Origin: Antedon mediterranea | Lineage: Eukaryota; Animalia; Echinodermata | Assembly (NCBI RefSeq): GCF_964355755.1 | Contig: NC_092680.1 | Coordinates: 20,965,045 to 21,029,044, forward strand | DNA length: 64,000 bases | Direction: 5' to 3' | Part shown: piece after piece, positions 1 through 64,000 of the stretch | Layout: every line of letters begins with the position of its first letter | Numbering within the stretch: the first letter of the stretch is position 1 | Notes under the pieces: model-generated | The model's database searches: none | Seen by the model: the letters and a program-made list of their open reading frames with translations, nothing else | What the model was told of the DNA's origin: nothing | Made by a program: the position numbers and the translations under genes

Positions 1-3000
1 CTCTAAATCGCCAGATGTTTCACTCTTAATTGCTTCTTCTATTGTCTTCTTAGATATCTGAAACCCAAATAATAAGTAACGACTGTCACAAAGCATAGTA
101 ACTATCAGTGTATCCGTTACTATCAGTATTACAAGAAGATTAAAATACTCACTCGTGAAAAACAAAAACCAAACAATTCGTTAGTTTCTAAACGATCAGA
201 GATAGTATATTCCAACACTAAAGCTCTGTCTACACTATCAAACTAGTTTGACAAAAAAAGTGTGATGTGCTCAAATATGGTAGTAATATGACATCAATAT
301 GTCCTTATATAAGCATATCACATTTGTTTGTCACAAGAAGTTTTGAGCTTAACACGAAACCTACCTTGTCATAAGCATCGAATGTAGCTCTTAGTTGGGC
401 AAAGCTTCTTGTTGCTAAGACACGCAGTATTTCAGATTCGTCCGTCCCCCATTTTGCTTCCCCAGCCTAAATGGTGTAAAGAAATCATCATCATTGATAT
501 AATTATTATTTTAATTAACCACTTTTATATTTAGTAAATGTCAGTAAACATTCAGTAAACCTGTTCTGCACCATGTTGTACAACTATGGCATTGGTACAT
601 CTTCACAACATAGTCATCTTTACCCTTTCTCCAAATATTGAAATGGTGTTATTGTTTTGGGGGTTGAAATTGTTGAAATGATAATGAAGACGGTAACCAA
701 TTATTGTTTATTTTTGTTTTGTATACCTTGTAAATGGCGTTGGCGTCCGCATTAGCTTTGCCCTCGTCGACGGTGGGGCTTTCATCTCTCGCAGCCTAAA
801 ATAAAAATATCATAATTTATTTCATGTAGGCCTGTTTTAAGAATGCTAAAACTCAAACATGTTAAATCTGTATGGTTTCAACAATGTTAAGCACTTAATA
901 ACAGTCCTCCTACCCAATGTTAAGTTGTGTCTATACTATCAAACTTTGTGACAAAAGTGATGTGCCCATATATGGACATGATGATGTCATATAACTACCA
1001 TATTTGGTAACATCGCTACCATATTTGGGCACATCACACAAGTTTGATAGTGTAGACGAGCTTTAGTTTAGCAAACTGTTCGACATTAGCTGTTGGATTG
1101 TTCCGTTAGATATAACAACCATAACACAAACCTGGCAACATGAAACCATAAGACGTTTAAAGTGACCGCTAGTCTCACTCATTAGATCCTTTTCCAAATC
1201 CCGTTTAAATTCTGCAAAATAATTTACACAAAAACAATTTACTAATGCATGCGTCTGATAAAGCTTTTAACACAAATTACAAATATTCGACCATATTAAT
1301 ATATTATGTTATTCATTTATTGTGAATAATTTATTAGACTATTTTGTGTCAACTATTATTGAGGCTTCTAAAAATTGTCCTGGATAATGGGGTTTAGTGT
1401 CAAAGATAGATTTATTCTAAAGCTCTGTCTACACTATCAAACTTTGTAACAAAAAACGTGATGTGCCCATATATGGACATGATGATGTCATATCACTACC
1501 ATATTTGTTCATATCACTACCATATTTGGGCACATCACATTTTTTTGTTACCACATCCTGATTGAGAAGTAAGCCTGTTTACCTTTCTTGTAAGCTTCCT
1601 TTATGCTTTTGATTTCCTTTAAAAGAAAAAGATAAAATTAGCAAACTTTTAAACGTAAGTAAATAAAAGTCAATATGGAGGATATGATTATACTGTATGT
1701 TATAAATTACAAATTACCTGGTTGGTTCGTGTACACATTATCTCCAGTATAGCTTTCTCGTCAGTTCCAGCACCCTTGAAATAAATAACATTAAATGCTA
1801 CCGGTACTTAGTATGACATTAGTTTCCAATGCTTTTGCCTATTAGGCCTACTACTAATGTTTTAATTCCCTATAGAGTTTGTATTATGTGTACACAATGA
1901 ATTAGTTTTTAATAGCCTTATCACTCATTATATATTGCGAGCAATCATAGATCATTCGTTAAAAAGTTCATTAACATTTTCGCTATTTAAGACTGCTTTG
2001 ACAAAACACTTTCACATGATTGTAATCATTTAAGTAGTTTTATATCAGCTGCTGCTTTTACGGAATTTTCGAAAGCTTCTCTAACTTTCGTAAGTCCTTG
2101 ATTGACACTGACATTATGATATTAATGTTGGGTTATTTTCTTTTGTTGTTGGCTCATATAATATCTTAGTTTATTCTGTATTAACTGTACTTGAGTGAGT
2201 GCATAATCTGCTCTAGCCTATTCTCGCACTCATGATTAGGACTATACAAAATACATTAGGAATTTCAATATTTTGTCACAATTAGCGTGCTATACCTTCA
2301 TAGCTCCTCGTAGAGACTTGGCGTCGTAAAACGCCGGTTTATCGAGCAGTGCTATTACAACATCCTCGTACTTTCCACCCAGCTCACTTTTCAGATCCTT
2401 TAAGAGGTCCTAAAATCAAAAGCAATCAGATTATGATTGATTTATATACCAGTAAAACGTGGTTCCCACTAGAAGGAAACGCAACGTAACGCAGCGACGT
2501 ATCGACGCAAAGTGCTTTATTGCGTAATCACAAGTGAGAACCTACGACACACTCAGTGCTGCAAACATCGCAGGTTTGATTCCACGCAGGCGGAGACGAA
2601 CACAATTATTAGAAGGACATTTTCTTATGTTGTGTAGGTTTCGTTACGTTGCGTCGCTAATGGGAACCTTTATTACGACATACCTTGTACATACATGTAT
2701 CACCACTTTTCTTGCAAGACCATACTTTAGTAGTGTATTAAGGTCGGACGTTTTACTTGTAGTATACCGAATAACGTTTTATTACAAGTCATAACTATTA
2801 ATGTTTTATTATAAAGCTCTAGTATTAGAACGCAACAAAACATGCACTGAAAGTAGAGCAGTTTTGTTATTCATAGCCTTGACGAAACAGGGACACTCGT
2901 TTCTGGATCTATGCTCAGCAGGCCTATGATACAGCTTCCCTCTTTACAGACCGTGTTTCCTTATATTAACTACTACCGTACCTCTTAAAGGCCAATTTAC

Positions 3001-5661
3001 ACAGACGAGCGGTAACGGTAAGCGGAAAACCGCGTAGCTTGTCATCTAATCTGTATCTAATCCAGAGCGGAAACCGCCCGTCCGCTCCGCGTTTTGTGAC
3101 GTAAATGGTCATAAGTAATAATATAGATTTTATATTGTACTACCGTTACCGCTCGTCTGTGTAAGATAGCCTTAAAGCTACAGTGCACACTATAATGTTC
3201 GAAACGAGAGACGGTGCTGTTTTGTTAAATAATGAAAAACATTACGATGAATTTGGCCTTTGGCGACGCGTCGTCTTCCGTTCCGTGAAACGGACTAGGA
3301 TGAGCGTGATAACTATAGTACAGAATTCTAATCTATTAAGCCTACAGTAATACAAGTTATATTAGTCATGTGCCCCTATTATTGAGTATTGTAATTCAAA
3401 CTATCATGTGACCACTTTCATTCTCTTAATGTTGTTCAGAGGTGAGAAATGTCACGTGAAATGTCTTGGAATGTAGCTCCAATTATTCCAAAAGAAAAAA
3501 ATAAAACTTAAAAAGAAAGTAAATCTTACATCTTTCAATATTGTTTACCATTGTTTAATTATTATAGTGGTTTTTTTTTGGGGGGTGGGCGGGTTTCTTT
3601 TTTTACCTTTCCGTATGAGGTTTTGAAGTGAATCACAATTTCCTGTCTCTGAGCGTTTGATCTGAACGCCAGTATATCGGTAATCGCCTGTTCGTCCGTT
3701 CCTTAAAAAAATGTTGCGGAGAATTATTATGTTTTGTTACGTGTTCAACATTGAATAGTAGGCCTATTCCTTGTTTTAGTTAGTCAGACATGCCTTACCG
3801 TGATATCTTTATAGCATGTACAGTTCATTCAAACGAAAACAATTTTTATTTAAAAAACCGAACAATCTATAAATAAAACTAAAACGAACAATCTATAAAT
3901 AAAACCAAAAGAAATACCAACAATCTATATAATTAAAAGAAAAACGAACGATCTATATAAATAAAAGAAAAACGAACGATCTATATAAATAAAAGAAAAA
4001 CGAACGATCTATATAAATAAAAGAAAAACGAACGATCTATATAAATAAAAGAAAAACGAACGATCTATATAAATAAAAGAAAAACGAACGATCTATATAA
4101 ATAAAACTAAATGAAAAAACTACTAATCTATATAAAACTACAACACGTGACGTGAACCAGGCACTTACGGACGGAAAGAAAATGCAAAATCAATTTAATA
4201 ATAGTAAATAATTTCGTGCAAAAAAATTCCCATAAAACAACTGCACCGTATACATTATGTATATCACTATACCCTATACAAAAATAGGGCTGTAGAGAAG
4301 TATGACCATTACTTAATGCATGACACATTACCAGCTGACTAACCTAATCCCTTCATTGCTTTCCGTAATGCACCACAGTCCGCTTCCTTGTCAAAGCCAG
4401 CATAGCTGCTTACAGTTCCCTTTAAATAAACATGAAATAAATGTTAAAACTCCTCATATTTCAGTATGTTATTGCATGAAGAAATTCTCTTCCATGACCC
4501 CAGTGTCATTTATTTTATTAAATATCTACAAAATGGTTTTTTTTTTTGAATGACAATTAAAATGTTACTAATTATTCTCGTTTAAAATAGTTGTTTTTTT
4601 TTTGTTGGAAAGATTTGACATTTTGCTTCAGGTGTTACTTTATATTAAAGACCTCAAAAGAATGTTCACTCCATTTAGTTCAACTCAGAGGAATATTGTA
4701 GGTATAGGTCAATGGCTTAGGTTAGGCCTACTGTAGACAGTTCTAAGCCAGTAGTTTTGGCAAATGCACTCCTCCAGATAACTACCTCGGGATAACTAAC
4801 CACGAAGGAGTGAACAAAACCTTTATTTATTTAGACGAGATGGCTTTGAATGTAGGCCTAAAGGTGGTGAGGCTCGTCTGATCTGTGCAAGAGATCAGAA
4901 TAAAATCAGTGCATCACTATGCCAGGTATTGTGTCTTTTTTTAGCAATAGATAAGTGATTTCCAGTTGAATACATGTGGTCACAATAGTACGGTCTTGTT
5001 CAATACATTATTTAACTTTAAGCTCTGTTATGTGGGTGTACTGAATAATACTGTCGTATTGTAGTAGCAATTGGTTTAGAGAAAATTACAAGGACACATA
5101 GAACTAACGGAAGGTAGTGGAAAGTTTACGCACCATGACCGAAATCTGTAGATATTTTTTCTGGACACGCCCTTTTCTTAATACAGTTTTTATCCGATAG
5201 GCCTAATGTAATATGTTTTAAAGTGTAATGCATTTACTATAATGTGGACCTAATTTTGAACAACTGAAGTAGGCCTACTTTTTTTTTAACATGAAAATAA
5301 TCCATGAATTTTACAGAAGTCTAATCTAATGTCACGTACACAAACCAGCTTGCAGATTTTCAGTAAATTTAAGTAATGAGTTTAAATAATAGTATTAGGA
5401 TAACGACGTCCATATGGGCCGTATTATATGGCAATTGTGTTATTTTAATGCATATTAAGTCTACATTAAAAGACCTTACGGTTATATGATTGTATTTGGT
5501 AATTGCAGCGGTTAACTTGACAGGAATGTTTGTATCTTTTCTTCCATTTGTCAAATCCACAGCCAAGTTAGAACCCGCTAAATACTAAACACTCTTCTGC
5601 CATATCAAACAGTTATCTTATAAACTTATTAATAAGTACCTACCTGACCTCTTGATGCCAT
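1..5661 (-). CDS. Annexin, canonical, short N-terminus (gene A); 3' end lies outside the window
   Basis: GT-AG exons 5644-5661 (MASRGQ), 4344-4419 (..LRKAMKGLG), 3607-3701 ([24 protein letters not shown]), 2296-2409 ([12 protein letters not shown]..), 1718-1774 ([18 protein letters not shown]), 1583-1616, 1132-1211 (..[13 protein letters not shown]), 727-795, 365-466 ([12 protein letters not shown]), 1-57 (..[10 protein letters not shown]). All phases are compatible and the endonexin GxGTDE motifs are present. Confidence 0.95.
221..345. mobile_element. ~150-bp MITE family (TIR AAAGCTCTGTCTACACTATCAAACT), partial copy
   Basis: Same TIR and internal gtgatgtgccca/atatggtagtgat repeats recur at least eight times in the window. 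Confidence 0.75.
926..1063. mobile_element. Same MITE family, both TIRs
   Basis: gtctatactatcaaact ... agtttgatagtgtagacgagcttt. Confidence 0.8.
1419..1550. mobile_element. Same MITE family, partial copy
   Basis: aaagctctgtctacactatcaaact plus the internal repeats. Confidence 0.75.
2455..2671. mobile_element. MITE-like element with ggttcccactag...ctaatgggaacc termini
   Basis: Imperfect TIR ggttcccactag-aaggaaacgcaacgtaacg / cgttacgttgcgtcg-ctaatgggaacc. A related end (ctagtgggaacc) occurs near 13552-13563. Confidence 0.65.
2987..3174. mobile_element. MITE (Harbinger-like termini)
   Basis: TIR aaggccaatttacacagacgagcggtaacggta / taccgttaccgctcgtctgtgtaagatagcctt. Confidence 0.75.
3860..4106. 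repeat. 28-bp minisatellite
   Basis: About 8 units of aaaaacgaacgatctatataaataaaag in an annexin A intron. Confidence 0.9.
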
Positions 5662-7336
5662 TTTTAGCTCTAGCAGTCTTTGACAATTTTTCACTGGTAT
5701 AACTACTTTGGCTCGTCACCAACTGAATGACAGTCGTTTGTATTATATCTCCACAACCCTTCCTCGAATCAGGCGAGTCCATTTCGTAAATGGGGAGTTT
5801 TAAATTCTTGTCAATTAAAAAAAAACTAAACTAGTTATTTTGCTGCAGTATCTCCGTCTAAGAGTAATAAGGTTTATCTGGTTAAATATCGACCTGGCGA
5901 TACGGTGTTTGTTTGAGATGATGTCTTCTGTGTCGCAGAACATTGCCATTGAATGGAATTAATTTCAAGGGATTTTAGCCGTTTTTTGTTTGTTTGTTTT
6001 TTTATCCTTGTAGCATATAATACCGGACTTCTCCAAATTTGGTGATGATTCGAATTAATCTAAAATTCTTGATCATACATACACTTCTACCACAATTACC
6101 GATCGGAACTACTGGTTTTTTTCTGACGTCAAGTTGAGTTATACATCTTTATATAGGCCTGTGTTTTTTTTAAACGCAATATTGCTTTATTAATAATATA
6201 TCTTTTATTATTAATAGTAACAAAAGAGGGAAGAAATTTATATTAAGGAGTATGTGGTGGTGGGAACCACTTTTAGGTTACGAATGCGTTGCCGTAATTG
6301 AGGCGTGATACTGTTTTATATTTGCTGTGATGTTTGGCTTATACTGCTGGCAACGTTATTATTATTAAAAATGGGTTTTTTTTTATATGGCTATGCAAAA
6401 AAAATAGATCGATAATTTAAATTTAAAAATACAGTTTACAGTATAAATTGATACAGATTTTGTAAACATAATTATTGAACAAAAAACTCTCATCTATGTC
6501 TGGACCAAATGTAGGCCTATTTTTTAATCGTCATGTTCTTTTGATACATATGCATCTTCTTAATAATTATTAATGTGGTTATGTAAATATTAGATACAAG
6601 ATATTAAATAGTCATAGACCTATTATAGTCACACAATAGTGAAAATGATATTATATATTATAATATTGTCTCTAAAATCATAAATGAATCAAATTCTGTG
6701 TAACCAACATTTGGGCTATGCGTGTGTGACCACAAATAAAATGATCTCTAACTCCATCTTCTTTTATTATGATTATTATAATAATATTTAATATGTCTAC
6801 GCATTTTTAAATTATAATTCATGTCTACTTCGTGCACTTAACTAATATACAGTAATAAAGCTAGCTAGCTTATAATATGTAATAAACTTCTAATTAACAT
6901 AATGGTCCTTTTTTTCGATGGCCCATAATGCACTGTATTGATCTTTCGTATATTCATAATTCATGTCATTTATTAATTTGACCAAAAACCGTCAATAAAA
7001 ACAGGTTAGGAAAAACAAAAGCGACCTAGGCCACGTATGACTCAATGAGTCACTAAAATATTAGAATAATATAATTGTTGTAAAAATATATTTATATGAT
7101 ATTATGTAATCCCACAGTTAAATTATCAAGTTAAGCCGTAGATTATTAAAAATAAACTTTTAAAATATCTCGAAAAATATAAATTAGTTCATTTGTCGTA
7201 GTTTAATAATTTATAATGAGGCCCTTAACAATAGATAACTAAATATATTATTATTTCTATAAGTTGCTATACGTTTCGAAGGGCACTATTTTATTTCGCG
7301 TAATAAATCCAAAAAGGAACAAGTTACAAAATCATG

Positions 7337-10300
7337 CTATTCCTTTAAAATGGCAAGAAGGACGTTTTTGTAGTCTCCACTGCAATCGCCTTTTACAAAC
7401 TTTTCAACTGTGTTGTTGTATTTCTGGATAAATTTCTTCTTTATTTGGTCAAGATCAATCTGAAAGAGTAAAACGTTTGATAGTGTTCATTTACGTTTTT
7501 TCCTGACGATAAATGCAACATAACGTAATCAAAAGATTTTTAATCCTTCCAATCTTCGAGCAACATGAACATGTGCTTCTATCGTATTTGGTTTTATATC
7601 ATTGGACATCTGGGCCAAGGCATTGTTGAGTCGCTAAACAATTTGTGTTTTCTTCCAACACATTTTATAAACTTAATGTTTGAAACAGTGATGTGTAAAA
7701 GTAATTGTTAAAACTTGGGAACTTAAGATTCAATTAATTCTATTATTTCAAATATCCTTAGCACAATACAGAGGCCAGAATTGTATAAAGGTATAGGTAA
7801 AAAAATCCCACAAAATTAGATATTTGACGAGCAAAGCCGGCAGAATTAAACAAATAGATGAAATTTAAATATTGCACGTATTTGTTTTAAAATGTACAAA
7901 TGTCAAGTTGCTCAAAGTTTCACCTACCTCGGATCTTGTTACGATAATGCGGATGAGTCGGTCGTCATCGGTACCAAGTCCCTTCATCGATTTGTACAAA
8001 CCTTCGACGTAGTAATCGATTACGTCATTGCTAAATTTAGCTATGAATAACAAATTATTGGTTACTATTTTAAATTTCGATTTTCAATTGTTAAGCACTA
8101 ATTTAGAAACTAATTATATTATATTTGAGGAAATTTATTTGATCGTAGGTTATAGATTGAAATTCATTTTTCAAAAGTAACATTTTTGTAGATATGACTC
8201 TCGAACTTTTGCTAATAATCATTTATTTTGTCCTCACCAATTGTCAAGTATCCGTCGCAAAGATCTCCAGATGTTTCACTTTTGATGACATCATTAATGT
8301 TTTTCTTGTGCGCCTGAAACAATTGAAAATACATTTTTTTACTACTTTTGTATCCTTTTTTCTTCAGGACCAACAATACAAAAATAAGAAATAAACTTCA
8401 AAAGCAGCTAACACAATTAGAAACTATTTAAACTGTTTCAGACTAATTAAAATTAAAATCCTAATAAGGTCAACAGCAGATTGTAACATACTTTTTCGTA
8501 GCCTGCAAAGACAGCTTTGAGGTGGGCGTGGCTTCGGGTTGCTAGGATACGGTTAAATTCAGATTCGTCCGTGCCCCACTGGTCCTCACCAGCCTAGTAA
8601 TTAATTAGTAAAATCTTTTATTAAATTATTTATTAACACAGCATAATATTTATCAATATTTCATTTTTTTTATTATGGTTTACATAACACATTGAAATAA
8701 ATAGATTGAAAAATAAAATAAATTAAAGCAAATACAAAATTCAAAGTTTACATTCTCTCTTTGGCAGAGCAAAATATCAGTTAAAATCAAAATGAAAAAT
8801 GTCCAAATTACTATGCATAGGCCTACCTCAAACAAAGTTTTTACGTCTTGAACGACTTTATGCTCGTCAACAACATCACTTTCATCTCTCTTAGCCTGTT
8901 TAACAAAAGAATAAAAAACATAGTTGATTAAACTTAAACAAGTTATTGTTATATTGTTGTAACAATATATATTATACGTATATGTTATCAGTTAACCAAA
9001 ACCAATAAGAGTTATATTCTATTACCAGTATGTTAGAAATAATTGATTATTATAAAGAAATATTATTCTTATTTATAATTTTGAAAAAAAAATGTTACTT
9101 CACATGTTTGTACATAGATAACAAAAAAGCAAGATTGTTACTTCAAATTACTTTTATTGTTAGCATAAATAAAATCAGACTTTAAAAAAAAGAATAAAAA
9201 TATACCGTGCACATTGAGACCAATAGACGTTTGAAGTGACCGCTTGTATCGTCCATTATGTCCTTCTCTAGTTCTCTATCGTAAACTAAAGCAAAAGAAA
9301 AAAGAAAGAAAATATAAAAATGTAAAAAAAGAAAGAAACAGTGTAAATGTTCAATACAAGTTTAATTGATTTAGTTTACACCATCTGATTCTGTATCTGT
9401 CGCTAGATACTGTCTAACCGACTACTGCAAGTCAGTTAGATACATACATATCTAGGTGTATTACATATACTGTTATACAATTCATGTTGTCTCTGTCAGT
9501 AGGTTCTTGTGACAGCTGTATAGAATCAGCTGTGGAAGTGGCTAGTGGTACATAACTTGTTGTATTTTGATCTATATTTAGATCCTTGTTGTATATTAGT
9601 TAATTATATGAATTATTTAAGAAGATCCTAAATACATGTTCGTCTTACATTAAGAAAGGATGGATGTAATTTTTAAAAATGAAACAAGAGCCAATCAAAG
9701 ACGTACCTTTTTTGTACATTCCTTTTATAGCTGTAATTTCCTATAAATAGATTAAGAGATTATTACCAATAAGATGCGCATAGAGTATGTATATTAAGTA
9801 TTTGGAGTAAAGCTCTGTCTACACTATCAAACTAGTTTGTGATGTACCCAAATATGGTAGTGATATCTCCAAATATGATAGATATCATCATCATGTCCAT
9901 ATATGGGAACATCACATTTTTTGTCACATAAAGTTTGATAGTGGAGCTTTCGAGTTCTCCTTGTTGACACCCCATTACATTAATCATAATAACATCTTTA
10001 TTAATAAAGGGTTAAGATCGTATAATTTAATGAATCATGTTAACCAACCCATGTTATTTTATTGCAAACACTGAACAGGTCAAAACGCGATGTCATAGTA
10101 CTTGTGTAATTGTATTGCATCCGCCATAGTATTGTTCGATTATGATAAATACAGTACTGGTAAATAGTAATACTTACTGCATTGCTTCTTGTACACATAA
10201 TCTCAATCAGTACTCTCTCGTCTGTGCCAGCTCCCTAGTAAGTAAACAGTAAATTAATTTATTTTACTGAACTACAATAGGATTGCAATAATGCATTGTT

Positions 10301-13109
10301 TAACTAAGTTATAGTGTTTTGATGTTCAAATATGCACGTTAAAAATGGTGCCGACTTTGTTCATATTGTGTCGGCCTACTTGTACGCACTGTGCATGTCA
10401 CACCAGCCATGCAGCGTTATTACATCCACAACTTTGAATAATAATGTCGGAAAACAAAGGATACGCTTTTGAGACATGCGCATAAAGATCTGTCTACACT
10501 ATAAAACTTTATGGTATGAAAATGTGATGTGCCCATATATGGACATGATGATGTCATATCACTACCATATTTGGGCATACTACCACCATATTTAGGCACA
10601 TCACACTTTTTTTGTCAAACTAGTTTGGACAGAGCTTCATGTTTGTGACGGTCGTATTAATCACAAGCATATTAATTAAAAACAACAGTTTTACCGATAT
10701 AGCCTTGTTGAGACTATGCACATCGTACTCGATCGGTGTCTGCATTAGTGCCAATATTGTTTCTTCGTAGTTCCCACTCAGATCATCTTTAAGATCTTGT
10801 ATCAAATCCTAATCACAATCCAGTGAGGTAATGATTAGTTTGTATTATTATTATCGATAAATATACATAGCACCAACTGGCGTATGTTGAACAATAGAAA
10901 AATACGAACATAAAAAGAAACGACAGTTGTTGCCGGTACCAAGGCACAGCACTGGGTACAGAACAAAGACTAAACTGACATCGCCAAGTAAATGAAACTT
11001 ATTGGGCGTGTGGGTATATAGAAAATAGGCTAATTCGCCTTTAAAGTGAAACAGTTTAATTTGGTTTCAGTGTATAACCAATAACACATACTAATAACAA
11101 CTAACAACATTTGAATAATGAATTGAATAATCCCAAAAACATTTAAAAAAAATAAAAGCGTTAGGATAATCAGTGCTTATATCTACTCCGTTTCAGTATA
11201 ATGATACTGCCCGTTCTAACTATGAACAAGATTCGCCTTCACGTCGATTTCGAATGTCACCAATGTTTTTTTTTGTCTTTGTCTATGAAATGTGTTACTT
11301 TTAAGAAGCATCTGCCGAATATAACTCACTTTTCCGTATGCTGTTTTGTACTGTTCCCGGATCTCTTGTCGTTGGGCATTGGTTCGGTTAGCAAGTATTG
11401 CTGATATCTGATCTTCATCGGTACCTATGTTTTAAACGTGGATCATTATTGCTCATTTTCTTACATGAAATACATTTGTTCTCTTATATTGTGATTTTTG
11501 CCAATAGTTTGCATGCGCCTTTATTTAAAGTTGGAGAATTTATGAGGCTTACTGAAAAGAATTGGGTAACGCTATTAGAGTAAACCATTCTCAATTGAAA
11601 ATCCAGATTAGACTATGTATTACTGTGGTAGTATTAGTAGCGTTTTTATATTTATTTAATTTAATTTGTCTCGTCATGTTGTGTTTTTGTGAGGGTCCCT
11701 AGTGATCAGCTTCGGCTGAATGAACCACCATCGTAAAAATATTGTTGAAATAGATAAATGAAAAATTTAATAATTATTGCTAACGAATAAGTCTAATGTC
11801 ATGTCTTTTTCGATCTAGCGTCGTCTGATGGACCTCTCAATTTCTTTCTATCATGTCTATTTCTTCAACAGCAATCCATATTCTAAATCTTGTCTTCCAA
11901 AATGATCGCTTGCCCTAGGTTAGTCTCCAGGCCACCAGCTCAGACACTACTCTTCTCTCGGAATTTAAGATCAATGTTAATTTGCTGTACTTACCTAGAC
12001 CTTTCATGGCATTCTTGAGAGCTTTTGCATCATCTTCCTTGTTGAACTTTGTGAGTGCTGATCGTATAGTACCCATTGCGCCCTACAAAATAGCAGAGTT
12101 ATTACAATCTGATGTGTTTGATCTGAATTAGCACGAGAAATAGTCACCACTGAATAAACTACCAGCACAAATTGCGTGTAATTAACTACTATTTTTACAT
12201 GTTTATATAGTTGATTGCAAAATGCATATGAATTGTTGACGTGGTCATTGGAGCCACAGCTTACGAGTAGCATTGTGCACTGTGCGCACGTAAATCAACT
12301 TAAGTCATTTATGCACTCATGCGTGTATAAATTAGTAATAATTAGTAACAAACACTAATTCAGTTACGTCATTATCTCGAAACTTTAAATTGATGGTTTA
12401 CATAACAATAAATGAATGTCGGTACCTGGCAATATTAGTATTTCATTCATGTATTTATATATTCTTGTCTATATATATATATATACAAGTCACGTGACAT
12501 GTCGTGTATTTAAATAGATAAATTAAATCGTGTTTTTAAGTAAGGACCCTACATGGAACCTCCCGATTTTTTTCGAAGTTATGCATTTTTGGCAAATATT
12601 TTGGAAACTCACAAATCGCCCACAACAAACAATCCGATAGTAAGCCCTGAAGTCGTCCACTAAACATACATCACCCATTAAGTAAACCTCAGTGGTCACA
12701 ACCAAAAACCAAGCGCAGATCTCTCCCACGTAATCTTGAACATCACCAACAAGCAAACTCACATCGACAAGACAATCTCCAATCGCTAAACCAAATTCGC
12801 ATTGTAGTGCGCAGCTTGGATTTAACAAATAAGGCAACATTTTGTCTTATTTATCTTGGTATTACCATATTGTTGTTAGATTACGAACTAGTACCGGTAA
12901 CTTACAATCTAATTTCAAGCTAAAAAATGAATTAAATAATTCCAATTCAGTTTGATGAATTCAATATCATCCGTTATGGGTGAAGTTTATTGCGCGTACG
13001 CAGCCATGTCATCAATTTTCTAACGCGCGTTTTTCTTTTGCGTGTTAGGCCTATACTAACACATAACTGTTACGGATATATATTTTTTGAAAATACCTAC
13101 CTTGCTCAT
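7337..13109 (-). CDS. Annexin, canonical four-repeat, ~319 aa (gene B), 12 coding exons
   Basis: Exons 13101-13109 (MSK), 11995-12082, 11330-11424, 10695-10808, 10178-10234, 9707-9740, 9206-9285, 8827-8895, 8492-8593, 8238-8313, 7928-8040, 7337-7459 total 960 nt and are open. Motifs [31 protein letters not shown] and GDCSGDY. Internal exon sizes match gene A. Confidence 0.95.
9809..9950. mobile_element. Same ~150-bp MITE family
   Basis: aaagctctgtctacactatcaaact ... agtttgatagtggagcttt. Confidence 0.8.
10485..10638. mobile_element. Same ~150-bp MITE family
   Basis: aaagatctgtctacactataaaact ... agtttggacagagctt. Confidence 0.8.
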
Positions 13110-13183
13110 TGTGATAGAAAGAAAAAAACGTTATTCGATCTGACGACTGTAATAGTTCATCTGATGATCTGGGAAATTCCTCC

Positions 13184-13285
13184 TTTTATAAGCGCTGTAT
13201 CTTATTGGTCACATGTTGCCTATTGTGTTTTTGTCCAAGGACATCAAGGTTTGTTAAAATACAATATAACAGTTAAAACGTACCT
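13184..13285 (-). promoter_or_regulatory. Putative core promoter of annexin gene B
   Basis: On the minus strand, TATAAAA at 13184-13190, CCAAT at 13204-13208 and an overlapping CRE/E-box (cgtcacgtg) near 13276. These lie 75-175 nt upstream of the ATG at 13109. Confidence 0.5.
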
Positions 13286-14743
13286 AGGACGACAACGTCA
13301 CGTGTCGTCAAACTAATCACTAAGCGATATTCTTCATTTATCAATATTCATTTTAAATTGTTTTGTTAAATGTAAAATACTTACAAACATACTATACGTT
13401 TTTTTTAGGCTGGTTACATTCCTTAAACTAGGTTCTTGGTTTTGGACGATGCGCAATGACGTATGCGCAACGCAAGTTTGACTAATCACAAGCGACAGTC
13501 CCAGTGATTGGTCAAATTATTTGCGTGGCACTTACGTCATTGCGTTGCGTCCTAGTGGGAACCAGTGCTTATGTAGTTTATTTTGATTTGATTGATAAAA
13601 TATTGAATGTATCTAATATAAATTACAAGATTCTGCTTTCACAAAATTTATAATTATATATATATATATATTTATAGGCGTTTATAGGTCTTTAGCAAAT
13701 AAAGTCTAACAGTGCTTAGAAAAATATTAAGAATCAAGGGTGGTTTTGAAAACAGATTTTTTTTCAACGTTAAAAATGCCAGCTATAAGGTTTAGTGTAT
13801 TCCATTAGAAGTTTGTTTTTGTGTTTCAGTTGAGGAAAGGAGAGAACTACTAGACTGGTAGTAGGCCTACAAGGATATCATCATTCACTGATACGATGCC
13901 CTTCAATGAAATCACTACACAACCTTGCCATTGTATAAATGTATATAAAACAAAACGAATTCAATATTTCTATAGTGTGTTTTGATTGTCTTTGTATTAA
14001 ATGCCAAAAGAGGTTAAAATATAACAGGTAGGTCAGGTGACATACCATGGCCCAGAGAGGTTACAATATAACAGGTAGGTCAGGTAACATACCATGGCCC
14101 AGAGAGAAGAAGTTGCATATAATTAATACATTATCTTTCTGCACTGTAACCAAGGCTACCTATTGTTAATGAAAATTAAACAAACAACCGTTAAACATGC
14201 AGGTACAGATAACAAATGACTTTCAAACAAGAGCAACCAAATATAATACGAAGTTAGTTGTTAAACCAAACAATCCGATTTAGCATTATCTATGGACGAC
14301 CCTGGAATGAAATCCATTCCATGATTATGACTGAATTTCGATTGCATTCATTTCAACACACCAAAGTATATCGAACATTGGAAATCAATCAATAAGATTG
14401 TTGTTATCTGTCAATTTACAACAAAAACTACATACAAAAGGTGTTAATTTAGTTATACCAGGGAAGAGTGAATTTCAATCTTTCCTGGTTTTCAATCTTT
14501 GACAATCTTATACACAAAACCCTCCACCTTAATATATAGCATTCACTTTTATTAGTTTCAACTAAGTTACGATCACTCTATATGGGTTTACTTTGACCAT
14601 TTTTAAAATGACATAATGGTAATTTGCAGATCCTCTGCTCGTGTGACGTGTTTAAATTAAACATAACCCATCTACTTGATAAATATCTATCGATATATAT
14701 CGGTAATTTATCTATTATCGAACGTGCAACAGATTACAACGGG

Positions 14744-17700
14744 TCACATCTCCTCCATATTTGCAAGCGGTACCAATAGTTGTGCGCATGCTCCGTGATA
14801 GTGCGCTTCAATATCCTCTGCCAGGTTTCTGTTGTATATCTCCCGATATTTGAGCACAATCTGGCAAAGATTGACCTAAGAAGATAAACAAAATTTATTT
14901 ATATGTTACTCTTTTAATTTAAAGAAATACAACTATTTTTTAAAAATACAAAATAAATGATTAAAACATTTATTTTTTTTAAGCGATTGCATAATAGTCA
15001 ACATTTATCAATGAATTGATAAGAAAGTAGCCTACAAGTGTATAAATAACACTATTTTCACGTGATCTGTCTCACATTTGAGTTACAACTAAATAGGCCT
15101 TATGTTACAATGTGTATTCATGTTTATCGGATGTTGTAACTATAAAACTACATTTTTCTGGCATCAAAGAATGGTGATATTAATGTCATTTTTAGAAAAT
15201 GTATGTCCAGTCGCAATGTCATATTTTCTCCATGGTTATTGTTAGTCAACACGCTCGTGGTGAACTCGTGTCATCAGACAACATGACGTCACTTTACTGG
15301 TATCTCGCAGCCAGCATATCATATAAATTATTCACAGCTATTCTGCAAGCTCATTAGTTATTCACAGAACAATATAAAACCATCTATGACCTATAAAATT
15401 AATAATCCTTTTGAAAATGCATATGATTCATAAGCATACAACTGTTGATTTGAATATAGTGTTATTATGCATTATGTTGATTTCAACAATCTAAAAATTG
15501 CGACATGAATAAACGAAAATTTACAAATTATTTGTTGTTGGGACTAATAAATAATGTGCAAACTTTTTTCCACTTGGATAACTATTCATTTCAAAAGCTT
15601 TGCATATTTATGATTTTTTTTTTTTTAATAAGGTCACCCTTTGAATCTTAATGTGTTCGTATAGCTCGTTTATATAATCAAACCGCGAAAAACACACTTT
15701 TTAAATAAATCGTACAAAATTATAAATGTTGAAGGTTTTTTTTGCCTATCTGGACATTGAAGTGTTTCTTCAAATAATAATAGCAGAATTTAAGCCTAAT
15801 ACAGGTCAAATTAGCAGTTTGACGAGTACCTATCTCTTGTATGTTAACAATAGTGAAAACTCATGAGGTAGATTTTTCTAAGCACACTTGACGTCCCAGC
15901 ATTTTACGGCGATGGCTCTACGGCGATATCGTAAATTTCGCAACAATTCGTTGTCAAATGATTCTCGGAAACATGTTTATATTGATGATGGTTAATTAAA
16001 ATGAAAGAAATTAACATTAAATTAAAATATACGTAGAAAAATGATTGTAATGAATTGCCAATGGTCTGTAATTTAGAAAGCTATCATCAGTTGTACCTTT
16101 GCACAGTTTACCAGGGTAGTTTCAACAGCCTCTTCGTCCAGGGTCGTATCTGTGGCTAATCCAAGAGAAAAGAAGAGTTTCACGGCACAAAACTTGGCTT
16201 CATCGGTAATATAATCAGCTAGGTGAAAATCAGAAACATGTTTTTTTTTAATGTTGACACTCCGACAAACATAATTTGATACGTAAAGCTCTGTATACAC
16301 TATCAAACTAGTTTGACAAAAAAAAAGTTTGATGTGCCCAAATATAGTAGTGATATGCCCAAATTCGATAGTGATAGGACATCATTATGTCCATATATGG
16401 GCACATCACATTTTTTTGTCACATAAAGTTTGATAGTGTAGACAAAACTTTACACGATACAAATGAGATGGGTGCGTCCCAACCCGGTCCCAACATAAAG
16501 AACACTTCCCAGAATTCTCATCCCAGATTTAATGATTTATTTATTTATGAACTATATAGTTATTATTAAATACATTATTTGACTTTTTAACTAAACTTCG
16601 CCTTAATGATGTTTTATATTTGTATTAGAAATACCTACCTATGTTTAAGAAACTCGCCTGTATGTTTCCTACCATCTTTCGTTTTATGTGGTATTGTATC
16701 CACCGGCCATACGTCTATATAAAAATGTATTCTAGATTTTGTAAGTTTTGTATTTTCTTAACCTTTGTTGTCTCTTAAATGTTTGTTTTTGATAATAAAT
16801 TGGGAACAAAAAACGAAAATGTATTATTTTTTGTATTATGATAAATTAATTGAAGGCGTTTTTCATTTCAACCATTTAAGTTAAGATATCAGTTATTTAT
16901 TGACCACACCTATGATTTAACGGTATAATAAGCTGACCTCGATCGGCGTATAATAAGCTGACCTGGATTGGCGTATTAATCGTAAATCGTATTATTAATT
17001 GGTGGCGTTTTTTAAAATAGTAAATCTATCTCCTATGATGAGTAAATGTTTGTTTAGTCTATTTTCCACACTAAGCGAATATATTCGCGCGAATTGTTCT
17101 CTGGTTTGTTGCGCATTTTCCGATCACAAAAAAATATATTTACACATAAATACGCATGCGCACAATCTGATTTGTGTGATTTGTAGTAAAGATGTTTCGC
17201 ATACTATTTCGTAAATTAAGTTGTAATCGATTTAGGCGCATACCAAACAAACGAAAAGATACAATTTTCTAGAAATTACTTTTATTGTATAATTTTATCA
17301 ATGAATTTTATGTTTAGCAACTTATTTGTTAACAAGTTGACTTTTTGTTCATTGTCATTAAGTCATTAACACTTACTATTTTATATTGGTTGAACACATC
17401 GTTGAGATGTGTTTTATCATGGGCGCCCAGAAGTCGTAATAACTCGCTTACATCAGAAGAAAATACAGCCTAAATAAAATGTTAAATATAATGTGCTCTT
17501 GTTAAAATATAATAGTCTACTTAAGGACTGTATGAAAATAAAATGTTATAAACATTAGGTAACTAGTTTGCACAACTTTGTTTACACTACTGATAATATT
17601 AAACACTTTTTCATAATGTAATTATAACCATAACATAACAGTTTTACCTGTCGAAGAGTGTAGGTGTCGCTCTCTACGTTCTCAGCTTTTACCACACCAT

Positions 17701-20113
17701 TTTCATTTCTCTGAGCCTACAGAAGAGCCACAACACAAGAAAATACGATATGATTGACAATAACCTTGTACTATTCTATCATTCTGTGAACGTTTTTGAA
17801 GGAAAATTGCACAAGTATCGGTCAAATAAGGACTTTAATACCATTCTGCGCTTCAAAGCATAACTGACTGTGGGTCACAAGAGGCAAATTAGCCTATGTA
17901 AGTATTTTGCAAAACACATCCCATCTACGAACGCACATCCCTACTACGCGAAATGAAAACCTAAATAAGTATGAAAAAGAAGTCTGCACTTACAGATGCA
18001 AGAGATCTTAAGACATTCTCTTCATCGCCACTAAATCCTTTCACCAAAGCTTGATCTAACGATTCGCTGGTATCTAAAAATAACAACGTTCTACAAAATA
18101 GTCATATTGCTCCTATACTCCTCTGTTCGAAATGTAGACGTTATTTAATTGATCAACAATAAACTCACTTTGTAGGCCCATATTAACAGTTACCTAATTC
18201 TGTTCTGATTCCTCTAATATAAAATATATAAATCTTTTTCTTCACTGTCGAGCTTCACTTCTTAGTATTCACTTAAGTACTTACCAAGTTTATATTGTTG
18301 TTGAATACGTTGAATTTCCTGTTAAAAATCAAAATAAGTCGTAAGATAGAAATAATATAAGTATAGTAATAATAATATCACCAAACCCAAACCATTATTA
18401 GTATGTCAACGCAATTTTCCCACCAATTTTAAGTTATGTTACAGGTGCCCCCTCGCGTGGGCTTGTTTCAAGAAAAACCCAGCAATAGAATACATTCAAC
18501 ATGATGTATAATAAAACAATTAAACAAAGAATATAAAGAAAATGATTATCATTAAAGCAATACATAAGTCAGCATTCATCTTTTTTTAAGTACCAGTTTA
18601 CCTCATTGTCATTTGTGATGAGTAGTGCGCTTGCGCGATCAGAGTCTTCGAGAAGTATGGATCTTTTCAGAGACTTTGTCACGTGGTCGGTTGTTCCGCC
18701 AATCAATGACGCCCAACAATCAGTTGCTATAATTGGAAATGCTTCTGACAAATCTTGCAAAAGATTCTGAAACAAAGATTTCATTTTGAGAACAAAGTAA
18801 AGGTTCCTTCTTTTCATTTATTGTCTGTTTATAGTTTCAGTTTCAGTTTCAGAAAGCATTAACCGATTAACATAAACATTTTTTCTATTTCTTCTTCTGT
18901 ATTGACATCCATCCACTGCTCCTTAGTATTTGTATGTATTTACTTTTCTATTTGTTGTTTTCTCTTTCTTTTCTTTCTGTAAGCCAACCTTTTTGCTTTC
19001 TCCTTTTTTCAGATATTAATAAAATCCTCTGCGAATCTCTTAATTTATGTGTTTCTCCGTCTAATTCGTATCTTTTCTAGATCAACTCTCTTCCCTTGTT
19101 GAAGAGAAAATCTTGAGTGACGGAGTAGGCCTACGGTCTTCTTGTCTCAATCTTTCACTCATATTATTTTCTCCCAAGAGATCATTATTGTGGTTACACC
19201 AATGTAACCTCTAATCTACGTCCCACACTCGCCTCTTCCATTATATGTTACTTACCGAGCCATAGGCCGCTTGGTAATATTTGCTTATACTCAGTCGGTC
19301 CGTGGCGCTACCCCTTGACACATGCGCAGCTACTGCCGTAACATTTGGTTCTTTTATCACAAAAAGTAAGGAAGGAGATGCGTATGGTTATTTTTAGATC
19401 AATATTTAAAATTATAATTTACTGTTTGGTTGGATGGTTTTCACGTATAATCGTAGTAGGCCTATTCAGATTTTAATTTGCCAATTTTTATTTGAAATTT
19501 AACCTGAAATCACTAGATCTACATCCTAAGTGCCGCTTTTAAATATTATTATTATTTCTGCGACACGACTCATTGACAACAGCTTACCAATGGATAATAC
19601 TTCCGATCTTATAGTTTGAATGATCACATCGACATCTGACTGTGGTATTGAGCACTAAAAATAATTTACAACATAAACTATTGAATAACGACATAGACAA
19701 TTAATGTAGGCCTACTGTATTCGTTCTCTTACTGTCCTATTTATTTTTTTTTACAAAAGTAGTTGAAAGAACAGAAGTGAATTAAAAGAGGCAAGAAAAG
19801 TGTATCTTCAAAAGTCACAATTACTCCAAATCATCATCATGATGAATCAACCACATTGCTGTACACTAGTCCCACAATCGAATAACAACTTATACAATAC
19901 CTGGTATACTCTATATTCAGCAGTCGACACATTACAAGGCGGTAATTCACCCGTACAAGCATCGACGTCTTGTACTTCTCGTACTCGATATTCTTGGGAG
20001 TTGTCAACGCATAACGCCCATTGTGTCCAGGAGTAACTTTCGCATCTCGCATGGCATTTATAAATACATACAGATTGTATTAAAACAAAATATAAAGCGC
20101 GTGTAAGAAACAT
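14744..20113 (-). CDS. Divergent annexin-fold protein with predicted signal peptide and TSP1-like N-terminal module, ~381 aa (gene C), 11 exons
   Basis: Exons 19901-20113, 19588-19654, 19256-19350, 18602-18766, 18285-18318, 17994-18073, 17648-17716, 17377-17469, 16639-16714, 16097-16218, 14744-14875 total 1146 nt and are open. Sizes 95/34/80/69/76 nt and the phases equal those of gene B. Residual annexin motifs: R..I...YQAAYGSNLLQDL, EIQRIQQQYK, AQRNE, YREIYNRNLAEDI. Confidence 0.85.
16285..16450. mobile_element. Same ~150-bp MITE family
   Basis: aaagctctgtatacactatcaaact ... agtttgatagtgtagacaaaacttt. Confidence 0.8.
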
Positions 20114-21914
20114 TTTTAATCCTATAGCTTTTATATGAATAACTTGTCGAACATACGTCAGTAAAAATAGGCCTATACTCTGTCGATCTGCAGCAGACGG
20201 TATAGTTGCGTCAACAAAAGTTATTGGAAGTTGATATCATGTTGGCGTAACATCTTGCTTGGCCATTCGGTTCATTACCCGCTATTCAGTCGGGTATTAT
20301 TTTAATAAAGATAAAAGTATCTATTTGTAATTTAACCGTGTTCACAATTCTACAATACCTGTAACTAAATACTCCGGTCAAATATAATAATTATTTAAAA
20401 ATAAATAAATATTCATATTAAATTAAAATCATCCCAATAAATAGATATACCATGTTTATTCAGTTTTCTGGGTTTTTTTTTTTATTTTTTATCTTACCAT
20501 GTATGCCTAATCGAATTCAACAAATGTACACAAAATTCAATCATTTCTGAAATGTTTTTAAATTATTATTAATAGTACGGTGTAGTTGTGTTTTATATTG
20601 GCCTATAGGCCTATAGGCCTATGACGTATTTCCGTTAACAAACAAATTAGAATTTGAGTATGAGGCTTTGATTTTGGTTTATTTCAGTGATTTTATTTAT
20701 CAATGAGTATCCTGTTAAAAAATGATCATATAAGCAGGAGGAGATCTTTCTTTTATTTCATATTATTATTACCGACAATACCACAAAGTCCCATTACACC
20801 TGGTACGTAAATTTGAAGAAATTACACTAAAACCGCAAATACACAAAACAACAAAAAGAGATTTGCTTATGTGTCTGTCTCCCTCTTACGATTGGATGGC
20901 AATAATACATTACGTCATTCAATTCTCCAAAACAAAAACATCCTCCCCCGCAAAAAAAAAAAAGTTCGTTGAATTGGTGGCATTCTATTGAATAATTGCA
21001 CACATGTTTATATTCCATTAAATCTGTAGCTGACAACACATTATTGGTAAGTAATTTACATGATATAAATGTCAAGTCCGTACTTTTAGGCCAATTACCT
21101 AGGAACCGAGACTCTCATATAACTTAAATAATTGGGCCTGGTACCACCGCACACAGAGCGTTGGTACCTCCTGGTACATACGTAGAAGTACTACTAGGCC
21201 TACACTACTTACTACAGTATGCTAGAGGAGAGATGTAGCCTACTGTACCTAGTTAATTTTAAATAAAGATTTGATGAAATGTAATTAAATTAAATAGACC
21301 TAGGCCCTAGCGCCTAGCCCCGGCGCCCTAGCCCCTAGGTCTAAGTACCTAGATAAAAAATAGTTTTATGTTTTTTCTTATGAATTATGATTTAATGAAG
21401 ATTAGTTTATAGAATGCTGAATAATTAAATTTATTAAAACAATATTGAGGAGGAGCACAGTCAAAAAGTTATTTGTTTTTAAAGAGAAATATGGTATGAT
21501 AATTAATAGTTAGAAAATAAGGAAGGAAATCTACTTTTATTTTATATTAGGTAACCTCTCAATGACTATTATTATAATTTATAAAGCATTTTATTTATTA
21601 ATATAAAGAATTAGTAGGATGTATCTCTTTCTGAAATTTTGGTTTCATAATGTGGTTCTGAATTTTGTTTTATTATCGTTGGACTGAAATAAAGAAATAA
21701 AATGGGGAAAAAAATAAAATGATTGATACAGTATTTTATACAATACTGTAAATAAATAAAGTTAAATAAGTCTTTTTGTCTACATACAGTGGAAACAAGC
21801 CATTTCTGGACACCATGTTAAACAATTATAAGGGTTGTATGAGAAAAAAATGTTCTGTGAAATGTTCCATGTTCCATGTAGGTTATGCCTACACCACTAT
21901 GATTTAAAATCATA

Positions 21915-22062
21915 AAGCTCTGTCTACACTTGAAACTTTATGTGACAAACAAATGTGATGTGCCCATATGGACATGGTGATGTCATTTCACTACCATATT
22001 TTGCCATATCACTACCAAAGTTTGGCACATCCCTAGTTTGATAGTGTAGACTGCAGAGATTT
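21915..22062. mobile_element. Same ~150-bp MITE family
   Basis: aaagctctgtctacact ... agtttgatagtgtagac. Confidence 0.8.
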
Positions 22063-22353
22063 ACTTGAAACAAGAAACCAATCATCTTTTATTATGAGAA
22101 TAGCAACAAAGCAAAGTGGTATTTGAATATCATACAAAAATTAATAACTGAACTTGACCTTTTCAAAATAACCTTGATCAAATGGCTGGTAATGCAGCAA
22201 TAACAAATCTGAAAGACACAATTTGATACCTATTTTTAGGTTTATTCATGACAGGTTTACTCTGGCCCTGCAAGTTTACTACAGTAAAAAAAGAAAATTA
22301 AAAAGAAACATAAATACATAAATTGTGTAAACTTTTTTTTCTGCAGATAAAAA

Positions 22354-25300
22354 ATGACAGACTTATTAGTTCCTGATACTCCAGCAGGTCAGATGTCGAA
22401 TAGATGGCAAGACGAGGAGATGGTAGAGCCGTCTTGTTGCGGTCCTGTTCGTCCAAAGATTAACACTACTCCTATTAAACTACACAGCATTGTGTACATC
22501 GTCTGTGGAGTTTTGTCAATTGGATTGGGCATTGTAGCTTGTGTGCTTGATTGTACGTTCAAAGGATTGTCAATCCCAGCTGGTGTTCTGGTAAGGAAAA
22601 ATGAATTTCCATAGTTTATTTAACTAAACATCATGTACACCAGCCAGCATGCCATACTGGGCGAGACTACCATGTGTAGGTAATAGTTAATATTGCTGAT
22701 TTGTTAACAGCTCAAATGGTCACATAAGAAATTTTCTAACCATGAGGTATACAATTGTCATTTTATACTGCCAAGTACTAACTAACATACTGTAATGTGA
22801 ACATTAACAGAAACAAATCTGTGAAGAAAAGTATATGTTTGATTTTAAGGTGTAAGTTATACTGTAATGCCAATTGAATTAAATTCAATTGAAGAACATT
22901 GGCTTAGATTCATTCAAATAATGTAACAACACACCATGTATGCAAAATAATGCATATACAAGCTACAATGTAATGCTTTCTTTTTTCTTTATAGCTTATT
23001 AGTACTGGTGTTGTTGGACTGATTGTTAGAAAACATGGAGTGCTGGTACAGTACAATGATCATTATTTGCATTTGTTAAAAAGAATAGTATTGTCCATTC
23101 TCAGTCAAGTTTGGATTTATTTTTAGGGAGTTAAAGGGAGTAGAGACTTGGGTGAATAGAGAAATAAAACAATACTTGGGTAGGAGGAAGACCTTAAAAT
23201 AGGCTTTAGGGTGGATGAAACTCTCATCACCAACCACCCCCAACAGAATTACTCTATAATCTTTACTTGATTGTAGAAGTATATGCTTATGTCTTTACCA
23301 AGTGTGCGCCCCCTACCCCAACAATTTTATAGCCATGTCTTTTTAAAATAATATAATGAGTATTTTTTTATTTCTGCAACCCAACTGATAGATTTTATAA
23401 TATGAAATGTTGAGCCCCTAATCTAGAATGCTGGATCTGCCCTTGTTTACTATCATACAGTAGTAGATTATGAATAAATAATGCTTTGGCTCTAAAAGTT
23501 TGATTTTATTGTGAATCAAAATAATAATATGAAATTTGTTAAATTACAGGCAATTGTCTATGGATGGTTAAACCTGTTTTGCTTTGGTTATGGTCTTACC
23601 CTTCTTGTTTTTATGATGATTGCTCTTCCTTTAAGAGAGGGTAACTGGGAGGAGTTTTGTTCAAGTTATGATTGCAAGTATTGGTATACTGATGATGGCT
23701 GTTGTTACGATGAAAAACTCAGCTTAAAGGTATTGGTTAATAATTATAATGCCAAGCATCTAATAGTAGCCTGTCAGAAATCACCTTCACTAGTGAGATA
23801 AGCGTGTGTGAATAAAATTCCCAAAGTAGGTTAAGAATATATTAGACAGATATTGATTAATTATTAACTCCAGGTAGGGTAATATAAAAACAGGGATTTA
23901 ATGAGAAAATTTACATTTTTGTTTTCTGTTTGAATCCAATACAGTAGTTGACAGTTTTTTCTGTAATACATTAATAATCATGACAATACTGCTATGATAT
24001 AGAGAGTAAGCTGTATTATGTTTAATAGTGTTCAGGGCAGACCACTGTACATCTGCTTTTGGTTCTTCCAAACATTTGTAGCATTATTCTTACCAGATAG
24101 GTATAGTCCTGACAGATAGTATTGTCAGTACCATTTGCTCGATTCTCTCATTAATGAGATATTGTACAAGAGACACAAATCATTGTATTTACTGTACAAC
24201 AATATGCATGACCTACAGTACAACTATCCATCTTCGCTAACATAGCTCTAAAATGTTTTTTTTTTCTTAGTGGGGGAATGTTTTGATTGATCTTGGAATC
24301 CTGGTTGTTGGTGTTATCGTCATGGTTACATCATTAGCAGCTGGTACTCTTAGTTTACGTGACCTGAATTGGGTCAAACTCTGCTGTTTGAAAAAGAATA
24401 GTTTGGTAAATTCCTCTTACTTATTTCAAATTCAAATATTTTCAAAAACTGCACAGTAAAATTAGACACATCTAAATATTTACATTAATCATAACAAGAA
24501 TAGAAATAAACAAAATAAATTGGCTTGTATCACAATTATCAAGTGTTCTAATAAAAAACTTCTAATTAGAAACACAAAAAAATTTAAAAAATCTCTCACA
24601 CACTTTTTTTAATCGGAAACTCTTCCAAAATCGGAAACTCTTCCAAAATCGGAAACTCTTCCAAAATCAGAAACTTTCTTAAAATCATAAATTTTCCTAA
24701 AATAAAAAAATATTCTAAATCAAAAAACTTCTTTCTTATTTTTGTTTGTGTTTATACTGTAGCAAGCAGGACAAGTTGTTGTTCCATCCCAGTCTTCTGG
24801 TAAGAGTACACAATTCAAATATTAAGCAGAATGTTGCATATCTCAATTGTATTGATTTTCTCATCTTTACCATTTAAAATTAATTGATATCTAGTATATC
24901 ACTGGGCAGTTTAGAATTTCTTTTATGTCATATATTTGTAACAATATAACAATTAATATTATTATCATTAAGATTAACATAAGAACAATGAAATATTAAT
25001 TATTAAATTATATCATGTGCTATGTATAGAGACAGAATTAGAACCTAGTGGTCAATCATCATCATCATCATCATCTTTCATGAAGCAATGTTGGACACCA
25101 TGTGATAGTAATGGTCATCGTAATGCCACTATCATCTTAAGTATCATCCACATCATTATTGGGGTCATCAGTGTTGGACTTGGAATAGGAGCATTAATTG
25201 TTGAATGTAGATATGCTCATATTGGAATGCCAATCTGGACAGGAATACTGGTAGGAACATTAGTATGATATTATAACATCAATTACCTTAGCTTATGTCA

Positions 25301-27974
25301 AAGAGCATTTCATCTTAAAAACCCACATATTTTATATTTTTACTGCCAGTGTCAGTAGAGTCCCGTTCACTACTGGACATTTAAGACATTTGATCTTCAT
25401 AGATCTTCATAGATCTTCATAGATCTTCAAAGATCTTCATAGACTACAAATTTGAAATAATTAAGAGTAAATTACAAATTGCATTCAATTTGTTATCTTT
25501 TTTTTATGTTAAGGAAACCTAAACACTTATTGAATATTTACTTTGAATATTTACTTACAGATATTTATGGTGACTGGTTTTTGTGGATTTCTGAGTACCA
25601 CAGAGAAAGGGGCATATGTAAGTCACTTAGATATTAAAACTAAACATTTTGACATGCTGTTCTGTCTAAAATCAAAGTTCTTTGTTGGATATTCACTCTG
25701 TATGTGTTTATTTTTCACTTGTGTATCTTGTATCCAGTATCCTATGTTTAAATCTCTGTCTACTCTATCAAACTTTGTGACAACAAAATTTGATGTGCCC
25801 ATATATAGACACGATGATGTCATATCACTACCATATTTGGGCACGTACATCACATTTTTTGTCAAACTAGTTTGATAGTGTAGACTAAACAACATAAAAC
25901 ATCATCTTCTTTCAGATTCCTTGTTTCTTAGCCTTCTCTGTTTTAGCATTCATTATGTCTATTAACATGTTTACCTGGGCAGCTGTTAATATTCCTGCAG
26001 AACCAGATTGCGCTCCAAAATGTTTTAAATGGTGTACTGATGATACTCAAAACTCATATAACTCGTATAGGTATAGTACACCTGATCCTAGAAGATACTG
26101 CTGTGATCTTGGTGAAACTTGCATTGCCAATACAGAAGCGGTAAGGCTATTTAGTTGTAGATGTTAATTTTGAATTACTTTGTTTGAAAATATTTTAATT
26201 AAAATGTTTACTTTCCACAATAAAAGAGTTGGACAAGACCTCCTTCATCTGGGTGATGTTGTGGATATGAATTAAAATTCCAGGGTGGTTGTTAATATTT
26301 AAAAAATAAACCTACTACCATATAAGGACACATTATTTGAACCTAACACTATATAAGGACGCATTATTTTAACCCACAACAAATCCACTCCCAAAGACTT
26401 GTAATAAGACTTGTTTATGTAGAGCATCTTGTATATGTTTGTCTTAAGATAAGATAAGATAAGATAACTTTTATTGATCCTCAAAAAGGAAATTCATTGC
26501 TCGTCATAATAACAAGAAAACACAATAAAAACAAATATAGCATAAAACCATTCATATAAAAACATCAAAAATACAAGATAAAATTATCTTCTTGACTTTC
26601 TATTGTACTGGATGATACCTGTCTTGTGAACAGGATTGCCACTAAAGAAGGATAGTGAATGAATTTCTGGTTATCCTTGGAAATTTGCCTAAATATAGAA
26701 AGAGAAAGAGATAAGTACACATTATTTTATTGTATTAACTGATAAACTTCATTTTTTTTTTGCAGGTAGTTATAGACTGTTTAATTGTTGGATTTGGTAT
26801 TTTGGAGATGTTCGTTTGCATGGCAACGTTTGGTCTGTCTTTTTCACAACTTAGTTGTTACATGTGTTGCCATAATGGGTGTTGCTCTAATTGTAAATGT
26901 GTTGAAACTCAGGTAAGTTTATTTATATATATCATTCTTAAAATTGGAAGACTAATAATGAGGGATAGGAAATATGTATGGAGTTGAAACACCATCTTAC
27001 TCAGTTACTTTGTAGTAGAGATTAGCTTAGTGGTTAGTGTACTTGCCTTCCATTCCGAAGGTATAGGGTTCAATCCTGACCAGGGTGTAACTCACAACTG
27101 TTTCTACTCCACCACCTAGTTTATCCATCTTGTAATTTGCGAGAAACTAAACTAAAAATTCACTTGTAAGATAAGTTTACTAAATAATAGTCAAAACAAT
27201 GTGGTGTATGATTTGGTTATTGTTTTTTTTTTTTAACTATTATTTTAGACCTCACTAGTTCACATGAGGTGTTCCTGTCACAGAATTTGACCTATTACTA
27301 TAACCCAGGTGTTAAGAAATTCATTGTGAGGTGCAAGTCATTCCCCTTTCGATATGGCTACATTATTTTTAAAAGTAACTGTACATTCCATATATTCCAA
27401 TTCCAATGATTTTTGTAATTTTCATATGCTCGTAATAACAACAATTTTGTTTTTTCTTTTTCAGACCAATACTGCATACCAAATGGTGATGACAACCGAT
27501 GGTAACCTGATGATGGTACCAGTACCAATTACACAGCACGGTATGACACCTTCCTTGGTAAACAACCAACAGATGATACCTCAACCAATGGTGATTCCTG
27601 CTAATCAGAATCAAACATCAGGGTCTCCTGTCCAGCCAAACATAGTTGGAGGACAGTTGCTGGTCCAAGGGAACCAACCAATGATGTTTCAAGGAAATAC
27701 ACAGCCAATGATTGTAGTTCCTGGTCAAGCTCCAGTGTTTGTTCAAGCAAATAGACAGCCAGGAATTCAGCAGCCAATGGTTCCAGGCATGAGTCAGCAG
27801 GTTCAAAACCAGATGCAACAAAAGAACCAACCAGCGCCACAAAGTCAGCTAACCAACCAGACAGCTAGCACACAGGTCCAAGCAGGGTCACTTCCACATG
27901 GAGTTGAATCGCCTGCTGTGGTCAGCGAAGATGCTAACCAAGGCATTGAGGTTATTTCAGACCCGACCGTCTAA
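22354..27974 (+). CDS. Double MS4A/CD20-like membrane protein (2 x 4 TM) with Gln/Pro-rich tail, paralog 1, ~599 aa
   Basis: Exons 22354-22590, 22995-23045, 23550-23729, 24271-24405, 24763-24799, 25030-25250, 25561-25617, 25916-26140, 26766-26912, 27465-27974 total 1800 nt and are open. MS4A-like motifs LSIIHIIIGVISVGLG and GMPIWTGILIFMVTGFCG. Each half has four exons and four hydrophobic helices with a Cys-rich TM3-TM4 loop. Confidence 0.8.
25750..25886. mobile_element. Same ~150-bp MITE family
   Basis: aaatctctgtctactctatcaaact ... agtttgatagtgtagac. Confidence 0.8.
27016..27088 (+). mobile_element. Degenerate tRNA-derived SINE head
   Basis: A-box-like tagcttagtggtt and B-box-like gggttcaatcc at tRNA spacing; poor acceptor stem. 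Confidence 0.5.
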
Positions 27975-28395
27975 ATTCAATTAACAATGTTGCGACAAAA
28001 ATTTCTCAAAATAATCATATCATATATATATATATTAGAAATGAATTACAATACAAATTAGGATTTTTATAATAATGTATACGTACGCACAGGTTATCCA
28101 CGGTGTTGTAGCTGATAAAATGATCAGATCAGGGCCATTAGTTGATTGGGCACCAAACAAGATAAGATTATTAGATAAGTCAAATTTTAACAATTTGAAG
28201 TATAGAGGAAACCCAAACAGGACATACATGAGGTATTGGGGAAGAATTTAATGTTAACATTTTGTTTAGCAAATAGTGCTAATCTGATTGAGTCAAGAAA
28301 CATAGGTTTTTGTATTGTATTATTTTGCTACACAATTTTAGAAATGTGTAGCAATAAGTTTGTATAGGTTTTTACTATGATACACTGGCGAAAAA

Positions 28396-28618
28396 TATTC
28401 CCTGCGCTTGGTATGTAGTATATTTTGTGTTTATAATACAGTAATCTTAGTATTCCCTGCGCTTGGTATGTAGTATATTTTGTGTTTATAATACAGTAAT
28501 CTTAGTATTCCCTGCGCTTGGTATGTAGTATATTTTGTGTTTATAATACAGTAATCTTAGTATTCCCTGCGCTTGGTATGTAGTATATTTTGTGTTTATA
28601 ATACAGTAATCTTAGTAT
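28396..28618. repeat. 55-bp tandem repeat x4
   Basis: tattccctgcgcttggtatgtagtatattttgtgtttataatacagtaatcttag begins at 28396, 28451, 28506 and 28561. Confidence 0.95.
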
Positions 28619-29533
28619 ATCGCATCAAATGAATTTTAGACATAACTGAAAAACTGATTCAATTGTGTTCAAGTGAATGTATTTTCATGGAATACTCCTA
28701 TTTATTTCCTGTGGAAAGAAAGATGAGAAATAATATACAGTATCATTACCATCATAGTCAACCGATATTTAGTGCACCAAACAGTAAATTTTTACAGTAA
28801 ATTATCAGTTTTTTAAAAAGATGTGAAATTGAAAGAAAAGGTTTTTTTTTTTAACAAATAGCTCTAATTAAAATAAGTACATGATTGTAGTTCATCCTCT
28901 TGTCTATTCTGATCTAATAATAATGTGCAGTATCCAATATTTGTAACATTTCCATTTTGTATTTTTAAAGTTTTGGTACATTTAAAGAGTTCTATTTTTT
29001 AGTATGCTATTTTAACTTGAATTATATTATATAATGTGTAATTTTAGAGAAGGCATTTAGACCTGTTGGTGCTTGGAACAATTTAATCTGTTATATATTA
29101 TACTAAACCCACATAATAATGTATACATAGCTCTATTTTCAGTATTCTTGGAAGCTTAGATTAATATAAACCTGACAGTATACATGTTTTGTAGTACTAA
29201 ACAAGATTGTTTTTGATGTAAGGAACTCCAAAACATAGGGTAGTTTATTGTAGTGTAGTGTTGTATCCTCAGTTAGCTTTCCTTAAACAAATAAATATCA
29301 TTAAGTGAATCCTTTGTGTCTATTGGCTAAAAGTTATTTTTAAAAAGTTTGTTATAATCTACTGTAGGCCTACCTGAACTTGAACAGAGTTTTTTTTTCA
29401 AATATGAACTTAAATTTTACAGAACATATAGTTTGTTACTCAAAGTGTTTAAGTTTCATTCTATTATATAATATTAATACTGTATACTAGAACAGATAAC
29501 AGAGTACAACCCAACCATAGACACAGTGTCACG

Positions 29534-30416
29534 TATGGAATGCCATTAATCTATTCGCATGTGGTGATTTCATGCTCTTATACTATTACATGCTCTCTGC
29601 ACACCATGCTCTTATGCTCATTCCTAATTCTCGTATACTCATTCTTAATGCTCGTATACTCATTCTTAATGCTCTTATACTCATTCTTAATGCTCTTATA
29701 CTCTTTCTTAATGCTCTTATACTCATTCTTAATGCTCGTATACTCATTCTTAATGCTCTTATACTCATTCTTAATGCTTTTATACTCATTCTTAATGCTC
29801 TTATACTCATTCTTAATGCTCTTACTCATTCCTGATGCTCATTTTTAGTCATGCTCTTATACTCTTTCTTAATGCTCTTATACTCTTTCTTAATGCTCTT
29901 ATACTCATTCTTAATGCTCGTATACTCATTCTTAATGCTCTTATACTCATTCTTAATGCTCTTATACTCATTCTTAATGCTCTTATACTCATTCTTAATG
30001 CTCTTATACTCATTCTTAATGCTCTTATACTCATTCTTAATGCTCGTATACTCATTCTTAATGCTCTTATACTCATTCTTAATGCTCTTACTCATTCCTG
30101 ATGCTCATTTTAAGTCATGCTCTTATACTCATTCTTAATGCTCTTACTCATTCCTGATGCTCATTTTAAGTCATGCTCTTATACTCATTCTTAATGCTCT
30201 TACTCATTCCTGATGCTCATTTTAAGTCATGCTCTTATACTCATTGTTAATGCTCTAATACTAATTTCTTAATGCTCTAATATTCTCTCGTCATGCTCTT
30301 ATGTGACTTTCCATGCTCTATACTTTTTCGTCGTGCTCTTAGTCTTATGCTTATTCTTAATGTTCTTAGTACAGTATAAGAGCATGAAGTCATCGCATGA
30401 GAAGTGGCGTTCCATA
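29534..30416. mobile_element. Non-autonomous TIR element filled with a 21-bp minisatellite
   Basis: Imperfect ~45-bp TIRs (tatggaatgcca..catgtggtgatttcatgctcttatact / agtataagagcatgaagtcatcgcatg..tggcgttccata), flanking direct repeat GTCACG (29528-33, 30417-22), interior (ctcattcttaatgctcttata)n. Confidence 0.8.
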
Positions 30417-32549
30417 GTCACGTAACTCGCTGCTTCCCTCTCTTTCGATTGGATGTGAATATTACGTCATGCATCCTGCTGTAGTAAACAAAACATAGCA
30501 GAGGAGGAGACGTTACGTGTTAAAAACACGTTGATTTGGCATGGTGCTTAATTTCTTGATTTTGCATAAATTGTCGAAAGTTAGAGAGTTATATCATCCT
30601 AATTAAATAATAGTCATTATCTGTTTTTATCTGACAACACATTATATTGTAGGTAGGTAAAAAATGAAAATCGCTACTAGTACTAGGCCTAGGCCTACCT
30701 CTAGTAGGCCTAAGGCCTAACTAGGTAGGGCCTACAGTTACATACTAGCCTAGCTAGGGCTACTAACTAGTAGGCTAGGCCTAGGCTAAGCTATACTATA
30801 GCCTACCTGGAGGCTAGGCCTAGGCCGCCTTAGTAGGCCTAGCCTAGGCTCTATTTTAAATTTATTTATTAACTAGAGGCTAGCTAACAGTGCTTACTGA
30901 GTAGCTAGTAGGTAGGCCCTAGCGAGATAGCCTACCGTTAATAAATAGATAATAGGCCATAACATTATTATAACAGATTCCCATTATAACTAGGCTAGGC
31001 CTACTACTAGAGTCTAGCTAGAGTATTATATAAAAGACCATGTAGGCCTAGTTAAGCTAGATAGAACTGAAGGATTAAACAGTCCAGGTCCCTAATAATT
31101 GATTTCTGAAGGGTGCTCATATCCATTATTAATTGATTAAAAATACAAAAATTATCGAGTTTTTACAATTTTATGTTTGCAGGATGTTGTAGGCAACTCG
31201 TGAGTAGGTTGGATGAAGTATTTGAACAATTTTGAGTAATTTTAAGAGGAGGTGGGTACGAAACTGCATTAGCGCCGAAACGGATAATTATATGAAATTA
31301 TTAGAAAATATTAGCTGTTAAATAAAATTAATATTACAGTTCAAATAAGGCCCTAATTTGTTTACATTTAATTTTTTTTTGTAAAACTAGTGATTTGTAT
31401 TTTAACAAGCATACTTATATAATTAATTATTAATTTTATTTTTTGTTATTAATTCAATTGAACTGGAATTGTTATGACTATGATGAAAATACTGCTGCTT
31501 CCATATTTTATTGTTTCACTGATTTTATTCGTGAATAAAGATACCAAGAATATACTGTACCACGTACGTCACCAGTTCCTATAGTTATTTTGTTGAAACT
31601 GAAACTAAAGAGGCCAATTCATTTTATGGATTTAGGATACATACAATAGCAGCACAATACAAAGCAAATTGTGGTATTTGAATATCAATAAACAGGAATT
31701 TAATGACCTTGCCAAAATAAACACTGTACTGATCAAATGAGAGGAGTTATGTCTTGTGATGCAATAACAGACATTTGTTAAAATTTACTGTAATGTTATA
31801 ATTAATAATAATAATATAATATGTATTAGTTACTCTCGGAACACTCTCATAACAAGAGGTACTACGACTCCGACCCATACAAAATGTTTACAAAATATAG
31901 TCATTCATACAGATACAAAAAAGTAATAATGGTTCACAATTACAAAACATCAAGCAGCACAAATTCTACTTACTTATTATCAGTAAAAAAAAAATGAATT
32001 CATATTAAGGGGTGGAAATGTTTTTCAATATTTCAGTCCTATGTGTCATAGCTTTAGTTAAAAATGGTTTACTAAATTATTGTCAATAATACACCAAATT
32101 GTTTTATCTTGGTATAAATCATATTTGTCGTCTAGTAATAAGTGATGCTTAAATTCTGTTGAGGTAATAAAAAATGTCCCAATAGTAGTTTAGGGCCACT
32201 ATCTGTATACTAAATATATTACAAATATATTTTGATATTAAAATCAGTGATTCAATAACAGTATTTCCTCAATAAATTAATTACTGTATTACATTTACAT
32301 TGCAACAAAAGTGCAAAGAGAGAATTGAGTCCATTCTTGTGATAACACAGGCTATACGACACTGGTGAGAAGTGTATTAAACTACTCAGTCTGGAGAGGG
32401 TGATTTTTTTCTACACTTTCTTTTAAATATAATACAGTAACTCTCCAAAAACTTTTTTCTACTACATGAAATTAGTTTTTTTGTTGTATTTTAAAACATG
32501 TAAAACATGTATTTTATGTACCACCCATGGTACCAAGATCTATTCGTAA

Positions 32550-33250
32550 TTTTAAAAATGTGTATCGTCGACCCACCAGCTTTTTAATGATGAATGTGAA
32601 ATTCTAAGGAAGATTTTTAAGCGTCTGAAATATCTAGATGAACTAATAACAACAACCATACATAACTTTAAACCAGCAGAGAGCAATAACAACACTGCAG
32701 AAGGTGAAACAGATTTATCCGAAATACCAGTGCAAATCATCCTGCCATTCAAAGACCAGAAATCTGCGAACTCCGTCAAGCGACAACTATGTCAACTAAG
32801 TCACAAGATAAACAAAAACATTGTCCCTGTATTCATAAGTAAAAAAGTTAAAGAACATTAGGAAAGTCGAAAAGAAACCAACTATTATAAGTCAACAATG
32901 TGTTGTGTATAAATTTAAATGTGACTTGTGCGATGCAAGTTATGTTGGATATACATGCCGACACCTCTACCAACGCATTGTTGAACATAGTAGATGCTTA
33001 ATAGGACAGCATTTGAAAGATCATAACGTGATTGTTAATCCCAGTAAAATTAATTCATGTTTTAGTATACTTAGGAAATGCAAAAACAAATTTGACTGTC
33101 TTATCTATGAAATGTTGTATATCAGACAATTAAAACCTAGTCTGAATAAACAAAGTGACTCTGTAAAAGCTAAGCTTTTCATTTGACAGGATGTTAGACA
33201 ATAGGTCTTTTGTTATTTAAACTTTGACCCTTGGCTTGTGCTACTTGATT
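32550..33250 (+). mobile_element. Penelope-like retroelement 3' part (linker + GIY-YIG endonuclease), decayed
   Basis: ..LPFKDQKSANSVKRQL.., then a frameshift, then VVYKFKCDLCDASYVGYTCRHLYQRIVEH..LIYEMLYIRQLKPSLNKQ (ORF 32905-33186). Confidence 0.9.
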
Positions 33251-33256
33251 ATCAGT

Positions 33257-34584
33257 AATCAATCAATCGTTCGATTTATATAGCACCATTTCAACATTCA
33301 TTGCTCATGGCGCTGTAAAAAATCAGAAAAGGTGAGTTTTGAGTAGTGACTTAAAGTGACTCAATAATGATGTGTGTTTAATGTTCAAGGGTAGGTGGTT
33401 CCAGAGCCTAGGTCCAGCAACACTGAAAGTCCGATCTCCCCAACTATGTTTGCTCCTTGGAATGTCCAGTAGCACCTGATGACTAGATCTTAGTTCTCGC
33501 TTTCCCTTCTTGACTGTCAACAATTCTGAGAGATATTTTGGAGCGCAACTATTTAGGCATCGGAACACCAGCAGCAGGATCTTAAATTTAACATGTGACT
33601 CCATGGGTAGCCAATTTAACTCTTTGAACAATGGTGTGACGTGATCATACTTCTTGGCACACATCACCAAGCGAGCTGCCCAATTTTGCCCCTTCTGGAG
33701 AGTCCGCAACTGCTTCTTTGGCAGACCATACAGCAGGGAATTTCCCATATCAAGCCGACTGGTAACAAAAGCATGTACAATCTGCTCTGTTGCACAATGG
33801 TTCAAGTAACGTCTGATCTTGGCGATGTTACATAAATGGAAAATAGCAGATCGGCAGATTTTGTTGATATGTGATTCCATGGTCATTTTACAATCAAGTT
33901 GTACACCAAGGTTACGAACTTCTGATGATGGATTGACTAGTATGCCACCAATATGTAGGCCATCAAACCGGATCTTTTTTCTCTGCTGAACAGAACCAAA
34001 TAGGATCACCTCGGTCTTTTTATCATTTAGCTTGAGGAAGTTGGAGCCCATCCATTTTCTAATCTCAGCAGTGCATGCTTCTAACCGTTTTACGGCGGAC
34101 AGAAACTTGGTCTGGCAAGGCTTGACAGAAACGTAGATTTGTATATCATCTGCATAGAAATGATGACATAATCCGTGTCTTCGTATTATTTCAGCAACTG
34201 GGGCAACATAGATGGAAAACAGCTGTGGTCCAAGCACCGAACCTTGTGGGATGCCACATAATAGAGGAAGGTCATCTGATGAAACATCACCAATGCAGAC
34301 GGCCTGGGTTCTGTTCCTTAGATATGATGTGAACCAAGACAATGCTTGATCTCTTACCCCAATATCATGTGACAATCTATGAAGAAGCAGTGAGTGATCT
34401 ACTGTGTCAAAAGCAGCCGATAAGTCTAGTAAAACTAGAATAACAAGTTCTTGATTATCTATTGATGTCAAAACGTCATTCTGAACACGTAGAAGCGCTG
34501 TCTCCAAACTGTGGTTAGCTTTGTATGCTGATTGGTAAGTTTCATGGAGGTTGCGATTTGACATATGCTTAGAAAGTCTAACTG
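33257..34584 (-). mobile_element. L2-clade LINE, RT C-terminal part and 3' end
   Basis: QSAYKANHSLETAL, LLDLSAAFDTVDH, GIPQGSVLGP and YADD motifs; 3' tail gtgctatataaat..(gatt)n on the minus strand. Confidence 0.92.
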
Positions 34585-35413
34585 TAAGGTAAGGTAACAC
34601 AAATTCAGAAAGTTATTGTAACTGAAATTAAGCAGTAGACATAAGCATAGTATTATAAATTATATTAATTAAAATAGTTTTTTATAGACAAATACAATCA
34701 ATAAACATACAAAATCAAAGCATGGATAACAATAAAAATAACGGTGATGAAAACGAAATATCAAATCCAATGGATATACTATTTAATCCAATATCTATTG
34801 ATAATGGTAATAATGACCATGACGAATTCATTGAATATAGTCTCAGAAACAAGCTAAATGCTATTGAGACATGTTCTTATATGAGTCCATATGACTTGAA
34901 TGAATCTGTGAAGAAATTAAAAAATATTGGCTACTCATTTCTTCACTATAATATTCGAAGTATCAATAAACACATTGATGAACTAACTACATACCTAAAC
35001 TTAATCAACCACCCCTTTACAGTTATTGGTATATCGGAAACATGGTTAAACAATACATCGTGCAAACCATATTTACCGAGCTATGACTTCCTCGCATTAG
35101 ATAGGAAGAACCGTAAAGGAGGGGGAGTTGGTATGTTTGTTTCTGCTACAATTGACATAAAAGAACGAAAAGATCTATTTATTGAATCTTGTGAATGTAT
35201 TTTTATTGAAATAATTGAAAAAAAATGTAACAATACGATTGTTGGTATAATATATAGACCTCCCGATTCGAATATAGAACTTTTTAATAGATCACTAGAC
35301 GATATTCTTAATACTATTGATATCGAGGGAAAATCATGCCACATTACGGGTGATTTTAACATTAATTTACTTAAGCATGCATCGACTGATTTTGTAAATA
35401 ATTTTCTAGAAGT

Positions 35414-38150
35414 CTGGGGCGGATCCAGAGGGGGGGTCCACGGGGTCCGGACCCCCCCTAAATTTTAAGGGTGCCCTTTTTTTAGAGGTTCAATATTTTA
35501 TTCGTGTGACATATTTGTGTGTATATTAGTATGCACAGAGTAGGCTACACTAACCCCAAAAATAAAAACAGAAATTTATCACAATGATCGCGATGTTAAG
35601 TTACGGCGGCCGATCAAAGAGCATCGTGAGAGGTGGTGACGCGTGATGATCTCTACTTAAACTTCTAAAAATAGATCGTTTCAAATACTACAGAGGGCGC
35701 AAGTAAACTTTTTACGATTCAACTCCGCGTACGTTACCATGCGCGCTATGTCATTGACGCGATTATTTGTGTATTGGTAAACACATTTTTATGTATTATT
35801 ATTCTGAAAATAATTGAATTGTAAACATAATTCTTTTGAGTATTTGTTTATTTACATATCATTCCATCAGATCAACTATTTTTTATTTCCATTACTTCCA
35901 ACCAAACATGTAAAAAAATGTAGTTAAAATATCGTAATATCTAGCGCGTACTAGTACTACAAGCCATGTGCTTTTTTCTCTGAGAAATATTTATTATAAG
36001 TGCCAAAAAAATCGATATGAAGCCTTTATTATTCAAATCTTTTAAAGAAAAATCACACATACCATAAAGAAGGTTCATTTATTTCATTTTTGAAACAATA
36101 TTTGTGAAAATTACGTGAGGCTCAACTACAAAACCACCATTTTGTGATATAATGTCATCGTAAGCCAATCAAAGCTGAGCTTTCCCGCGATCGGCAGAAC
36201 TCACGGTTGAATGATTTTGGATTCTGGCTATCTGATTGGTGGACGCGAATCACCCACAGCGGAATGTTTTCTCTCGCGTGTACCAAGAAGTCACGTGATC
36301 TCTCTGTACTGAACGGTACGACACAAATTTAGAGCAATGAATTTGTACAACTCTAAATATTTTATAAACATTTAATAACTTATTTTATTGATATTTCCAA
36401 TGTTGATGTATAAAAGAAATTACTATAAAACGTAATTATATGTAATTATTTTAGCGAAAAATGGCGCAATTTGTTTACAACGTTCGTGGCCAAAAACGAT
36501 CATTTTCGGCAATGTTTTAGACCCTATATTTCGAAAACTTACTACAAGTCAGATTTTCGTAATTCTTTCTTTATTGGAATATTGAAACAACATACCAACA
36601 GATAATGTTTAAATTGGTTGAAAAATAACAACTTTTAATTTTGCATCGTTATCAGTGGTGGCGCCAGCGGGGGGGCTACGGGGGCTCTAGCCCCCTCGTC
36701 GGGGAGCCTAGCCCCCCCCCCCCCCCCCGTCGGGGAACACGGGTACTTTTTGTCGGGGAATATAATATACAGTAAAAAGCGTTCGCGTTCACTTCGTTGC
36801 TAGCTTCAGCGCCTAGAAAACCGCGACGTTTCATTGACCGTCAGAGTGATATTATGCACTTTATATGCATTCATTATTGCCAGCGATCTAACTTACTACT
36901 AAACAATAGCTAGGTACGCACTTGTCTGGCGGTATCCCTTTGTACGAATCGTTCAACGTTGGGTCGAGACGCGTGATATCATGTTCCATCCAGGGACCAA
37001 AATGTGTACTGTAGTTATTTTCCAGGCGAAGTTTACCGACGGTTACGTCGTGTACTGCGTCGACGTACGCTACACTACAGCAAAAATGAATTATGTTAAT
37101 TGTTCGTATGTTCACCAATTTTTTAATTTACAAGTAACCTTCTGTACCGTGGGGCACCTAAAATAAATTTTTCATCCATTACTAAACAAAAAAACATGTC
37201 ATTTTCGCTTAGCCATTATTATAGCTAAGTTATTACATTTTCAATATCCTGTATGTCATGAATTTCTCACCACTCGGATGTCCAGATGGTACGCACGCAT
37301 ACACTTGTGAGGAATAAACTTATTTCCCCGACTGAAAAAGGTCTACGCTTGCGTTTTTTAAGCCTCTAGGCCTGATGTTTCCAAAGTATAAAATGCAATT
37401 TTTTGAAGACCTGCAGCTCTAGTTTTAAACATTTTCTTAGCTCAGCCCCAACAATAAAGCTGGTCATATTTCGAAGAACAAGAAGTGCATTTTCCGGGAC
37501 CTAACATCTCTAATTTTCAAACATTTCTTAGCTCAGTCACAACCATGATAGGGACTTATATATTTTGTTTCATGTTTTGAAGTATAATAAGTCCAATTTC
37601 CGGGACCTCCAACTCTATTTTTCTAAATTTTCTTTGAACTTTTATTTTTTAAATTGAAAAATATAGATTGAAACAGTCATCGCGCATCGTTTTTTTGCAC
37701 GCAGTATTTTATTTATGCATTATAAAAAATGGAAAAAATGGCTACCCTAAATCTGATTAAAATGACCTCAAATGACGCTAGAACGCGTTGCTTCCGGGGG
37801 GTTCGCCCCCCTGGACCCCCACCGGGGGCCCTTGGCGGCCCCCTGGCCCCCCAGCCTAGTGATAGCCCCCTCGTCGGGGAATGTAGCCCCCGCGTCGGGA
37901 AGATCCTGGCGCCACCCCTGATCGTTATCCCTGCTAATAAAGTGTCATTTCCGGCGAACTAGAAAGGTGCCATTTATCATGGATTTTGCGTGCGAGAGTG
38001 CCATTTCCGGCCATCTAAGTGTGTCCTGTAACAAAATTCGCTTCGCCACAACCCCCACCATGCGGGGGGCTGTGGCTCAAATACTCAATATCTGATGTGC
38101 CCTTTTTATCGGCGGACCCCCCCTCTCAAAAATGTCTGGATCCGCCCCAG
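35414..38150. mobile_element. Non-autonomous DNA transposon, 16-bp TIR, 5-bp TSD
   Basis: TIR ctggggcggatccaga / tctggatccgccccag; TSD GAAGT (35409-13, 38151-55). Excision restores the APE frame NFLEVMMSH. Confidence 0.92.
36653..37920. mobile_element. hAT-like non-autonomous element, 8-bp TSD
   Basis: TIR cagtggtggcgccag / ctggcgccacccctg; TSD ATCGTTAT (36645-52, 37921-28); subterminal tagccccctcgtcgggga repeats. Confidence 0.92.
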
Positions 38151-40821
38151 GAAGTAATGATGTCGCATTCCTTCTACCCATCGATTTCAAGACCCACTAG
38201 AATACAAAACAACACATCTTCATTAATTGATAACATTTTCTCCAATACACTTTCTGAACAAATGTTATCTGGTATACTAATCTCAGACATATCTGATCAT
38301 TTACCGGTATACCAAATTATCCACTCCGTGCCCGACAAACATATTAAAGTAAAAACCGGTAATATAGAACCTCATAAATATGCAATAAACGAAAGAAATA
38401 TAAATAAACTATAATGACTTATTACCTGTTGATTGGGCTGATGTATATGTAAGGACAAACCCTGATGATGCTTACAATGCTTTTATCAACACTTTCAAAA
38501 AATTATATAATAAAAACTTTAAAAAAAAAGAAAAAGTTCAAGAAAATCACAAAAAGTATAAAAAGTTCAAACAACCATGGATGAGCTCAAGACTCTTAAA
38601 GTCTAGCAAAAGAAAACATGTGTTGTACAACAAATTTATAAAACATCCCTCGTCTAAAAATAAGGATATTTATAAAGAGTTTAATAAGTCATTTATGCGT
38701 ACATGCAAAACGGCAAAGAAATCATATTATGAAAATGTTTTTAACAATACTAAAGGAAATAAAAAAAAAACATGGAGGCAAAAATAATGTTCCATCCACT
38801 TTTACATCTGGTGACAAACTCATAGAGGGTTGTGAGCCTATTGCAAACCACATTAACGATTATTTTATTAATGTTGGTCTCAAGGTACGAGACAGTATTG
38901 AGCCATCAACGGCACAATACTCTGATTACCTGCTAAACAGGCAAAGTAACTCTATGTTTTTCTACCATGTAAATGAGGAGGAAGTGTTAAAAGTGATTCA
39001 ATCACTTGATGCAAACAAAACACCTGGTTTTGATGATATTTCACCAAAGGTAGTCAAGGCAGTTGGTGATGCTATTGTAAAGCCCTTGACTTATATATTC
39101 AACGTATCTCTTCACTCCGGCTCAATACCGGAACAGATAAAAATTGCAAAAGTAATTCCCATATATAAAAAAGGGGACCGTCATTTAGCCTCGAATTATC
39201 GCCCGATATCACTACTACCAATTTTCTCTAAAATCTTTGAAAAGATAGTCCATTCCAGATTGTATAATTACTTTAAAACTTACAATATACTAAATGATTG
39301 GCAATACGGCTTCCGAAACAATCATTCAACCTCCCACGCTATAATTGATCTGATCCACAAAATACTAAAGGCATTTGAAAACAAAGAGTTCGTAATTGCC
39401 ACATTTATGGATTTGTCAAAGGCATTTGATATTATTGACCACAGTATCTTACTGAACAAGCTATTCCACTATGGTATAAGAGGTGTTACACTAAAATGGT
39501 TCAGTAACTACTTAAAATCACGAAAGCAATATGTTTTTATAAATGGTACTTCATCTAATATTAAGGAGACTAGTAATGGTGTTCCACAAGGGTCCGTTTT
39601 GGGACCTTTGTTGTTTCTTGTATATGTAAACGATATATGTAACTCAAGTACACAAATTGAATTAATTAGCTTTGCCGATGATACAACAGGATTCAAGTGT
39701 GGAAATAACCTGAACGCATTGGCAAACACTATGAATGTGGAACTAGATAGAATTAATATGTGGTTCAAAGCTAATAAACTTTTATTAAACACCAGCAAAA
39801 CAAATTACGTAATCTTTAAAACTGCCCAAAGGCGTATTATTACAACCAACATTGAATTGAAAATGAATAACATTACTTTAGAACAACAAAAAAATGTAAC
39901 ATTTCTTGGGGTTGTAATAAATGAGAACCTTTGCTGGAAAAATCATATAAGGCTTATTAGCAAAAAAACCGCTAGGTCTATTGGAATATTGATAAAAACT
40001 AGACATTTTTTTCCTAATTATATTTTAACAAATTTGTATAATACATTAATTCTACCGCACCTTCAGTATGGAAACATTATTTGGGGCAGTACATATGATA
40101 GTACACTAGAATCCCTTCTTAAACTCCAGAAAAAGGCTGCTAGAATAATTTTATTTAAAAAGCCATGGCAACATTCTGAGCCACTGTTTAAGCAATTAAA
40201 TATACTTAACATACAAGATATCAACAGAGTTACCGTCCTAGATTTCATGGCCCAGATTAAAAGCAATGTTTTACCCAGACGAATCCAAATGATATTCAAA
40301 AGAAACGAAAATACTACCCATAATCTTCGAAATATTTGTAGCGTAAAACAACCATACTCTAGGTTAACGTCTGGTCAACATTTTATCAGTATTCACGGAC
40401 CGAAACTATGGAACGAGCTCTGTAGAAATCACTTAGATATTGTTAAAAAAAATTATAAAATACTAAAAAAATATGTAAAAAGAGACATTTTATCGAATTA
40501 CAGAACTTAAAATGCTTCACTCATAAAATATAGATGCATATATTATGCATTTGTGTTGGTGTGTGCGAGTATACACACATAGTACAAATAATCATGTTAA
40601 AAAAACAGTATCGATTTTTGATGATGAACAACTCTAAAATGTATATAGGAATGTTTTTTTTTATTTTGTATCTATTATGTTGTGTTTATTGTTTTATGTT
40701 TTTTATGTAAAAGGGTCCTGCGAAAACAGAAGTGTAAACTTCTCTATGCAGGATCCTTGCCATCATTTATGCTATGAAACTGTATTTATAAACGATGAGT
40801 AAATAAATGTGAAAAATGTGA

Positions 40822-41140
40822 AACTGCAACAACACGCTCAATAAGCTTCGAAACAAAGGATAAATTTGAAACCGGTCTATAATATTTAAGAACTTCTGGG
40901 TTGAGGCCAGTCTTCTTCAGCAAAGGCCGTACATGTGCTTTCTTTAAATTCTGCGGTACTGTGGATGTGATAAGTGAAAGATTAACTAATTTCATTAGCA
41001 CTGGAACTATTACAGGAGCGCAATCCCTTAAAAGCCAAGTTGGAATAGGATCTAGCTCACAAGACTTTATCGGGGATGCCTTGATCAATTTCTCGATCTC
41101 CTCATCTGTGGTTGGTTCAAGAATAGACAGTTGACAGCTT
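40822..41140 (-). mobile_element. L2-clade LINE, 5' part of the same RT ORF (5'-truncated)
   Basis: KSCELDPIPTWLL..YRPVSNLSFVSKLIERVVAV joins in frame to RLSKHM at ~34580 once 34585-40821 and one AACTG are removed. Confidence 0.9.
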
Positions 41141-41185
41141 AAAGGAGCCCTTGTACTAAATTAGTTGTTGTTTTATATTTTATTC

Positions 41186-41235
41186 ATTGGACTTGATAAT
41201 GACCCCATGATGGAGTCGAAACGTCGTTCTCTTTT
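41186..41235 (+). ncRNA. Minimal hammerhead-like motif in the Penelope 3' tail
   Basis: UUGAUAA (U3-A8 variant of CUGANGA), stem GACCCCA/UGGAGUC, GAAA, then a short acgucgu stem III. Stem I is not convincingly paired. Confidence 0.5.
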
Positions 41236-41401
41236 AAGCGTTATTTTTATATTATGTATTTACAACAAACGTACTCTCATTCGTAAATTAGATTGTACAT
41301 TTATTGCCACAACAGAACAGTAATGAAAGTTGACGAAATATAAGAAAGACACAAAAACTAAGAAGCTGTAATAAACAAAACTATTATTTTCTGCAGGGAA
41401 A

Positions 41402-44400
41402 ATGACAGACTTATTAGTTCCTGATACTCCAGCAGCTCAGAGGTCGAATAGATGGCAAGATGAGGTGGTAGAGCCGTCTTGTTGCGGTCCAGTTCAATTA
41501 AAGGTTAACACTACTCAAATCAAACTACACAGCATTATGTACATTGTCTGTGGAGTTTTGTTAATTGGATTGGGCATTGTAGCTTGTGTGCTTGATTGTA
41601 CGTTCAATGGATTGTCAATCCCAGCTGGTGTTCTGGTAAGTAGAAATGATATACAGTGATTCTATATTGCATCTATTATTATATTTTAAGGTGAATATAT
41701 TTCTTTATAACACACCTTGTCATTTGATTGGATGATTGTGGTTCACATGATATTAAATAAATGTTCTATTGCACTCTTAAACATCATCAAGACTGTGATG
41801 TCATTTACTGCATTTTCGTTTTGCGCATTCATTTTTAACCTATAGCGTGCACCCTATGGTGTTTCTATTCTTGGCCTAGCCTCTCGTTAAAAGTAGGCTA
41901 CGGCTACTGATACCAAACCATTGTGATTTTAATGACAATAATAATGTGTTTTCTTTCAACAGCTTATTGCTACTGGTGTTGTTGGACTGTGTGTAAGAAA
42001 ACATGGAGCTTTGGTACAGAATATCATCATTTACACTTTGTTGTATTTCTTTAAGACAACTCCATAGAAGTTAGACCACATCCTCATTCAAGCTGGATAC
42101 ATTCCATTACATTTTGTTGCTTAACCAGAATGTGATTTTTTACTTTTTGTGCTTTTTATGAATTATTTTCTTTGAATTGAATGTCATAAAATATTGTAAT
42201 TCGCAATTTAATTATTTTTACAGGCTATTGTGTATGGGTGCTTAAACCCGTTTTGTTTTTTGTATGGCATTGCTCTTCTTGTTTTTATGCTGGCTGCTCT
42301 CCCCGAAGGAGAAGGTTACTGGAATTCATTTTGTTCAAGTTATGATTGCAAGTATAGGTACTACGTATATAGTGGCTGCTGTTACGATGAAAAATTCATT
42401 TTTAAGGTATTTTTTACTATAACTTTTAAAAAGTGTAACCATACACGTACGAAGTGTAAGCACCCTTACACATTTATTATATGCGCTACACATGTTTTTC
42501 TCGTAACGTCAGACTTGAGGTGCCTGGTTTAGGAATCCCAAGTGGCCCTCCAACGCTGGAGGCCTCGGGTGTTTTTAGCCTTTTCGACATATTTTAATGC
42601 CTGTTTTATCCACTGTGCACTGCTCAGGGGCCCCATAAGCTCCGGGCCCCTAGGTTTAGCCAGTGAGCGCTCATAGCCGTTATGAGATACATGTCAGTGT
42701 GCTAATGTTATTAATCTTTCTTTTTTCAGTGGGAGAATGTTTGCATTGATCTTGCAATCCTGGTTGTTGGTGTTATCGTCATGGTTACATCATTAGCAGC
42801 TAATACTCTTAGTTTGCGTGACCTGAATTGGGTCAAATTTTGCTGCTTGAAAAAAAATATGGTAAGTTCCTCTTTATACTGAGAAATAACCAAAATGAAG
42901 TTATCGACTTTCCTAAAACCAGAAAATAAACCCCCAAAATTATTTAAAGATCAAAACACAACACAACATCACAGAAATGTTTTGGAAAACCATTTTAGTC
43001 AGTGGCAAAGTTTCAGGACAGTTTGATTTCTTTCTTTTTTTTTTGTACAAATTTTTTATTTCAATTACTTGGACCTAACATTTTCATATCATCACAATTC
43101 AATTATGCGAAACCATTTTATAATATCTTATTGCAGGTTGTCAATACTGTACAGGAATAGAGTCACGTCTCTACACACCCTGCAAAGATATATATATATG
43201 TAATGCGTTTAAGAGCTTCGGCTCATTGCATACCCGTTTTGTATCAAATAAGTTTATAGAAATATTCTTGTGAAAGAGATACTGTATTATTTTGTTGTTG
43301 ATACAAATAAATGGTACGTATATAGTACCGCGAATGATATTTTATATGTCGATAATTATTTATTGAGATTTCAAAATACAATATTTATAGATAATATGTT
43401 GTGTTATTGCTGTTTGTATTTAAGCATTCAGGACAAGTTGGCAGTGCTGGTAAGTATACAAAACACAATAAAAATGTTCTCGTTTTACAAATATATAAAA
43501 ATATGTAACAATACAAAAGGTAAAAAATTACAAAACAGGAAGAAAACGCCATAAAACATGAGTAAAAATTTAACAATAAACTTATTGCAAATCATCAGTT
43601 ACGTTTAAAATTGTTATTAAAAAGTTGAATGACTTGTGGAAGGAAGGAAGAGAAGGTACGAGAGGTCTGTGTCCGAAAGCGACCACTGCGGACTATGTAG
43701 TGGGAGTTAAGTTTATTGTAAAGAAGGTGGCTTGGGTCATTTAAAATAGATTGAAATATTCTGGATATGTTACTATTATAAGACTCGGACACCGACCCCT
43801 GGCAACAACCAACTATCCGCTCAACCTTCCTAACAACACCATTAATTCTGTTAATATCTATTTTTAAATTGGCATTCCCGGCTCAACCAGAAATACAGTA
43901 TCACATATGACTAATATAAAAGATAGCAATGATTTTAACATCAACATTGAAAGAAGTCATTTTCCTGAGACAGTAAAGACGGGAATTATGTTTTTTAACC
44001 AGTATGCAAATCCATAAAATTCAATCATGCATCTGTGGATGTGACACAATCACTTCCACGCCCCAACAGACACTGTGCGTCACTGAGAATATGTACATAG
44101 TACAGTACTATTGGCATAATGTTGCAGCAGCCAGACATAAGATCAAAGGACTGTTAAAAGTTCCTATATTGGCAAGACGAGCTCAGTGTCCTGTTGTTGC
44201 CTTGGTTTCATCACATGATATCCACAACATTTATGATGTTATCATTTTATTCATTATTCAAATTACTTTTTTAAAACCATTATTTTAAAAAAATGTTTAC
44301 AATGAAATAATAAGAAATAATATGTTGTACATATGGTAAGGGTTGCAAGTGAATGGTCAGTCATCACCAGCCATGAAACCATGTTGGACACCATGTGACA

Positions 44401-47400
44401 GTAATGGTCATCGTAATGCCACTATCATCTTAAGTATCATCCACATCATTATTGGGGTCATCAGTGTTGGACTTGGAATAGGAGCATTAATTGTTGAATG
44501 TAGATATGCTCATATTGGAATGCCAATCTGGACAGGAATACTGGTAGGCAAATTATTATGTTATGCCATGTAAAATAACTTGGTGCAGTGGGTGATATGT
44601 CAAGAAGTAATTTAATTCTATAAGAAATTACTATTAAAAGCCATGCCATGCTGAAATCATCATGTAAATTTTAAGTAATTGTTAAAGAATAACAAGTTCA
44701 AGTAATTAAAAGTAAAATACATTTTATTTTTTTTACCTTTAGATCAAAATTTTTTTTAAACATTTCCGAGTGTGATCACCATTTTTGTGCAAAATTTGTA
44801 CTTACAGATATTTATGGTGACTGGTTTTTATGGATTTCTGAGTACCACAGAGAAAGGGGCATATGTAAGTTTCAATAGTATTGTGAGATAAACTAACCAC
44901 GATACAGTATGTAAGTTTGAGGATGGTAGTTTGTGATTTCAAATCTTATGATTCATTTTTGGTTTTTTTTTCCAAACAATTCTGTTCCCAAATGCCTTAT
45001 GTATACTTGTGTCTGGAACACGCAAAGAATTGAGTTCCTGGAAAGAGGCTTAGCCAATAGGCTACTCTTGAAAAATACATCATATATCTTGTATAGGGTT
45101 CGATCCTAAGTGGAGAGGTCACTGCATGTTCAATGTTTTAAATCCAGTTATAAATTTTGAAGAAACTACTGATTCAGGTGAAGAATTCAACAATATAACA
45201 GCTGAAAGAGTCTCATAACCAAGGGTAATATTATTAGAATGTTCACATGTCCTACAGTACCTGCTGTATTATTTTTTTTTAAATCGACTAATATTAAAGT
45301 TCAAGTCAAGTTCAAATTTATTCACATAATGCAAACATATACAAAATATAAAAGATACAAGTGGTTGGAAATTAAGTAAATAATAATTGCATTATGCCTG
45401 GAGAATACCATTTAAACCCCAAAGGGCTTTAAGCCTGGATCCACCAGAAAGAATAAAAAAGTTAAAAATAATAATAATAAGCAAGGTGAAGGTTAGCTAC
45501 TGACAGACAGGGACGGACATGTACGACGATACAAACACGACAAGGACAACAGGAAGGACATTTAAAATCTTGAAGATCTTATCAAAAGTGCCCGTTGATG
45601 TCTCTGATTTTGTTTATGTTGTGTGTATGTGCCTAATTTGTTTGAAAAATGTTTGTGGAAATGTATTAGGAAATTCTATTTAGTTTGTGCTAGTGAAACA
45701 TCACCTGAGGTCTGCCTTATTATCTATAAATACTAATATTTTTACAAATATTCTTGTTTATAAATTTACATACATTTCTATATTTCCAAAAATTAAAAAA
45801 CTTTCATCAAAAAAATTACAAATACCTTTAAAATGTAAATAAATTAATTGTATTACATGCCGTTTTCAGTGAATGAAGTATTTTTACAATTAGTAAGTAT
45901 TTGAGGTTTTTTCTTTCAGATCCCTTGTTTCTTTGCCTTTTCCATTCTAGCGTTCTTGATGTCTATTAACATGTTTAGCTGGGCAGCTGTTAATATTCCT
46001 AATGAAGAGCATTGCAGTGACCAATGTTTGGAATCGTGTTATGCTGCTCCTACTGAAAGCCCATATTACCCATGGTATACTACTGAAAGCCCATATCACC
46101 CATGGTATACTGAGCGTCCATATCCACCTTGGTATCCTACTACACCTGACCCTAGAAAGTACTGCTGTGACATTCGTTATATTTGTAACGATACTACAGA
46201 AGCGGTAAGGCTAATTAGTTTATTCACCTTGTATATATCTTGATTTTATTTGAATTTTTTTAAATTATATATTTTCTATAAAAAAAAGAATTGGGCCTCT
46301 GGGTATTTTTACTGTTGTGTTGTTGTTGAATCCACCACCATTTAAATCCAGCATGGGAGATTATTTGAAACCACCACCATATAAAGATGTTAAAAAAGAA
46401 ACATTTGTTTTATGTACAATCAAATAAACACCCCTAGATATACAATACAATATCAAGAAGTGAAAAAATACAGTAAAAATTGTATCAAAATGATTGGTAA
46501 AATGTAAATAATGTCAATCAATGAATTCTACTACAAATATAAATATGTTGTAATACAATATTGTGTATACATGCATGTATTTATTTCCTTAAATAAACGC
46601 CCCTAGGCAATTGATATTCTATGAGAGGTTTATTTGAATAAATACGGTAATTTATTTTTATTGATATATTATATTTATAAACCAGTTTGCATAAGAAATT
46701 GTTTTTTATATAACAATTGATTTAATTGAAAACCACCTCTCTTTTACACAGGTAGTTTTAGACAGTTTAATTGTTGGATTTGGTGTTTTGGAGATGTTGG
46801 TTTGCATGGCAACGTTTGGTCTGTCTTTTTCACAACTTAGTTGTTACTTTTGTTGTCGCAATGGTTGTTCTACTTGTAAATGTTGTGAAAATAAGGTAAG
46901 CTTTATACAGTGTTTGTATTCTTTCTTTTGAAGATTTATGATATAATGGTGTATGTGGACCAAGAAATAAGTATTGAGATGGAACTTGTTTCCACCACCT
47001 CCTTACTCGTAATTTACACACTGTCGTCGTATACTATCATAAATAATATTCCTTGTTCATTGTATATAACCTCCTTCGGTCATTAATGCTCATAAATTAA
47101 AAAGGTTATCTATTTCTTAACAATGATTTTTTAAGGTTTTGTTACAAAAATTTTATTTTTTATTTGTTTTTTTTTATTTTCAGAAAGATACTGCACACCA
47201 AATGGTGATGACAACTGATGGTAACATGATGATGGTAGCAGTACCAAACACACAGCACGGTATGATACCTTCCTTGGTAAACAATCAACAGATGATGCCA
47301 CAACCAATGTTGATTCCTGCTAATCAACTTATTGCTGGCCAGAATCAAACATCAGGGTCTCCTGTCCAGCCAAACATAGTTGGAGGACAGTTTCTGGTCC

Positions 47401-48065
47401 AAGGGAATGGACAACCACAACCAATGATGTTTCAAGGAAATGCACAGCCAATGGTGGTCCAAGGACAGGTTCAACCAATGGTGGTCCAAGGACAGAGGCA
47501 ACCAATGATGACCCAAGAACAGGTGCAACCTATGGTGGTCCAAGGACAGAGGCAACCAATGATCATGGTGCAAGGACAGGTTCAACCTATGATGGTCCAA
47601 GGACAGAGGCAACCAATGATCATGGTGCAAGGACAGGTTCAACCAGTGATGGCCCAAGGACAAAGTAAACCTATGGTAGTCCAAGGACAGGGACAACCAA
47701 TGGTAGTCCAAGGTCAGGTAAAACCAATGGTACACCAAAGACAGGGACAACCTATGGTGGTCCAAGGACAGGTACAACCAATGATAGTCCAAACACAGGG
47801 TCAAGGAATGGTGCCATCACAACCAGGAATACCAACACAGTCTATGTTTATTCAGCAACCAGTGGTTCCAGACGGTCAGGATGCAGGTGTGGTTCAAAGC
47901 CAGATGCAACAAAATAATCAACCAACTCCACAAAGTCAGCTAACCAACCAGACAGCTAGCGCACATGTTCAAGCAGGGTCACTTCCACAGGGAGTTGAAT
48001 CGCCTGCTGTGGCCAGTGATGATGCTAACCAAGGCATTGGGGTTATTCCAAACCCGACTGTCTAA
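41402..48065 (+). CDS. Double MS4A/CD20-like membrane protein, paralog 2, ~731 aa if the linker splices
   Basis: Exons 41402-41635, 41963-42013, 42224-42406, 42730-42861, 43425-43449, 44341-44543 (weak acceptor), 44808-44864, 45920-46204, 46752-46895, 47184-48065. Colinear with and clearly homologous to paralog 1. Confidence 0.75.
43560..44030 (-). mobile_element. Decayed LINE 3' fragment (Rex-Babar-like C-terminus)
   Basis: ILNDPSHLL..RSGRFR..RTFSSFLPQVIQLFN resembles the ORF2 C-terminus of non-LTR elements. Confidence 0.65.
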
Positions 48066-48694
48066 ATTCAATTAACAATGTTGAGGCATAAAGTGATAAA
48101 ACATAATTATACACAGTTTAAATAATATGTTTACGCAGTTTAAAAACTAGTTATTAGTTTGAAGAGATATTCAAGTTAAGTAAATGTTTAAGGGTTTTAT
48201 TTTTATAATAATACAGTATCACACTTGTTATCCAATTTAGTACTGACATATGCTGAATAGGGCTCAATTTGGCAATTTTTCAACAAAAAAAAAGAAAAAT
48301 CCATGTACAATAGCAAACTAAATGACGTTCAGTAGATACTTAAGTAAACTAGAAAGCCACTCAAAAAGCGCCTACTGTAAAATTCTCCTACATAAGATTT
48401 TTCCGGGAAAATATAATAATAATTTCACTACAAGCCTGTGTATGCGAATTTGGTGTAATGGTTATTTAACATTTAGCCTTTGAACTAACAATAGTTTCAG
48501 GTGACTAACAATAAAACAGCAACGGCAAAAACAAACAGGTGAATTTGAAAAAAAAAAGGTTTTTTAAAACTACTCGTATCAAGAAACGTGTAATTAAATC
48601 AATTTAAATTTTAAAATTACAAATCACAAATTATAATTCTTGTTTCTTGTACGAAAATGGAGTTTTTTGGACAAGTAGTTCTTGAGAACGTATC

Positions 48695-48985
48695 CGGATA
48701 TTCACCCCCTGGACATTTACCCCCGGACAACTACCCCCCCGGACAACCACCACCTGGACCACTACCCCCTTAGGACAACTACCCCTTTAGGACAAATACC
48801 CCCCGGACAACTACCCCCTTAGGACAACAACCCCCTTAGGACAACTACCCCCTGGACAACTACCCCCTGGACAACTACCCCCCGGACAATTACCCCCTAG
48901 GAGCAATTACCCCCCGGACAATTATCCCCCGGACAATTACCACCCAGAAAACTATCCCTTTAGAACACCCTAACCACCCAGACCA
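48695..48985. repeat. ~15-bp (ggacaactaccccc)n array, probable DNA-transposon terminal remnant
   Basis: About 18 degenerate units visible. Confidence 0.8.
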
Positions 48986-50195
48986 TTCAACAACCTGACT
49001 CTGCAACAGTGTATAATAGGAATTAATAACTATATTTTAATTCGTTACTTTGACGAATTACTATTCATGCAATTTCAGTTTACTTGTTATTTTAAGACTG
49101 CTCGCCGGCTTTTTAAAAATCTGTCCTATATATAGCAGGTCTGAAAATTATACTAAAAAGTGGTTCAGAATTGGGACCATGGTCCGGATTGCCTCCAAAA
49201 TTTAATGGAGTGGTCCTTGACCAATTATCTATCTATATTTTGGTAAAGATCTTGTAATTACTTTTTGAGTAATCCTGCTAACAAAACAAACAGACAAACA
49301 AAACTAATCCAAATTGTTTATGATTTTTATTATGCAGATATAACAAATATAACTTGTGCAGTATTTAATATGTTTGACATTTTTAACATTTCCATTTTAT
49401 GTTTATTATTTTGTATTTATATATGAAGAGTTCTATTTTAGTATACTAGTATATGAACTTAAATGCAGTATATTTAAAGTTACAGATTTAAATTGAAAAG
49501 AATATAATTTTAACTTGAATACAATGCAATAATGCGATTGATGGATGTTTTATTGAATCTTAATTTTCTAAATTGTAATTTTATCATATTTAATATGAAT
49601 TAATTGTGAATGTTTTTAATATATTTATGTAGAGTAAAACAATTTTTTCATGAACACCTTGTAATGTGTACCCCCCAAAAAATAGGGTAGTTTATTGTAG
49701 TCTTCGTGTATCTTCAGTTAGACTGAGTAAGCTTGGCTTGTTTTTACGATTTTTATGTAATAAACAAATAAGTCATTATTGTTTATCATATTGCTTGTTG
49801 TTGTACAGTGAATCCTATTTGGCTAAATTTTTAAAAATAATAATCTACTGTACCTGAAATTGTTGTTTACGTTTGTCTGGTAAGAATATTTTTCAAAATG
49901 AAAAATGTAAACAAGTTAAAAAAAATGATTTTACGATTAGAGTTCGTATAACTCTCTGCTGTGCGCGCATGATATGGTTAGGGTGTGGGTGGGGGATGGG
50001 CCAGGGGTGATTGGTGGAGAAAACTTTTCCGGTTGGACGATGTTGTCGGGTCCTCGTGTATTTCCGTAGGATTTTATTGCCCAAAGTGAGATTTCACTTG
50101 ATTTCACTTTATTATGGTGCTAGGATACCATGCTAGGTAACAAATTTTCACGTCCCCGTAACCATGGTAACAGCCCCAAAATGACGACCAAATGG

Positions 50196-50690
50196 CCATA
50201 TCTCCATAATCCTTTAGCTATTGACAAGATATTGGTATCAAAATACTCGGAATATATATATTTATATTCGTTGTAATAGAACATTTTTACTAAATGCAAC
50301 CGGAAATGCTATTTTGTTGTACTATTGACCCTTGAGCTTGACTCGTACTGTATCTTACAAAACGGCTGGTCATAGAAATTTAAAAATGGTCTAAAATTGC
50401 TCAGACCTTATATATTTATATTTATTGTAATGCAATATTTTGTTTAAAAATGTCAGGAAGCAAAGTTATTGACCTTTGACATAGAGAATAGCTCAAGAAT
50501 TTTTATTCAGTAGTCTCTGGTCATATCTCCATAACCTTTTGGTCTATTGACAAGGTATTAGTATCAAAATACTTGGAATAAATATATTTATATTCGTTGT
50601 AATAGAATATTTTTACTAAATGTAACTGGAAATGCTATTTTTCTGCACTATTGACCCTTGACCTTGACTCGAACTGTATCTGAACGGCTG
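50196..50690. repeat. Imperfect direct duplication, period ~325 bp
   Basis: catatctccataa..ctattgacaag..tatcaaaatact..ctattgacccttga..actgtatct occurs at ~50196 and ~50522. Confidence 0.8.
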
Positions 50691-51022
50691 ATTTAAAACA
50701 TGTTTATTCTGGGACGGTGCGGCCATACACACCAACTACTATGAAGAATCGGACATTTCGCTACCAACATTGCAACATTGATTAACAAAATCAAAATTTA
50801 ACAGTGGGGCGTGTTGACCGTGAATGACTAACAATACCATCTTTTCCACTACACCTGCACAAACTCATTTGTATAACAACGAACGGCATACCAAACTATG
50901 ATGAGAGATACATTCTCATATCAACACGTAACTCGTAACGAAGATAATTAATTTCTTTTTTACATAAAAATTGAGGCCGCTAAACATAAAATTAACGAGA
51001 TCAAATACATGTAGCGAAAGCC

Positions 51023-51273
51023 AAAAAAAAGAGTGCTCTCCCTGCCTCAGCACTAAGGCCCTGCCACAGCCTTTTGGGGTCGTTTCCACCACATCACCAG
51101 ATGCATTGATGTTGTCGCCTCATGATGTGTGGTGGAAAGGGGGACGTATGATCTGTGAACCCCAAACACAGTGGCTCGCATAGCCTTAACTCTATTCCAC
51201 TGACCAGCGTGGGAATCGAACCCAAAACATACGTGTTGTTAACACGACGCTCGGACGACTGAGCCAACTGATC
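51023..51273 (-). ncRNA. tRNA-like head (51201-51273, tRNA-Ile-like) followed by a ~170-nt structured body and T8 terminator; SINE or Pol III ncRNA
   Basis: Cloverleaf with paired acceptor stem GATCAGT/GCTGGTC, A box tggctcagt, B box ggttcgattcc; D-loop GG missing; nested stems downstream. Confidence 0.6.
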
Positions 51274-51670
51274 ATTTTGGTTTTAGCAAGGTTAATAGGA
51301 TATTTATGACGTAATGATCAATAACGTAATACACGTAATAGACTATTACAGGTATCAGCTTTTCAGTCATGTACTTGGTGGCGTAACGGGTTATGCTATC
51401 GGCTGGGGTTCGAACCTCGACGGATATTTATTTATTTTTTTTTATATTGTTTTTTTTTTAAATAGAGATATGTTGCACTGTATTGTCGAACATGTATGGT
51501 ACCATACCGGTAGGTATTCAAATATGCTTAATACAAAAAGATATTAAATCCAGTGACTTATTTCTATTTTATATCACTGTGCTCCACTGTCTCCAAGTTG
51601 GGTCGACTTGAGCACAGTGTATTAACATACGAAAAGATATTAAAATTCTGTGAATTATTTCTATTTTATA

Positions 51671-51830
51671 GGGTCAGTCTAATTACCGAAAACAACCGAA
51701 AACAACCGAAAACAACCGAAAACAACCGAAAATAACCGAAAACAACCGAAAACAACCGGAAACAACCCTAAACAACCGAAAACAAACCGAAAACAAACTA
51801 AAACAAATCTAATTACCGAAAACAAATTTT
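51671..51830. mobile_element. Putative Mutator (MULE) terminal inverted repeat with (aaccgaaaac)n array
   Basis: Starts gggtcagtctaattaccgaaaac, has 10-bp tandem units and lies downstream of the MULE transposase. No partner end was found in the window. Confidence 0.6.
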
Positions 51831-51940
51831 TTGTTATGTCGCCCTCTATATTAATGATATATTGAAGTAGATAGCACTGCGTTATTACACGTGAGCCTTG
51901 GTTTGGTTGTCAGGATCTGACGAGTATTCGGCACCAAAAT

Positions 51941-52385
51941 CAGGGGCGGATCCAGGATTTTGAAATAGGGAGATGTGGGGGGGGGGGGGGGGGAGCAAAG
52001 GTAAAGTTTTCCCCTATGACATGTTCATTTCAAACTGAGAAGCAAAAAGCAAAGCTAAATACGTCAGAGGTGTTTTTTTGTTTTATAGTAGGCCTATACC
52101 CCCAAGTACCCAACAAATAATCCACTGAAAATTAATTAAATAGTCTATTATTTATTAAACTTTGTTATTCGGTGGCCATATAACAGCTAGAAGGCCTACT
52201 AAGAAATTTGTAATGCCTGAGATGATCATTGTGGGTGGGTGGGTAAGTTTAGTTCTGATAAAATGATAAGAAGTATTGGAACCATGGTGGGGCCTGTGAC
52301 GAAGCTAATTTACTCCCATGACACCCCTAGCTAGATGGCCGGAAATGGGTACTCTCGCGCGTAAAATTCATGAAAAATGGAACCT
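51941..52385. mobile_element. Fragment related to the 35414-38150 TIR family
   Basis: caggggcggatccag terminus; 52331-52385 is reverse-complement similar to 37963-38017. Confidence 0.6.
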
Positions 52386-54553
52386 CATAACTCATATCAT
52401 TTGACGTTATTTTAATGTTGATTCTTGAATTTATTTGTTCACTAAACGAATAACTGTAATTTATTTGAATGCAAATAGAGAGAAAATGATGCCTATGTGC
52501 TCACGCATGAATTTGTTCAAAGTACTTGTTTCATTAAAAAATCAATTTGAAAGAAAGAGTATAGCTAGCCTTCTGGTGTAATGCCCAATTCACCACTAGA
52601 CTAGACAAGTATTGTAATACAAATTAAAATCAAGGTTAAAATAAAAAAGAAAAATATATAAACATTTATTAAATAAGTTAAATTCTTAATTCCAGCAGTG
52701 TGCGTTTTAGAGAGGATTCATTTTAAGTCTTTTGCAGCGACAGCTTAATTTTGATTAAGTTGTTTAACAATTAAACGTAATGTTGTTTCCCCTGATTAAT
52801 GAGTTAATGAATGTTTTTCTCCGTTGAAATATATATATATATATAATAGTCTGACAAAAATGATGACAGGAAGTGAAAACACAAACATGTTTCATTAACT
52901 TGTAAATCTTTATTAACCTTAGGCCTAATCATATTGAGAGAACATGAGAACACAACTCAAGTCTGTAACATCTTTTTAGTACTAAATTTCATTTTGTTTT
53001 CGAGGTACAAACTCGATTCAAGATATCAGATGTATTATCAACATCTAGCCATGTTTGTTTAACTACAACAAACTAAATTTAAATAACATAGTGTAGTAAA
53101 TAAATAACATTTTTCATGTTTTAAATAATACATGAGAACACAACTGAAAATCTGTAACATAATTCCTTTTTTATTTTTTTATTTTTTATTTTATTAAAAT
53201 AAAAACCAACAGCGATAATTACCGCCACTAACAGGTTTGATACAAACAAAGCCAGGACTGTTTAAAGCACCTTGATTGGTCCTAACATTGGTCAAGGGCT
53301 TATCTCGTCTCTTGACCAGAGGAAAGGCATTAAATATAATGTTTTTGAGGTATACAAACTTGATTCAAGATATCAAATGTATTATCAACATCTACCTAAA
53401 TTTAATTTGTAAAAAAAAACACACAAAACATACTGAAATCTAATGTTTTTTTAGGTATAGGTTGAAACTCAATAAAATATCAATTTGTGAATTTTTTTTT
53501 GAAAAAGAACAAACTTAATACACATGTTTGTTGAAGGCAAAGTGATTTATATTCTATGTGGAGAAAAAATACAAATTATCGAACAAAAGTTTAAAAGAAA
53601 AAAGAAATTTTATAACTTAATGCTAATTGCAAAACTGAATATTTACAACTGCTAAGTTGTCAATCTAAATCGGATACGATTGCATTGCTTTTAAAAATGG
53701 TTAGACAGAGAACGTATGTTTTTAGGAAGTAGTGTTATACAAACCATGGAGGACCTCCATGTACAAACCAATATAAACATATTTAAAATTGCAATAATAA
53801 TCTGTAAATGCTATCTAGTAAATGCGTTATTAAATAATAAAAATTTAACACTGTGACAAATACTGGAGTAAATACATAAGTATATTTAAAATGCGACTTA
53901 ACTTTAACAATAATTAATATAAAAAGATAGATTTAATAAGTGCAAACAGAATTAATAACACGAGAAACTAAGGTAGGCCTACCTTTAATAATAAACGTTT
54001 CATTGTTAAAGTAATAGTAAAACGTACGAGATGTGGAATTATTAAATGTGCGACATAAAACACAACTGAGAACATTTAATCAAATTACTAGCTTTTGACA
54101 CATTGATGGCGTGGATAATGGGGTTCTTCGACAAAATTTAGGGAAACCGATTGAATAAGCTTAATGCACTTTTTATTTTTTTTTTTGGTGTAAAATGGTT
54201 CAATAGATATCTCGGAACCTCTTCAATATGAAAACTACAATACAATTACATCACGACGTGTTAAATAGAGTAAAAATTAGTTTGTGTAATTGTCGCCCTA
54301 ATTAGAGGGGTTGGGTTGCATTTATTCAATTTATTCGAATAAATACGGTACTATTTTTTTCACATTCAAATCTTTGTATTATACAAGTATATACTGATTT
54401 AATATAAATGATATTAAGTTAAAAACATATACAAAACAATATTATTATAAAAAGAGTGTAATTATTGTAGATTATGAGTTTCAAATAAGTGTGAATATAA
54501 AATAGCCTAAGTAAAATCTTCACCATTAATTCTTTCAAGTCTTGATACAACTC

Positions 54554-56433
54554 TTATTTCTTACTGAATGATGTGGTTTTTGCAACTCTGGTTCTTTTTT
54601 TTTGTCCTGGTTTTTTAGCACATTGTGGTGTTGCAGGAATAATTAATTTCCCGTCTTTAGATGTTGTTGTTTTTGCAACTGTTTTGTTCAGTGATATTTT
54701 CAAAAATCGTAAAACATATTTGTTTTTTTCATCTTCAGATTTCCCTATCCAAACCGAATTTGGCACTGTATATTTCTTTAATCTAGGGATAACGTAAAAA
54801 TTGCCTTGTCCGTGAATTGCACGCCGGGCGTCTGCATATTGTAATTTCGCAATTTTGTGTAGAATTTGTACTAAATCTGGAAGCCTTTGTGGTTTCCAGT
54901 TAATGGATAGTTTTAGAATGTGATTTATGCTTTCGCAGTTGTTGTTTGTCCAACGGTCCGGAATCACTCGGTCGGTAATATTGGGTCTGAAAACCTTTTC
55001 TTTTAAGGTTGGGCACAGTTTATCTCTAAAATAATTTCCAAATAGTGGAACTTGTTTTTGGAAATCTATTTCCAATTGTAGTGAACGTTTGTCAAATTGT
55101 GAAATGTTTGTACTCCCAAGTAATCCGGACGGCGAAAAGATTTTGTTTAGTATTATTTGTCGGTACTTATTATTTGCTCCTTGCTTTTCAAGCAAGTAAC
55201 GAGATGCATTTTGCTTGATATGCCTTGTGCACAATATGTGTCGCGAATTGGGGAAAGAAAAGTTTAAAGCTTTCAAAATTGCCTTTTCTTCGTCGGAACC
55301 TATGACCATATTACAACTCATACCAACTTCGGAATTGTTTATGTCACTGTCAAGCTGACAACGCAAATGTGTAAAGAAATCAAGATACGTGCTGTACCGA
55401 CCATCCCAGTGTAATAGCATCGGGCCGACAAAAATGGGATGATCATTTGCTTCTTTTTTAAGCAATAGAGTGTTTTTAAAAACAGTAACCGTTAAATAGC
55501 AAGCCCCCAAGTTAAAAGTCCTATCGATCCCTAGTATACTTTGAGAAATATTGCCACAACAAAACCTTCGTAAGTCATTAATTTGATTGTTTGTGTACAG
55601 AATTACACAAGGAGGCTGATTAGGTACAGCAAAGACTTTTTTTACAAATTCATGTTTTGTTAATTCGGTTATTAAATTTTGTATATCATCGGCAACATTA
55701 GACCTACTACCTGTGGTGAGTTTTTTTGATCGGTTATATTTCAAATTTCTCAGTTGTTTCATATCTCTGGGTGCGCTTTCGGGGTTAGAAAAAACCATAT
55801 CTGCGTAAGTATCCCTGGGTTTGGAATGGACAAGTCTACATTCAGCATCACGTAGAACTTTCGGATGAGTACGTACGTATTCTGTGTGTGTATGTCTGTC
55901 ATTACCATGTGACGAAATGGTAAAAGGAAAATTGCCAATGTATTCAACTACTGCTTTAGGCCTATTGAAGTTGTTCATTTTTTCGTTTTCGTTTTCTATC
56001 CACGACACTCGTTTTTTGTACCCTTTGTCTCGTTTTAATTTACAATAACACCTATGCAAAGTTATAATATTAGTCGGTTGTGGTACGAGCGGGACCCAAG
56101 TACCGTTTTTTTTAATGCAAAATCTATCACACTTAAAGACAATGGTGATAAGCCTTCCAGCTACTCTTGTGAACTGTGTCTTCGGAGTACTACTACTTGA
56201 CGAGTCCCATACACCACAATCATCAGGAAAGAAGCTACGACCACCTCCAAAACGTTGTTGTACATTGCCTTCATTGTTGACAACAAATAACATATTTTCT
56301 TTAACACCCTGCGGAATGTCTGGGAATGTTGCATTTTCTGATGTTTTCATGAGGATTTGGTATAGTTCAGACACCTGAACAAATTTTTTGTTTAACAACC
56401 GCTTTGTGAACCTTTTGCACGACATTCGGTCAC
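54554..56433 (-). CDS. MULE/Mutator DDE transposase exon
   Basis: Open for 626 codons with GIDRTFNLG (D), GSDEEKAI (D), LCTRH (CxxH) and WTNNNCESINH (E); acceptor ttcgttttag at 56434. Confidence 0.92.
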
Positions 56434-56853
56434 CTAAAACGAAGCATATTGAAAATTTCAAAATATTTAATAACAGTAATAGGCATGTTTCCTTTTTTGC
56501 GGGCACTGTTTATAAACTTTATTTCAATAGTTACTTTTGAGCAAATGTATGATGCATGCATTTTCTATTTTATATGTAATATTTTCACAATAGAATATTA
56601 GTATATTAGTAACATGTAATTGTACCTTAAGAACACGCTAAAACGTAGTCGATACATCTAAAGATAGTTTTATTTGGAAAATAAAAGATATCAGCCGTCA
56701 CAATTTCCCACAAAAATAAACAGAATTATTTTAATTTTAATTGCATATTGGAAATGATAATGAATTTTGTTTTCGAATATTGTGTCACACAAAGATAATG
56801 TAGATTTTATTAATATAGTGTTTCAATTAGGTTGTGTAAATTAAATAACGAAC

Positions 56854-59800
56854 CTTGCTTTTCCAGATCAGAACTAAATGAATTGTTTATGTGACTGTAT
56901 CGTGTTTCGGAATTACTTAGAGCAACTTCAGACTCGGACGAAGAAAATATAATTGGTGAATTATCGCCGACGTCTTCAATCTTGACAAATGCAGTGTGTC
57001 CCCTCTGTTTTTTTCCTTTTTAAAAATATATAAATATTTGTCAAACCATAAAGCAATACATAACTTACAAATGTATTCCCCTATATTTTCATGCTATTGC
57101 TGGGAGCTTTTCTTTTGCTTTTTAACGGTAAATAACATACAGTACATGATAAACAATCAGACATTGAATCGTGTTCTATATCATGATACATTTTATCCGC
57201 ATTTTATGCAGGTTGACCGCAGTACTATTGCAAATAACAGTACTTACAATGATAGGTGTATTTTAAACACTACCCTCTTATTAATAATGACACGATTTAC
57301 TGTATTTGGTGATTTGAGTTTTCTATTTGAATAATGAAACTCGAATCTTGTTATTGAAATATCATAAATTTAAGAAACTCAAATATCTGAGTTTTTTAGA
57401 TCTAGGAAACTTAGATATATTTAAAACTTGTGTTTTCTAACACAGATCTTGTAATGCGAAGATCAAAACGAACAAAACACTTACTTTCATGTTGCATAGT
57501 TTTTGTGGTTTTCGAGTCGGGCGTTGTCATCGACGTGCTTTTTTCCTTTATGATTTCGCTGTGGGGGTTACAAATTGGGGATTGGAAAATCACACTATCG
57601 CCGGAAGGCCTTCCTGTTATAGGCGTATGCAATACATCATTACGATTAGGTAGTAACTTTTCATTGGTGTCTGTATGATCACTGCTGTCGTTGTTGGAGT
57701 CAGAAAATTGATGTGATAATGAAATCAAATCAAAATCTATATCGGAAGATTGGCTAAAAAAAGAGGTAGCTGGAATGCCCTTAAAATTAGCCATCGTGGC
57801 ATTTGTGTCTGTCTTTTTGCTGTTGTCGCTGTTTGGTGTGGAGCGTGGAGATATGGAAATCATATCACGTTTATGGAAAGGTTGTCTATCAACAGAAGTG
57901 GAGGGAACGTCTGTAGGATCAACCTGTGGTGTTGAGTCAACGGAATCAGATGATATGGTTGCGATTCGTTGCTTCTTCTTCGGTCGCCTTGTTTTCTTTT
58001 TCCGCACTATAAAATGTAGATTCATATCGATAAGTAAAAACACACAATGTTATATGATCTAGATACATTCAGATATCTCAGTTTCCTATAGACACCTACA
58101 CTTATTGAATAAAACATTACTTTGTTAAAAAAAAAACAACAGATCAAAACACTACCTCCTGCATGATTCGTTACTTTCGTGGTTTTTAAGTCGGGCGTTG
58201 TCATCGACATGGGTACGTTGTCGCTATTTGGTGTGAACAGTGGAGATATGGAAATCATATCCCGTTTATGGCAAGGTTGTGTATCAACAGAAGTGGAGGG
58301 AAAGTCTGTAGGATCAACTTCAGACTCGGACGAAGAAAATATAAATGGTGAATTATCGCCGACATCTTCAATCTTGAAAAATACAGTGTGTCGCCTCTGG
58401 TGTTTTCCTTTTTGAAAATATATAAAATATTTGTCAAACCATAATGCAATGCATAACTATACATGTATTCCCCTATATTTTCAGGCTATTGCTGGGAGCT
58501 TTTCCTTTGCTTTTTAAAGGTAAATAACATACATGATAAACAATCAGACATTGAATCGTGTTCTATATCATGATATACATTTTAGCCGCATTTTATGCAG
58601 GTTGACCGCAGTACTATTTTTGGCAAATAACAATGAGTACTTACAATGATAGGTGTATTTTAAACACTACCCTCTTATTAACAATGACACGACTTACTGT
58701 ATTATGTGATTTGATTTTTATATTTGAAGCTTGAAACTCGGATCTTGTTATTTAAATTTCATAAATATAGGAAACTCAAATATCTGAGTTTTTTAGATCT
58801 AGAAAACTTAGATATATCTAAAATTTGTGTTTTCTAACACAGATCTATTCTTGTAATGCGAAGATCAAAACGAACAAAACACTTACCTTCATGTTGCATA
58901 GTTTTTGTGGTTTTCAAGTCGGGCGTTGTCATCGACGTGCTTCTTTCCTTTATGATTTCGCTGTGGGGGTTACAAATTGGGGATTGGAAAATCACACTAT
59001 CAGAAGGCTTTCCTGTTATAGGCATATGCAATACATCATTACGATTAGGTAGTAACTTTTCATTGGTGTCTGCATGATCACTGCTGTCGTTGTTGGGGTC
59101 AGAAAATTGATGATCAAAATCTATATTGGAAGATTGGTTAAAAAAAGAGGTAGCTGGAATGCCCTCAAAATTAGCCATCGTGGCATTAGTGTCTGTCTTT
59201 TTGCCGTTGTCGCTGTTTGATGTGGAGAGTGGAGATATGGAAATCACATCACATTTATGGAAAGGTTGTCTATCAACAGAAGTGGAGAGAAAGTCTGAAG
59301 GATCAAGTGTTGAGTCAACGGAATCAGAAGATATGGTTACTGTGGTTGCGATTCGTTGCTTCTTCTTCGGTCGCCTTGTTTTCTTTTTCCGCACTATAAA
59401 AATGTAGATTCATATCGATAAGTACAAACACACAATTGTATTTGATGTAGATACAATCAGATATCTCAGTTTTCTATAGACACCTACACTTATTAAATAA
59501 AACATGTCTTTGTTAAAAAAAAAAAAAAACAGAACAAAACACTACCTCCTGCATGTTGCGTAGCTGTTGTAGTTTTCAAGTCGGGCGTTGTCATCGACAA
59601 GGGTACGTTGTCGCTGTTTGGTGTGGAGATTAGAGATATGGAAAACATATCACGTTTATGGAAAGGTTGTCTATCAACAGAAGTGGAGGGAAAGTCTGTA
59701 GGATCAACCTGTGGTGTTGAGTCAACGGAATCAGACGATATGGTTGCTATGGTTGCGATTCGTTGCTTCTTCTTCGGTCGCCTTGTTTTCTTTTTTCGTA

Positions 59801-60601
59801 CTATAAAAATGTAGATTCATATCGATAAGTACAAACACACAATGTTATTTGATCTAGATACAATCAGATATCTCAGTTTCCTATAGACACCTACACTTAT
59901 TGAATAAAACATTTATTTTTTACAAAAAAAAAAACAGAACAAAACACTACCTCCTGCATGTTGCGTATCTTTTGTGGTTTTCAAGTCGGGCGTTGTCATC
60001 GACAAGGGTACGTTGTCGCTGTTTGGTGTGGAGATTGGAGATATGGAAAACATATCACGTTTATGGAAAGGTTGTCTATCAACAGAAGTGGAGGGAAAGT
60101 CTGTAGGATCAAGTGTTGAGTCAACGGAATCAGATGATATGGTTACTGTGGTTGCGATTCGTTGCTTCTTCTTCGGTCGCCTTGTTTTCTTTTTTCGCAC
60201 TATAAAAATGTAGATTCATATCGATAAGTACAAACACACAATTGTATTTGATGTAGATACAATCAGATATCTCAGTTTTCTATAGACGCCTACACTTATT
60301 AAATAAAACATGTCTTTGTTAAAAAAAAAATAACAGAACAAAACACTACCTCTTGCATGTTGCGTATCTGTTGTGGTTTTCAAGTCGGGCGTTGTCATCG
60401 ACATGGGTACGTTGTCGCTGTTGGGCGTGGACAGTGGAGATAGGGAAATCATATCCCGTTTATGGCAAGGTTGTGTATCAACAGAAGTGGAGGGAAAGTC
60501 TGTAGGATCAACCTGTGGTGTTGAGTCAACGGAATCAGATGATATGGGTACTATAGTTGCGATTCGTTCTTTCATTTTCGGTCGCCTTTTCTTTTTTTGA
60601 A
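56854..60601 (-). CDS. Seven tandemly duplicated phase 1-1 exons encoding basic + Ser/Thr/Asp-rich linker repeats
   Basis: Exons 60350-60601, 59951-60199, 59546-59800, 58887-59393, 58156-58407, 57485-58006 and 56854-57015 are all multiples of 3, open and GT-AG bounded. The introns are duplicated too. Confidence 0.75.
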
Positions 60602-60811
60602 CTATAAAAATTTAGATTTATCTCGGTCAATAATATAAACACACCTCTGAGATAACTTCGTTACAATAAAAAATAACAATGAACCAATCTATTGCGTACA
60701 CTACGTACGGATAAGTTTTGTGTATTCTTATCCTAAAATTTTATTTTTTTTAAATTTGTACAAATAAATAAGAAACCATTTGTCTAAATTAGTAGAGTAG
60801 GCCTAATTTAC

Positions 60812-61817
60812 CTTTCCTTTTGATTACTTTCTTGTGACCAATGTCGTCATACGAAGTAGATGACAAGCAAGATGACAATATTTCGGGTAAACACACTCTC
60901 TCATCTATTAAAGAACTGTCCAATAACGGGACAAAGTGGTTAGGAATCCACGTACCCTTTGAAGAAGGTAATAGTGTACTAGTCCACATAATAAAAATCG
61001 GATGTCTGTCAGCTGTTTCTTCGCAAGGATAAAAACTTCTATTCAATATGCGATGTGCATTGTCAGTAACGCCATTATAAGGAGGATACACAGAAATAAT
61101 TTCTTGCCCTATAACACTAGACAACGCCTGTATCTGCCAAGCTGAAGAATAACCGCTTTCACGACTACAATCTGAACAAGCGAGATTGTAATCAGGACTG
61201 GTTAAAGCAATTTTTGAATGTTTGTGCAGTTCCTTGTAGAATGTTTCTTTTTCTACCATATCAACAAATGTTCTTACGCGAAGTTCAGTAGCAATGTTTT
61301 CATTGCCAGTCAAAGCAACAGCTACGGCATTAAACAAGCAGCTACCGTCACCAGCGACAGATACAGGGATTAAACGCCCACCTCCACATTTGTTCATTAT
61401 ACTTGTAGAAACAGCATCGATGACATACTGTTGAGATATCGTAAACGGGGGTTTACTAAAGCGATGATTACGTAGAAATAAACGTTCACTTTGCGCTATG
61501 TCAAGTATATTGTAATTGTTTTTGGTAGCTGAATCAATACGCTCTAATGAGGCCAAAAAATCAAAACTGCCATTAGGGCTACAGCATTCGGAACAAGTGA
61601 AATGCAAAGGAGAGTTACCTAAGCTATGCAAGTTTGCTTTAGTTAAGTTTTCGCACAATATGTGGAACCAGCGTAAGCAATAATCACAAAATATACTGTC
61701 ATTGTTGCACGCAAACTTACAAACACCACAAAAGTATTTCCCCGTTTTTTTCTTGTCACAATCAAAACAAGTTAAACAAGGTCTAGTTTTTTTGTGCTGC
61801 CTTTTTTGTCTGTACAT
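60812..61817 (-). CDS. PHD finger + OTU-like cysteine protease (vertnin-like) exon
   Basis: CGVC..SIFCDYCLRWFHILC..FTCSEC (C4HC3); AGDGSCLFNAVA, AWQIQALS and PNHFVPL. Acceptor at 61821, ATG at 61817, phase-1 donor at 60811. Confidence 0.88.
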
Positions 61818-63274
61818 ATTCTGAAAGTAAAATAAGAACAATTGGTTTGAAAGCAATTGTAAGGTCCTATCATTAGCAAGTACACATTATATTTATCAGA
61901 TTATATTTACACTTTTGCAGCATTTACTATTTATAGAATAAAAATGTTATCTGCACTAAATAAGCCAGTCGGTAAATCTTTATGGAATTCATTTAAAAGC
62001 AATATGTTATATAACATTGAATGTGAAACATATAACAATAAAGAAAAAAGTATAGAAAAATGGGTAGCTTTAAGAAATAAGATTATGATAATATAATTTC
62101 TAATTTGATACGATTAACAGAAAAAGAATTACAGTGATACGGGTTACTGGTGGTACTGAGCTATTATTGTTTATTTTTATCATGTATATAAATATATTGT
62201 ATAATCCGGGTTGTAAAATGAAAACAAACAAATGAAAATGTGTGAACTATTTTAAAACGGGATAGATGATAATGATGATCCTGTCAAGTGTATAACAAAA
62301 TATAAGAAAATTAATGAAAAAAGGAGTAATACAGAATTCATATATGTAAAAATGTTACTTATGAACTGTAACGACATTTACAAGTTAAATAATACGATTT
62401 TATGTAATATGAGATAATATGAATGTGAATAAAAGTGGTGTTTGCGCCACAAAAGAGAAAAAGAAAAAAAACAAGTACACAAATCAAATTGCTTAACTTA
62501 GGCTTTATTGTTTTTCAATTCTTTATATCATTATTAGTCAAAATGATTAGTTTGATGATTTTTGGGTAAAAATTAAACTGCGAATGCGTATACGCGAAAA
62601 ATTGCGATTCGCACAAATAAATAACTTGAATACCGTTGTAGATATTTAAATTAAAGCATTCTTTATACACTGAATAATGATTAACTATTAAAAAATGAAC
62701 TGTAAATAATTATGAATGACTTACCACTGTGTGCTCGTCAGAACCGAACGGTTAAGTAAAAATAGACTGAACTGTTGTACAACTGAACTGAACTGTACAA
62801 AAATAAAGATTTAGATGGATTTTCTCCAGTGAGAATTCAAGAATAAAGGTATGATGTGTTTTTTTATCGCTTTAAATAGTGGAAAGAAACTTCAGCAGAA
62901 CCACGCTTTTTACATAGTTGCATGAAGGTCTTTTTTATTGGCTTATTTTCTGAAGCCTAACACCGTCAAAGTTCTAGACCAATCGCAATGCACATTTTGC
63001 CAAAGCTGCTCTCATATTTGGGACCATCTTTAAGAAATCGGAAACCAACAGGCTGCTTTGATAATAACCGCACACGGAACCGGTGCTATCGCCATATCAA
63101 ACACTATTTTGACAAAACCGTCCGACTCCGATAAAATGCCAGTTATTCCACTGACATATTGCAAAATAGGTTACCGTCAAGAATAAACATGTAAGGAACT
63201 CCTTTGTATGATCTTGATAAAATTACTAAGGTTCTTCGAACACAGAGACCAGAGACTAAGAGATAGGTCGAAAC

Positions 63275-63740
63275 GGGTGTCTCAAAAACAGAGACCAGAG
63301 ACCCGAGACCCAGGGTCTCTGTTTTCGAGAAAATCTGGAAAACAGAGACCCCCACTAAAACGTCTAAATAATACGTTATATAGGGGGTCTCTGTTTTCCA
63401 GAAAAACTCGAAAACAGATACCCCCATTAAAACGTCTCAATATTAAGTCAATATTACGTTACATAGGGGGTCTCTGTTTTCCAGAAAAACTCGAAAACAG
63501 ATACCCCCATTAAAACTTCTTAATATTAAGTCAATATTACGTTATATAGGGGGTCTCAGTTTTCGAGTTTTTCTAGAAAACAGAGACCTCCACTAAAACG
63601 TTTCAATATTAAGTCAATATTACGTTATATAGGGGTCTCTGTTTTCGAGAAAAACTCGAAAACAGAGACCCCCACTAAAACGTCTCAATATTAGGTCAAT
63701 ATTACGTTATATAGGGGGTCCCCACTAAAACGTCTCAAAA
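63275..63740. repeat. Array of ~80-bp units with internal inverted repeats; probable terminus of another TIR (MULE-like) element
   Basis: Starts gggtgtctcaaaaacagagacc; repeated aaaacagagaccccc..aatattacgttatata..gggggtctctgtttt. Confidence 0.7.
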
Positions 63741-64000
63741 TCACAGAATGACGTATCAGTAATAAACGGTAACTGATATGCCGATATCAAAGAACATGCC
63801 GCAACGATAAGAAGATTGATGAATTCTTGAACGCGTGTGAAGAGACTGTCATTTTGGAATACAAGGTCGACGTCCTAGAAGTTAAGTAAGATGTATAAAT
63901 GCATGTTAGAAGCTAAAAAGCGGGAGATTATTTCAAAAACTGACACTAGTTTCGTAACCTTTATTAACAAGCATAAAAGATAATAACGTACAATGCAATA

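Follow-up and report, generated by a model that had tools for sequence, protein, structure and literature searches.

A crinoid gene predicted to encode a secreted annexin with a shortened thrombospondin type 1 module

Introduction

Annexins are described as cytosolic and as lacking signal peptides, and how they leave the cell is a matter of dispute (PMC3588008, in excerpt). Annexin A9 has lost the type II sites in all its repeats and is calcium-independent, and like annexins generally it has no signal peptide according to the same excerpts (PMC3588008). The Heterodera 4F01 effectors (Hs4F01 and Hg4F01) have an annexin core after a predicted signal peptide; they are 340 residues long with four annexin domains, the excerpts of the two papers mention no added module, and the proposed site of action is the host plant cytosol (PMC2791119, PMC4388550). 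A signal-peptide annexin as such is already known from 4F01 (excerpt of PMC2791119); the Heterodera lineage is unrelated, and the origin is therefore presumably separate. Thrombospondin type 1 repeats (TSRs) feature in secreted proteins or extracellular portions of proteins, properdin and complement factors among them, with roles in attachment and glycosaminoglycan binding, and TSRs with fewer cysteines exist (PMC2173040, in excerpt). A description of a TSR-annexin was not found in a literature search that lacked the main survey of atypical annexins.

Here we analyse a gene of Antedon mediterranea in a 64,000-nucleotide stretch of DNA (the window) that also holds two canonical annexin genes. 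Its predicted product combines a hydrophobic leader, a shortened TSR and an annexin core. By sequence, this protein and two relatives form an annexin-derived subfamily that is predicted to be calcium-independent and is not a canonical calcium-dependent annexin.

Results

Gene model

The features of the window are as follows.

20048..20113, minus strand, exon 1, codons 1–22: predicted signal peptide (from hydrophobicity), cleavage likely after Ala22
19901..20047, minus strand, exon 1, residues 23–71: shortened group-2-like thrombospondin type 1 module (from sequence and the alignment of ortholog and paralog)
19588..19654, minus strand, exon 2: opens with the codon of Cys72, the module's last cysteine, and goes on to annexin repeat I, helix A
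19256..19350, minus strand, exon 3, 95 nt: repeat I, with sequon N96 in its former calcium loop, and helices B–C
18602..18766, minus strand, exon 4, 165 nt: C142 in the last part of repeat I, and the beginning of repeat II
18285..18318, minus strand, exon 5, 34 nt: repeat II
17994..18073, minus strand, exon 6, 80 nt: helices D–E of repeat II
17648..17716, minus strand, exon 7, 69 nt: II–III linker, helix A of repeat III
17377..17469, minus strand, exon 8, 93 nt: helices B–C of repeat III; weak Pfam Annexin match, E 0.17
16639..16714, minus strand, exon 9, 76 nt: helices D–E of repeat III with the basic/aromatic segment
16097..16218, minus strand, exon 10, 122 nt: helices A–B of repeat IV with C308 and C336
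14744..14875, minus strand, exon 11, 132 nt: helices C–E of repeat IV with C342 and C368, stop; Pfam Annexin match, E 0.00048
7337..13109, minus strand: canonical annexin neighbour, 12 exons, 319 residues, without leader
1..5661, minus strand: second canonical annexin, running past the window edge

A sequence-only reading of this DNA had proposed 11 exons with GT-AG introns and a frame of about 381 residues. The exons are where it placed them, all ten introns are GT-AG, and the spliced minus-strand frame is open for 381 codons and a stop. With scoring matrices trained on the two neighbouring annexins, and with background GT/AG sites for comparison, each of the 20 splice sites ranks at the 88th percentile or above, the exon 1 donor at the 93.7th. 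An Anneissia japonica RefSeq model of 381 residues, XP_033112447.1, is identical to the window protein at 237 of 381 positions (62%) over the full length including exon 1 (40/71), and is taken as its ortholog. In tblastn against the window the ortholog is collinear with the gene and matches 10 of the 11 exons, missing exon 2. Because this separately annotated protein is collinear and runs continuously over the exon 1/2 junction as spliced, the gene model goes beyond chance, and we infer the joining of exon 1 to exon 2 in the window gene.

It is very improbable that the model is an artefact in which exon 1 is a separate gene for a small secreted peptide, lying beside a degenerate cytosolic annexin. 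An unspliced frame of 88 codons does start in exon 1 and continue to 19850, and both A. japonica proteins are computed models; however, the same junction residues and cysteine appear in three models from two loci and two species, the new cysteines and sequon of the core make sense only outside the cytosol, and the stop-to-stop frame of exon 2 (19654–19529) has a Met only past the donor. The intron-retained frame of exon 1 was rejected as a candidate, as the ortholog continues like the spliced exons 1 and 2 and not like the retained frame.

The gene shares its intron positions with the neighbouring annexins, which are identical to each other at 134 of 233 residues. Exon sizes of 95, 34, 80, 69 and 76 nt and their phases had been said to match, and are equal to those of the complete neighbour (13109–7337); the partial neighbour (5661–1) has 95, 34, 80 and 69 nt and the phases in common with the window gene as far as it extends. 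Where the neighbours have two exons (114 and 57 nt), the window gene has exon 4 alone (165 nt), so that one intron is absent from it. The annexin core and the complete neighbour are identical at 71 of 272 aligned residues, with a score of 220 against a maximum of 69 among 500 shuffles, which bears out the proposed homology despite the low identity.

Relatives in Anneissia japonica

The ortholog was used in place of the spliced window protein for folding and searches. A second A. japonica protein, the paralog XP_033118711.1 (582 residues), matches residues 24–376 of this query with E 2e-44 and is 30% identical to the ortholog. It has a signal-like leader, three full TSRs, a shortened repeat, a linker and an annexin core, with four WxxWxxC repeats and 36 cysteines overall, and differs from the window protein in the three additional full TSRs and the linker. 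A fusion of TSP1 and annexin was thus seen both in the ortholog and in a distant paralog of another crinoid, each with the architecture, ten cysteines and calcium-motif loss of the window protein. The names of the two models, "annexin A4-like" and "annexin A7-like", are automatic and silent on leader or TSR. A word-index search with exon 1 gave no match, and with the ortholog it returned, among 4413 candidates, only the ortholog itself; this search is insensitive here, because the ortholog was present in the searched database yet was missed by the exon 1 query.

Leader, cysteines and sequons

The most hydrophobic 9-, 11- and 19-residue segments of the window protein all fall in the leader, whose best 11-mer scores 2.25, against 0.57 and 0.05 for the N-termini of the neighbours; the leaders of the relatives are hydrophobic too (ortholog 1.87, paralog 2.67). 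The ten mature cysteines are common to all three proteins, with the column of C142 slipped in one of four alignments. All four repeat IV cysteines are present in each, while among 148 other annexin matches 144 have none and four have one. The sequon in the former calcium loop of repeat I (N96 in the window protein) is likewise found in all three, and no C-terminus has a KDEL-like or membrane-anchor sequence. These sequence-level signs of secretion (leader, sequons, even cysteine count and no anchor) are all present and conserved, and the product is very likely secreted. We infer, with good support, that the protein enters the secretory pathway, is cut after residue 22, is N-glycosylated and forms five disulfides, the predicted pairs being two within repeat IV, two in the module and one that perhaps joins module and repeat I.

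Retention in an organelle lumen after entry into the secretory pathway, or anchoring by an uncleaved leader, is improbable. In its favour, leader cleavage is a prediction and the 19-residue hydrophobicity maximum coincides with the N-terminus. Against it, that maximum, at 1.33, is modest, the first module cysteine follows small residues in the window gene and the ortholog, and a KDEL-like or anchor sequence is absent from all three C-termini.

The thrombospondin-type module

The module contains C24, W29, W32, C35, R43, R45, C53, C60 and sequon N61, of which W29, W32, C35, R43 and R45 are kept in ortholog and paralog. The C-x4-WxxWxxC and RxR patterns, the leader and two sequons (N61 and N96) are present as the sequence-only reading described them. 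Its TSP1 assignment does not stand on a direct match, since the Pfam TSR profiles (PF00090/PF19028) find none in window exon 1 or in the ortholog; it stands by way of the paralog, whose fourth and last WxxWxxC repeat is this module and aligns with that of the window protein. The paralog itself reaches 21.8 bits with TSP_1 against a cut-off of 21.6, its best stretch lying in the full repeat at 151–197. A profile of the paralog's three full repeats gives 24.1 bits for the module of the paralog, a score that none of 1000 shuffles reached, 9.9 bits for that of the window protein (reached by 3/1000) and only 3.1 bits for that of the ortholog (65/1000). In ESM Atlas features the module lies close to TSP1 clusters (0.87), which serves as a lead only; a PDB sequence search with the module gave no matches, and a second copy was not found in the 64-kb window. 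The AlphaFold2 model of the ortholog has three strands in the module (32–38, 44–50 and 69–71) at an unreliable pLDDT of 37–56. Taken by way of the paralog, the module is probably a shortened TSR.

The module resembles group 2 (F-spondin-type) TSRs in having a Cys ahead of the Trp ladder, WxxWxxC and RxR (PMC2173040, in excerpt). It has five cysteines, compared with six in three disulfides for a TSR: the AB-loop and terminal cysteines are missing, and there is an additional cysteine in the BC loop. It also differs from group 2 in lacking the CxxS/TC fucose motif and in falling below Pfam detection. Unlike glycan-binding TSRs, it is net acidic, with 4 Arg and 8 Asp/Glu.

The annexin core and its lost calcium sites

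Annexin repeats and fold were both seen, in the ortholog, with Pfam and with AlphaFold2 and Foldseek. Pfam Annexin (PF00191) matches four stretches of the ortholog at 81.9 bits (cut-off 25); window exon 11 alone scores 20.6 bits, under the cut-off. In the AlphaFold2 model, for which the input alignment consisted mainly of canonical annexins, the core has a pLDDT of about 88–98 and the pTM is 0.79. Foldseek matches this model to annexin A4 (E 2e-16), and the model supplied by the Atlas resembles annexins as well (TM 0.66–0.69). Core and fold are thus like those of canonical annexins, both the window neighbours and annexins A4, A5 and A6. Single-sequence AlphaFold2 of the ortholog gave a pLDDT of 37.

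GxGT motifs are absent from all three TSR-annexins, as from only 4 of 69 other annexins, and the acidic caps are missing at all four sites in all three, while they are present in 62, 65, 60 and 52 of the 69. The four-repeat core proposed earlier holds, with the refinement that every one of its four type II calcium-site motifs has been lost, and for that reason ordinary calcium-dependent lipid binding by the core appears unlikely. Annexin A9 shares this loss; it has K/H/RGD motifs, which are not found in the window protein, ortholog or paralog. To our knowledge, annexin A9 has no TSR.

The window protein is acidic overall (34 Lys/Arg, 51 Asp/Glu), as are repeats I, II and IV. Such a surface could bind mineral or mineralising vesicles, making the protein a secreted matrix component of the calcite stereom, and the sea urchin spicule matrix is rich in annexin-domain proteins and contains two Thsd7b-like proteins (PMC2909932, in excerpt). 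However, acidity is ordinary among annexins and an urchin counterpart of the architecture is absent among the best 150 matches, and we consider this skeletal role unlikely.

The helix D segment of repeat III is net +4 in all three proteins, against a mean of −1.2 and a maximum of +3 in 67 others; it is one of eight segments that were compared once the alignment had been inspected. This basic and aromatic segment would also suit an opsonin or pattern-binding protein of coelomic fluid or mucus that recognises, without calcium, anionic lipid exposed by dying cells or on the surfaces of microbes and shows its TSR arms to phagocytes. Annexin A9 can still interact with membranes without any type II site (PMC3588008, in excerpt), the TSRs of properdin and complement factors offer a precedent (PMC2173040, in excerpt), and the long branch and fast evolution would fit. 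On the other hand, no more than two paralogs came up in A. japonica, a large variable family is not evident, and the N96 glycan would lie on the membrane face; such a role seems doubtful.

Discussion

Proposed function

From the sequence features, a membrane binder that ordinarily works inside the cell under calcium control has likely become an adhesion or matrix protein of the extracellular space, locked by disulfides. As its function we favour, with a probability of roughly 45%, that of a secreted, disulfide-locked adaptor, independent of calcium, through which cell surfaces or sulfated glycans would be tied to extracellular matrix. A glycan at N96, in what was the first calcium loop, would hinder repeat I in docking flat on a membrane. 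The helix D region of repeat III, which is basic and aromatic, could conceivably bind a polyanion without calcium, and the TSR module or modules a matrix protein or receptor. Binding to collagens II and X is described for annexin A5 (PMC3588008, in excerpt). Crinoids have mutable connective tissue, the ground for a more speculative proposal with rather long odds, that a crinoid extracellular TSR-annexin family with disulfide locks in place of the calcium switch cross-links collagen fibrils or glycans in ligaments or attachment tissue. If the cross-linker proposal were true, the annexin fold would serve as a structural matrix module.

The annexin fold seems to have been remade throughout for an extracellular setting, with a leader, a matrix-type module, new cysteines and a glycan site in an old calcium loop, and these features are all kept across two paralogs that are just 30% identical. 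TSR-annexins would offer a natural test of what an annexin core can do without calcium. They are also candidate components of the matrix, skeleton or immune system of crinoids, hidden by automatic annexin names.

Origin

The gene had been proposed to be a tandem duplicate of its neighbours. Position and intron pattern fit this, but a quick tree of 52 rows (5 focal sequences, 40 matches of 295–345 residues and 7 C-terminal cores) gave no resolution: the three TSR-annexin cores cluster with support of 100 on very long branches, and the tree did not place the parent. The fusion probably arose by exchange at the phase-0 intron 1, in which the 5' part of a multi-TSR secreted gene would have taken the place of an annexin copy's tiny first exon by way of that existing intron; the gene would then be a clean case of domain gain via intron 1. 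In the sequences compared here, the TSR-annexin subfamily as defined by sequence is found only in crinoid-type sequences. Exon 2 of the neighbours opens with a Gly codon, in contrast to Cys72 in the window gene, and the last cysteine of the module may have been recruited from this glycine of the annexin itself.

Gene structure and annexin neighbours

The gene for the fusion of a leader and shortened thrombospondin type 1 repeat (TSR) to an annexin core lies in AT-rich eukaryotic DNA (window GC 0.334), in tandem with two canonical annexin genes:

20113-14744, minus strand: TSR-annexin gene, eleven exons
13109-7337, minus strand: canonical annexin neighbour, 12 exons, 319 aa
5661 to window edge, minus strand: second canonical annexin neighbour

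As proposed in the sequence-only reading, the eleven exons, with GT-AG introns, give an open frame of 381 codons and a stop in predicted splicing. The proposed match to a canonical annexin is likewise borne out: intron phases are equal across the three genes, exon sizes of 95, 34, 80, 69 and 76 nt are identical to those of the full neighbour, and exon 4 (165 nt) corresponds to two neighbour exons (114 and 57 nt). With matrices trained on the 20 donors and 20 acceptors of the neighbours, none of the 20 splice sites falls below the 88th percentile of the background (1203 GT and 1080 AG sites). The annexin core shares 71 of 272 residues with the full neighbour (score 220; the highest of 500 shuffles was 69). 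An acceptor-like site (score 5.2) is located at 20121, immediately 5' of the start codon, and the gene may have a non-coding exon upstream of it.

Related proteins in Anneissia japonica

Among 47 candidates, the exon 4 query retrieved a single protein, XP_033112447.1 from the crinoid A. japonica (381 aa; the ortholog), which is identical to the window protein at 237 of 381 positions (62%) and at 40 of 71 in exon 1. This degree of identity makes a crinoid other than A. japonica the most likely source of the window. At the exon 1/2 junction the ortholog continues as in the spliced reading. That the fusion is a gene-model artefact is highly improbable, although the A. japonica sequences are themselves computed gene models. 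With the ortholog as query, HMMER found 475 matches at E <= 0.001 in 1.84 billion representatives, the best 150 of which were used; one further match among these covers both module and core, XP_033118711.1 (30% identical; the paralog). The database search suggested earlier thus recovered the architecture in two proteins, both from A. japonica, among the best 150 of 475 matches, and an ordinary annexin with a fused TSR in another phylum could rank below these. The paralog (582 aa) starts with a hydrophobic leader, followed by three full TSRs and then by a linker, the shortened repeat and the annexin core. In Pfam it matches Annexin and TSP_1 (21.8 bits, cut-off 21.6), and TSP1_spondin under the cut-off (E 7e-7). 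Among 155 collected proteins, WxxWxxC occurs in the ortholog and paralog only.

By alignment, the module is a TSR of the group 2 type, with a Cys ahead of the Trp ladder (PMC2173040), but without the AB-loop and terminal cysteines. A profile built from the full repeats of the paralog clearly recognises its short module (0 of 1000 shuffles as high), but the window module only weakly (3/1000) and the ortholog module not at all (65/1000). The suggested TSP1-like identity is supported by alignment, and is weak by profile for the window module. An AlphaFold2 model of the ortholog, based on 70 aligned rows (67 of the 148 other matches together with ortholog, paralog and window exon 1), has pLDDT 85.8 and pTM 0.79, with about 88-98 in the core and 37-56 in the module. 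Foldseek returned annexins for this model (best E 2e-16); the proposed structural check upholds the annexin fold in the ortholog, with low values for the module.

Origin of the fusion

Exon 1 contains both leader and module and has a phase 0 end, as have the neighbours' first exons of 9 and 18 nt. The first residues of exon 2 are Cys-Ser-Ile, compared with Gly-Thr-Val in one neighbour; HMMER pairs this stretch of the ortholog with the N-terminal Gly-Ser-Ile of annexin A6, and a similar motif is present at about the same distance in 21 of 38 testable short matches. The last cysteine of the module comes two residues later than in full repeats. Because these features fit, we propose that module and leader would have been fused to an annexin through intron 1, the last module cysteine being recruited from the annexin side. 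In a quick tree the three TSR-annexin cores group with support 100 on long branches. The suggested tandem duplication agrees with position and intron pattern, which alone suggest descent from the neighbouring annexins, but the tree does not name the parent.

Predicted secretion, calcium sites and possible function

Hydrophobicity in the window protein is highest in the leader postulated from sequence, and the paralog also has a hydrophobic leader. Of the sequons noted before, the ortholog shares N61, and all three proteins have N96. Ten cysteines remain past the likely cleavage site and all ten align across the three proteins; in one alignment a gap close by shifted the C142 column. At the positions of C308, C336, C342 and C368 in repeat IV, other annexins mostly have Phe, Arg, a variable residue and Tyr, respectively; of the 148 other matches 144 have none of these cysteines and four have one. 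The ten cysteines could pair in disulfides. The window protein is predicted with high confidence to enter the secretory pathway. A lumenal or anchored protein is very unlikely, as inspection of the three C-termini revealed neither anchor nor retention signal.

According to PMC3588008, a type II calcium site is formed by the AB loop together with an acidic residue some 40 positions further along. GxGT and acidic caps are absent from every repeat of all three proteins, while in 69 comparison annexins (67 database matches and the two neighbours) the caps are found in 62, 65, 60 and 52 at the four sites. In repeat I, Pro95 occupies the GxGT Thr position (Thr in 54/69), and the shared sequon N96 therefore sits in the former calcium loop. 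In repeat III, the segment of helix D carries a net charge of +4 in all three proteins (67 others: mean -1.2, maximum +3), a weak lead as one of eight segments looked at. Both module and whole window protein are acidic overall, which makes it less likely that the TSR itself binds glycans.

The best reading, with a probability of roughly 0.45, makes the protein a secreted adaptor of matrix or cell surface that would work without calcium. A skeletal matrix protein is a less likely candidate; the urchin spicule matrix is reported to be rich in annexin-domain and Thsd7b proteins (PMC2909932). A role as opsonin is similarly doubtful.

Relation to other annexin variants

A leader alone is not new, since annexins with a predicted signal peptide have been published for Heterodera (PMC2791119 and PMC4388550) and leader-like N-termini without a TSR occur in four further annexin matches among the best 150 of 475: two clusters, one with 8 and one with 5 members, a protein from a click beetle and a tick model. 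Secretion may have evolved repeatedly among annexins. The TSR-annexin fusion is real, and appears new relative to the known signal-peptide annexins. In a literature search mostly outside subscription papers, neither a TSR-annexin nor a crinoid annexin study was found, and thrombospondin is unmentioned in the accessible part of a bacterial annexin survey (PMC3894181). The paralog architecture may be listed automatically in InterPro. The click beetle protein has a long acidic repeat region. Five other annexin fusions among the matches combine a Hemingway/CFAP97 domain with many annexin repeats, or an Fn3-associated domain with annexin repeats.

Other features of the window

22351-27971, plus strand: multi-exon gene, weak CD20/MS4A-like match (E 0.022)
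41375-48062, plus strand: similar multi-exon gene, weak CD20/MS4A-like match (E 0.012)
32839-33183: GIY-YIG piece, in nested retroelement region 32839-40507
33326-34612, minus strand: reverse transcriptase, same region
34659-35465: endonuclease, same region
38642-40507, plus strand: reverse transcriptase, same region
54557-56509: MULE-like transposase frame
60792-61886, minus strand: 365-codon frame, PHD finger and OTU-like domain, near the transposase frame
59205-60625: 399-bp tandem repeat, 3.5 copies; related upstream copies at 57414-58456
995-1035, 1488-1538, 9839-9886, 10555-10604, 16330-16376, 21984-22035: short dispersed element, 21-bp internal repeat

The two CD20/MS4A-like genes, apparently duplicates, have long terminal exons rich in Gln, Pro and Met, and the second contains a 27-bp coding repeat at 47417-47813. 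The PHD/OTU and transposase frames possibly belong to one large DNA transposon. The 399-bp repeats and their upstream copies have open frames on both strands, and a Pfam search with one of these frames matched nothing. The dispersed element, probably a MITE-like repeat, is present both in the introns of each of the three annexin genes and elsewhere in the window.

Follow-up and report, generated by a model that had tools for sequence, protein, structure and literature searches.

A Mutator-like transposon of Antedon mediterranea with a gene predicted to join a PHD finger and an OTU-like protease domain to a DDE transposase

OTU, Ulp1 and PHD domains carried as cargo by transposons are already known from Ginger1 and from Helitrons, and an OTU is tabulated for the Mutator-like element (MULE) MuDR-6_HM. 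In Ginger1, DDE transposases are fused to OTU, to Ulp1 or to Ulp1 plus PHD, and the Ulp1 and PHD domains of Mutator transposases were aligned in the same publication, where a role in transposition was proposed for them (Bao et al. 2010, PMC2836005). Helitrons and Helentrons likewise bear deubiquitinase domains of the OTU and VTD types (PMC9741609, PMC11417382), and Helitron OTUs are also treated in PMC6431247. Activity was shown for the VTD deubiquitinases of Helitrons, with protection from proteasomal degradation proposed as their role; the discussion of transposon OTU domains in that paper describes their activity as not assayed as of 2022 (PMC9741609). Among MULEs, MuDR-6_HM of Hydra (MULE group 14) has one ORF, with an "Ovarian Tumour Gene" motif given in Table 1 of Dupeyron et al. 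2019 (PMC6446971).

The element described here was found in a 64-kb stretch of the Antedon mediterranea genome (contig NC_092680.1), referred to below as the window. This is AT-rich eukaryotic DNA with LINE-like frames for reverse transcriptase as well as host genes that have introns. Two long minus-strand frames, 60789-61886 and 54554-56509, lie on either side of a 3.7-kb repeat region. A first-pass annotation had joined them through a chain of nine exons with phase-1 introns and no stop, and when we searched for open exons of the annotated lengths between AG and GT the chain was recovered with every exon length reproduced exactly. It runs on the minus strand from 61817 to 54554 and sums to 5085 nt, i.e. 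1694 aa with zero internal stops, and all eight modelled introns are of the GT..AG type and in phase 1 (Table 1). The predicted order of the joined protein is PHD finger, OTU-like domain, repeat linker and MULE transposase. At the level of sequence the nine-exon fusion is confirmed as a model, in which the splicing is predicted. We rejected the reading of the locus as a pseudogene, the model having neither stop nor frameshift.

Table 1 Predicted features of the element and its left flank (positions are those of the window)
Feature	Position	Strand	Remarks
Candidate left 9-bp target-site copy (tattttata)	51662..51670	+	Within high-copy host repeat
Left terminal repeat, foldback type	51671..51825	+	GGGTCAGTCTAATTA then ~12 copies of ACCGAAAACA
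3' non-coding part of element	51826..54553	.	Outer part ~52113-53161 apparently common to further related copies
Exon 9	56433-54554	-	1880 nt; MULE/IS256-type DDE transposase; in-frame ATG at 56425
Exons 7-8	58006-57485, 57015-56854	-	522, 162 nt
Exons 5-6	59393-58887, 58407-58156	-	507, 252 nt
Exons 2-4	60601-60350, 60199-59951, 59800-59546	-	252, 249, 255 nt
Linker, exons 2-8	56854..60601	-	S/T/D/K/P-rich; tandemly duplicated exon+intron units
Exon 1, coding part	61817-60812	-	1006 nt
First coding exon	60812..61820	-	Acceptor at 61820, ATG at 61817, donor after 60812
OTU-like cysteine protease domain	60912..61433	-	Exon 1; D157, C160, H294
PHD finger (C4HC3)	61584..61730	-	Exon 1
Probable non-coding first exon	62725..62800	-	Consensus donor G|GTAAGT at its end; 5' edge approximate
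Right part, probably still inside element	62801..64000	.	Element-level contig depth up to 63200

The linker is 784 aa long and has five basic, NLS-like motifs; the linkers of 72 fused homologues measure 38-310 aa (median 104). In each of its seven exons the only open frame is that of the model. The distinct indels that separate the duplicated units are all multiples of three in the exons (five of five: 3, 9, 6, 15 and 3), whereas none of nine intron indels is (Fisher exact p ~1/2002). Because every copy of the repeat sits in the model, this pattern does not come from picking open copies. The GC content also differs, 0.37-0.45 in the exons versus 0.25-0.29 in the introns; on these indel and GC contrasts we rejected chance open frames. 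The pN/pS values of linker copies are mixed, ~0.35-0.6 in six of ten pairs and ~1 or above in the other four. All linker exons are phase 1-1, so that skipping any of them would keep PHD-OTU joined to the transposase. Modelling of linker introns in two relatives, L046 and L052, yielded no clean phase-matched chain. The intron-rich linker expanded by exon duplication is peculiar to this copy, and it would represent an expansion of this lineage that was tolerated and still codes for protein, about sevenfold the family median and with the frame kept.

Splice sites along the chain are of uneven quality. Those of intron 1 are good (donor AAG|GTAAAT, acceptor TTTTTATAG|) while seven of the 16 are weak, namely the donors of introns 2, 3, 4 and 6 (GTAGTG) and 8 (GTTCGT) and the acceptors of introns 5 and 7, which are AAG, each with a frame-breaking CAG 11 nt downstream. 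Upstream, a non-coding first exon is suggested by a consensus donor after 62725 together with the acceptor at 61820; there is no ATG in 62900-62725. No joint at a modelled intron appeared in the contigs of sequencing runs X1-X4, all of which cover intron sequence. That X1 is RNA is no more than a guess; one of its contigs is unspliced across the intron 8/exon 9 edge, and its depth (~3-11 over the element, 130 at 49256-49706) is the reverse of that of X2-X4. X1 may be RNA with DNA carry-over, and we base no conclusion on it.

These observations bear on an alternative in which the locus has two main products, PHD-OTU alone, unspliced and 342 aa long, and a transposase begun at the ATG at 56425, or else variably skipped isoforms, with the 1694-aa form rare or absent. 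The frame of exon 1 does stop just inside intron 1, at 60789-60791, which would give the 342-aa protein if unspliced, exon 9 has its early ATG, and the weak donors and AAG acceptors fit as well. We nevertheless regard it as unlikely: intron 1 has good sites, and without translation one would hardly expect seven of seven linker exons to be open and in phase.

Pfam searches, proposed earlier as a check, gave all three domains, with PHD and MULE just under their cut-offs, and these weak scores are backed by homologue searches and predicted folds. The MULE profile matched exon 9 with an E of 5.2e-6 and 27.3 bits (cut-off 27.6). The transposase residues are a D at 55523-55525 (D1372 in the numbering of the joined model), a D at 55292-55294 (D1449), a CxxH motif (C1470/H1473) and an E at 54932-54934 (E1569), and D, D, C, H and E are conserved in 76, 78, 76, 77 and 77 of 79 aligned sequences, respectively. 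The predicted structure (pLDDT 88.5) has as its best PDB match the ISCth4 transposase (E 1.1e-7), followed by Hermes and the P element; we take ISCth4 to be a member of IS256. The locus thus has what marks a Mutator/MULE transposase, a DDE transposase with CxxH and a relation to IS256, and the identity given in the first-pass annotation is supported. The transposase also has a beta-rich N-terminal domain. A FLYWCH match in the transposase was not found by Pfam at E up to 1.

The PHD finger of exon 1 scored 23.9 bits in Pfam (E 4.1e-5, cut-off 24) and its closest PDB sequence matches are the PPS and Pygopus fingers (E 1e-4 to 2e-4). The zinc ligands are nearly invariant in the family. We mapped on it the residues of the Pygopus pocket for methylated H3K4 (PMC2726290), and Pygo Y341, W366, V350, A356, I357 and E360 correspond to Y28, W50, C37, S41, I42 and D45 here. 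Across 65 sequences of the family, position 28 is aromatic (Y/F/W) in 54, W50 is kept in 59, C37 in 53, a small residue at 41 in 52, I/V at 42 in 62 and an acidic residue at 45 in 47. The lip position, Pygo D352, is Asn here and variable across the family; apart from it, the alignment gives this finger the marks of a putative H3K4me reader (C4HC3, divider Trp and aromatic wall). Since the Pygopus pocket residues are mostly kept, the PHD finger likely binds methylated H3K4.

The OTU-like domain was found by Pfam above the cut-off (E 4.7e-5, 24.3 bits against 23.3), and Pfam and alignments agree with the earlier statement that PHD and OTU have intact key residues. By Foldseek the best matches of the region are VCPIP1, OTUD5, OTUD3 and Cezanne. 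The predicted PHD-OTU structure (pLDDT 67.8) is closest to OTUD3 (Z 13.7, rmsd 3.3, 135 aligned), and OTUD3, A20, VCPIP1, OTUD5 and TRABID are tied as structural matches (Z 12.8-13.7). The catalytic Cys is present in 142 of 153 family sequences and the His in 139. Cys, His and the Asp three before the Cys are all present in the window, as the proposed D-x-x-C..H signature requires, but in relatives the Asp part of it is less strict, being D in 121 of 153 and N in 27. In the same alignment of 153 sequences the catalytic His is not followed by an acidic residue; two positions on, the residue is mostly Val. The model thus has a predicted OTU fold with the catalytic Cys and His, as expected of an OTU deubiquitinase.

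The domain could instead be a self-processing protease that frees the transposase from a polyprotein. Viral papain-like proteases cleave themselves. The constant N-terminal place of the OTU ahead of a disordered linker would suit such a function, as would a catalytic His with no third catalytic residue after it. We judge it quite improbable. Every one of the best structural matches is an OTU deubiquitinase, Ulp1 takes the OTU slot in a sister pair of homologues, the same OTU type is C-terminal on other transposase-like proteins, and a conserved cut site in the linker was not noticed when the alignments were inspected by eye.

The fused arrangement recurs widely. We collected 105 transposase homologues. 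In 39 of them the upstream part is at least 200 aa long; an OTU is found there in 36, the sister pair P0026 and P0036 has Ulp1/C48 instead, and the remaining one gave no Pfam match. None has an OTU downstream of the transposase. Searched from the other side, the PHD-OTU half matched 1896 representatives at E up to 0.001. Within the best 150 of these, 39 continue for at least 250 aa after the OTU and a transposase follows in 35 of the 39; all three parts were found in 25 of the 150. At 80 metagenome loci, 28 had at least 1200 bp upstream, with a same-strand OTU in 27 and a PHD in 12 of the 28. OTU and transposase share one stop-free frame at 20 of the 27 OTU-bearing loci, which is evidence against two main products; at the remaining seven they are not in one frame, as those two products would have it. 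Single called proteins show the same order (e.g. P0001, P0006 from Batillaria, P0007 and P0008) and Pfam recognized all three domains in P0073, P0006 and P0142. Homologues with a named source belong to molluscs, crustaceans, a tunicate and a lancelet. These counts are not independent, because the family profiles scored the very sets from which they had been built and there is overlap between the three data sets. No relative was found among 103 stretches in a metagenome scan with a single protein query, nor among 180 stretches of the viral_contigs scan.

We placed 92 homologues and the window sequence in a quick, midpoint-rooted tree of 93 sequences drawn without support values, in which members with OTU occupy all main branches and PHD is scattered among them. 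PHD is absent in 34 of 49 near-complete OTU-bearing homologues, some of which may be cut short. As judged from these sequences, the OTU-transposase fusion is a family trait in a large animal MULE clade, often with PHD. The fused order of the first-pass annotation, with PHD-OTU before the transposase, is supported in that it is common in relatives as single reading frames. Together with the frame-keeping linker indels, this family trait gives the predicted splicing indirect support. A host gene placed beside a transposon by chance was rejected, the fusion being family-wide. The same OTU type is also found C-terminal on the transposase-like proteins P0002, P0003 and P0005 and with other recombinases, a tyrosine recombinase (P0169) and a FLYWCH-MULE (P0157).

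These data bear as well on the idea that PHD-OTU is passenger DNA that was captured and plays no part in transposition. The OTU pieces of Helitrons are often fragmented and have been suggested to be non-essential (PMC11417382). Here the catalytic Cys and the catalytic His are each conserved in >90% of 153 sequences whose identity is ~30-49%, and the position of the OTU is fixed across the whole transposase tree, so we hold the passenger idea to be highly improbable.

At the left end, the 15-mer at the insertion edge recurs at 51559, where it continues with TCACTGTGCTCC. Twelve contigs of run X3 depart from the window at 51670 and their consensus starts with the letters TCACTGTGCTCC (agreement 0.7), which points to insertion into a high-copy host repeat directly after tattttata. 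The window has a single copy of the 16-mer at 51671. The motif GGTCA-nn-CTAA occurs once in the window, with 0.41 occurrences expected anywhere; it also begins the inverted termini of three relatives (L022, L023 and L042) and is nearly equal at the end of contig L078. The termini of the relatives, like the ACCGAAAACA array of the window, run into short tandem units. The departure of the X3 contigs and the matching termini of relatives bear out the left terminus and candidate 9-bp target site of the first-pass annotation, and the start of the element at 51671 is supported. Within the 64 kb no inverted copy of the left terminus was found. With its right end outside the window, the element is likely >12 kb long; an 83-bp palindromic tandem array lies at 63313-63720. 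No target-site duplication was seen at the inverted pairs of eight relatives, whose contigs possibly collapse several copies.

Contig depth in X2 is ~324, with 7-10 differences, over ~52113-53161 versus ~135-165 over the element body. In X2, X3 and X4 (one sample, possibly the source of the window) the depth of the element is ~3-4.6x that of one flank stretch; this gives no copy number and weakly hints at a few near-identical copies. Some contigs run for 2084 bases without a difference from the window, and together with the open frames they lend weak support to a young element. The insertion lies ~3.6 kb past the last coding exon of a host gene and not at an evident promoter. Such a position, in a repeat downstream of a gene, gives no support for promoter targeting.

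On the whole we consider it fairly probable that this is an unbroken animal Mutator-like transposon with a gene predicted to be spliced into a PHD-OTU-linker-DDE protein, in which the OTU would likely act in cis and the PHD as a tether. Transcription would start near 62800 with splicing as modelled. The transposase would then cut and paste the element, binding the repeated terminal units and duplicating 9 bp at the insertion. The PHD finger would likely dock on histone H3 methylated at K4 as an optional chromatin tether, and the OTU, most likely in cis, would clear ubiquitin off the transposase itself or off proteins present where transposition takes place, by which the transposase would be kept from degradation or eviction. 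The swap to Ulp1 in P0026/P0036 and the recurrence of OTU with other recombinases fit selection for the removal of ubiquitin-like tags.

Instead of assisting a step of transposition, PHD and OTU could mainly counteract the silencing of the element's own locus, e.g. by removing repressive histone ubiquitin. Histone reader and protease are direct neighbours within one exon and are conserved together, and the transposase could carry PHD-OTU to the element's own ends, but most fused relatives have the OTU without a detectable PHD, and this reading seems to us rather unlikely. A broader proposal, which we put forward as possible but doubtful, is that of a reader-eraser-transposase encoded by a MULE clade widespread among animals. 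Its PHD would read H3K4me to steer insertion or hold the complex on active chromatin, and an active OTU would remove ubiquitin from histones or from the transposase. If true, the protein would be a built-in module for chromatin targeting and against ubiquitin, suited to testing how Mutator elements choose their sites and whether they evade a host ubiquitin defence. That Ginger1, Helitrons and MULEs have repeatedly gained ubiquitin/SUMO proteases suggests that transposition is held back by a brake based on ubiquitin, and the factor that decides the preference of Mutator for the 5' ends of genes is still open (preprint on maize Mu, bioRxiv 10.64898/2026.05.18.725947). With an intact PHD-OTU-MULE family both the brake and the site preference could be addressed through point changes (C160A and W50A), and the shorter intronless relatives would be easier for bench work.

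A literature search, with Repbase Reports and most subscription journals outside its scope, found no paper on an N-terminal PHD-OTU-MULE fusion. Several described systems share parts of it. One fused homologue (P0045, from Pinctada) is labelled "Vertnin" by UniRef, which is a database label only; for Vertnin (VRTN) an IS3/IS911-like helix-turn-helix motif is mentioned in PMC3024977. Ginger1 differs in its Gypsy-integrase-like core, its C-terminal cargo and a PHD that is paired with Ulp1 and not with OTU, and Helitrons and Helentrons differ in being rolling-circle elements. For Rehavkus a PHD finger is tabulated and the TSD is 9 bp, with no OTU given (PMC6446971). Of the foldback MULEs Phantom and Tm1, Tm1 has termini of short tandem repeats, as at the left end here, and a 9-bp TSD (PMC3169594); both have FLYWCH, and no OTU is tabulated for them (PMC6446971, PMC3169594). 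The novelty of the fusion was at first overstated, as the combination of MULE and OTU was already tabulated for MuDR-6_HM and the family is large. By its description, on which alone we compare it, MuDR-6_HM is tabulated at 5227 bp and with neither TIR nor zinc finger (PMC6446971), whereas the element in the window has a predicted PHD finger, a terminal repeat, eight modelled introns in the coding region and a likely length of >12 kb.

The Mutator-like element, which runs past the right end of the window, probably includes the tandem palindromic array listed in the table, and the small open frame, whose end is close to a GTAAG donor-like site, might be a piece of a second, divergent gene extending past the window. 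Elsewhere in the window, a host gene exon is present in two copies, and further paired segments, spaced by ~19-20 kb, suggest a local duplication.

Repeats and other features in the window
Feature	Position	Strand	Remarks
Tandem array	63313-63720		83-bp palindromic units
Small open frame	~63780-63890	+	protein-like
Fragments resembling reverse transcriptase/endonuclease frames	32556-33186	-	retroelement-like, judged by eye
Same	33323-34612	-	same
Same	34659-35468	+	same
Same	38019-40510	+	same
Short inverted-repeat family	219-25885		MITE-like, core ~100 nt, numerous scattered copies
Host gene exon, one copy	27330-27974		Q/P/M-rich 9-aa repeats
Host gene exon, other copy	47127-48065		same

Between the OTU and the transposase of L052, a related metagenome locus, there are low-GC segments and a small exon-like piece that is duplicated (4182-5950 of that locus), a pattern resembling the linker duplication of the window element. 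The protease at the N-terminal position is Ulp1/C48 in the sister transposases P0026 and P0036 and OTU in other family members. The OTU type of the element was also found with other recombinases, at the C-terminus of a different transposase-like protein (P0002, P0003 and P0005), preceding a FLYWCH-MULE (P0157) and together with a tyrosine recombinase domain (P0169).
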